Shown here: positions 1 through 64,000 of the stretch, piece after piece
How the letters are laid out: each line of letters starts with the position of its first letter
How positions within the stretch are numbered: position 1 is the first letter of the stretch
DNA from: Dendrobates tinctorius
Lineage: Eukaryota
Reading direction: 5' to 3'
Length of the DNA: 64,000 nt
NCBI RefSeq assembly: GCF_039654945.1
Contig: NW_027361677.1
Coordinates: 21,700,001-21,764,000 of the forward strand
Position numbers and translations under genes: made by a program
The notes under the pieces: generated by a model
Seen by the model: only the letters and a program-made list of their open reading frames with translations
What the model was told of the DNA's origin: nothing
Database searches by the model: none

Positions 1-1
1 T

Positions 2-1663
2 CACCCTAGAGTGCCGTACTTTTATTATTTACCTAAGGTGCATAAAAACATGAGCCAACCACCCGGGAGACCGATTATCTCTGCTATTGGGGGTTTAACA
101 TCAAATCTATCCAAATTTGTTGATTGTCATTTACAAAGATTGATACCGGATCTCCCGGCGTATCTCAGGGACAGCACCCATATTTTAGGTATTTTAAAGA
201 AGATACAATGGTGTGATCATTATATCTTGGGCACACTGGACATTACTTCCTTGTATACAGTTATTCAGCATAAAAAGGGATGCGAAGCAGTGGAACATTT
301 CCTGAGGAAGGATGGTTCACTGCCGCTTGACCAAATTGAATATCTTCTTGAGTGTATAAATTTTATTTTAACTCACAATTTTTTTCGATATGGGATGGAC
401 TACTACTCCCAGCAGTGGGGTACAGCTATGGGCACGAGGTTCGCACCTAGTTATGCAAATCTGTACGTTGGAAAATGGGAACAGGAAACCATATATCCCG
501 ACGGCAGATTACTAGCGAACCTCGTGCTATGGCATCGATTTATAGATGATATTGTTTTTATATGGTCTGGTGGTCCTTTGTTATTGGAACAATTTTTTAA
601 TTCACTAAATAAAAATTCCTACTTTTTAAAATTTTCTATGACCACGAGTTCCAAAGAAGTTAACTTTTTAGATTTAGAAATTTTTGTAGAAAACAATGCC
701 ATTGGCTCACGACTATACCATAAGCCTACAGACTCTAATAATTTTATTTCACTCGACAGTTGCCATTTACCTAGCTGGCTATTGAATGTTCCAAAAAGCC
801 AATTAATTAGAGCTCATCGCAACTGTTCGAAAAGGGAGGATTTTGATAGAGAGGCAGAAGCAATGATGAAAAAGTTTTCCAGTAAGGGCTATGATCCAAC
901 ATCTTTAGTGAAAACAAAAAAACTAGTGGAAAAAATTCCAAGGGATCAATTATTGGAACAACGTATGAGAAAAAATGCCAATGCTCTTATGGAAGACATC
1001 CCCATAATTTCACAATATAACTCTAATAGTATTATTTTTAAAAAAATTGTCAGGAGACATTGGAATATCCTGAGAAATGATAAGGTTATAGGGGAATCTT
1101 TACCGACATACCCGAGGTTTATTTTTAAGAAGGCACAAAATTTGGGAAATCTTATAGCCCCCTCTATTTCTAAACCACTAAGTAGTATCAATTCAAATCC
1201 GGACAAATTACCAGGGGGTTTTTTTCCGTGTGGAAAGTGTGGCCCCTGTAAAAAACTGACCTCTAAAAAACAGGGAGGGATTACTAACAAATTTGCGGAG
1301 GTAAAAATTAAAGATTTTATTACCTGCGACACCACAGGGGTTATATATGGTATTACATGCCCCTGTGGGAAACTATACATAGGACGCACAAAACGCCCAT
1401 TGCATGTCCGGTTAGCAGAGCATTTGCGCAATATTAGAAAAAGATTTATGGGTCACCCTCTATCACACCATTTTGCTAATCAGCATGGAGGCTCTATTAA
1501 AAATGTTAAAGTTACGGGTATTAAAGTGGTTAAAAAAAGCTGGCGGAAGGGGAACTTTATTCAACAAATGTCCAGAGAAGAAAGTAGACTGATTTTTGAA
1601 ATGAATACACTTGTTCCTAATGGGCTAAACAGCGAGATTGAATTGTTTGCCTTTAATCAATAA
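2..1663 (+). mobile_element. Penelope-like retroelement ORF (reverse transcriptase + Cys-rich linker + GIY-YIG endonuclease), 5' end outside window
   Basis: Frame open from the window edge. RT motifs LPKVHK..PPGRPIIS, LDITSLYT, QQWGTAMGTRFAPSYANL, WHRFIDD. Linker CGKCGPC. GIY-YIG VIYGITCPCGKLYIGRT..RLAEH..HF..H. C-terminal PNGLN. No stops in 550+ codons. Confidence 0.95.
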
Positions 1664-1713
1664 ACATGGAGTTTGGAGACCGCGGGTATATATGAACGTA
1701 ATTGAGCACCATG

Positions 1714-1771
1714 GACCATCTCTGAAGAAGGAATCCGGTGATTCCGAAACGCGTAAGACAGCTTTTTGGTC
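1714..1771 (+). ncRNA. Type I hammerhead ribozyme in the Penelope pseudo-LTR
   Basis: CTGAAGA core 1722-1728. Stem II GGAATC-cggt-GATTCC 1730-1745. GAAA 1746-1749. Palindromic CGCG in place of stem III. TA at 1754-1755 (cleavage site). Stem I TCT/AGA plus GACCA(1714-18)/TGGTC(1767-71). Confidence 0.85.
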
Positions 1772-2284
1772 GTTTTCGTGCTCACTAGCCAGTCACGTGG
1801 TGTTCCACGTGACCGTGACGTCACGCAAGGTCCTGCACGTTTTTGCTACCTTGCCGGCTTTTTGATTTTACTCGTGCCGTTATACTCGCCGGGTGTCGGC
1901 GGCGGTCACGCCATTAGAAGGACGCTTGCTACCGGCCGGAGCAGCGTCCAATACCTGCATTCACCAACGGAACTCTAACGCTTTCAAGCTCATTTTCATC
2001 AGCATCACTACTGCTTTCAGCGTCATCTTGGCACCGGGACCCTGCTTGAGGAAGCATCCTTCGACCAGTTCCTCATTCATCTGAACAAAGGTATCGGCAC
2101 ATATACTTTGTGAACCAGCTTTACTGTAGATATTTCTTTGAAACCTCTGAATGGTATCCTGCTAGCGCAAATTATTCACTTTTAGATTTGACTTTTATTG
2201 TTGGACAAATTGGGTGGTTGTTGTCCTTATTTGCAGCTGCAGGCGGTATCATATAGGAACTTGCGCCTTTGTGCTTATGTTTTT

Positions 2285-5200
2285 ATGAAAATTTAGAAAA
2301 TTTCGCAATTTTCCAACTTTGAATTTTTATGCCCTTAAATCACAGAGATGGGGCACACAAAAAACTTAATAAGTAACATTTCCCACATGTTTACTTTACA
2401 TCAGCACAATTTTGGAACCAAAATTTTTTTTTTGTTAGGAAGTTATAAGGGTTAAAAATTGACCAGCGATTTCTCATTTTTGCAACACCATTTTATTTTT
2501 ACGGACCACATCACATTTGAAGCCACTTTGAGGGGTCTATATGATAGAATATACCCAAAAGTAACACCATTCTAAAAACTGCACCCCTTAAGGTGCTCAA
2601 AACCACATTCAATAAGTTTATTAACCCTTTAGGTGCGTCACAGGAATTTTTTGAATATGTAAAAAAAAAAAATGAACATTTAACTTTTTTTCACAAAAAA
2701 AATACTTCAGGTTCAATTTTTGTTATTTTACCAAGGGTAACAGGAGAAATTGGACTGCAAAAGTTATTGTGCAATTTGTCCTGAGTACGCTGATACCTGA
2801 TATGTGGGGGGGAACGACTGTTTCGGCGCATGGCAGAGCTCAGAATGGAAGGAGCGCCGTTTGACTTTTTCAATGCAAAATTGGCTGGAATTCAGATCGG
2901 ACGCCATGTCACGTTTGGAGAGTCCCTGATGTACCTAAACAGTGGAAACCCCCTACAAGTGACCCCATTTTGGAAACTAGACCCCCCAAGGAACTTATCT
3001 AGATATGTGGTGAGAACTTTGAACCCACAAGGGCTTTACAGAAGTTTATAACGTACAGCGGTACAACTAAAAAATCATATTTTTTCCACAAAAATGATCT
3101 TTTCACCCCCAATTTTTATTTTTCCAAGGGTAACAGGACCCTAAAAGTTATTGTGCAATTTGTCCTGAGTACGCTGATACCCCATATGTGGGTGTAAATG
3201 ACTATTTGGGAGCATGGCAGAGCTCGGAAGGGAAGCAGCGCCATTTGACGTTTTTGGCTGGAATTGAGATCGGACACCATGTCGCGTTTGGAAAGCCCCT
3301 GATGTACCAAAACAGTGGAAACCCCCCACAAATGACACCATTTTGGAAACTAGACCCCCCCAAGGAACTTATCTAGATGTGTGGTGAGCACTTTGAACCC
3401 CCCCAGTGCTTCACAGAAGTTTATAACGCCCAGGCGTGAAAATAAAAAAATCGTATTTTTTCCACAAACATGATCTTTTAGTCACCAATTTTTTCATTTT
3501 CCCAAGGGTACCAGGAGAAATTGGACCCCAAAAGTTGTTGTCCAATTTGTCCTGAGTACGCTGATACCTCATATGTGGGAGAAAACTACTGTATGAGCAC
3601 ACCTCGGGGCTCGGAAGGGAGGGTAGTGACGTTTTGGAATGCAGACTTTGATGGATTGGTCTACGGGTGTAATGTTGCATTTGGAGAGCCCCTAATGTAG
3701 CTAAACAGTGGAAACCCCCAACAAATGACCCCATTTTGGAAACTAGACCCCCCACGGAACTTATCTAGATGTGTGGTGAGCACTTTGAACCCCCCCAGTG
3801 CTTCACAGAAGTTTATAACGCCCAGGCGTGAATAAAAAAATCGTATTTTTTCCACAAACATGATCTTTTAGTCACCAATTTTTTCATTTTCCCAAGGGTA
3901 CAAGGAGAAATTGGACCCCAAAAGTTGTAGTCCAATTTGTCCTGAGTACGCTGATACCTCATATGTGGGAGAAAACTACTGTATGAGCACACCTCGGGGT
4001 TCGGAAGGGAAGTAGTGACGTTTTGGAATGCAGACTTTGATGGATTGGTCTACGGGTGTAATGTTGCATTTGGAGAGCCCCTAATGTAGCTAAACAGTGG
4101 AAACCCCCAACAAATGACCCCATTTTGGAAACTAGACCCCCCACGGAACTTATCTAGATGTGTGGTGAGCACTTTGAACCCCCAAGTGCTTCACAGAAGT
4201 TTATAACGCTTGGGCGTGAAAATAAAAAAATCATTTTTTTTCCACAAAAATGATATTTTTGCACCCAATTTTTTATTTTCCTAAGGGTAACAGGAGAAAT
4301 TGGAGCCCAAAAGTTGTTTTGCAATTTGTCCTGAGTATGCTGATACCCTATATGTGGGGGTAAATCACTGTTTGGGCGCATGGCAGAGCTTGGAAGGGAA
4401 GGAGCACCATTTGACTTTTTCAACGCAGAATTGGCTGGAATTGAGATCAGACGCCATGTTGTGTTTGGAGAGCCCCTGATGTGCCCAAACAGTGGAAACC
4501 CCCCAATTATAACACCAAGCCTAACCTCAACACACCCCTAGCCCTAACCCTTAATGGGAAAATGGAAATAAATACATATTTTTATTTTATTATTTTTCCC
4601 TAACTAAAGGGGTGATAACGGGGGTTTGATTTACTATTTATGGCGGTTTTTATATTTGGCAGCTGTCGCACGCTAAAAGACGCTTTTTATTGTAAAAATA
4701 GTTTTTGCATCACCACATATTGAGAGCTATAATTTTTCCATATTTTGACCCACCGAGTCATGTGAGGTCTTATTCTTTGCGGGACGAGTTGACGTTTTTA
4801 TTGGTACCATTTTTGGGCACGTGACATTTTTTGATCGCTTTTTATTCCGATTTTTGGGATGCAGAATGAACAAAAACCAGCGTTTCATGAATTTCTTTTG
4901 GGGGGGTGCGTTTACACCGTTCCGTGTGCGGTAAAATTGATTAGGCGGTTTTATTCTTCGGGTCAGTACGGTTACAGCAATACCTCATTTATGTCTTTTA
5001 TGTTTTGTTGGTTTTTTGCAATGAAAACCATTTTATATAAAAAATTATTTTTGCATTGTTTTATTCTGCGAGCTATAACTTTATTTTTTTGCGGATGATG
5101 CTGTATGGCGGCTCGTTTTTTGCGGGACAAGATGACGTTTTCAGCGGTACCATGGATATTTATATGCGTCTTTTTGATCGCGCGTTATTGCACTTTTTGT

Positions 5201-5847
5201 TCAGTGGTATGATAATAAATCATTATTTTTTGCTTCGTTTTTATTTTTATTTTTTAAGGGGTTCGCTAAAGGGGTTAACTAATGGGACAGTTTTATAGGG
5301 CGGGTCGCTACGGACACTGCGATACCAAATATGTGTACTTTCATTGTTTTTTTTTATTTTCAAAAAATGAATTTGTTGGGGAATATTTTTTTTTTTTCTA
5401 ATTAGCGATTTTTTTAAAATTATTTTTACACTTTTTTTTTTTTCTTTTTTTTTTTTACTTTATTACATAGTCCCAGGTGGGACATCACTATCCTGTGACA
5501 GATCAGCAATCTGTCACAGGCAGTTCTGCAGACTTCCTCATGGAAGTCAGCTCCCTACAGGCCCCCGTTGCCATCTTGGATCCGGGGGCCTGTAGGAAAG
5601 GAGTCCCCCGCAGCAGCGCTGCACATTGCGCTGCCGTGGGGGGCTCAGGGAAGCACGGAGGGAGCCCCCTCCCTGCTGATGCTTCCCTTTAACCCCCGGT
5701 GCACCGCGATCGTGTTTGATCGCGGTGTACAAGGGGTTAACATGTCGGGGGCGGTCCGTGACCGCCCCTGACACATTGTGCCGGGTGTCAGGTGATTATC
5801 ACAGCTGACACCCAGCCGCAATCAGCGGCGCTTACCACGTGGGCGCA
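2285..5847 (-). mobile_element. Non-autonomous TTAA-type (piggyBac-like) element, copy A, both termini missing; internal ~375-390 bp tandem subunits
   Basis: Reverse complement of ~7620-10430. The motif CTTATCTAGAT recurs near 2995, 3369, 3760 and 4150. Confidence 0.8.
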
Positions 5848-7532
5848 CACCTGTCTATATGAGACCCCACAGCTCACAGTGCATGTCAGACCAAATGAGA
5901 ATCATGAGGTCAAAGGAACTGGCCAAGGAGCTCAGAGACAGAATTGTGGCAAGGCACAGATCAGGTCAAGGTTACAAAATAATTTCTGCAGTACTTGACC
6001 CTCCGTCAGGAGCAATATTCGCACTAACTCATAATGGAACAATGTGCCTGTCAAGCGCAGGCTAGAAAAATGCCTAGAATATCTAATTTTCTCAATTTCA
6101 GTGATCTAAAAGTGATCAGAGACCTTAATAGGGATGTAATAAAAGAGACTACACATTATCAGGTGCAAAACAAACCCATTTACTCAACATAAAAGTAATA
6201 ACTTTGATATACACAAATTTCAAAACTCCTGAGAAGTACACTTTCATTTGTAAGAAAATCTGCCTTATTTATATGAAATATCCACAAACCTTTCTCTATC
6301 AATTCATAAAACAAGCTAAATAAACAATAGTAATGACTAAAAACATTACATACCATCCTTATAAAGTGTGATGTGTGCGGGACCAATGAGCCTGAGAAGC
6401 CAGCACAGCTATATCTTTCTTCCTGAAGCTCTGCAGACCAACTGTGGTATCAGGTTTCACACAGCAGCTAGAGCCAGGAGACTAGAGGGAGGGGGTTTCC
6501 TGAAAATCTGGTGAGAAGGGAGAAATGAAAGTAGAAGAGATCCATTGTTCCTGACGGAGGGTTCCTAAGAGCACAGTGGCCTCTATAATCCTTAAATGGA
6601 AGAAGTTTGGGACCACCAGATGTCTTCCTAGACCTGGCTGTCCAGCCAAACTGAGCACTTGTGGGAGAAGAGCCTTGGTGAGAGAGGTAAAGAAGATCCC
6701 CAAGATCACTGACTGAGCTCCACAGATGCAGTAGGGAGATGGGAGAAAGTTCCACAAAGTCAACTATGACTGCAGCCCTCCACTAGCCGGGCCTTTATGG
6801 CAGAGTGACCCGATGGAAGCCTCCCCTCAGTGCCAGACATATGAAAGCCCACATAGAGTTTGCTAAAAAAAAAAAGGACTCCCAGACTATGAGAAATAAG
6901 ATTCTCTGGTCTGATGAGACGAAAATAGAACTTTTTGGTGATAATTCTAAGCGATATGTGTGGAGAAAACCAGGCACTGCTCATCACCTGCCCAATACAA
7001 TCCCAACAGTGAAACATGATGGTGGCAGCATCATGCTATGAGGGTGTGTTTTAGCTGCAGGAACAGGACGACTGGTTGCCATGGAAGGAAACACGAATGC
7101 GGCCAAGTACAGAGATATCCTGGATGAAAACCTCTCCCAGAGTGCTCTGGATCTCAGACTTGGCCGAAGGTTCACCTTCCAACAAGACAATGACCCTAAG
7201 TACACAGCTAAAATAACAAAGGAGTGGCTTCAGAACAACTCTGTGACCATTCTTGACTGGCCCAGCCAGAGCCCTGACCTAAACCCAATTGAGCATCTCT
7301 GGAAAGACCTGAAAATGGCTGTCCACCAACGATCACCATCCGACCTGACGGAACTGGAGAGGATCTGCAAGGAAGAATGGCGGAGGATCCCCAAATCCAG
7401 GGGTGAAACACTTGTTGCATCATTCCCAAGAAGACCCATGGCTGTACTAGCTTAAAAGAGTACTTCTGCTCAATACTGAGCAAAGGGGCTGAATACTTAT
7501 GACCATGCAATATTTCAGTTTTTCTTTTTTAA
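5848..7532 (+). mobile_element. Degenerate Tc1 transposon (DD34E transposase pseudogene); 3' remnant resumes at 10645-10702
   Basis: ATG at 5904 gives MRSKELAKELRDRIVARHRSGQGYK. Motifs WSDETK, QQDNDPK, SPDLNPIEHLW. Contains stops and frameshifts, and two insertions. Confidence 0.92.
5999..6561. mobile_element. MITE with CCCT termini (piggyBac-like) inserted in the Tc1 ORF
   Basis: Inverted termini CCCTCCGTCAGGAGCAAT / ATTGTTCCTGACGGAGGG. The Tc1 coding sequence resumes directly after. Confidence 0.75.
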
Positions 7533-7536
7533 TTAA

Positions 7537-10500
7537 CCCCTTACCTACAATGGACGTAATATTCCGTCCATGTGACCCTGGACCTAATTACCATGGACGG
7601 AATATTACGTCACAGCGATCAGCGGCGCCCACGTGCTGATTATCACAGCTGACACCCGGCACAATGTGTCAGGGGCGGTGACGGACCGCCCCCGACACGT
7701 TAACCCCTTGCATACCGCGATCAAACACGATCGCGGTGTACCGGGGGTTAAAGGGAAGCATCGGCAGGGAGGGGGCTTCCCTGAGCCCCCCACGGCAGCG
7801 CAATGTGCAGCGCTGCTGCGGGGGGCTCCTTTCCTGCAGGTCCCCGGATCCAATATGGCGACGGGGACCTCCGGGGGCCTGCAGGAAGCTGGCTTCCTCA
7901 GTGCCTGCAAAGCGCAGGCATGAGGAAGCCTGTGCAGTGCCTGTGACAGATCGCTGATCTGTCACAGTGATCTGTGATGTGACAGATCAGCGATCTGTCA
8001 CAGGACAGATATGTCCCCCCTGGGACATTGTAATAAAGTAAAAAAAAAAAAAGTGTAAAAATAATTTTTAAAAAATCGCTAAATAGATAAAAAAATAAAT
8101 AAATAAAAATTCCCCAATAAATTCATTTTTTGGAAATAAAAAAAAACAAAACAATAAAAGTACACATATTTGGTATCGCCGCGTCCGTAACGACCCGCCC
8201 TATAAAACTGTCCCAATAGTTAACCCCTTAAGCGAACCCCTTAAAAAATAAAAAACGAAGCAAAAAATGATTTATCATACCGCCGAACAAAAAGTGCAAT
8301 AACGCGCGATCAAAAAGACGCATATAAATATCCATGGTACCACTGAAAACGTCATCTTGTCCCTCAAAAAAAACGAGCCGCTACACAGCATCATCAGCGA
8401 AAAAATAAAAAAGTTATATCTCGCAGAATAAAGTGATGCAAAAATAATTATTTTTTATATAAAATTGTTTTCATAGCATAAAACCGCCAAAACATAAAAA
8501 AAGACATAAATGAGGTATCGCTGTAACCGTACAGACCCGAAGAATAAAAGCGCCTTATAAATTTTACCGCACCCGGAACGGCGTGAACGCACCACCCAAA
8601 AGAAATTCATGAAACGCTGGTTTTTGTAAATTCTGCGTCCCAAAAAACAAAATAAAAAGCGAACAAAAAATGTCACGTGCCCGAAAATGGTACCAATAAA
8701 AACGTCAACTCGTCCCGCAAAAAATAAGACCTCACATGACTCGGTAGGTCAAAATATGGAAAAATTATAGCTCTCAATATGTGGTGATGCAAAAACTATT
8801 TTTACAATAAAAAGTGTCTTTTAGCGTGTGACAGCCGCCAAACATAAAAACCGCCATAAATAGTAAATCAAACCCCCGTTATCACCCCCTTAGTTAGGGA
8901 AAAATTATAAAATTAAAAGAAAATGTATTTATTTCCATTTTCCCATTAGGGCTAGGGTTAGGGCTGAGATTAGGGTTAGGGGTGTGTTGGGGTTAGGGTT
9001 GGAGTTAGAATTAGGGGTTTCCACTGTTTGGGCACATCAGGTGCTCTCCAAAAGCAACATGACACCCGCAGACCATTCCATCAAAGTCTGCATTCCAAGA
9101 CGTCACTACTTCCCTTCCGAGCCCCGACGTGTGCCCATACAGTAGTTTTCTCCCACATATGGGGTGTCAGCGTACTCAGGACAAATTGGACAACAACTTT
9201 TGGGGTCCAATTTCTCCTGGTACCCTTGGGAAAATAAAAAATTGGTGACTAAAAGATCATGTTTGTGGAAAAAATACGATTTTTTTATTTTCACGCCCAG
9301 GCATTATAAACTTCTGTGAAGCACTGGGGGGTTCAAAGTTCTCACCACACATCTAGATAAGTTCCTTGGGGGGTCTAGTTTCCAAAATGGTGTCATTTGT
9401 GGGGGGTTTCCACTGTTTTGGTACATCAGGGGTTTTCCAAACGCGACATGGTGTCCGATCTCAATTCCAGCCAAAAACGTCAAATGGCGCTGCTTCCCTT
9501 CCGAGCTCTGCCTTGCGCCCAAATAGTGGTTTACCCCCACATGTGGGGTATTAGCGCACTCAGGACAAATTGCACAATAACTTTTAGGGTCCTGTTACCC
9601 TTGGTAAAATGAAAATTGGGGGTGAAAAGATCATTTTTGTGGAAAAAATGATTTTTTTAATTGTACCGCTGTACGTTATAAACTGTGAAGCCCTTGTGGG
9701 TTCAAAGTTCTCACCACATATCTAGATAAGTTCCTTGGGGGGTCTAGTTTCCAAAATGGGGTCACTTGTGGGGGGTTTCCACTGTTTAGGTACATCAGGG
9801 GCTCTCCAAACGTGACATGGCGTCCGATCTGAATTCCAGCCACTTTTGCATTGAAAAAGTCAAACGGCGCTCCTTCCCTTCTGAGCTCTGCCATGCGCCG
9901 AAACAGTCGTTCCCCCCCACAAATCAGGTATCAGCGTACTCCAGACAAATTGCACAATAACTTTTGCAGTACAATTTCTCCTGTTACCCTTGGTAAAATA
10001 AAAAAAATGAACCTGAAGTATTTTTTTTGTGAAAAAGTTAAATGTTAATTTTTTTTTTAAATATTCAAAAAATTTCTGTGACGCACCTAATCGGTTAATA
10101 AACTTCTTGTATGTGGTTTTGAGCACCTTAAAGGGGTGCAGTTTTTAGAATGGTGTCACTTTTGGGTATTTTCTATCATATAGACCCCGCAAAGTGGCTT
10201 CAAATGTGATGTGGTCCGTAAAAATAAAATGGTGTTGCAAAAATGAGAAATCGCTGGTCAATTTTTAACCCTTATAACTTCCTAACAAAAAAAAATTTTG
10301 GTTCGAAAATTGTGCTGATGTAAACATGTGGGAAATGTTACTTATCAAGTTTTTTGTGTGCCGTATCTCTGTGATTTAAGGGCATAAAAATTCAAATTTG
10401 GAATATTGCGAAATTTTAAAAATTTTCGCCAGATTTCCATTTTTTTCAGAAATAAACGCAAGTTATTTGAATGAAATTTTACCACTAACATGAAGTACAA

Positions 10501-10640
10501 TATGTCACGAGAAAACAGTGTCAGAATCACCGGGATCCATGGAAGCGTTTCAAAGTTATTACCTCATAATGGGACAGTGGTCAGAATTGTAAAAATTGGC
10601 CCGGGAGTTAACGTGCAAACCACCCTTGGTGGTGAAGGGG
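7537..10640 (+). mobile_element. Non-autonomous TTAA-type (piggyBac-like) element, copy B, full length
   Basis: TTAA at 7533-36 and 10641-44. Termini CCCCTT / AAGGGG. Splits the Tc1 3' region. No transposase ORF. Confidence 0.85.
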
Positions 10641-10703
10641 TTAATTTGCAAAAATTTCTAAATTTGTTCTTTTTTCAGTTAAGATGGGGTGCAGAGTGTA
10701 CAC

Positions 10704-11013
10704 TAGGGTGACCTCAAAAATCGATGTCGGAATTTTGTCCGTCTGGACCCCACAAAACGATTCCCCTTTCCAGATATTGAGAGAGCCAAAATTTGAGCTC
10801 GATCAAACGACGTTAACCCGTGCCGCTCGTCGCTCAAAGTTTGAAAAAATCCAAATTGAGGTATTTTAAGATTTAGGTATTTTGCATAGTCTGTTAGACT
10901 ATAAAGAATATGACAACATTGCAGAAATAGCCCTGACCAAATTTTCGAACCATTTGTGGTATTTGAATGCAGAGTTGGTGGGATTATCGTTTTTTGATCC
11001 CACCATTAATTAG
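10704..11013 (+). mobile_element. DNA transposon fragment, probably hATm-like
   Basis: Begins TAGGGTGACC where Tc1 homology stops. 10870-11013 translates DLGILHSLLDYKEYDNIAEIALTKFSNHLWYLNAELVGLSFFDP, an HLWYL..ELV..FFD transposase motif. Family assignment is from memory. Confidence 0.5.
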
Positions 11014-12206
11014 AACTAGAGAAGGAAAGCAATACATGTTTTTTCTGGCTATAGAACACTCTTTTTCAACATTGGGTTAAGGATCCCCCAGAAGGAAGCG
11101 CCCTGAAATATCTTCACTCGTGCTAGAAGTAGTGAGTGTAGGGGGGCGCGCTATAATTTTTTTTTTTTTCAAGTGGTGGTGGGATTTGTAGAGTCTATAA
11201 TGAGTCACAATCTCACTTAATGCATATTGAGTGAGGCCGGACACAGTCTGGTCAGATTATAGGAAGGAGACTGCATTTTGCATGCTTGCAGGCAAATGAC
11301 TGTAGTTCCCGACTCTGACACTAGAGAATCCTCAGAGCGATGTTTGGGTTCACAACTCTGCCTTCACAAAGTATGTTTATTCATGATGCTTCCTCTCCAT
11401 CAGTTAAGACTCTTTGAGCTGTGTTTCTTCAGCTTGAAATCCATCCAGACACATGACTAGGACATGCTGCAGTTTGAAATATGTGAAAAGGGCCATTTTA
11501 TATAATATTTCCATACAAACCCTTAAAGATAATGTATACTAGTCACTTTTATTGTTTTGGGATATCCAAACACTGAATCAGCCCTTACACACGAAGAACA
11601 AAGCAGTCTGAAGGATGCGATTATCACCTGATCATTAGACGTGCTTGTCTATGACTGATGGATGAGACGGAGAGAGCGGAGAACAGAACTACCAAGTATC
11701 AATCACTGAGGCCTCACTCAGGTGTCTGATTTTCAGCATGATTGCTGTCCATGTGTTTCAGGGATAACACTCGTTCCTGTGAGTCTATGCGGCCATTCAT
11801 ATAGCCGTGATTTTTCAGAAACCGAGAGATCTCTGTAAAAAAAAAAATCAGACCGCACTCAATCAGTACTGAATAAAAGAGGTTTTAAAAATGTTGTTTC
11901 CATTTCTCATAATGTGCAGATCAGTAACCTGTCTATCCGTCCTGTGGTGTCCAGAATCCCAACAACTTTTTCCTTCTTGGTGACGTGTAGTTAACCTGTA
12001 AGACAAGCATTTTTGTGTCTATATGGTAGAGACCTACACAGAATAGCATCACGGGCTGCAGGCTGGCCTCCCGTGCTAGTGTTATGGAAATATATGTCTG
12101 TCTAATCAGGACAGGCCACAGTACGCACAGGGGTAAATTCACCCAACCAAAAAATCCACATCACTAGTGTATGGACTCCTAGTGGGCATGTCATATGTGT
12201 CACTTA

Positions 12207-12525
12207 GGGTGTGTGCAGACGCTGCGGATTAATCTGCACGGATTTTGCAAAGACCTGCGGTTTTGCCTGCGGTTTGCTCCTGCGGTTTCACCATCTCCAC
12301 AATGGTGGATAGGAACCCGCTGCGGATTCCGCAGAAAGAATTGACATGTCACTTCTTTGTGTGGTTTTAAAACCGCAGCAAATCCACACGGATTTTTCCG
12401 CAACGTCTACACAGCGTTTTTTTTTTTTACCATTCATTGGAATGGTACTGTACACCGCAGCTAAAACTGCTGCGGGTCCGCAGCGGGCGGAAACGCAGCG
12501 GAATCCGCAGCATGTGCACATACCC
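12207..12525. mobile_element. Harbinger-type MITE
   Basis: TTA target duplication. TIR GGGTGTGTGCAGACGCTGCGGATT / AATCCGCAGCATGTGCACATACCC. Confidence 0.8.
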
Positions 12526-12676
12526 TTATAGGTGTGTTTCACTTTCTCCCAAAGTGTGCAGAAGGCAGGAGAGCACATGGCTGGGTAACTACAGGGGTAC
12601 CAGGCTCAGTCACTAATATGTGGCTACAGGGGGTGCCACACATGTTGTAAGAGAGCTTTGAGTGAGGTCCAATTTC

Positions 12677-14337
12677 CCACACCAGACAGCCCCCCCAGCA
12701 CTACACACACTGCATGTCCCGCACCAGACACCCCCCCCCCCCAGCACTACACACACTGCATGTCCCACACCAGACACCCCCCCCAGCACTACACACACTG
12801 CATGTCCCACACCAGACACCCCCCCCCCAGCACTACACACACTGCATGTCCCACACCAGACACCCCCCCCAGCACTACACACACTGCATGTCCCACACCA
12901 GACACCCCCCCCAGCACTACACACACTGCATGTCCCACACCAGACACCCCCCCCAGCACTACACACACTGCATGTCCCACACCAGACACCCCCCCAGCAC
13001 TACACACACTGCATGTCCCACACCAGACACCCCCCCCAGCACTACACACACTGCATGTCCCGCACCAGACACCCCCCCCAGCACTACACACACTGCATGT
13101 CCCGCAGCAGACACCCCCCCAGCACTACACACACTGCATGTCCCACACCAGACACCCCCCCCAGCACTACACACACTGCATGTCCCACACCAGACACCCC
13201 CCCAGCACTACACACACTGCATGTCCTGCAGCAGACACCCCCCCCAGCACTACACACACTGCATGTCCTGCAGCAGACACCCCCCCAGCACTACACACAC
13301 TGCATGTCCTGCAGCAGACACCCCCCCCAGCACTACACACACTGCATGTCCTGCAGCAGACACCCCCCCCCAGCACTACACACACTGCATGTCCCGCACC
13401 AGACACCCCCCCCAGCACTACACACACTGCATGTCCCGCAGCAGACACCCCCCCCCAGCACTACACACACTGCACGTCCTGCAGCAGACACCCCCCCCCA
13501 GCACTACACACACTGCATGTCCCACACCAGACACCCCCCCCAGCACTACACACACTGCATGTCCTGCAGCAGACACCCCCCCCCAGCACTACACACACTG
13601 CATGTCCCACACCAGACACCCCCCCCAGCACTACACACACTGCATGTCCCACACCAGACACCCCCCCCAGCACTACACACACTGCATGTCCCACACCAGA
13701 CACCCCCCCCAGCACTACACACACTGCATGTCCTGCAGCAGACACCCCCCCCAGCACTACACACACTGCATGTCCCACACCAGACACCCCCCCCAGCACT
13801 ACACACACTGCATGTCCCACACCAGACACCCCCCCCAGCACTACACACACTGCATGTCCCACACCAGACACCCCCCCCCAGCACTACACACACTGCATGT
13901 CCTGCAGCAGACACCCCCCCCCAGCACTACACACACTGCATGTCCCACACCAGACACCCCCCCCAGCACTACACACACTGCATGTCCCACACCAGACACC
14001 CCCCCCAGCACTACACACACTGCATGTCCCACACCAGACACCCCCCCCAGCACTACACACACTGCATGTCCCACACCAGACACCCCCCCAGCACTACACA
14101 CACTGCATGTCCCACACCAGACACCCCCCCAGCACTACACACACTGCATGTCCCGCACCAGACACCCCCCCCAGCACTACACACACTGCATGTCCTGCAG
14201 CAGACACCCCCCCAGCACTACACACACTGCATGTCCCGCACCAGACACCCCCCCCAGCACTACACACACTGCATGTCCTGCAGCAGACAGCCCCCCCAGC
14301 ACTACACACACTGCATGTCCTGCAGCAGACAGCCCCC
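12677..14337. repeat. Minisatellite, 41-44 bp unit, ~39 copies
   Basis: Unit CCCCCCCAGCACTACACACACTGCATGTCCCACACCAGACA. Length varies only in the C-run. Confidence 0.97.
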
Positions 14338-14604
14338 TACCATTACACAGTCAAAATGTAAACACAGAACTCCCCTCAGCATTGGGGATCCAACAACAGG
14401 CATGCTTCTGGCAATGTGCACCCTAGTGTCCCACCATTGCTTCCTCCACAGCATCATGCACCCCACCATTCCCCCCACACGGTTGCACCCTCTGAGCACA
14501 GCACCCTTCGCCCCTCTTCCCCGCTGCTTCTCAGGGATGCAGATGAACGAGCGCTAAACCCTGGGAGCTGCGCTGCAGTCTGGAAGAAACCAGAACACGC
14601 CCAC

Positions 14605-14778
14605 AGCATGTGCCGGAAGTGACGTCATGCCTAAGGAGCATTCTTAGCGTCCACTGAAACGCATCACGTGATCTCAGCTACTTCCTGTTTCGATTAGACG
14701 TCTCTTCCGGTTCCGGTGAACTGACAGGCCCCGGAATCCAGAGGAAACCCCCCGAAGACACCGGGACCGGGAGATGAG
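14605..14778 (+). promoter_or_regulatory. VPS4A proximal promoter / 5' UTR
   Basis: ETS-CRE composite CCGGAAGTGACGTCA 14613-14627. Palindromic E-box ATCACGTGAT 14663-14672. Further ETS-like CTTCCGG at ~14704. CpG-rich. Confidence 0.7.
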
Positions 14779-28299
<13,521 letters not shown>

Positions 28300-29383
28300 G
28301 GTGCACTGGGCACTACAATGGGAGGGGGCATCAGATTTGCTTGATTATCTCTTAAGTGCCCCCCACCAATAACATCACAGAAAAGTGCAGGCTCTGACCA
28401 CCCTCTCCCATATCCAGGACTCCTACCCTCCCCTAGGGCCCTGCACTGCCTGGGAGGCACCACATACCTTCAACAAGCTTCTGTATCTGGGGTTTACATT
28501 CACCAGACCTTCAATGTGATGGCCTTCCCTATACCCTCCATCCTCTTAAACTGAGGGGGGCTCCCTCAATGCCTGACTTACAATTCAACTGACTTCTAAT
28601 TGACTGTAATGTCCCTTTCCCTTCATCGCCCCATCTTGGGAGCAGTGGCAGGTTGGTGCCAAGCCCAGACCCCCTTACCAAAGTCTGTATGTTTTCCCCA
28701 CTTCCCTGCCGGTCTCTGATGTGTGCATTACTGGGGATGAGTGTTCAGCTGTGTAAATATATCCTATCTCTCTTCTCTTTGAAATCACATCCTATGTCTG
28801 ATGCCTATTCTTAAATAAAGCTGCTCGTACACTGCTACCAACAGCAGAGGGGCAATCCCCCAAACTCTACAGGGCCAAAATGTGAACATTTATAGCAGTA
28901 CTGCTTGTCTATCATAAGGGTATCATCACTGACATAATCCTTGGTTAAATGTTCCCGGAAGAAAGTCAACACCTCTTCTCCCAGGACAGAGTAGTGCAGA
29001 GTAGACAGGACTAGTCAGTGCAGGTAAAGGAGACCTGGGAGCTGTGTCATCTTCCAACAGTAAGTGCATAGGTAAATCAAAATTCCAGGCCTGACAATGA
29101 CTCATGAACCGAACTTAATGGCTCTTGGGGATATGTGATGCTTTAAGGGTAGTCTATCAGCACAAAATGACTGTCCAAACAAAGCACTGTCACTCAGAGC
29201 ACCTTTGTCGTGGTCAACCAGTTCAGTGCACTTTCCCACCTATCTCCACTCAACTCTGGCTTCTGTTAAGCCAGAGCTGTCGATCAAAGAAGGCAGAGAT
29301 AGGTAGGAAGATGCACTGAGCTGCTTGGCCATGACAGGTGCATCGAGCACCTGGGCTTGTTTTGTGCTTATAGACTCTCTTAA

Positions 29384-29802
29384 GGGCTCGTTCACACCAC
29401 CGTATTTTCCATCCAAGTGCAATCTGACAAAACATCAGATCACACTAGGACCAATGTTATTCTATGGGGCCGTGAACACGTCCACTTCTTTTCCGTAGAC
29501 TGAGCTGGTATGGAGAAAAAAAAAAAACTGCAGCATATCTGAGTTTGATTCGATATTTCAAGTCATTGGGTGTGTCGTAATCTGCTGGTAGCATTCGGAT
29601 TCCATCTGAGTGCACTCCGATTTCCACGTTGCTGACACAATGAAGAAATGTTACATTCCATCTCATCTGAGAGAATCAGATCACACTCAGTTTCATCAGA
29701 GTGGCATTTGCATGATGGAATGTGCGTTCGTGCGCGACCCCCTCCCTCCCATAATTGGTCCGGTGATTGTGGATGCTAAATTACACATCTGTGAATCAGT
29801 CC
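29384..29802. mobile_element. Harbinger-type MITE, with older MITE fragments on both sides
   Basis: TAA duplication. Termini GGGCTCGTTCACA / TGTGAATCAGTCC. Confidence 0.6.
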
Positions 29803-30335
29803 TAAGGTCTCATTCAAATCTGAGTACATATAGTGATGCATGGGTTGGCTGCCAGTCCCCTGACTTGAATTTGACAGCCTAAGAGGTTACTATATACCTG
29901 CATCCAAACCGTGCATAATGGTCCACATTTACACCTTGCATTAAGGATGGGCGTCTGAATGAAGTTTTTGGCTAAGTTCACAAATGCAATAGCACCATTA
30001 CCTGATGGACCCACTACCATAGTGATTGCAGTATGTTGTGATGGCAAATATATATATATATATTTTTTTTTTTAAATACATGCCATATCCAAACTCACTC
30101 AGTGCTCTTCTAGCGTGAATGAGACATCCCGGATTTGCATTTTTCACTACACCCCTATACGAGTTTTGTTATCTGTTTGAAGAAACCCGCTATGATGCAA
30201 AATAAAGCAAAACAAAAAAAGTTGCACCCTTCCGGGTCACAGCTTTGATGCGCCGTTTTCTTTTGGTGTAGAAACTGTATTGGGGCTCTCAGGTGGTGAT
30301 TGACAGTTTATTTACTGGAAAAACAAAAAACTACG

Positions 30336-32776
30336 TCAGTCATTTACTTCCATCCAGTTAACGTTCACGAAGGTCCGAGGATCCATTTTATCAACGTAGA
30401 GAACTCCGTCCAAATGGTCCATCTCGTGCTGGATGACGCGGGCTGCCCAGCCTTGTGCTTTCCAGCTGGTGGCTTCTCCTTTCTCATTCAGACCTGCAGC
30501 GAACAGGTAGAGACAGAAATACAAGCTCCGTATCAGATAAAGCTCTGCAATGTCTCACTGTGCGTAGATACAGCCAAAATGTATTTACAACGTTGTGCCC
30601 ATTAATAGCTAACACTACATGCACCACTAATGAATAACCCATTCGTTCCATGGAAGAGTAGACACTCTGAAATATAGAAGTGGTTGTCCACAATTAGTTA
30701 CTTTTTTTTTATTTAACTTAAATGCATGTATTTGGAGCTATAAAAAAAAAAAAAAAAAATTTTGCAATTGGATTTCAGTATAAATTTTGCAGCATTTTGC
30801 TTTTACAGGCTCTTTGTTTCTCTGTACTTTCAACTTTGATGTGGTCTGTGGTCATAAATCAGCTGAGTGTGGCTCAGAAAAAGAAAAGCGTTAACAACTC
30901 TCCCATCAGATAGTCAGAACGAGCTCACTGATGGATTCTCAGTTGGTTGCCTCTGCCGCCAGTAATTGGTAGCGCGATACAGAGACTATAGAAAGCAAAC
31001 GGTGCAAAATTTTGAATTCCTAACATAATTTTTAGCCTCAAATATATGCATTTAAGTAATATGAAATACCCATCTGTACAGAGGCTGTAAAACGCAGGCT
31101 GTGACATTTGGGCAATGGAATATACTAGGGTTCTCACTAGAAATGTCAGTCTACAAATGGAGTTGGAATTTCCACCTGCTGTTAGTGAAGAGAGAATAGA
31201 GTTGAGCGAATTTGCTCGGGTCCCTGCTTATTCGGCAAGCTATAGCGCTTACTGAATAAAGTGCAGAGGGAACTCTGCTTCCTGGATTGCGCCGGGTGAT
31301 TAGCTGCATGTGTGGCGGCTGTGTGACAGGCACGACACATGCATGGAAAGCTTGTTTGTTGGGCTCTCCATGCATGTGTTGTGCCTGTCACACAGCTGAT
31401 TAGCATGCAGAATCCAGGAAGCCCGGTTCCCTCTGCAGCTTAGGCTAGTTTCACACGAGGGTATCTTCACGCCCCACCCCCTCCGGTCATCTCCTCCCTA
31501 CTATCGCACAGCGCTGCATGCGATCTGCGCACCCTATCTTTAGCATAGTGTGCGCAGACCGTGCACTTGTAGGATTTTTGCGTGCGCTGAGCACTTTTGA
31601 AGGTTGCGCCGAACGTGCCATGTTGCATTTTGGTGCGCTCGGCGCACCTTCAAAAGTGCGCAGTGCACGCAAAAATCCTACTAGTGCACGGTCTGCGCAC
31701 CCTATGCTAAAGATAGGGTGCGCAGATCGCATGCAGCACTGTGCGATAGGGAGGAGATGACCGGAGGGGGCGGGGCCTAGCGGCGCCGTGCGCTGCGTGA
31801 AGATACTCTAGTGTGAAACTAGCCTAATTGAGTAAGGGCTATAGCTTGCCGCATAAGCAGGGTCCTGAGCAAATTCGCTCATCTCTAACAGACATGAGTT
31901 GTTTTTTTTTTTTTCTGCAAACGTCCTGTTCATATTAAGTTTTCATTTTGCCAGGAAAGCAGATATGTTCACAGGGCTCCATTATTCAGCCGGAAGCTAA
32001 AATAAAGTCTGGGGTCCCAAACCCATACCAATTTATATGAACCCAGAACTCAAACTTTGTGAGGAAGGGTGTTCCATACTGTTCTGCGCCTATGCAGGCC
32101 AGAGCTTAGTTTTATACAGATTTTGGAGCATAACCAGTGGTACTTCCCCCACCTACGGATCACACTTTCCTTGCTCTCTTCCCAGTAATTATTAAACACT
32201 TCAGTATTACAGATAATCGTCACCTGATATCTCCACGGAGTGATACCGGGGCACAACAGCTGAAAACCCGTGAATGCTGCTGCAGCCCTCCGGGAAGCTC
32301 AGCTTTCGAGAGTCAAGAATTCGCATAGTGGGGTTAATAAAGATCTTGAGCGTGAAAGGCTCCATCTCACGCTGCGTCCGCACATCGGGAGGCACCAGCT
32401 GGCACATCTCTTCTCGGAGTTCCAGAGTCATAATGCGTAGAGGGAGCCCCAACTGAGGGGCACTTATACCCACACAACCACAGGACTTCAGGACCTGCAC
32501 CATTCGGCTCAGGATGGCCTGAGTATCTGGGTGCGAGATGTGGTCTGGGGGAACAGTCTGTGTCTGGACCCTCAAAATTGGATCTCCTGTCTGAGCTACT
32601 CGCTTGTAAGGTGGGGAGGGGGCTCCCAGGATGGACCTCTTCAGGTACTTCCAATAGCTGCGCTTCTTCACTCCAGCCCAGGAGGCACAGAGACGGGAAG
32701 ACTGGATGCTGCCAAAACTAGGAGTGTAGTGGGACAGGAGGAGACTAAAGACTCGGTGACTTCTTGAAAACCACAT
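30336..32776 (-). CDS. PDF: Peptide deformylase, mitochondrial; 2 coding exons, 236 aa
   Basis: Coding 32776-32224 and 30493-30336; 711 nt. Motifs [24 protein letters not shown]. Ser/Arg-rich, acid-free presequence. AATAAA on minus at 30307-12. Acceptor at 32788-89. Probable non-coding exon 1 ending at 33816. Confidence 0.93.
31197..31887. mobile_element. hAT-like palindromic MITE in the PDF intron
   Basis: Termini TAGAGTTGAGCGAATTTGCTC / GAGCAAATTCGCTCATCTCTA. Interrupted by 31443-31824. Confidence 0.75.
31443..31824. mobile_element. Harbinger-type MITE, near-perfect palindrome, nested
   Basis: TIR GGCTAGTTTCACAC / GTGTGAAACTAGCC with TWA flanks. Internal arms ~31480-31770. Confidence 0.85.
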
Positions 32777-33815
32777 AGTCGGTTCATCTAAAAGAAAGCA
32801 ATGCATGAATAAGCTCAGCTCTGCCCCGCAGAGCGCTATACAATGAGCTCCCATCTGCAAAGCAGCCATCAACCAATCCCTGCAAAGCATTAGAACCCAA
32901 AATCATTGCTAAAGCATGAAAGCCTTAATACATTAACTTTAGTCCTAGAGTCGTCGTCTTCTGCTACGCTCCTAACATTTCTAAGTCAGTTTTCCTAGAG
33001 TTAGGGATAGCACATAGAGAATTCAGGAAACGCATTGGTGCATGGATTGTAAGGGGCATTATATTGTTTGTCATCTAGTTTTTCCAAATTCATGTACCAT
33101 GCAGTAGATTTGACTATTCCAGCTTTAGGCTGGGGCTCCAGTCACAGAACATGGCCGTTCACTGCAGGATGTCGCCTCTTATGTCATAATGGGGTCATGT
33201 TGCTACTCTGGGTGTAACACCGGTCGCACTGCCAAAAATCTCTACATGCCACTGCTACCGGGTGAAGCACATGAATGGGGCCACAACTGTGACAAGTTCC
33301 TTGTCGTGGTACCATATTGGTAATGAGATGTCAGTCATCTGCAAAGCATTGCGATCTTTGGTCAGACTTCCGTGTAACCCAGTAGGTGCTTGCCCCATGA
33401 TGGGAATTATAGATCTGATGTGCCAAACATGAGAGATCACAGTAGAAGTTATATGGATATCAGGCTGGAAATGCACTTACTCTCTCGCCTCCAGTGCACG
33501 TCCGCCCTGATTTGGATGTGATGTTATTAGATCAATACAAAAAATGGTAACACTTTTTTTTATTGGGGAGTGATCACCTGTACAGGCAGATCACTAATTG
33601 CAGGGTAAATGTATATGCTCTATAGGCCTGGCTTATTTCTAAGCAGTAGCCATCTGTTTCTGACGCCCCACAGTGCCCTTGAACATGGTGACCCCATACA
33701 ACACACGGATCTTTGCACCCGAGGGTCAGACATGAGCTAGAGCCGCCTCATACACAAGCTGCCACTACTGGCGCACAACACTCCTCCCAGCACTGACCCG
33801 GACACCTTGCCTCAC

Positions 33816-34130
33816 CTGTGCAGGGACCACACTGCTCTGCGGCGCACGAATTCTACGTCATCACGCCGCGAAGCATGCCGGGAGATGTAGTCATCCGCCG
33901 CCTACAGGGTTCATGATCGCGTTTCCGGAATGATACGACCACTCCCGAGACCTCAGCGTACGTGTTCGCTTCCGTATCCAGCGCGCACATAGCGAGCCTC
34001 CTAATAATTGCGCGTTTCCCTCTTAGCAACCAATCAGCTTCCATTTTTGCAGTGCAGGTTGTGAAATGAGAGAAAGGATTTGATTGGCTGTTACCGCTTT
34101 TCTTGCGTACGAGGACGCCATCTTTGTTTT
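33816..34130 (-). promoter_or_regulatory. Probable PDF promoter and non-coding exon 1
   Basis: CpG-rich. Donor CAG|GTGAGG at 33816. CRE-like site, TTCCGGAA, two CCAAT boxes (~34030, ~34085), YY1-like CGCCATCTTT (~34117). Confidence 0.6.
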
Positions 34131-34276
34131 GGGTCAGGCCTATACAGAGAAGGCTTATAGGTGCTGCTCTGGTTTTCTAGCGCAGTTGTAGTAATGCTTG
34201 TGATATGTAACAAACGGGAAGGGCATAGGTGTGACCCCCAAAACAGGTCAAGGCTGCAAGTCGCGGACCTTCTGGT

Positions 34277-36832
34277 CAGAGGCGTATCTAGGCTTTCTGG
34301 CACCCGGGGCAAGAATTTGGTTCGGCGCCCCCCCCCCCCCAAAAAAAAAAAAAAAAAGTACATATGTGACTTGCACACTTAGCCATGTACCCACGAGCTG
34401 CTCTCCCTAATGCTCTCAATGTTCAGTAAAAAACTGAAAGCAGGAAGAGAAGCTCGTTGTCACAGGACCATAACTATGAAAATCGCATATGAGTGAAATG
34501 TCCGTGTGATGACTACTGCAACCTGCAGAGCTGAATCCTGACATTGCAGCTTCTGAATTCTCACAATGAATGCACTGCACACATTTAGGATTCTCCCTTG
34601 CCGATGTACAGTCATGTCAGCACAAGTATGTGATTTGTATACTTCTGGCCACATTCCGACTAGACGTGCCCGGCCTCGCTCCGTTCATTTTCATTGAGTG
34701 AGGCCACACATGTCTAGTTGGCATGTGACCGCATGTATGTAAATTACCGGCACAAGAGAATCCTGACAGCGTTCAGTGAGCACTGTGAGAATTCAGAAAT
34801 CTGCAGTCACATAGAATGACTGTAGACTCCGCACAAACCTGGACAACCCCTGTAATGTTCCTAACAAATAAAAACATGAGAATTAGTCAGTATCACTAAT
34901 AATATTTACATCCAGGTACCTTATAGATGACGTCTCTGCAGTCGTTCTCCTTTTCTTCTTCTTGTCCAGACCCCATGATGAGTTTTCTCACCCACATTTC
35001 GTCTCTGCAGACTTCCATCTTCTCCAATCTTCTGCAGCAAATCTTCACACGATGCCCTTAAAGATAGAAGTGTCATTATAATGTTCCTAAATAAAAATGT
35101 CTGCAATATACTGTCGCCTCACACTATTCCCCTCCCTCCTCATACTGTCTCCTCTATCATCCTCCTGTTCACCATACTGTCTCCTCACATACCCCCTCAC
35201 TCTCTATACTGTCTGCTCACACATACCCCCGACTCCTCATACTGTGTCTGCACACATCCCATCACCCTCACTCCCCATACTGTGCCCACATAAATTCATC
35301 CGTTCGCACCCCTTACTGTCTGCACCCATCCCCCATACTGCTTCCTCATATATGCCCTCATACATACTCTTCATTTTGTGTCCTCAAATCTCCCCACACA
35401 CGTTAAATACCATCCCCACTCCAAACTCACCACACACATTAAGTACCCCCCATCCCCACTCCAAATCCCCCCACACATTAAGTATCCCCCATCCCCACTC
35501 AATAATCCCTTGTCCCTACTCCCAAATCCCCCCACACATTAAGTATCCCCCATCCCCACTCCCAAATCCCCCCACACATTATGTACCCCCACCCCCCCTA
35601 ATTAACCCCATCTCCACTCATTAAACCCCATACATTAACCCCCCTACACATTAACCCCCCCACTTATTAACTCCCATCCCCACATTAACCCCCATAGCCA
35701 CTCATTAACCCCCACACTCATTAACGCCCCACTCATTAACCCCCATACTTTAACCCCCACACTCATTAACCCCATCCCCACATTAACCCCCACACTTTAA
35801 CCCCCATCTCTACATTAACCCCCATCTCCACTCATTAACCCCCCACTCATTAACCCCCATCTTCACTCATTAACCCCCCCCACTCATTAACCCCCATCCC
35901 CACATTAACCCCCTCACTTTAACCCCCATCCCCACATTAACCCCCATCTCCACTCAATAACCCCCCACTCATTAACCCCCATCCCCACATTAAACCCCAT
36001 CTCCACTCATTAACCCCCCACTCATTAACCCCCCCGACTCATTAACCCCCATCACCACTCATTAACCCCCCACTCATTAACCCCCATCTTCACTCATTAA
36101 CCCCCCACTCATCAACCCCCATCCCCACATTAACCCCCCACTCATCAACCCCCATCCCCACATTAACCCCCTCACTTTAACCCCCATCCCCACATTAACC
36201 CCCATCTCCACTCAATAACCCCCAACTCAACCCCCATCCCCACATTAACCCCCTCACTTTAACCCCCATCCCCACATTAAACCCCATGTCCACTCATTAA
36301 CCCCCCACACTTTAACCCCCACTCATTAACCCCCCCGACTCATTAACCCCCTCACTTTAACCCCCACTCATTAACCCCCCGACTCATTAACCCCCATCCC
36401 CACTCAATAACCCCCCCACTCATTAACACCCCCCCCATCTCCCATCTTCGGTGGTTCTTCAGCTCCACAGAGGAGCACACTTACCACCAGCGTTTGCTCT
36501 GGGCGCCGGGGAGTGACGTCAGCAGCGTGATTACATGACATGATCACGCTGCTGACGTCGCTCTGACCCGGCGGTCAGAGCTAATTGTACAGGCGTCTGT
36601 ATAGACGCCAGTACAATTGCTGCCTGGGAGCCGGCACGGCCTCCTTCTCTGCGCTGGCTGTCAGCTTGACAGCCGTCACAGAGAACAGCCGGCTCACAGG
36701 ATGGTGGGCGGCAGAGCGCAGCCGCCGGGGGGGAGACACTGCGGACCGCTGCATTAGGCGGCTCGACTGCGCCCCCCTGCTGGCTGCGCCCGGGGCAACT
36801 GCCCCGGCTGCCCCCCCCTGGATACGCCACTG
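34277..36832. mobile_element. Non-autonomous hAT element with internal C-rich tandem array
   Basis: Perfect 8-bp TSD CTTCTGGT (34269-76, 36833-40). TIR CAGAGGCGTATC / GATACGCCACTG. Confidence 0.92.
35390..36440. repeat. C-rich degenerate tandem array (TTAACCCCC-ACTCA / -ATCCCCACA)
   Basis: Dozens of TTAACCCC motifs at 14-21 bp spacing. Confidence 0.9.
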
Positions 36833-37870
36833 CTTCTGGTAAGGTGAGGCAACAAGACAAGGTATGCACTCGGCCCAATGTTACACTATGGGGCAGCCTC
36901 AGAGCTGACATTATTTTCTCATGCTCATTTGCATCTGAGAATCGGATTGCACATCTCCATACACGTCTATGGGTGCGTGTGAAACATCGCACCGCACTCG
37001 GATGTCATCAGAGTGCAGTGCGATTCCCACAGACGCCAGCAACGGAGAAATTACTTTCTCCATCTCCTCCACACCCATGCTGGGATTCTCTCATGTGAGC
37101 GGATCGGAGCACTGACACTCTCAGCAGAGCAGGAGCCGAGGGGCATTAACATATCGCATCTGATGCCATGCGCTACTGTGACTCGGACCTAATAGATGCG
37201 AGCAGGGCTGCCACTAGGAATTTCGGGGCCCCATACTGGCAAAATTTTAGGGGCCCCCTTGAGACTCCGCCCAGGCTCCACCCCAGCCCCTCCTCCACCC
37301 CTCAAACTGTCCACCGTCCCACCGCTCTCTCTTGGAAAAACTGCACGTCTCATCAATCACACATTAACAGTTCCCATTACCAGATCACACATCTAGCCAG
37401 CAGCTCTTGTTTTGGCCAGAAGATTTTTTCAATCTGCCACCACGACAAGGTACACTCTTTTGGCCGGGCCCTACTCTACTCTAACCTATTAAACATTTGC
37501 TAAAATATCCAATACAATTTAGGGATTTTTTTTATTTATTTTTCAATTTTTAAAATGACCAATCATATCACATCCAAAGGGACAAATACCACTGCACCAT
37601 GACCAGACCACATATTACCACCACATAGTGACCTATAATACCACATACAAGGAACAAATACAGCCACACCATCACCAGACCACATATTACTACCATAGTG
37701 ACCGAATAATATCACATATAAGGAACAAATACCACTGCACCATGACCAGACCACATATTACCACCACATAGTGACCTATAATACCACATACATGGAACAA
37801 ATACAGCCACACCATGACCAGACCACATATTACCACCACATATACAGAATAATAGCACATACAAGGGACA

Positions 37871-38050
37871 AATAATAATAATAATTTTTATATAGCGCCA
37901 ACATATTCCGCAGCACTTTACAATTAAGCGGGGACATGTACAGACAATAAATTCAATACAAGTTAAGACAATTCAAACAATGACATTAGGAGTGAGGTCC
38001 CTGCTCGCAAGCTTACAATCTACAAGGAAATGAGGGGACACAGTAGGTGA
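37871..38050 (-). mobile_element. L2 3' tail fragment or L2-dependent SINE
   Basis: Reverse complement resembles 22990-23147 (TGTAAGCTTGCGAGCAGGG; GTGCTGCGGAATATGTTGGCGCTATA; (TAT)n). Confidence 0.8.
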
Positions 38051-38232
38051 GAATACCACCGCACCATGATCAGACCACATATTACCACCACATATTGACC
38101 TATAATACCACATACAAGGAACAAATACAGCCAGACCACATATTACTACCATAGTGACCGAATAATATCACATACAAGGAACAAATACCACTGCACCATG
38201 ACCAGACCACATATTACCACCACATAGTGACC

Positions 38233-39098
38233 TGTTATGAACTCATTTTCGGCTTCACCAGTTGAGTTCCCCTCCCGGTCTCAATATGGTGGTGACAGGA
38301 GGTAGTGAGGTTGGTTTAAGTGGTAGTTATCTGCCACCTGATGAGGAAGATAACAATTGGATCTCTGGAGTATCAGACTGGATATAAGACAGCCGACGCC
38401 CTATCCTAGTGCTGGTGATTCAGTCTGCTTCTCAGGTCCTGGACTTCAGCTCTCTTCCAGTCTTCTCAAGTTAAGTTTGTTTTTTGCTATTGTTCACACT
38501 TGCGCTTGTTGGTCAGTTCAGTTTCTTGTGTGGTCAGCCTGCCCCTGCTGGGGCTATGCTGAATTTCCACTCCTATGTATCAGTATTTGCCAAGCTGCTT
38601 TTTGTCCCTTATTGGATTGGCCTCTTTTTGCTCTGCCTCAGAATATTTCAGAGTGCTGATATAGGTGTAGAAGTCTAGTGACTTCAGGGTTAATTTTGTT
38701 ATCAGAAGTGTTGGACAATATTTTTGTAGGGTTTTTTTGCAGATTGCAGACAGTGTCTTTCCTTTCCTGTCCTGTTTAGTTAGCCGGGCCCCATCATTTG
38801 CTCAGCCTATTTTCCTGCCTTTGTTTGTAATTTCATCTTATTTCACTGTCAATACATGAAGGGAGCTGTCTTTCCTTTGGGGTCTGCTCTTGGGCAGTTA
38901 GTTTTCCTCTTTCCTGCTTTAGGCTTATGTAGCTCTCCGGTTGTGACGAGGTGTCTAGGAACATCGTAGGAACGCTCCACGACTACTGCTAGTTGTGCGG
39001 TTAAGTTCAGGGATCTGCAATCTGCATAGTTACCAACTTCTCTGGTTTTCTGAGACTTAGCTTGTTGTTTTTTCCTCCTCGGTGACCCATTCATAACA
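38233..39098. mobile_element. Solo LTR (Gypsy-like), 866 bp
   Basis: Termini TGTTATGAA...TTCATAACA. Flanks GTGACC / GTGAAC. The satellite unit resumes in register after it. Confidence 0.8.
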
Positions 39099-39439
39099 GT
39101 GAACTATAATACCACATACATGGAACAAATACAGCCACACCATGACCAGACCAAATATTACCACCACAGAGACAGAATAATAGCACATACAAGGGATAAA
39201 TGCCACCACACCATGTCCCAACCGCCTATTACCACCACATGGTGACCAATAATACCACATACAAGTAACAAATACCACCACACCATGACCAGACCACATA
39301 TTACCACCAGTGACAGAATAATAGCACATACAAGGAACAAATACCACGGCACCATGCCCAGACCACACATTACCACCACATGGTGACAGAATACTACAAT
39401 ACTGATCATTAATAAAAAAAAATACTATCACCATAAATG

Positions 39440-39740
39440 CTATTATACACAGGAGAGCTGTACTTAGCATGTAGTGTGTGTACAGGTAATACAGTGATCA
39501 CCGGTGACATGCACAGGACCTCTGTATATAGTGCCAGTGTACAGGTAATAGTGATCACTGGTGACATTGTACAAAGGCACTCTGTATATAGTGTACAGGT
39601 AATACAGTGACCACTGGTGACATTATACACAGGAGCTATGTATATAGTGTCAGTGTACAGATGGCACAGTGATCACTGGTGACATTTTACAAAGGCACTC
39701 TGTATATAGTGTATAGTGTCAGTGTACAGGTAACACACTG
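39440..39740. repeat. ~60 bp tandem repeat
   Basis: TATAGTGTCAGTGTACAGGTAATACAGTGATCACTGGTGACAT repeated ~5 times. Confidence 0.8.
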
Positions 39741-40189
39741 ACTCACCATTGACGTCTCTAGGTGAAATCCTTCATCTTTGTTTTTCATCTTTCATCCAGC
39801 ACACACCGCCATCACGTCATCCAGCCAGGGCTCGTCTCTGCAGGAAATAACGCAGTTATCTAGAGCTCTGCTTGCAGAACACATTACTTATTTTTTTCCC
39901 AACTTCTACACTACACCAGATGAAGAAAAAAAGGTGAGTGTCGCTCTGCACAGTAACAGAACCGCCCCCCATTTAAAACAGTATCCTCAAAAAAATAAAA
40001 TACATCACTGCAGTAATATCCCTTAATTAGCCCCTATGGTAATAATATCCCCCATCCTGACCCCCGTGTGTCTCATTCCTGGCTTCAGCCATATTTTCTC
40101 TCATCCTGCCCTCATGAGTATCCATTCTGCCCCCATATGATCTCCCGATCCTGCCCCGTCTACATCGTATCCATCATGCCCCATGATCC

Positions 40190-41130
40190 TGCACCATGTG
40201 TCTCCCATCCTGCCCCGTGTCTCACATTCTTCCCCGTCCTGTGTCTTACTGTCACATTCTGCCCCGTGCCTCACATTCTGCCTCCTCCTGTGTCTGTCAC
40301 ATTCTGCCCCCTCCCGTGTCTCACTGTCACATTCTGCCCCGTGTCTCACATTCTGCCCCCTCCTGTGTCATTGTCGCATTCTGCCCCCTCCTGTCTCACT
40401 GTCACATTCTGCCCCCTCCTGTGTCTTACTGTCACATTCTGCCCCCACCTGTGTCTCACTTGTCGCATTCTCCCCCCTCCTGTGTCACATTCTGCCCCCT
40501 CCTGTGTCTTACTGTCACATTCTGCCCCCTCCTGTGTCTCACTTGTCGCATTCTGCCCCCTCCTGTGTCTTACTGTCACATTCTGCCCCCTCCTGTGTCT
40601 CACTGTCACATTCTGCCCCATGTCCATTCTGCCCCCGTGTCTCACATTCTGCCCCCTCCTGTGTAATTACTGTCACATTCTGCCGCCTCCTGTGTCTCAC
40701 TGTCGCATTCTGCCCCCTACTGTGTCTGTCGCATTCTGCCCCCTCCTGTGTCTTACTATCACATTCTGCCCCCTCCTGTGTCTTACTGTCACATTCTGCC
40801 CCCTCCTGTGTCTTACTGTCACATTCTTCCCCATGTCCATTCTGCCCCCGTGTCTCACATTCTGCCCCCTCCTGTGTCTCACTGTCGCATTCTGCACCCT
40901 CCTGTGTCTCACTGTCACATTCTGCCCCCTCCTGTGTCTCAATGTCACATTCTGCCCCCATGACTCGCATTCTGCCCCCTCCTGTGTCTCACTGTCACAT
41001 TCTGCCCCCTGCTGTGTCTTACTGTCACATTCTGCCATTGTCTTGCATTATGCCCCATGTCTGCATTCTGCCCCCATCATGTCTTGCATTCTGCCCCCAT
41101 CATGTCTTGCATTCTGCCCCCATTTTTCCA
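40190..41130. repeat. ~30 bp minisatellite
   Basis: Unit CACATTCTGCCCCCTCCTGTGTCTCACTGT. Confidence 0.93.
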
Positions 41131-42772
41131 TATTTGCCCCTGTGTGTCTCCAATCCTGCCCCCGAGTCTCCATTCTGCCAGGGAAACATTTTTTGCCCCT
41201 TTCAATAATAAAATAAAATAAAAACTTTTTTCTTACCTGGCCACGCTCCTGTGCTGAAGATGGAGCTGCAGCTGTGTGAGCTGAAAGGACCTGTGGTGAC
41301 GTCATCACCGTGTGATCAGGGGGCGGGCTGATCAATGGTGAAGGCCTGTGGTAATGATGACGTCACCACAGGTCCTTCAGCTCTTCTGTAGCTCTGATGT
41401 CGGCCGCTGTGGCGGCTCAGCTGATGTGTGCTCTGCAGGCTCGGCGCAGCGCACACTTGGGGACCACCTGGCGCCCCATGACACGCAGCACTTGGGGCCC
41501 GATGACTGGAAGCACAGAAGCGGGGCCCCTTCTGTACTGCTGTTCACGGGGCCCCATACAGCAGTAAGGGCTGTCATGCCCTGATGGCGGCCCTGGATGC
41601 GAGTTCTGTAGAACCAGAGGGATTCGTTTTGTGGAGTTTGCTGTGCAGAAAAAGCTTTGATTGTAGAGTTTCTGCTCCAAAAACTCTGTTAAAAAAATAA
41701 TGAATGTGAACTTAAAAACTGGTCATATCACGTGGCTGAACCCGTCCTCAATGCATTTTTTTAGGCTGCTTTCTTTTTAATAGGACTTAATGCACAAAGA
41801 GCTCATGCTGGGATCAGGTGTTATATGAGCATGCTTGTGTGCTGAGTGACTTCAGTGTGATCGGAAATGCCTGCATGTGTTGCGGCTGTCGGAACAACCA
41901 CAAGACATGAAGCTGCTGGGGCTCGAACGTATTTTTTGAGCACGCTGAAGACACAGGACACGAGCATGCCCAGATAACACCTTATCCCAGCACGCTCGCT
42001 CATCACCAGTGCAGACACTTTTGTAATAAATCTGCCATGTATATATACCCTTATAGCTCCATGTTGTATGCAGCCATAAAAGTGCTGCTGATAGTTGCCT
42101 TTATTTTGCCGCTGATACTTTTTTTACTAGATCTAAAACTTTAGAGACAAATTCTATCTGGATTGTGCGCTTGCTTTCCAAGGTTGTTTTTTTTCTTGCT
42201 GCTTTGCAGAGAGTCTAAAGTTAACTTACTAGTGCACAATTACACAAAGGTCGATGCCATAATTGATCGCAGCGGCTGAAATGCATCGAGTATGTGGCAC
42301 ATATTCCCGAAATCCATTTTTCCAGAAGGCAAAAAAAACAGTTTTTCAAGCTGAAACAATTTTTTTTTCTTTTATCCTGAAGATATTTTTGTTATCCTTT
42401 TCATTAACTTATTCTCAGGCAGTTTGATAACATTTTTGCACGTTTTTCGGGTGCTTATTTAGCAATGATTACAATGCGACCCTTTTTTGGGGGAATCACA
42501 AAACATTCCAAAGAGGCCTTTCCCGGCATTTTATTTTAGGATTCCCGTTGACTTCTATTATATACTATGGAACGTCTTCAGAGCAGAAAACGCCTGAAGA
42601 ACGGACCGGTCCCTTCTTTTAACCACTTGGCTTCTTTGGAAACCTAAAGCAATTATTTTTATTTTTTTTTAGATTGAAATGAATAAGAAGATTTCTTTGG
42701 AGTGTTTCCTTGGAGATTGTTCAGAGCGACCCACTTTGAACCTTCTTGGAATTTTTTTTTTTTGTGTGAATG

Positions 42773-43146
42773 CACACTTAGCGATGTACCAGCGATATGA
42801 CGCGGTCAGGATCGCTGGTACATCGCTAAGTGGTCACTAGTGAGCTGCCACACAGGCAGATCTCACTAGCGACATCGCTGGGGACGGGGATCGCTACTTA
42901 CCTGTCACACCAGGCGATCCTGCGTCCTCCCGCCCGGCTCCACGTGTCGCTCGTCCTCACAGCAGGAAGCGCCGCAGGAAGCTGACGATGAGAAACAGTC
43001 CTGGACGTTCTCGCGCGATCAGCGATAATCAGCGGGGGAGCGGGTCGGAGGTAAGTATCAGACACAGAGATATCGCTAGCAATATCGCTATAACGTCACA
43101 AGTTATAGCGATATTGCTAGCGATATCTCTTAGTGTGACAGGCCCT
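42773..43146. mobile_element. Harbinger-type MITE, same family as 56014-56397, left end clipped
   Basis: Shares CACACTTAGCGATGTAC..GACGCGGTCAGGATCGCTGG..TATCGCTAGCAATATCGCTATAAC..GACAGGCCCT with the other copy. Confidence 0.8.
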
Positions 43147-43847
43147 TTAGACTACTAGATTTAAAAAAAAAAAAAAAAAGCATCATATGAACACAGCCTA
43201 AAAGGGTTCTCCAGGCTCACTGAACGAGAAATGCCATAGAGTAATAAAAGTAGCATTAACTACCTATTACATGGAGTCTATCAGCCCAAACTGCCTTCTA
43301 AAACTACATATCCTTGCAGGGTCTAAGCCCATATATAAAACATGTTGATTCACATGACCGCTGCAGTCAATCACTGGTCACAACAGTTACACCACAGTGA
43401 ATACAACTTGAGGCCATATAATCCAAGGAAAATTGGCGCCATCAAACACATCCAACCACACAAAAAAGGCAGAAATAATAAAAGTACTTTTTTTTAATAA
43501 ATACATATCCCCTATGGAGGGGGATAACTTACAGTCATGGTACAACCCCTTTAAAAGGAAAAAAAATATACTCCTGGCAATCAGTTGACTGCACTCATTT
43601 CTGAAAAGCAACTGAGTGCACCTCATCTCTGACAGATCGCCAGGGCTCGGGCAAGTACCCAAAAGTGCAAGTACTCAATAATTAAGAATTAAAAGACAGA
43701 TTTTACAGAATTTGGATGTACATGCCAGAGTCGTTGTGGCTACAGGTGAAGGCTGAAGTCTGTGCGAGCCTCACATAACATTAAGTAATTGATTGACAGC
43801 AGACAGATCCCTCTCCCCAATGTAGGGTTCATTCACAATAATTGCAG

Positions 43848-46800
43848 TCACGGAGCATCTCCTGCCGGAGGCTCAGACACTGCGGACATGGTCTGTGGAT
43901 CCTCCTTTATATTCATTTTCGCATTCTCTATGGATAGTTGAGATTTTTGCGGCTCGGCTTCAAGTTTGGGAAGGATTTCCGGCTCCTTCTGAGGTAAAAT
44001 ACCCTCCAAGGCTTCATGCAGTAGAATCACATTGATAGAACCCAGACTGCCGTAACGGGAGAGGTGAGTGGGGGCGACGCCTGAGCGGGTAAAAAAAAAA
44101 AAAAAAAATCACAACTAAAATAATCACACTACAATGACTATATAACTATGTAAATATATTACAGATGGCTCAGTTACATCCTGTATTATACTCCAGAGCT
44201 GTAGTCACTTCTGTTGGTGCAGTCACTGTGTACACACATTACATTACTGATCCTGAGTTACATCCTGTATTATACTCCAGAGCTGCACTCACTATTCTGC
44301 TGGTGCAGTCACTGTGTACATACATTACATTACTGATCCTGAGTTACATCCTGTATTATACTCCAGAGCTGCACTCACTATTCTGTTGATGCAGTCACTG
44401 TGTACATACATTACTGATCCTGAGTTACATCCTGTATTATACTCCAGAGCTGTAGTCACTATTCTGTTGATGCAGTCACTGTGTACATACATTACTGATC
44501 CTGAGTTACATCCTGTATTATACTCCAGAGCTGTAGTCACTATTCTGTTGATGCAGTCACTGTGTACATACATTACTGATCCTGAGTTACATCCTGTATT
44601 ATACTCCAGAGCTGTAGTCACTATTCTGTTGATGCAGTCACTGTGTACATACATTACTGATCCTGAGTTACATCCTGTATTATACTCCAGAGCTGTAGTC
44701 ACTATTCTGCTGGTGCAGTCACTGTGTACATACATTACTGATCCTGAGTTACATCCTGTATTATACTCCAGAGCTGCACTCACTATTCTGCTGGTGCAGT
44801 AACTGAGTAAATACTTTACTCATCGTGCACTGAATCTGATACGAGTCAAAATCTTGCTGGGTTCTATTGGAAACAGTCAGCAAGCTTGTTGATAATATTT
44901 CTCAGCTACTTGCTATTCCGCATTCTGGCAGAATTCATTTTCTTATACTCAATTAGATGACAATAATTCTTCTCACTACATCCATCTCTGTGTTCACACT
45001 GAATAAGCAGTTAGTGCAGCCAGAGATCAGCTCATCTCCCTACAGAATTATGAATACTGCTCTGCAGGTAAATAGGACAGGTCCCAAGTTGTACTGTACG
45101 ATCAACACCTATTTTATAACAATTTTTTTTTTTACCAAGTATCTGTGCTCTTTGTGCTGGAGGAAAGAGGACCTGTAAGCAGCGGTTCAGATATGGGGTC
45201 AGGTCCTCCAAGAAGACGGTGCAGAATTGGATAAAGAGTTCACGTTCCTGGGGGCTGAACGCAGCTTCCTCGGCTCGGTGAAACGTCAGGATAGAGTTAA
45301 CGACCTATGAAGGAGACAGAGGGAAAAAAAAACAACATGAAAGGTCCTGCATAACTACAACCACCAGTATGCACCAACTGGTGAAAAATAGTAGTTCTGT
45401 AAAAGCTGGAGATTGACAGGTTCTCTTGACAGCACGTTCTCCTAGTGACTCACTGCCGTAATCTCTGTCTTTAGATGGCTGTTGACAGATCCAACCAGTT
45501 TCACAAGATCAGTAAACAGTCAGTATGTTTGAGAAAATCCATACACTCAGGAGCAAACAATCAAAATTACTGTATGTACCTTTTCCAACGCGTCCTGCAG
45601 TGTGTTGGTCACGTCTTCAGTTAGGGCCACAGGACAGCAAAGTCGCAGGTCATTAAAGGCCACCAGGATGTTGTTAAGAAAGCAGGCTAAGGGTGGGAAG
45701 TCCAAGAGAACCATAGGAGGCTGCAGGGTCCCCGGCTGGGCAGGCGGTGTTGGCACCGGTGGGATGCTTGATCCGAGAACTGTCGTGGTGGAGATTAGCG
45801 TATACATGTTCATCTCCTCCTGGAACTTCTCCACTGCCTCCTTTGCTGCCCGTGCAAAGTTCTCGGCAGCCACCCTCTGAAATATGGGTGCTAACTGCCC
45901 ACGGAAATCAGCGCCCACGCGGCTGAACGAGAGTCCAAAATACATGCACTGCCCTAAGAGAGAGTCCAGGCGACTGCCCACCCCTCTCTGAAGATCACGT
46001 TCTAGCACCTGCAGGAACTCGCTCACTTTCTGCAACACCCATCCATGGAATATGGCGCCTTCGCTGATGGGCAAGGAGCCTGCAGGAGTGGGAGGGAGGA
46101 GAAGGGGGTCTTCATCGGAGAAGATGGCCCGGTACTGGGTGATTACATCAAACAGGTGTACGCGGCAGCTCTCAATGGTCTTGGTGAGATGGAAATAAGG
46201 GTCGTCTTGAGGGATGGAGCTCTGCATGGAGCGGAGCCAGGCGTCCCGGGCCTGCAGGAACTTTATCCGCAACTCTGCTTCAGTGAAGACGTCCATCCTG
46301 CGCAGGAAGCTGATCACCCGCAGGCAGGCGGGCAGCTGGATGTTACTGCGCAGCTGCTGCAGGAGCTGGGTCAGCATCAACTGGGCAGACTGACGGACCT
46401 CGTTCACTATGCCCTACAGAGAAGGAGCACACACAGCGTAAGAGGCAGAAAGTTATGTTCTGGTCACAAGATGTCTGCTTGCTGTCAGTGAACAGATAGG
46501 ATAAACATGAGGTCAGCGCTCACACCTGTATGACAGGGATCGACGAGAACTTCTTCTCCAGCCGCTTCACGTAGGCCGCCAGCTCCAGCGCCTCCTCGTA
46601 GTACCCGTTCCGGACACACGTGTCCATCAGCTGCGGGATCTCCAGGATTTCTAGGATCTCAGTGTGTCGGTTCAGAGTCAGCGTGTTCATCCGCCGGCTG
46701 GAGCTGATCTCCTCCGCCTGCTTCACAAACCCCCTGCAGAGAAGAGCCAGATCATGTAAGGTGCAAAGGAGGAGAAGAGAGAGAGTGCAGGGAAGATGGG

Positions 46801-49800
46801 AGTACTAGTGATATACACAACAGCAGGGGATGGGAGTAGTAGTAACAAGGGTAAGACCCAGACGGGATGACAGCAGAGGAATGGGAGTAGTAGTACAAGA
46901 AGTGACCGCAGCAGGAAGGGCATAGTAATGCCATAAGAGACAGGGTGACGGTACCACTAGTAACAAATGGGAGCAGCGGGGACCCAAGCGACAATAGGAT
47001 GACGTGAGTAATAGTGACAGCAGGATGATTGCAGTAGTGGTGAGATGAGTGTCATGACAAACGGGACGGGGAGTAGTGACGGCAGGATGACGGGAGTAGC
47101 GACGGCAGGGTGACGGGAGCAGCGCTCGCCGGGTGACGGGCGTAGCGACGGCAGGGTGACGGAAGCAGCGCTCGCCGGGTGACGGGCGTAGTGACGGCAG
47201 GGTGACGGGAGCAGCGCTCGCCGGGTGACGGGCGTAGTGACGGCAGGGTGACGGGAGCAGCGCTCGCCGGGTGACGGGCGTAGTGACGGCAGGGTGACAG
47301 GAGCAGCGCTCGCCGGGTGACGGGCGTAGTGACGGCTGGGTGCTGGGAGCAGCGCTCGCCGGGTGACGGGTGTAGTAACGGCTGGGTGCTGGGAGCAGCG
47401 CTCGCCGGGTGACGGGATAGAGCTCGCCGGGAGCAGCGCTCGCTGGGAGCAGTAGTCGCTGGGTGATGGGCGTAGTGACAGCAGGGTGCTGGGAGTAGCG
47501 ACGACTGGGTGACGGGTGCAGCGCTCGCCGGGAGTAGTAGTCACCGGGTGACGGGAGCAGTGGTCGCCGGGTGACGGGAGCAGCGCTCGCCGGGAGTAGT
47601 AGTCGCTGGGTGACGGGCGTAGTGACGGCATGGTGACGGGTGCAGCGGTCGCTGGGTGCTGGGAGTAGCAGCCGCCGGGTGACGGGAGCAGTGCTCGCCG
47701 GGTGCTGGGAGTAGTAGTCGCCGGGTGACGGGAGCAGTGCTCGCTGGGTGCTGGGAGTAGTAGTTGCCGGGTGACGGGAGCAGCGCTCGCCGGGAGTAGT
47801 AGTCGCTGGGTGACGGGAGCAGTGCTCGCTGGGTGCTGGGAGTAGTAGTCGCCGGGTGACGGGAGCAGTGCTCGCTGGGTGCTGGGAGTAGTAGTCGCTG
47901 GGTGACGGGAGCAGCGCTCGCCGGGAGTAGTAGTCGCTGGGTGACGGGAGCAGTGCTCGCTGGGTGCTGGGAGTAGTAGTCGCTGGGTGACGGGAGCAGC
48001 GCTCGCCGGGTGCTGGGAGTAGTAGTCGCTGGGTGACGGGAGCAGCGCTCGCCGGGTGCTGGGAGTAGTAGTCGCTGGGTGACGGGAACAGTAGTCGCTG
48101 GGTGATGGGAGCAGTAGTCGCCGGGTGCTGGGAGTAGTGGCCGCCGGGTGACGGGAACAGTAGTCGCCGGGTGACGGGAGCAGTGCTCGCCGGGAGTAGT
48201 AGTCGCTGGGTGACGGGCGTAGTGACGGCAGGGTGCTGGGAGTAGTGGCCGCCGGGTGACGGGAGCAGCGGTCGCCGGGTGACGGGAGCAGCGGTCGCCG
48301 GGTGACGGGAGCAGCGGTCGCCGGGTGACGGGAGCAGCGGTCGCCGGGTGACGGGAGCAGCGGTCGCCGGGTGACGGGAGCAGCGGTCGCCGGGTGACGG
48401 GAGCAGCGGTCGCCGGGTGACGGGAGCAGCGGTCGCCGGGTGACGGGAGCAGCGGTCGCCGGGTGACGGGAGCAGCGGTCGCCGGGAGTAGTAGTCGCTG
48501 GGTGACGGGCGTAGTGACGGCAGGGTGCTGGGAGTAGTGGCCGCCGGGTGACGGGAGCAGTAGTCGCCGGGTGACGGGAGCAGTAGTCGCCGGGTGACGG
48601 GAGCAGTAGTCGCCGGGTGACGGGAGCAGTAGTCGCCGGGTGACGGGAGCAGTAGTCGCCGGGTGACGGGAGCAGTAGTCGCCGGGTGACGGGAGCAATA
48701 GGTGACGGGAGCAGTAGTCGCCGGGTGACGGGAGCAGTGACGGCAGGGTGCTGGGAGTAGTAGTCGCCGGGTGACGGGAGCAGCGCTCGCCGGGAGTAGT
48801 AGTCGCTGGGTGACAGGCGTAGTGACGGCATGGTGACGGGTGCAGCGGTCGCTGGGTGCTGGGAGTAGCGGCCGCCGGGTGACGGGAGCAGTCGTCGCCG
48901 GGTGACGGGAGCAGTCGTCGCCGGGTGACGGGAGCAGTCGTCGCCGGGAGTAGTAGTCGCTGGGTGACGGGAGCAGTGCTCGCTGGGTGCTGGGATTAGT
49001 AGTCGCTGGGTGACGGGAGCAGTGCTCGCCGGGTGCTGGGAGTAGTGGCCGCCGGGTGACGGGAGCAGTGCTCGCCGGGTGCTGGGAGTAGTAGTCGCCG
49101 GGTGACGGGAGCAGCAGTCGCCGGGTGACGGGAGCAGTGACGGCAGGGTGCTGGGAGTAGCGGCCGCCGGGTGACGGGAGCAGCGGCCGCCGGGTGACGG
49201 GAGCAGCGGCCGCCGGGTGACGGGAGCAGCGGCCGCCGGGTGACGGGAGCAGCGGCCGCCGGGTGACGGGAGCAGCGGCCGCCGGGTGACGGGAGCAGCG
49301 GCCGCCGGGTGACGGGAGCAGCGGCCGCCGGGTGACGGGAGCAGCGGTCGCCGGGTGACGGGAGCAGCGGTCGCCGGGTGACGGGAGCAGCGGTCGCCGG
49401 GTGACGGGAGCAGCGGTCGCCGGGAGCAGCGGTCGCCGGGTGACGGGAGCAGCGGTCGCCGGGTGACGGGAGCAGTGACGGCAGGGTGCTGGGAGTAGTA
49501 GTCGCCGGGAGACGGGAGCAGCGCTCGCTGGGAGTAGTAGTCGCTGGGTGACGGGCGTAGTGACGGCATGGTGACGGGTGCAGCGGTCGCTGGGTGCTGG
49601 GAGTAGCGGCCGCCGGGTGACGGGAGTAGTAGTCGCCGGGTGACGGGAGCAGTGCTCGCTGGGTGCTGGGAGTAGTAGTCGCCGGGTGACGGGAGCAGTA
49701 GTCGCCGGGTGACGGGAGCAGCGCTCGCCGGGAGTAGTAGTCGCTGGGTGACGGGAGCAGCGCTCGCTGGGTGCTGGGAGTAGTAGTCGCCGGGTGACGG

Positions 49801-52711
49801 GAGCAGCGCTCGCTGGGTGCTGGGAGTAGTAGTCGCCGGGTGACGGGAGCAGCGCTCGCTGGGTGCTGGGAGTAGTAGTCGCCGGGTGACGGGAGCAGCG
49901 CTCGCCGGGAGTAGTAGTCGCTGGGTGACGGGAGCAGCGCTCGCTGGGTGCTGGGAGTAGTAGTCGCTGGGTGACGGGAGCAGCGCTCGCCGGGTGCTGG
50001 GAGTAGTAGTCGCTGGGTGACGGGAGCAGCGCTCGCCGGGTGCTGGGAGTAGTAGTCGCTGGGTGACGGGAGCAGCGCTCGCCGGGTGCTGGGAGTAGTA
50101 GTCGCTGGGTGACGGGAGCAGCGCTCGCCGGGTGCTGGGAGTAGTGGCCGCCAGGTGACGGGAGCAGTGCTCGCCGGGTGTTGGGAGTAGTAGTCGCCGG
50201 GTGACGGGAGCAGCAGTCGCCGGGTGACGGGAACAGCGCTCGCCGGGAGTAGTAGTCGCTGGGTGACGGGCGTAGTGACGGCAGGGTGCTGGGAGCAGCG
50301 GCCGCCGGGTGACGGGAGCAGCGGGTGACGGGAGCAGCGGGTGACGGGAGCAGCGGGTGACGGGAGCAGTGGTCGCCGGGTGACGGGAGCAGTGGTCGCC
50401 GGGTGACGGGAGCAGTGGTCGCCGGGTGACGGGAGCAGTGGTCGCCGGGTGACGGGAGCAGTGACGGCAGGGTGCTGGGAGTAGTAGTCGCCGGGTGACG
50501 GGAGCAGCGCTCGCCGGGAGTAGTAGTCGCTGGGTGACGGGCGTAGTGACGGCATGGTGACGGGTGCAGCAGTCGCTGGGTGCTGGGAGTAGCGGCCGCC
50601 GGGTGACGGGAGTAGTAGTCGCCGGGTGACGGGAGCAGTGCTCGCTGGGTGATGGGAGTAGTAGTCGCCGGGTGACGGGAGCAGTGCTCGCCGGGTGACG
50701 GGAGCAGTAGTCGCCGGGTGACGGGAGCAGTGGTCGCCGGGTGACGGGAGCAGTGGTCGCCGGGTGACGGGAGCAGTGGTCGCCGGGTGACGGGAGCAGT
50801 GGTCGCCGGGTGACGGGAGCAGTGGTCGCCGGGTGACGGGAGCAGTGGTCGCCGGGTGACGGGAGCAGTAGTCGCCGGGTGACGGGAGCAGCAGTCGCTG
50901 GGTGACGGGAGCAGCAGTCGCTGGGTGCTGGGAGTAGTAGTCGCTGGGTGACGGGAGCAGCGCTCGCCGGGAGTAGTAGTCGCTGGGTGACGGGAGCAGT
51001 GCTCGCTGGGTGCTGGGAGTAGTAGTCGCTGGGTGACGGGAGCAGCGCTCGCCGGGTGCTGGGAGTAGTAGTCGCTGGGTGACGGGAGCAGCGCTCGCCG
51101 GGTGCTGGGAGTAGTAGTCGCTGGGTGACGGGAGCAGCGCTCGCCGGGTGCTGGGAGTAGTAGTCGCTGGGTGACGGGAGCAGCGCTCGCTGGGTGCTGG
51201 GAGTAGTAGTCGCCGGGTGACGGGAGCAGCGCTCGCCGGGAGTAGTAGTCGCTGGGTGACGGGAGCAGTGCTCGCTGGGTGCTGGGAGTAGTAGTCGCTG
51301 GGTGACGGGAGCAGCGCTCGCCGGGTGCTGGGAGTAGTAGTCGCTGGGTGACGGGAGCAGCGCTCGCCGGGTGCTGGGAGTAGTAGTCGCTGGGTGACGG
51401 GAGCAGTGGTCGCCGGGTGACGGGAGCAGTGACGGCAGGGTGCTGGGAGTAGTAGTCGCCGGGTGACGGGAGCAGTGACGGCAGGGTGCTGGGAGTAGTA
51501 GTCGCCGGGTGACGGGAGCAGCGCTCGCCGGGAGTAGTAGTCGCTGGGTGACGGGAGCAGTGCTCGCTGGGTGCTGGGAGTAGTAGTCGCCGGGTGACGG
51601 GAGCAGTGCTCGCTGGGTGACGGGAGCATTAGTCGCTGGGTGACAGGAGCAGCGCTCGCTGGGTGCTGGGAGTAGTAGTCGCTGGGTGACGGGAGCAGCG
51701 CTCGCCGGGTGCTGGGAGTAGTAGTCGCTGGGTGACGGGAGCAGCGCTCGCCGGGTGACGGGAGTAGTAGTCGCCGGGTGACGGGAGTAGTAGTCGCCGG
51801 GTGACGGGAGTAGTAGTCGCCGGGTGACGGGAGTAGTAGTCGCCGGGTGACGGGAGTAGTGGCCGCCGGGTGACGGGAACAGTAGTCGCCGGGTGACGGG
51901 AGTAGCGGCCGCCGGGAGTAGCGGCCGCCGGGTGACGGGAGTAGCGGCCGCCGGGTGACGGGAGTAGCGGCCGCCGGGTGACGGGAACAGCGGCCGCCGG
52001 GTGACGGGAACAGCGGCCGCCGGGTGACGGGAACAGCGGCCGCCGGGTGACGGGAACAGCGGCCGCCGGGTGACGGTGACGGGAGTAGCGGTCGCCGGGT
52101 GACGGGAGTAGCGGTCGCCGGGTGACGGGAGTAGCGGCCGCCGGGTGACGGGAGTAGCGGCCGCCGGGTGACGGGAGTAGCGGCCGCCGGGTGACGGGAG
52201 TAGCGGCCGCCGGGTGACGGGAGTAGCAGTCGCCGGGTGACGGGAGTAGCAGTCGCCGGGTGACGGGAGTAGTAGTCGCCGGATGACGGGAGTAGTAGTC
52301 GCCGGGTGACGGGAGTAGTAGTCGCCGGGTGACGGGAGCAGTAGTCGCCGGGTGACGGGAGTAGTAGTCGCTGGGTGACCTGCAGCTTTCCTGGAGGCCG
52401 GGCAGTTTGCTCAGCAGCCGGGACACGTTGTCCTCCACTTGACTGAAGTCCCGGTAGATGAGCTCGGTGCACTCCGCTGTGCGGATGAACGTCTTGTAGT
52501 GAGTGAACGCCAGGTCCCGGGTCTGCTGCAGGATCTGCGCCCGCTCCTCCGCCAGCCTCTCCGGCTCCCTCCGCAGCTTCTCCACCCCGAAGGAGCTGAG
52601 CTCCAGCAGATAAGCGGCGAAATCCGGGCTGTCCCTCCAGCTCTCCGGAAAGCTGTTCCTGAACACCGAGGCCAGGAGGCTCTCATCTTCCTCCACGTCC
52701 ACCGCCGCCAT
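43848..52711 (-). CDS. COG8: Conserved oligomeric Golgi complex subunit 8 (Dor1 family), 5 exons, 591 aa
   Basis: Exons 52711-52380, 46733-46526, 46413-45580, 45304-45136, 44080-43848; 1776 nt, in frame. Motifs EPERLAEERAQI, LEILEIPQLMDTCVRN, CMYFGLSFSRVGADFR. Confidence 0.96.
44165..44800. repeat. 81/86 bp satellite, ~7.5 copies, COG8 intron 4
   Basis: Unit TGATCCTGAGTTACATCCTGTATTATACTCCAGAGCTGTAGTCACTATTCTGTTGATGCAGTCACTGTGTACATACATTAC. Confidence 0.95.
47060..52379. repeat. 23-bp CpG-rich minisatellite, ~5.3 kb, filling COG8 intron 1
   Basis: Unit CGGGTGACGGGAGCAGTAGTCGC with variant blocks. The 23-aa periodicity of the translations equals three units. Confidence 0.97.
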
Positions 52712-52954
52712 CCTGCTGGAGGGAGACACTGCTTCAACAAAACTTTATCAAATGTGACGTCTACCTTTGTCGCTGGCAAGAAGAAAAACGCACTGATTGG
52801 TTGGTTGCACCGTGACGGTAAAAAAAAAAAAATTGTCGCCATGTTGGTGGAGGCATTGAAACTCGTCAACAATCTTTATTGAAAATGAACAGTCCTTTCC
52901 CAGAGTTCATTGCGAGGCTTCTCTTAGTATCCGCCTGGGTCACACGTGGGAAAG
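52712..52954. promoter_or_regulatory. COG8/NIP7 bidirectional promoter
   Basis: 243 bp between divergent ATGs. CRE-like TGACGT (~52755), inverted CCAAT boxes (~52796), YY1-like CGCCATGTT (~52837). Confidence 0.85.
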
Positions 52955-55900
52955 ATGCGGCCGCTGACTGACGAGGAGACCAAGACCATGTTCGAGAAGC
53001 TCTCCAAATAGTGAGTGCCGGGGCCACTCCGCGGGACGGGGGTTTCCACTCTCTTCATACACCTCTGCTTGCTGGCAGTGAACACAGACGGTTTGTGTGT
53101 TTTTTACGTTCGGTGACAGCAAGCAGAGACTTGGAAAATGAGGAGCAGCAATGGCGGACAGCTGACAGGATCATTATTGTGTACAAAGTGATGATGTGGC
53201 GTAACTTTACCATTGGAGGGGTCTGACCGCCGAGATCACCGCGGATCCTGACAACTAACGTGGCTCCGCTGCCGTGTCTGAATGGAGCTGAGGCGCGGTG
53301 GGCTCGACCTTCTCGCATTTAGAATTTTTCTATTTAGAGCATTTAGAACATTTCTATTTTATTTTTTTAGAGCAAAAAATTGCAAAATTTACATCCAAAA
53401 AAAAAGTTTGTCTTACATAAAAAAGTCTCCGGGGAAGGAGGGACCGCAGTGCTACATCTGCACAAACATTTACTTCTTCTCTTTTCTGTATTATTATTTT
53501 AAAAGTTGTGATTGATGGGAACAAATATCTAGAAAACAACAACCATGACCCCAATGACAATTGTGAACCCCCCCATAAAAATAGACTTAAGGCACAATTT
53601 TAAAGGGATTTGGTGCAGATTAAAAACTAAAGAAAGAAGAGTGTAAATATCATAATGGATCAGGGCTAACGTTTAAGGGACTGGAGGAGAAAGTGGAGCT
53701 CTGAGCTGTTTCCAGCCATCCCGTACATAGTCAATGAATGGCGCAGAGGTCGAGCCTGTGCACCTCTACTTAATTCAAGGCGGGGACCTCTTATGATCAG
53801 CAGGATATCCCTTGCCCTTTGGATTATTTATTTCTACAGTAACATTGATTCCATGGTGCTGTACATGAGAAGGGGAGTTACATACAAATTACAGATATCA
53901 CTTACAGTAAGCAAACTAACAATCACAGACTGATACAGAGGGGAGAGGACCCTGCCCTTGCGGGTTAACATTCTACAGGATGGTATTGAAGGAGATAGTA
54001 GGTTGGGGGGTTGCGGGAGCTCTGGTGTTGGTGAGGTGGTAGCTCCTGTCGTGGTGAGAGGGCAGCGGGGTCATTGCAGGCTGTAAGCTTTCCTGAACAG
54101 GTGGGTTTTCAGGTTCCGTCTGAAGGATCCGAGTGTGGTTGATAGTCGGATGTGTTGGGGCAAAGTATTCCAGAGGATGGGGGATATTCGGGAGAAGACT
54201 TGGAGGCGGTTAGGTGAGGAGAGAATAAGTGTGGAGAAGAGAAGGAGGTCATGGGAGGACTGGAGATTACATGAGGGAAGATATCGGGAGATTAGCTCAG
54301 AGATATATGGAGGAGACAGGTTATAGATGGCCTTGTAGGTCAGTATTAGTAATTTGAACTGGATATGCTGAGGGAATGGGAGCTAGTGACGAGATTTGCA
54401 GAGGGGAGAAGCGGAGGAGTAGTGAGAGAAATGAATTAGTCGGGCAGCAGAGTTAAGGATGGACTGGAGAGGTGCGAGGGTGTTAGCAGGGAGTCCACAG
54501 AAAAGGATGTTGCAGTAGTCGAGGCGGGAGATGATGAGGGCATACACAATTTTAGCAGATTGAGGGTCTAGTAAAGGATGGATTCTGGAAATATTTTTGA
54601 GCTGGAGGCGACAGGAGGTGGAAAGAGCTTAGATGTGTTGTTTGAAGGACAGAACAGAGTCAAGGGTTACTCCTATGCAGCCGATTTCCGGTACGGAGGA
54701 AAGCGTGATGTCGTTAATTGTGATAGAATGGTCAGGTAAGGAAGATCTGTGAGATGGAGGAAAGATAATGAGTTCAAATTTGTCCACATTGAGCTTGAGG
54801 AAGCAAGAGGAGAAGGAGGATATGGCTGATAGACAGTCTTGGATTCTGGACAGCAGAGAGGTGATGTCTGGGCCAGAGAGGAAGATCTCAGTGTCATCAG
54901 CATACAGATAGTCCTGGAAGCCATGGCACTTTGTGTTGCCCCGGACCAAGTGTATAGATTGAGAAGAGTAGGGGTCCTAAAACAGAGCCTTGGGGGACTC
55001 CAACAGAGAGAGGGTGGGATGAGGAGGTGGTGTGGGAGACGCTGAATGTGCGGTTGGAAAGGTATGAGGAGATCCAGGATAGGGCGAGGTCTTTGATGCC
55101 AAACGAGAGGATCTGTAGTATGAGGCAGTAGTCAACTGTGTCGAAGGCAGAGGACGGGTCTAGAAGGAGGAGTATAGAGTATCATCTGTTGGCTTTGGTT
55201 GTAAGTAGGTCGTTAGTAATTTTGGTCAGGGCAGCCTCAGTGGAGTGATTGGGGCGGAAACCAGATTGTAGATTGTCATGGCAAGTTAGATGAGAAGTGG
55301 GAGGAAAGTTCAGCGTGGACGTGCTGCTCCAGGAGTTAGGAAGCGAATGGGAGCAGCAATATTGGACGATAGCTGGACATAGCGGTTGGGATGAGGGTTG
55401 GCTTTTTAAGGATAGGCGTGATTGTGGCTTGTTTGAAAGCAGCAGGGGAAGGTACCAGAAGTTAGTGATAGGTTGAGGAAATGGGTTAGGGATGGGATAA
55501 GAGTGGTGGTGAGGTTGGGGAGGAGATGGGATGGGGTCAAGTGGAGAGGTGTGATTTGGAGAGGAGACATTTAAGCACCCTTTCAGTGTTGTTGGATAGG
55601 GAGGTTATGGGGTTTGGGCATTGGTCTGGTATACGAAGGGGTTGTAGTTGTACAATGAAGACTTGCCTTGTTTGGTCAGTCTTACTTTTGAAGTGTGTGG
55701 CAAAGTCCTCAGCAGAGATGAGGGAAGTTGGAGGGGGCAGTGGTGGTCGGAGGAGGGAGTTAAGTGTTGAATACCTGTTTGGGGTTGTAAGATAGGGAAG
55801 ATACGAGGGTTGTGAAGTAGGCCTGTTTAGCAGAGGTGTGAGCTGATTTGAAAGCGAGTGTTGCGTTTAAGGTGGGTGACAGAAAAAGACTGAACGTCAG

Positions 55901-57793
55901 CAGGGTTGTAGCCCCATTGTTTTGGGGATTGGTGGAGACCCCCCAAAGGTCATAAAGTGATGGCATATCATAATGGTGGAAATTCCCCTTGGTGTAAAAC
56001 CCTTTGATTGTAAAGGTACTGTCACACTTAGCGATGTACTAGCGATCCCGACCAGCGATATGACGCGGTCAGGATCGCTGGTACATCACTAAGTGGTCAC
56101 TAGTGAGCTGCCACACAGGCAGATCTCACCAGCGACACAGCAGCGGTCGTTACTTACCTGTCAGACGAGGCGATCCTGACGTCCTCCTGCCTGCGTCCAC
56201 GCTCGTCTCCACAGCAGGAAGCTGACGACGAGAAGCGGCCCAGGACGTTCTCGCGCGATCAGCGATAACCAGCGGGGGAGCGGTCGGAGGTAAGTATCAG
56301 ACACCGCAATATCGCTAGCAATATCGCTATAACGTCACAAAGACCAGTGACGTTATAGCGATATTGCTAGCGATATCGCTTAGTGTTGACAGGCCCTTAA
56401 TGCTCTTTCCTCTATGACCGGTCAGATATGTTATCATTGAGATGATAGTGGTTGTAGTAGTGCTGATCTTGATGTCTTTGTAAATGGAATCATCCTCTTA
56501 CTTGATCCTTAGCATTGGAGAAAATATAAAGCTTCTCGTGGACCGACCTGATGGGACGTACTGCTTCCGGCTACACAATGACCGTGTGTATTATGTAAGG
56601 TGAGGTAACGGGGGGTCAAAACAAACTTGGACTTTCAGGGGTTATCCTAGGCCTGAGCTGATTGCCACTGATCTAATGACTGTTATGAGGGGGAGGTCTT
56701 GTCACGTTAGAGGGTTAACTAGCACACTGAGATGTTTATCTGCAGCCATTACTATAAGAGGGGCTGTGAATATAAAACGGGACAACTTGTAAAGTCTCCT
56801 TTAATTTTTTTTTAATAAGTGCAATTTTTTTTCTCAGCGAGAGAATGCTGAAACTGGCCACAAATGTCGCCCGAGATAAACTTGTGTCTCTTGGAACCTG
56901 TTTTGGAAAGTTCACCAAGACTCAGAAGTTTCGTCTTCACATTACGGCTCTGGATTACCTGGCGCCGTATGCAAAGGTGATTACGAAATCTCTAATGATT
57001 CGCTGAAACAAAAAGTGACGTACTCTCATCATCCTGCACTGCTGCATGTACCTGACACCTGTCTCTTTACCTCGTAGTACAAGGTGTGGGTGAAGCCTGG
57101 ATCCGAACAGTCTTTTTTATATGGCAACCACATTCTTAAATCCGGACTGGGGAGAATAACGGAGAACACCACACAGTACCAGGGAGTGATCGTCTACTCC
57201 ATGGCCGACGTTCCCTTGGTGAGTATTGCTGCTTCCACGTCATACTAAAAGGTGTTCACATCTAATATTGTGATTATCAGATCCCTTGGGCCAAATTCAG
57301 ACATCTGTATATCGGGGTCCATGAAAGAAGGAAAGGCCTTGGGGTCTCCTGACCCAAACTTTACAGTTTCAGATATGCCTATGAGCCTGTCAAGTTCAAG
57401 TCAGTCTGTATACTGTGGTCTATACCTGGAACGTATATCTGATTGCAGCCTTAGAATATACATTCATGTTATAATCATTGCAGGTTCTGACATTATGAAC
57501 CCCCTCAGTTCTCAGAATGAAGGGCCCCGCAACACTGATGTATGATGTGTGAAGTAACTATGCTATCCTTTCCTTGTCAGGATTGGTGGGGTCCCAACAC
57601 TAGGAAAAAAAAATCCGTTTTGTTAATTTAATCCCAGCTTTCTCTTATATCAGACCTGCTCGTTCCCTTGCAGGGTTTTGGTGTAGCTGCAAAGTCCACA
57701 CAAGAATGTAGGAAACTGGACCCCATGCAGATTGTCGTTTTCCACCAAGCCGACGTTGGAGAATACATCAGACATGAGGACACTTTGACCTAA
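52955..57793 (+). CDS. NIP7: 60S ribosome subunit biogenesis protein NIP7 (PUA domain), 5 exons, 180 aa
   Basis: Exons 52955-53010, 56513-56599, 56838-56976, 57078-57218, 57674-57793; 543 nt. [21 protein letters not shown] ... [22 protein letters not shown] at 57933. Confidence 0.97.
53824..55870 (-). mobile_element. Degenerate L2/CR1-group LINE in NIP7 intron 1
   Basis: [19 protein letters not shown]-type and LLDxSSAFDTV-type segments across frameshifts. 3' tail GAAATAAATAAT. Confidence 0.88.
56014..56397. mobile_element. Harbinger-type MITE
   Basis: TAA duplication. TIR AGGTACTGTCACACTTAGCGAT / ATCGCTTAGTGTTGACAGGCCCT. Confidence 0.85.
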
Positions 57794-58738
57794 ATCACGG
57801 AAAAGGAGAAAGACTTTACATGCCCCCTATAAACTACCGTCATGATGACCGGACTGGGGAGAACGTTATGTACAGGACTGAGGAAGACCCCTCCTTTGTG
57901 TACCCAGACCTAAAACCTTTAATCACCATCATATTAAACAGACTATCATTCGATCAGGTGAAATTATGTTGACTTTTGCTTTTTTATTGGAGTGAAAAAT
58001 GAAACAAGACACCAAGAGGATTTTCCACTGTCCCTTTATTATGAGCGCATTGTTTATAGCCTTTACAGGAAATATCCATTGTTCCACCATTTATATAATA
58101 TTCTACCTAAGGGTTAATTCACACTACCGTAAAATGACCATATTTTTCTCATCCGTATAATAGCCAATCAACGGCTCTCCTGATCCAGACGAACTGCCTC
58201 ATAGGCGTATATAATGTTGTTAGCTTGGGTCAGAAATTGCTGCTAAATTACCGTAGGCCTAAAAAGTTGTGACTTGATTGTTAGCCTGTTTATACTTATG
58301 AGCTTCATTCACAATTCTGCTGGTTGGTTGCGAAAACAGTCGTCAGGCTGTTGACAGACGCTCCCATAATGTGGTGGGATGGTTTATCCTACATGTGATT
58401 ACTGATCCAAAGACAACACTTCCTAGAATGCAAGTTCCGTGCATGCACCGAGCAAGCAGGGAGTGCTGGAGGATTTCTGCTCTGAAGCCAACACAATTAT
58501 GAATGCATAAAGTGTAGATTTTGTAAGGGGGCACCCTGAAAATATTTGTTTTTTTTTTTTGTTTTTTTTTTTTTTTATCTCGCTTATATAAAGGTGTGGG
58601 AAGGACAAATTTAGCCACGTATAAAACTTATATAATGGTTACAAAATGGTAATAAGACTGGCGTTACTGAATCTCACTCCCTCCATCGATATGTGAAGTT
58701 TCCTTCCTGAGACGCTTCGGTCCTTGGACGGCACATCC

Positions 58739-60843
<2,105 letters not shown>

Positions 60844-62239
60844 TCAGCAATCATTAACCTGTCCTGCCCACAGCCCGGCTACGATAAGGTACGGAGGCCG
60901 ACAGCCCGAGAGACATCAGCTCGTACCACGGAGGGTCCAAGCAAAAAACCTGCATCAGTCTTATAAAGGAAAAGCAAAAGAGCACAAATGAGCGACTCCT
61001 GAAAAATAAATTCTGGAACTTTATTCATCAACACAAAACTAGAAAATATTTTACACACAACTAGAAAAGATAAAACTTCTGACAACAGGGGTGATCCGGT
61101 GACATATTAACGATCGGTGGACATCTGACACCCACCACACTCAACGATCGGTGTGTAATGGCCGCTGCCAGGTGCTGCAGAGCACCTCCTTTCTGCAGCA
61201 CCTGCGGCCTACCAGGGCTTGTAACAGATGAATGTTGGAGAAGTCGGATCCTTATCGATCTACTATTTATGACCTATGCATAGATCATCAGTATGGGTGT
61301 AATCAGACCACTTAAAATGTTAGGGATGTTTTCAATCCTGTCTTACGTAAATGCATGTATTTAGGCGAACATAAAATTGTACAGTTTGTCTTCTATGACC
61401 TGTGTTTCACTGTTTATTGCTCACTGACGGATGAGTTAACTAAGAAACTGTTAGTGAGCTCTTCTGGATGGGAGAGTTTAACTCCTTAATGTTCCTCCTG
61501 TCAGCTGATTTATGACCATAAAAATCAGATCAACTGTCTTGGGGTCATAAATCAGCTGAAAAGGAGGAAGAGGAGTCTAGGTACACACTTTATCTGTGCA
61601 CATGGCCCACAGTATACGTCAGGAGCTTTTCCCATTTACCAGCCGTTATTTTGGCCTCTGGTAGATAAGCGCTTGTACACCGTGCATAGAGAAGTGCACA
61701 ATACTGTGCCATCCTATACAGAGCACCACTGCAAAAAAGGCGTAAAACATGCAGTATACTTTGTTTTAGAGCGTCCCAATGATGGACAGATGTTTACACA
61801 TCCATCCAAGACTGTCGGGCACAGCTCCTGACATGCGCCGATGAAACGTGTAGCTATCTTAAATCAAAGAGCTCCCTGATGGATTCTCAGTTCACTCATT
61901 CTACAGTAAACCAATTGCAAAAAAAATTTCAGCCAAAAATACATGTATTTAATGTGTTAAAATGTCATTCCACCAGGAGGAGCAGAATGAGGCTTTACAG
62001 CTTTATTAGAGAGGGGAGCGGGGTATAACAAAACGTGGTATGGACAGAGCAACGCGGCCAACGGTGACCCCTCAGACGGTCAGGGTAGAGAGAAGCATGG
62101 GTCCAGGGACTTGTAAGGCTCCTCTATCATCATGGCACGTGACGTGGACGGCGGCTCCGGATGATACAGACGTGTGTCCTGCACACAGTGACCAGTCTCC
62201 CAGAGACGATATATGGTGGATATTTAAAGGGGACCGCCT

Positions 62240-63709
62240 TCACAGCAGAGACAGCTTCTTCATCGTCCTCCACCGGTCCTTTATCATGCACGGCGTGCGG
62301 TCCTTGAACGGATACTTTTTCAGGATTTGCACCCACTTGCCTTCGCCAAATTTTTTGACGCCCGACCGGATCCATTCAGACTCTTCTACTGACCATTTCT
62401 GAACAAAAAAAGAAAAAAAGTCAGCGCATGCTGGGAGTTGTAGTTCTGCAGGAGGCCGACCCCTATAGTATCCAGCTCGCACCACTAGCTGACCCTGGGC
62501 AATACCAAGCTGTAATGTGGGAGTGGTCACATGACCGCCCGATCAATGACGATCCGGACCTCGCACACTGCGTGTTCCGGGACTCTCAGAGAGGGACGAT
62601 GGGTGAGAGAGGCATTCTGTTCTTTCAGTTGATTGTCTTTTTGGATACTCACTGTTGATGCCAGGCAGCTATTTAGTGGGAATTCTCTTCCCTTTGTTCG
62701 CACTAGATGATTGACTTTCTTAGGTTACATTGAGACATTTGCACTTCAGGCTGCAGTGATTTTGTTTCTCCCACCTCTGTATGTATCTACGGCCCGCTCT
62801 ACATGGTTCCTTCACCTGAATCTTGTATTGCATGTTTTCATGAAACTTTCTGTGATGTCTTTTATATCTGAATAAAATGTTGATTTTTTTTTTATTTTAT
62901 CTACATTTTTTCTTGTTTTCTTGGGTCTACACTCTGGTATTTTGTTTACTACTAGTCAGTGAGTGTTCCAAATTGGAATTTTCCTTGGTCCCTTTATGAC
63001 TTTATTAGAGGACCGATTACGAGACAGTGATGATGTACTCTGTTCTAAATATATTTTTATATATATATATATATATATGATTCGCCAATCTGCAGTTACA
63101 TGGGGCCACTGCACAACTTTTGCTCCCTTTAACCCCTTCACCTCCGGGACCATTTTTAGTTTTTTCTCCCCTTCTTCCAAGAGCCATAACATTTATATTT
63201 TTCCATCCTCATAGCCGTACGAGGGCTTGTTTTTTGTAGAACAAGTTGTACTCTTGAATGACACCAATCATTTTCTCATTTTTGCACTGCAAAGCTGGAA
63301 AAAAATTTCCAACTGCGTTGAAATTGCAAAAAAAAAAAAAAATTTAAACTTTTTTCCCACTTTTTACTGTAATTAACAAACCCTTTAAGGGACGTGAAGC
63401 TGCGATCATCTGATCGCAGGCAGAAATCACAATCTATGAACGTCTGCTACAGGCTGGCTTTCACAGGAGGCTTGTAATGACAAGTATGGGGGCATCGGCA
63501 GACCTGCGTCATGTCAGTAAGGAGTTAAAAGAAGTCGCTTTATGAGGCCGTTAGATCACGAATCCCTTTAAGTGTTCCATATGCAATCTCCTATCATAAG
63601 TGCACACATCATATTTTACATCCAGCGGCATATCCTAGACACAAGGGAGACCCCCGCGGCAGCCATCTTACCTTCTTTTTAGCAGTGCCGACTCGAGAGT
63701 CTGAAGATC
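62240..63709 (-). CDS. TERF2: Telomeric repeat-binding factor 2, last two exons (Myb/telobox domain); gene continues beyond the window
   Basis: Exons 63709-63672 and 62398-62240: [46 protein letters not shown] on minus at 62002-07. Position next to TMED6 supports TERF2 over TERF1. Confidence 0.9.
63133..63524. mobile_element. Short TTAA-flanked relative of the 7537-10640 element
   Basis: TTAA-CCCCTTCACC ... GTAAGGAG-TTAA. Internal similarity to 4725-4810. Confidence 0.7.
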
Positions 63710-64000
63710 CTGAAAAAAAAAAAGAAAAGTTTCTCACTGGTGAAGGAGGAAAAATTTCCTGTAAAGTTTACTGGAGCCGCTGCTTACTTAAAGGGGTTGT
63801 CCACACGATATAAAGTTTACTAAGCAAAGATCGTTTGTGCTATATACAGCATTGCAGCCCGGCCGGACCCATTGCTGCACCACCTATAACCAGTGCTGTG
63901 CTGGTCAGGCATTGGGGCATCATACATTACCTGGGGGGGCGTTTAACCTCACCATGTCCCAAATCTCCTGCCGGACCCTCTAGCAGTAGAAGCCCTCCTT

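Follow-up and report, generated by a model that had tools for sequence, protein, structure and literature searches.

In a 64,000-nt stretch of the Dendrobates tinctorius genome (hereafter the window, to which all coordinates refer), a short sequence with the core of a hammerhead ribozyme lies just downstream of a retroelement reading frame. This locus raises the question of whether the motif is a genuine ribozyme that belongs to the element and, if it is, how it would cleave. A first-pass annotation, made from the sequence, had proposed an intact, cleavage-competent hammerhead that processes tandem transcripts of a Penelope-like element. Here, we follow up that proposal by dissecting the motif and its host element, by searching for homologous copies in other frogs, and by weighing the readings that compete with it.

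The motif follows the ORF of a Penelope-like element

The window begins inside an ORF (2-1663, + strand; stop codon TAA at 1661-1663) whose frame is open for the C-terminal 553 codons of a Penelope-like protein with a reverse transcriptase (RT) and a GIY-YIG endonuclease. The ORF runs off the left edge of the window, and the 5′ pseudo-LTR lies beyond it. A word search returned 275 relatives of the ORF, the best of which are frog proteins (35-58% identity) that are named RT- or GIY-YIG-domain proteins and whose precomputed Pfam matches include PF00078 (RVT_1), PF01541 (GIY-YIG), PF26215 and PF28514. The ORF also aligns end to end with residues 183-728 of the axolotl protein P0024 (E 4e-109) in an alignment that covers the FYxLPKxHK, FIDDI and GIY...YIG motifs, and the window ORF itself contains FIDDI and GVIY...YIG. 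Against a local Pfam library, P0024 matched GIY-YIG above the cut-off and RVT_1 weakly. The window ORF had no match in this local copy, which is missing PF26215 and PF28514 and in which RVT_1 and GIY-YIG are weak even for controls, and a sequence search of the PDB returned nothing relevant. Judged by its sequence, the element has the arrangement that defines the Penelope-like class, a telomerase-like RT followed by a C-terminal GIY-YIG endonuclease in a single protein. A CxxCxxC linker ahead of the endonuclease suggests, going by the description in PMC8557442, that the element is Neptune-like. In two related frog elements, a second ORF of 447-492 codons lies upstream of the RT/endonuclease ORF (L008:1304-2782 and L004:229-1572); neither of these upstream ORFs had a Pfam match.

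The CUGA box of the motif begins 58 nt past the stop codon of the window ORF and on the same strand, which places the hammerhead directly 3′ of the Penelope ORF, as had been proposed. The 3′ end of the element falls somewhere between 1785 and about 2288, in a region with no alignable similarity to other frogs' loci beyond the ribozyme. A blastn search of positions 1-2400 against the rest of the window revealed no further copies of the element and only a repeat at 2287-2394. This is part of a very high-copy interspersed repeat at 2288-2600, which starts near 2288, has a second window copy at 10320-10427 (-) that is 93.5% identical, and reaches a summed contig depth in the thousands in three small public contig-only runs. 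Downstream of it, a tandem array of ~4.8 copies of a 384-393-bp unit (2670-4540; 70-98% identity) is unrelated to the Penelope-like element.

The motif has a complete core and a palindrome in place of helix III

We read the sequence of 1500-2000 directly and found every core element that the first-pass annotation had listed, namely CUGAAGA, a perfect 6-bp stem II, GAAA, CGCG and UA, in that order within 1714-1771 (+). The catalytic box CUGAAGA (C3 to A9) occupies 1722-1728 (+) and is followed by a single unpaired A at 1729, between A9 and G10.1. Helix II is a hairpin at 1730-1745 (pair probability 0.93) in which GGAAUC (1730-1735) and GAUUCC (1740-1745) form six perfect base pairs around a CGGU loop, one of them G10.1-C11.1 (G1730-C1745). 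The GAAA box (G12 to A15.1; 1746-1749, +) is followed by CGCG (1750-1753, +), U1754 and A1755. Every conserved position of the core (C1722-A1728, G1746-A1749, U1754 and A1755) is canonical, and standard hammerhead numbering predicts the scissile bond 3′ of A17, within the triplet GUA, at 1755/1756 (+).

Helix I is interrupted. Its core-proximal segment pairs UCU (1719-1721) with AGA (1756-1758), and an 8-nt bulge on the 3′ side (1759-1766) separates these 3 bp from a middle segment of 5 bp in which GACCA (1714-1718) pairs with UGGUC (1767-1771; pair probability 0.92). Direct reading thus confirms the 3+5 bp stem I that had been described. Past an internal loop at 1772-1777, 1703-1709 and 1778-1784 form an outermost segment of 7 bp (RNAfold ensemble pair probability 0.999), so that the 3′ strand of helix I spans 1756-1784. 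Neither this outer helix nor the unpaired A1729 was part of the first-pass annotation; with the outer helix counted, the structured domain is 1703-1784 (+).

Helix III is represented by ACGCGU (1749-1754, +), which is its own reverse complement. Because the tract is self-complementary, one copy is unable to close helix III, whereas two copies can do so with 6 bp.

A strict descriptor matches the window once, at the hammerhead site

The motif might be a chance resemblance or a dead relic, and the loose pattern CTGANGA..GAAA..TH does occur 8 times in the window against 4.6 expected, which is not significant. The other core-pattern matches, at 1976-2002 (-), 42594 (+), 45577 (-), 58690 (-) and 63701 (+), come without stem II or palindrome, and we rejected them as chance. 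We then used a descriptor built from other frogs' copies only, with the window copy excluded. To match it, a site must have 3 base pairs in helix I, the CUGANGA box, the extra A followed by G10.1, a helix II of 5 bp or more, GAAA, UH and, between these last two, an insert of 4 or 6 nt that is palindromic. This full descriptor matched the window exactly once, at the hammerhead site, where 4e-7 matches are expected per window (~0.03 per 10 Gb), and it had 0 matches in 200 shuffles. The descriptor test stands in for a leave-one-out model; the MAFFT alignment made without the window sequence was also mis-registered.

The lack of an Rfam match would also fit a chance or relic origin, and an Infernal search against Rfam had been named as a check for this motif. 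At the gathering score, the whole window contained no hammerhead and no other Rfam family, and searches of 301 nt and 101 nt around the motif at E up to 10 found no hammerhead either. Yet at E up to 5 the search was equally blank for seven control loci that hold nine homologous Penelope-like hammerheads, and the check therefore decides nothing. Since the positive controls were missed too, the Rfam models do not cover this subclass, and because they expect a helix III hairpin, their negative result is silent on the window copy. The adjoining ORF, open for 553 codons, also argues against a relic.

Homologous hammerheads in other frogs keep the core and covary in the stems

We fetched genomic loci via proteins related to the window ORF and found the same architecture beside or flanking the ORF in six other frog species: Ranitomeya imitator (L002, L003), Ascaphus truei (L005, L007), Xenopus laevis (L006), Hyla sarda (L008), Rhinoderma darwinii (L009) and Bufo bufo (L010). 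The CUGA and GA of the catalytic box and the GAAA box are invariant among these homologues, and the unpaired A after A9 is present in 10/10. The extra A, G10.1 and GAAACGCGU are kept in all homologues, while the sequences of helices I and II differ. Blastn of the 3′ region against the other frogs' loci found no alignable similarity except the ribozyme, indicating that the ribozyme alone is conserved in the 3′ regions.

We next asked how often the stems pair. We counted pairs with registers fixed by the invariant boxes and nothing fitted, because the alignment produced by a covariance model built on the frog sequences (model R1) kept the mis-registered stem II gaps of MAFFT. Across nine distinct sequences and eight positions (5 helix II and 3 helix I pairs), the anchor-defined pairs form in 72/72 cells, with 17 pair types beyond the first. 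Pairing was 100%, compared to 57% in shuffles and 38-51% when partners were slid by one or two places, and the covariation score was 1.24 vs 0.28. Sequences had been picked by a filter that asked for 4 bp or more in helix II but for nothing in helix I; the proximal helix I pairs form in 27/27 cells across the 9 homologues with 3-4 pair types each, which was matched by 0/5000 shuffles. In helix II, every homologue forms pairs 1-5, and each position shows 2-4 pair types. Furthermore, RNAalifold recovered helices I and II unaided from a plain MAFFT alignment, with compensatory double changes in 7/10 pairs. A lack of stem covariation among genomic copies had been set down beforehand as grounds for rejecting the proposal, and among the homologous frog elements the covariation is there.

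The interruption of helix I recurs as well. A distal closing helix of 8-9 bp lies past an internal loop in L002, L003, L005 and L010 (each p <=0.06 vs shuffled flank), and the corresponding value for the 7-bp outer segment of the window copy is p = 0.08. Because the distal helix recurs, we regard the interrupted helix I as a family trait; its loop sequences are not conserved.

Model R1 also detected copies outside its training set, in L011, L001 and L002. Among 80 more distant metagenomic Penelope-like loci, we found 16 further minimal hammerheads, and the U3-A8 core variant described in 2014 is among them. Within the reach of sequence analysis, covariation and the descriptor test refute the chance or relic reading, which we consider extremely improbable, and the motif is very probably a genuine, selected hammerhead that belongs to a Penelope-like element.

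Some frog copies depart from the canonical core. The copies at L011:6635-6675 (+), at its inverted partner 2720-2761 (-), and at L001:2699-2741 (+) have intact helices and the core box AUGACUA, in which A3 and U8 replace C3 and G8 and a Watson-Crick 3-8 pair is preserved; this resembles the U3-A8 variant of 2014 in the opposite orientation. The copy at L003:5940-5982 reads CUGACUA and is altered at position 8 only. In the L001 copy, GAAA is in addition replaced by GUAA and position 17 is a G, and this copy is probably dead. Within the window, isolated GAAACGCGU sites occur at 16523 (-), 20131 (+) and 27437 (-) without a CUGANGA box or a clear helix II, although the site at 20131 has a possible 6-bp helix I (GUCCAU/AUGGAC). 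Model R1 detected none of these three sites at E up to 1, and they are likely old relics.

The hammerhead probably has a long association with the ORF

A genuine hammerhead could still be a separate selfish passenger, akin to the non-coding retrozymes of frogs, that is carried in the pseudo-LTR and exploits the Penelope enzyme while doing nothing for the element. It has been suggested that hammerheads may 'simply parasitize' these elements (PMC8557442), and Xenopus retrozymes were found to be sister to Penelope-like pseudo-LTRs (preprint 10.64898/2026.07.22.740005). The placement of the motif argues against such a passenger. L002 is the closest relative that we retrieved, and its protein is only 58% identical to the window ORF, but the spacing from stop codon to CUGA box is exactly 58 nt in that element as well; identical spacing at this level of protein identity points to long co-inheritance with the ORF rather than repeated capture. 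In addition, 15/16 of the metagenomic matches lie on the ORF strand, so that the motif is found almost only in that orientation. We thus consider the passenger reading quite improbable and favor a hammerhead that is part of the element. In more distant frog relatives, the motif is 230-1,470 nt past the ORF.

Copies also occur as pairs. Direct pairs flank the ORF one unit apart in L005 (5,946 nt) and L008 (5,632 nt), and inverted pairs are found in L002 and L007; both tandem and inverted layouts are known for Penelope-like elements (PMC8557442).

The palindrome suggests cleavage as a dimer

A palindromic insert of the ACGCGU type has been tied to dimer action (PMC4209133; PMC6765202), and the dimer model is reviewed in PMC6765202, which cites Lünse, Weinberg and Breaker for dimer cleavage. 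When two copies of 1700-1790 were folded with RNAcofold, the dimer reached -56.7 kcal/mol vs -48.4 for separate monomers (2 x -24.2), and its minimum includes an intermolecular ACGCGU helix together with both helix II hairpins. A helix I in cis with a helix III in trans is not scorable as a nested structure. In the thermodynamic ensemble, the probability of the 3 core-proximal pairs of helix I is only 0.01, and fold stability is not above that of shuffled sequence, with z-scores of -0.2 (58 nt) and -1.2 (91 nt). The antisense strand is equally stable, and thermodynamic stability does not discriminate.

We propose that a single copy would be inactive, with helix III unable to close. With a second copy nearby, either on a different RNA or in the 5′ pseudo-LTR part of the same read-through transcript, both ACGCGU tracts would pair into a 6-bp helix III, and each core would then cut after A17 (A1755 here), probably slowly and aided by the element's own protein. 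The products would have 2′,3′-cyclic phosphate and 5′-OH ends, and the transcript would be trimmed towards unit length. On balance, we think it likely that 1703-1784 (+) is a minimal type I hammerhead of the 3′ pseudo-LTR of a Penelope-like element, cleaving as a dimer. That the window copy would cleave by this mechanism in the animal is a narrower claim, to which we give slightly less than an even chance. A contact between the helix I bulge and loop II, which had also been put forward, is speculation.

Of the earlier proposal, an intact type I hammerhead with a palindrome, Penelope-like and on the ORF strand, is borne out by sequence and covariation, while the link from palindrome to dimer comes from the literature. 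The term 'cleavage-competent' has to be tempered in light of published weak cleavage and of protein dependence in Anolis: in vitro cleavage of minimal hammerheads is weak even in dimers or trimers (PMC4209133), and the hammerhead of an Anolis element cleaves only with the element's protein (PMC11167929).

Moreover, catalytic mutants of the Anolis element insert as wild type in vitro, and no RNA-seq ends were seen at the cut site (PMC11167929). These results, along with the need for bound protein, lend themselves to a reading in which the motif is a conserved RNA module whose main job is not cutting and whose cleavage is a weak side activity. Such a module could be tied to the adjacent promoter, or it could give the element protein a structured landmark near the pseudo-LTR for recognizing the template or assembling the RNP. 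The role of the hammerhead in these elements has been stated to be unclear, and clades without a hammerhead thrive (PMC8557442); the fixed distance between TATA box and core in the frog clade, described below, ties the motif to the transcription start and not to tandem processing. However, the catalytic nucleotides are all invariant across the frog homologues while the stems vary, which a protein-binding hairpin would not need, and the palindrome at the position of helix III is kept too. We therefore regard the module reading as unlikely and retain the dimer-cleaving hammerhead as the preferred one.

A TATA-like box lies at a fixed distance from the hammerhead in frogs

A TATA-like box (TATATA; 1687-1692, +) lies 35 nt upstream of the CUGAAGA box in the window, and such a box is found ~35 nt upstream of the hammerhead core in 11/11 frog Penelope-like elements. 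A strict TATAWA begins at -34 to -39 in 6/11 independent frog hammerheads (the window copy, L002, L005, L008, L009 and L001), and in the other five copies TTTAAA, ATAAAA, TATTTAA or ATATAT stands in its place. A/T occupies positions -35 to -31 in 10-11/11 copies (probability ~5e-9, or 5e-7 once 90 possible offsets are taken into account). A dinucleotide CA is seen repeatedly at -6 to -4 from the CUGANGA box, five copies have CCAAT boxes 20-40 nt further upstream, and several have an E-box or TGACGTCA downstream. Among 12 distant Penelope-like hammerheads from metagenomes, the TATA spacing is not kept, and it is thus a feature of the frog clade at most.

As a lead, this geometry predicts that transcription starts inside the 5′ strand of helix I, in agreement with the report that the pseudo-LTR holds the transcription start site (PMC6765202). 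In contrast to the frog copies with their TATA-like box, the promoter of D. virilis Penelope is TATA-less, and 46 nt plus a 75-nt intron separate its start from the ribozyme downstream (PMC2377424; PMC4209133). Our literature search did not find hammerhead, TATA and Penelope together in a relevant sense.

We tentatively extend the lead to a ribozyme that, in the frog clade, is hard-wired to a core promoter (TATA 34-39 nt and CA 4-6 nt upstream). Transcription from the pseudo-LTR would start in the helix I 5′ strand and make the ribozyme the first ~40 nt of the RNA. The promoter-proximal copy would then lack the outer helix I segments that the 3′ read-through copy has, which would make the partners on a single transcript unequal. 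With the capped leader and the 3′ run-off cut away, the product would be an exact unit-length RNA, from cut site to cut site, that is uncapped and ligatable. Taken as a whole, this reading is possible but rather unlikely.

Downstream of the ribozyme, the pseudo-LTR contains a CpG-rich cluster at 1791-1830 (+) with two inverted CACGTG E-box motifs and a TGACGTCA palindrome. The CpG observed/expected ratio is 1.3-1.4 over 1651-1950, and the CACGTG and TGACGTCA motifs lie 39-68 nt past the cut site. Related motifs occur in other copies, with CACGTG (CCACGTGAC) at +44 in L002 and TGACGTCA at +38 and +84 in L003 and L005. In the pseudo-LTR, the motifs at 1791-1830 may function as internal promoter or enhancer sequences.

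Comparison with known hammerheads

It has been known since 2014 that Penelope-like elements, those of frogs among them, have hammerheads in their pseudo-LTRs, and another such copy is of little importance in itself. The window copy is nevertheless a clean and apparently young example, with an open ORF, an intact core and undepleted CpG. With its covarying homologues from seven frog lineages, it could serve as the starting point for a covariance model of this subclass, which Rfam misses. If the fixed TATA-ribozyme spacing is a true start marker, it bears on what the hammerhead does for these elements.

The closest known system is the minimal hammerhead, which Cervera and De la Peña defined in 2014 in metazoan Penelope-like pseudo-LTRs, counting ~9,000 such motifs in Xenopus tropicalis (PMC4209133). 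Its hallmarks are a single unpaired nucleotide that follows A9, the pair G10.1-C11.1, an extended helix II, a helix I that is short and whose loop 1 and closing stems are not well defined, and a palindromic 15.2-16.2 (PMC4209133). The motif described here shares the CUGANGA/GAAA/UH core, the unpaired nucleotide between A9 and G10.1 (A1729), the G10.1-C11.1 pair (G1730-C1745) of a helix II that is 6 bp long in the window copy (5-8 bp in the class), and the short helix I whose loop or closing stem is poorly defined. It also shares the palindrome that replaces helix III, with ACGCGU having no stable helix III of its own, as well as the occurrence in amphibians and, as far as the 3′ copy in the window shows, the pseudo-LTR location on the ORF strand. 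With regard to the three helices of a hammerhead, helices I and II covary and helix III is present only as a palindrome for pairing in trans. The pseudo-LTR location is seen in the window as a 3′ copy on the ORF strand beside the ORF, and in L005 and L008 as direct flanking pairs. Nothing essential differs between the window motif and this class. In detail, helix I of the window copy is closed by two further segments, of 5 and 7 bp, and the motif sits closer to the stop codon (58 nt) than in distant frog relatives (230-1,470 nt past the ORF). At the level of sequence, where it has all of the features that define membership, the window hammerhead is a member of this already-known class.

The Poseidon element PAc of Anolis carolinensis (PMC11167929) is likewise a vertebrate Penelope-like element with a type I hammerhead in its pseudo-LTR that lacks a helix III of its own. 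Unlike the window ribozyme, which follows the stop codon, the PAc ribozyme overlaps the start codon of the ORF; the two placements are equivalent in a tandem layout only if the pseudo-LTR boundary differs. Finally, amphibian retrozymes and newt satellite 2 (Rfam Hammerhead_1) resemble the window motif in their type I topology, short palindromic helix III and proposed dimer cleavage. In their hammerheads, helix III has 1-2 bp and a loop of its own, helix II has 4 bp, helix I has 6 bp, and the loop-loop contacts are conserved; Rfam detects these hammerheads, whereas the window motif goes undetected and belongs to a coding element.

What the first reader, a model, noticed from the sequence alone, without database searches (positions are those of the whole stretch)
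47060..52380. 5.3-kb minisatellite starts at base +1 of COG8 intron 1, and the splice donor is part of the repeat unit
Seen: exon 1 ends TGC-AG|GTCACCCAGCGACTACT. The donor GT is the GT of the unit's GTCACC, so a weak donor is followed by well over a hundred CC|GTCACC look-alikes. The sense strand is nearly stop-free: the exon-1 frame runs ~250 extra codons to 51629, and other frames stay open for 870-1158 codons of Pro/Arg/Thr/Ser-rich sequence. The array is very CpG-dense and begins ~330 bp from a promoter shared by two housekeeping genes. Inference: a natural, tolerated analogue of intronic repeat-expansion loci, with possible intron retention, repeat translation, R-loops/G4 and methylation spread.
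Basis: partly seen in the sequence, partly recalled or inferred. Interest (0 to 1): 0.7.

Follow-up and report, generated by a model that had tools for sequence, protein, structure and literature searches.

The report
Old minisatellite filling frog COG8 intron
Almost all of the first intron of the poison frog's COG8 gene is a 23-base tandem repeat that starts at the intron's first base, yet transcripts splice normally and other frog families carry a related repeat at the same spot, so it is an old, tolerated minisatellite of a known kind and not a new device.

Summary
On the minus strand, COG8 exon 1 ends at 52380. A 23-nt, about 231-unit, 70% GC array (47060-52379) begins at intron base +1 and supplies the intronic half of the donor, CAG|GTCACC. 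The long sense-strand ORFs and the CpG density are as described.

- Contigs from four runs join exon 1 at 52380 to exon 2, as in NCBI's model.
- The 158 CCC|GTCACC look-alikes lack the exonic AG (4 of 9 U1 matches against 6 of 9).
- Freedom from stops is expected for such a C-rich unit (P about 0.75) and is not kept in other frogs.
- The G-runs lie on the template strand, and the RNA has no GGG.

The new result is comparative. Related arrays fill COG8 intron 1 in Hyla, Eleutherodactylus and Rhinoderma. Mixophyes has an array in the same place that is probably related. Gastrophryne has one that repeats the whole exon-intron junction at least 12 times. The hyloid donor was already weak (GTCCTGA).

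The most likely reading is a long-lived, nearly neutral minisatellite next to a promoter. It is a relative of the human F7 IVS7 VNTR. This scan already reported splice-donor arrays of the same kind in ROGDI and GALNT16 of this genome. Intron retention, methylation and allele length remain untested.

The parts
52380..52727 (-). COG8 exon 1 (ATG at 52711; the 5' ends of contigs reach 52710-52727)
   Evidence: The translation matches COG8 and is 100% identical to NCBI's D. tinctorius COG8.
52374..52382 (-). 5' splice site CAG|GTCACC; the cut lies between 52380 and 52379
   Evidence: Read directly. Contigs of X1, X2, X17 and X19 end here and continue with exon 2 letters. The position has a 1-nt ambiguity because both the intron and exon 2 start with G.
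47060..52379 (-). 23-nt minisatellite of about 231 units, with 46-nt and 39-nt higher-order variants. It is C-rich on the sense strand.
   Evidence: There are 40 distinct 23-mers among 169 anchored units. Lag-23 identity is 0.97 at the donor end and falls toward the acceptor.
46760..47059 (-). Decayed older units at the 3' end of the intron
   Evidence: This stretch matches the intron 1 arrays of Rhinoderma (best E 1e-7; 11 hits at E<=0.01) and Hyla (best E 5e-6; 29 hits), all on the same strand.
46734..46759 (-). Polypyrimidine tract and acceptor CAG of intron 1
   Evidence: It is the only YAG in the intron with at least 12 of 15 pyrimidines upstream.
46526..46733 (-). COG8 exon 2
   Evidence: Translated, boundaries read, and its first 23 letters appear as the loose end.
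52728..52943 (.). Intergenic stretch between the head-to-head genes COG8 and NIP7 (presumed bidirectional promoter)
   Evidence: No contig from any laid run covers it. The same head-to-head arrangement with NIP7 is seen in 7 other frogs.
52944..53010 (+). NIP7 exon 1 (ATG 52955)

Best explanation
This is a real, old and fast-evolving GC-rich minisatellite. It has occupied COG8 intron 1 since at least the common ancestor of hyloid frogs, and probably since before the split from myobatrachids.

In the Dendrobates lineage the array was re-homogenised into a 23-nt unit. That unit has overwritten the short unique leader seen in relatives (21-28 nt in Hyla, Eleutherodactylus and Mixophyes) right up to intron base +1. 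The unit contains a single GT, so the observed register is the only one that keeps a usable donor. Selection on the coding exon fixes the boundary at +1.

Splicing is normal. The authentic site is the first one, it is cap-proximal, and it is the only one preceded by the exonic AG. The look-alikes carry CCC at positions -3 to -1.

The array is most likely a nearly neutral by-product of unequal exchange, gene conversion or slippage beside a CpG-rich bidirectional promoter. In frogs, which appear to lack PRDM9, promoters are the expected sites of meiotic breaks.

Shown here: the anatomy, the splice junction, and the relatedness of the arrays across families. Inferred: how the array reached +1, the recombination driver, and neutrality.
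For: Anatomy.

Splicing: the junction between exon 1 (ending at 52380) and exon 2 appears in contigs of X1, X2, X17 and X19. The annotated protein has the same junction.

Donor strength: the authentic site has 6 of 9 U1 matches. 191 of the 221 intronic GT sites have 4 of 9, and only one other site reaches 6 of 9.

Related arrays in intron 1 and nowhere else in the loci: Rhinoderma 37 nt x30, Hyla 28 nt x101, E. coqui 25 nt x80 plus 35 nt x239, Mixophyes 39 nt x53.

Unit similarity to the Hyla unit: z = 13.8 (E. coqui 25-mer), 6.3 (Rhinoderma), 5.9 (D. tinctorius), 5.9 (E. coqui 35-mer).

The decayed 3' tail of the D. tinctorius intron: every hit at E<=0.01 in the Rhinoderma and Hyla loci falls in intron 1 on the same strand. 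It also matches the Mixophyes unit at z=5.9, while control arrays from this window score z near 0.

Homogenisation reaches the boundary: the first unit is identical to the commonest variant, which has 34 copies across the array.

Assembly: the published D. tinctorius assembly used HiFi reads longer than 10 kb, and the array has structured internal variants.

PRDM9 was not found in amphibians (PMC5519329).
Against: Neutrality is assumed, not shown. The array's persistence across families, the invariant CACC core and a CpG o/e of 1.12 (against 0.01-0.77 in the other frogs) could reflect function or protection from methylation.

Array-unit contigs are present in RNA-like runs: depth 16-97 per contig against 27 for the exon in X19, and 4.3 against 18 in X1. 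X19-X23 hold about half of the sampled words of 45400-53100. Some intronic RNA, or traces of DNA, is therefore present, and retention cannot be excluded.

Relatedness to the Mixophyes and Gastrophryne arrays rests on weak similarity plus position.

The polarity toward the promoter is not universal: in E. coqui the most homogeneous block is the distal one.
Confidence: 0.72

Rival explanations
1. The array is a selected cis-regulatory element. It would act as a promoter-proximal block of transcription-factor half-sites (CGTCA/TGACG in each D. tinctorius unit; a full TGACGTCA in each Rhinoderma unit), or as a C-rich intronic splicing enhancer that supports an ancestrally weak donor.
For: The locus persists across frog families with a conserved GTCAC core. 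A full CRE sits in the Rhinoderma unit and in a Mixophyes promoter repeat. The weak GTC donor is conserved in Rhinoderma, Hyla, Eleutherodactylus, Mixophyes and Spea. The D. tinctorius array meets CpG-island sequence criteria over 5.3 kb.
Against: Unit length and most of the unit sequence turn over freely (23 to 39 nt). Hyla has lost essentially all CpGs (o/e 0.01), and with them the CGTCA form of the motif. Pristimantis carries an unrelated purine-rich array. Pyxicephalus (199-nt intron), Spea and Xenopus do without any array. No binding or expression data exist.
Confidence: 0.12
2. This is the first reader's view: the array behaves like an intronic repeat-expansion locus and produces measurable intron retention, cryptic donor use, repeat-peptide translation, R-loops or G4 structures, and spreading methylation.
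For: The donor is weak (6 of 9 U1 matches). Read-through is open for about 249 codons. Array-unit contigs occur in RNA-like runs. Long-loop G4 motifs occur 107 times on the template strand. Variation between units is dominated by CpG transitions, which suggests some germline methylation.
Against: Only the canonical junction was assembled, in four runs. No shown contig bridges exon 1 into the array. The look-alike donors are weaker than the real one. The RNA has no GGG, and only 2 canonical G4 motifs exist. Open frames are expected by chance (P=0.75) and are not conserved between species. A retained intron would end at a premature stop and would be expected to be degraded (general knowledge of nonsense-mediated decay).
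Confidence: 0.1
3. The length of the array is an assembly artefact (expansion or mis-join).
For: No DNA reads could be laid on the array itself. Short-read contigs break inside it.
Against: The array has 40 distinct unit variants in ordered blocks, higher-order 46- and 39-nt domains and a decayed tail. Unit variants are recovered independently in other runs. The published assembly used HiFi reads longer than 10 kb, which exceeds the array length. Orthologous arrays of 1-10 kb exist in four other assemblies.
Confidence: 0.03

Closest known systems
Human F7 intron 7 37-bp VNTR (Borensztajn et al. 2006, PMC1557585)
   Same: It is a minisatellite that begins at an exon-intron boundary, so the authentic donor is followed by repeated donor-like sites. 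Only the most upstream site is used. The array is tolerated in a normally expressed gene.
   Different: In F7 the first unit spans the boundary, so the pseudo-sites are identical to the real donor, and there are only a handful of units. In D. tinctorius COG8 only the intronic half of the donor is in the unit, the look-alikes lack the exonic AG, and there are about 231 units filling 94% of the intron. The Gastrophryne COG8 ortholog is a true F7-type case.
Splice-donor minisatellites in ROGDI intron 8 and a GALNT16 intron of the same genome (scan notes s1-376887 and s1-376881)
   Same: They come from the same genome, they are arrays that start at a donor, and their follow-ups also judged them tolerated by-products with only the first donor in use.
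   Different: Those units copy the exon end plus the donor (13-21 copies). The COG8 unit copies no exon sequence, is ten times more numerous, lies in a first intron beside a promoter, and is shown here to be shared across frog families. I did not re-examine those loci.
Intron 1 repeat-expansion loci such as C9orf72 GGGGCC (general knowledge, not tested here)
   Same: Both are GC-rich, CpG-dense repeats in a first intron close to a promoter.
   Different: The C9orf72 repeat is G-rich on the sense strand, forms RNA and DNA G4 structures and R-loops, and is pathogenic when expanded. Here the sense strand is C-rich and has no GGG, the unit is 23 nt, and the large array is the normal, ancient state.
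Classical GC-rich hypervariable minisatellites with polar mutation next to a recombination hotspot (Jeffreys and colleagues; recalled from memory, not checked here)
   Same: The unit is 10-100 bp and GC-rich with strand asymmetry. Variant units are interspersed. One end is more homogeneous than the other; here it is the donor and promoter end.
   Different: Polymorphism and germline mutation were not measured here. The human loci are mostly subtelomeric and short-lived, whereas this locus is shared across frog families.

Membership tests
Minisatellite / VNTR | Head-to-tail tandem array with a unit of about 10-100 bp | tested here: met
   Period 23, 216 copies plus further units, in total about 231.
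Minisatellite / VNTR | Interspersed variant units and higher-order structure | tested here: met
   40 distinct 23-mers; blocks with 46-nt and 39-nt periodicity.
Minisatellite / VNTR | Copy number varies between individuals | not tested
   The read tool turns away long repeats and allows only one call, so no allele lengths were obtained.
Splice-donor minisatellite (F7 IVS7 type) | The first unit spans the exon-intron boundary, so the unit contains exon sequence | tested here: not met
   The last 23 exon bases match the unit in register at 6 of 23 positions. In the Gastrophryne ortholog the feature is met: the array starts 19 nt inside exon 1.
Splice-donor minisatellite (F7 IVS7 type) | Downstream pseudo-donors are identical to the authentic donor | tested here: not met
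   The authentic site is CAG|GTCACC. 158 look-alikes are CCC|GTCACC, identical only from +1 to +6.
Splice-donor minisatellite (F7 IVS7 type) | Only the most upstream donor is used | tested here: met
   Contigs of four runs join 52380 to exon 2, and no other junction was seen. Contigs drop rare forms, so minor use is not excluded.
Repeat-expansion locus with sense-strand G4 or R-loop (C9orf72-like) | G-rich sense strand able to form a G-quadruplex or R-loop | tested here: not met
   The sense strand has 0 GGG runs. The 445 GGG runs are on the template strand, with 2 canonical G4 motifs.
Repeat-expansion locus with sense-strand G4 or R-loop (C9orf72-like) | Repeat-derived RNA retained and translated | tested here: inconclusive
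   Array-unit contigs are present in RNA-like runs, but none bridges from exon 1. No translation data are available.
CpG island | Sequence criteria: GC above 0.55, CpG o/e above 0.65, length above 500 bp | tested here: met
   GC 0.68-0.77 and CpG o/e 1.14 over 5.3 kb.
CpG island | Unmethylated in the germline | not testable with these tools
   The only evidence is indirect and points both ways: o/e is high, yet most variable columns are CpG-to-CpA or CpG-to-TpG changes.

The most novel reading that the evidence does not exclude
The COG8 intron 1 array is not just tolerated. On this reading, selection has kept it across neobatrachian frogs since before the hyloid-myobatrachid split (on the order of 100 million years by my recollection of published frog timetrees). 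It would act as a promoter-proximal element: an amplified bZIP/CRE-type site block, or a C-rich enhancer that lets a chronically weak first donor work. The D. tinctorius version would be kept unmethylated as a 5-kb extension of the CpG island.
Probability: 0.12. Interest if true: 0.6.

Novelty: new member of a known kind. Interest (0 to 1): 0.4.

Why it matters
The locus is a natural experiment in choosing a 5' splice site. A weak, cap-proximal donor is followed by about 160 copies of its own intronic half, and the Gastrophryne ortholog has at least 12 complete copies of the junction. Together with the F7 work, these frog loci could test the scanning or first-site rule outside mammals.

The comparative result is the more unusual one. 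Noncoding minisatellites are usually thought of as short-lived, yet this one has stayed in the same intron across several frog families while its unit length changed from 23 to 39 nt. This genome also holds arrays in TERF2, ROGDI and GALNT16. That suggests arrays next to promoters or donors are a systematic feature of large frog genomes, possibly tied to promoter-directed recombination in animals without PRDM9.

For annotation, the practical message is that the COG8 model is correct and the long ORFs are not genes.

Tried and rejected
- Repeat translation: rejected as evidence. A random circular 23-mer of this composition lacks stops with P=0.75, and the orthologous units in Rhinoderma, Mixophyes and Gastrophryne carry stops.
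- RNA G4 or sense-strand R-loop: rejected, because the sense strand has no GGG.
- Cryptic acceptors: there are 117 YAG sites, but only the real acceptor has a pyrimidine tract.
- Array extending into the exon: rejected (6 of 23 in-register matches).
- Known structured RNA in the intron: Rfam finds nothing in 45000-54000.
- A generic frog C-rich repeat family as the source of the cross-species similarity: partly rejected. In the nine other loci examined (Staurois was checked only within intron 1), arrays of this type occur only in intron 1. Window control arrays score z near 0 against the D. tinctorius tail. One control (the 30-nt array at 40346) does reach z=3.3 against the Hyla unit, so weak similarity alone is not proof. 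I therefore treat Mixophyes and Gastrophryne as probable, not shown.
- A single-copy seed in Spea or Xenopus: only marginal (p 0.006-0.05).
- Two protein look-ups returned no record (Engystomops P0004 and Pseudophryne P0010).
- I did not send the array itself to read laying, because that tool states that it turns away long repeats. Only its first 60 nt were included, so retention, internal junctions and allele length were not measured.
Exons were searched separately by reference. The only joined operation was a frame check, using the last exon 1 letters with exon 2.
- MaxEnt-type splice scores were not available, so U1 complementarity counts were used instead.
Full report
**What is there.** The window comes from the dyeing poison frog. 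Exon 1 is 100% identical to NCBI's COG8 of Dendrobates tinctorius (P0001), and an earlier scan note names the same species. COG8 lies on the minus strand.
- Exon 1 runs from about 52727 (ATG 52711) to 52380 and ends ...GCTGCAG.
- Intron 1 is 46734-52379 (5646 nt).
- Exon 2 is 46526-46733.
- NIP7 lies head to head on the plus strand (ATG 52955, exon 1 to 53010).
- Between the 5' ends of the two genes' contigs lie only about 216 nt, and no contig covers them.

**The array.** TRF finds a period-23 array at 47529-52379 with 216 copies, plus further units back to about 47060. Its last base is the first base of the intron.
- In the sense orientation the intron opens with a complete 23-nt unit that begins GTCACC. 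This first unit is identical to the commonest variant in the array, which has 34 copies spread over its whole length.
- The last 23 exon bases match the unit in register at only 6 of 23 positions. The repeat therefore stops at +1.
- There are about 231 units and 40 distinct 23-mers among the 169 anchored units. Blocks of 46- and 39-nt higher order are present.
- Lag-23 identity is 0.97 at the donor end and decays to 0.5-0.7. The last roughly 330 nt before the acceptor are degenerate relics. The whole intron is therefore repeat-derived apart from the polypyrimidine tract and acceptor.
- GC is about 0.70, CpG o/e is 1.14 with 650 CpGs, and the sense strand is C-rich (GC skew about -0.38).

**Splicing.** I laid contigs of four runs on 52320-53400. 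I left the array itself out because the tool turns away long repeats.
- In X1 and X2 (organism A), X17 (organism B, a close relative about 99% identical in exon 1) and X19, a contig covers exon 1 down to 52380/52379. It then continues with 23 letters that are exactly the start of exon 2 (window 46711-46733).
- X19 also shows the spliced NIP7 exon 1, and none of the runs covers the intergenic stretch or the NIP7 intron. These runs therefore behave as RNA.
- NCBI's protein has the same junction (...QESCR|GFVK...).
- Short array-unit contigs are present too, at depth 16-97 per contig against 27 for the exon in X19, and 4.3 against 18 in X1. X19-X23 hold about half of the sampled words of 45400-53100, although exons make up only about 19% of that stretch.
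- Individual unit variants occur up to 34 times in the array. These depths therefore fit ordinary nascent or lariat RNA, or traces of DNA, and do not show retention.
- No shown contig bridges exon 1 into the array. Five records were not displayed, and contigs drop rare forms.

**Why the right donor is chosen.** The authentic site, CAG|GTCACC, matches the U1-complementary consensus at 6 of 9 positions. Of the 221 GT sites inside the intron, 191 match at 4 of 9 (158 are CCC|GTCACC), and only one other reaches 6 of 9. The look-alikes share only the intronic half of the donor and lack the exonic AG. The real site is also the first one and is close to the cap. That agrees with the 5'-to-3' first-site rule shown experimentally for the human F7 intron 7 VNTR (PMC1557585). 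Among the 117 YAG sites, only the real acceptor has a pyrimidine tract.

- Freedom from stops follows from the unit's composition. A random circular 23-mer of the same composition has no stop trinucleotide with probability 0.75. It is not conserved either: sense-strand stop density is 1.2 per kb here, but 28 in Rhinoderma, 27 in Mixophyes and 22 in Gastrophryne.
- The sense strand and the RNA have no GGG at all. The 445 GGG runs lie on the template strand, where only 2 motifs have loops of 7 nt or less and 107 need loops of up to 15 nt. An RNA G4 or a sense-strand R-loop of the C9orf72 kind is therefore not expected.
- Most variable unit columns are CpG-to-CpA or CpG-to-TpG changes. This hints at some germline methylation, but methylation cannot be measured here.

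**Comparative result.** I searched with the exon 1 part of the mechanical ORF and fetched COG8 loci of ten other frogs. I located exons 1 and 2 separately by tblastn and built no joined model.

| Species | Intron 1 length (nt) | Arrays found |
|---|---|---|
| Hyla sarda | 3528 | 28 nt x101, starting at intron nt 22 |
| Eleutherodactylus coqui | 10636 | 25 nt x80 from nt 28, then 35 nt x239 |
| Rhinoderma darwinii | 1765 | 37 nt x30; degenerate units from about nt 40 |
| Mixophyes fleayi | 2884 | 39 nt x53, with arrays from nt 29 |
| Pristimantis | 1388 | An unrelated purine-rich array |
| Gastrophryne carolinensis | 3900 | 73 nt x about 15, then 51- and 52-nt arrays |
| Pyxicephalus | 199 | None |
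| Spea | 387 | None of this type (only a short TG/TA simple repeat at nt 300-375) |
| Xenopus laevis | 2724 | None with 3 or more copies (three 2-3 copy repeats) |
| Staurois | 9918 | Only an 18 nt x2.5 proto-repeat at nt 7-50 |

(Sources.)

- Within each locus examined in full, arrays of this type occur only in intron 1.
- All of the arrays except the one in Pristimantis are C-rich on the sense strand.
- They share a GTCAC core followed by a CTACTGC-type block.

**Are the arrays related?**
- Compared with shuffles, the Hyla unit matches the E. coqui 25-mer (z=13.8), the Rhinoderma unit (6.3), the D. tinctorius unit (5.9) and the E. coqui 35-mer (5.9).
- The decayed 3' tail of the D. tinctorius intron gives 11 blastn hits at E<=0.01 in the Rhinoderma locus and 29 in the Hyla locus. 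All fall in intron 1 on the same strand, although intron 1 is only 19% and 10.5% of those loci.
- The same tail aligns over about 1.5 units to the Mixophyes 39-mer (z=5.9), while two control arrays from this window score z near 0. In the Mixophyes locus, 70 of 98 weak hits fall in intron 1 (8% of the locus), all on the same strand.
- I take relatedness across Hyloidea as shown. For Mixophyes it is probable. For Gastrophryne it rests mainly on position.
- One control array reaches z=3.3 against the Hyla unit, so weak scores alone are not proof.

**How the array came to touch the donor (inference).** Rhinoderma, Hyla and E. coqui share the donor CAG|GTCCTGA. Mixophyes has GTCCGGA and Spea has GTCCGTA. 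A weak donor with C at +3 is therefore ancestral, and the repeat-supplied GTCACC is no weaker: it has 6 of 9 U1 matches, against 5 of 9 by my own count of the GTCCTG sequence shown. In the relatives a unique leader of 21-28 nt separates the donor from the array, and in D. tinctorius that leader is gone. The unit has one GT, so any unequal exchange or deletion that brings the array up to the exon is viable only in the observed register. The first unit equals the commonest variant, which shows that homogenisation now reaches the boundary.

**Gastrophryne.** In Gastrophryne the duplication went further. The 73-nt unit starts 19 nt inside exon 1 and repeats the exon tail plus CCG|GTGAGC at least 12 times. 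The annotated protein still has the first-donor junction. That locus is a true F7-type case.

**Mechanism and status.** The best-supported reading is a long-lived, nearly neutral minisatellite kept in motion by unequal exchange, conversion or slippage. PRDM9 was not found in amphibians (PMC5519329). In vertebrates without it, recombination is directed to promoter-like features, according to that paper. An array 350 nt from a CpG-rich bidirectional promoter would therefore sit beside a likely break hotspot. The higher homogeneity at the promoter end in D. tinctorius and Hyla fits this. E. coqui does not fit, so the link remains an inference.

An assembly artefact is unlikely, for three reasons: the array has ordered internal variants, orthologous arrays of 1-10 kb exist in other assemblies, and the published assembly used HiFi reads longer than 10 kb. 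I could not confirm that the window comes from that exact assembly.

A regulatory role cannot be excluded. Candidates are the CRE-type half-sites (full TGACGTCA in Rhinoderma units) or a C-rich splicing enhancer. No data support it, and the free turnover of unit length, of CpG content (o/e 0.01 in Hyla against 1.12 here) and even of array type (Pristimantis) argues against it.

**Novelty.** The kind is known. The closest case is human F7 IVS7. Scan notes s1-376887 (ROGDI) and s1-376881 (GALNT16) report splice-donor arrays elsewhere in this same genome and name further human examples, which I did not check. This case differs in three ways: only the intronic half of the donor is in the unit, the array is very large and sits in a first intron beside a promoter, and the locus is shared across frog families. 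I rate it a new member of a known kind, of moderate interest. The interest lies mainly in the cross-family persistence and in the pair of natural splice-site experiments (Dendrobates and Gastrophryne).

Noticed in passing
L008:2317-3459 (Gastrophryne carolinensis COG8): A 73-nt array starts 19 nt inside exon 1 and repeats the exon tail plus the strong donor CCG|GTGAGC at least 12 times. It is followed by 51- and 52-nt arrays that fill the 3.9-kb intron. The annotated protein uses the first-donor junction.
   Followed up: partly
window 12675-14337, 35107-36434, 37556-39397, 40206-41163, 44145-44824, 2719-4503: The window holds at least six further minisatellite or tandem arrays, with units of 42, about 32, about 70, 30, 81 and 389 nt. 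Several are C-rich on the plus strand. The genome is very rich in such arrays, and the 30-nt unit at 40346 has weak similarity to the Hyla COG8 unit (z=3.3).
   Followed up: partly
L002 intron 1 (2357-5884) versus window 47060-52379: The orthologous Hyla array has CpG o/e 0.01, while the D. tinctorius array has 1.12. The other frogs lie between these values (0.17-0.77). This points to very different germline methylation histories for the same locus.
   Followed up: no
L004:1773-2006 (Mixophyes, between NIP7 and COG8): A 56-nt x4.2 repeat in the promoter and 5' end region carries a full TGACGTCA site. The same CTGACGTCACC string is the core of the Rhinoderma intron 1 unit.
   Followed up: no
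window 52320-52379, runs X1 and X19-X23: RNA-like runs, which show spliced COG8 and NIP7 contigs and no intergenic coverage, still hold array-unit contigs. X19-X23 hold about half of the sampled words of 45400-53100. The source could be nascent RNA, a stable lariat or traces of DNA, and this is unresolved.
   Followed up: partly
P0001 (NCBI COG8 isoform X3, D. tinctorius); also P0006, P0010, P0014, P0025: Several frog COG8 isoforms end in a peptide deformylase domain (PF01327). This indicates COG8-PDF read-through transcripts in frogs. In Spea, PDF lies just downstream of COG8 (L009:6130-6993).
   Followed up: no
window 54000-56000: There is a strong positive GC skew (0.42-0.58) on the plus strand with no tandem repeat detectable by TRF, even at score 30.
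   Followed up: partly
Intron 1 donor in L001-L004 and L009: A weak donor with C at +3 (GTCCTGA, GTCCGGA or GTCCGTA) is conserved from Spea through the hyloids. The ranoids Pyxicephalus and Staurois and Xenopus have GTA, and Gastrophryne and Pristimantis have GTG.
   Followed up: partly
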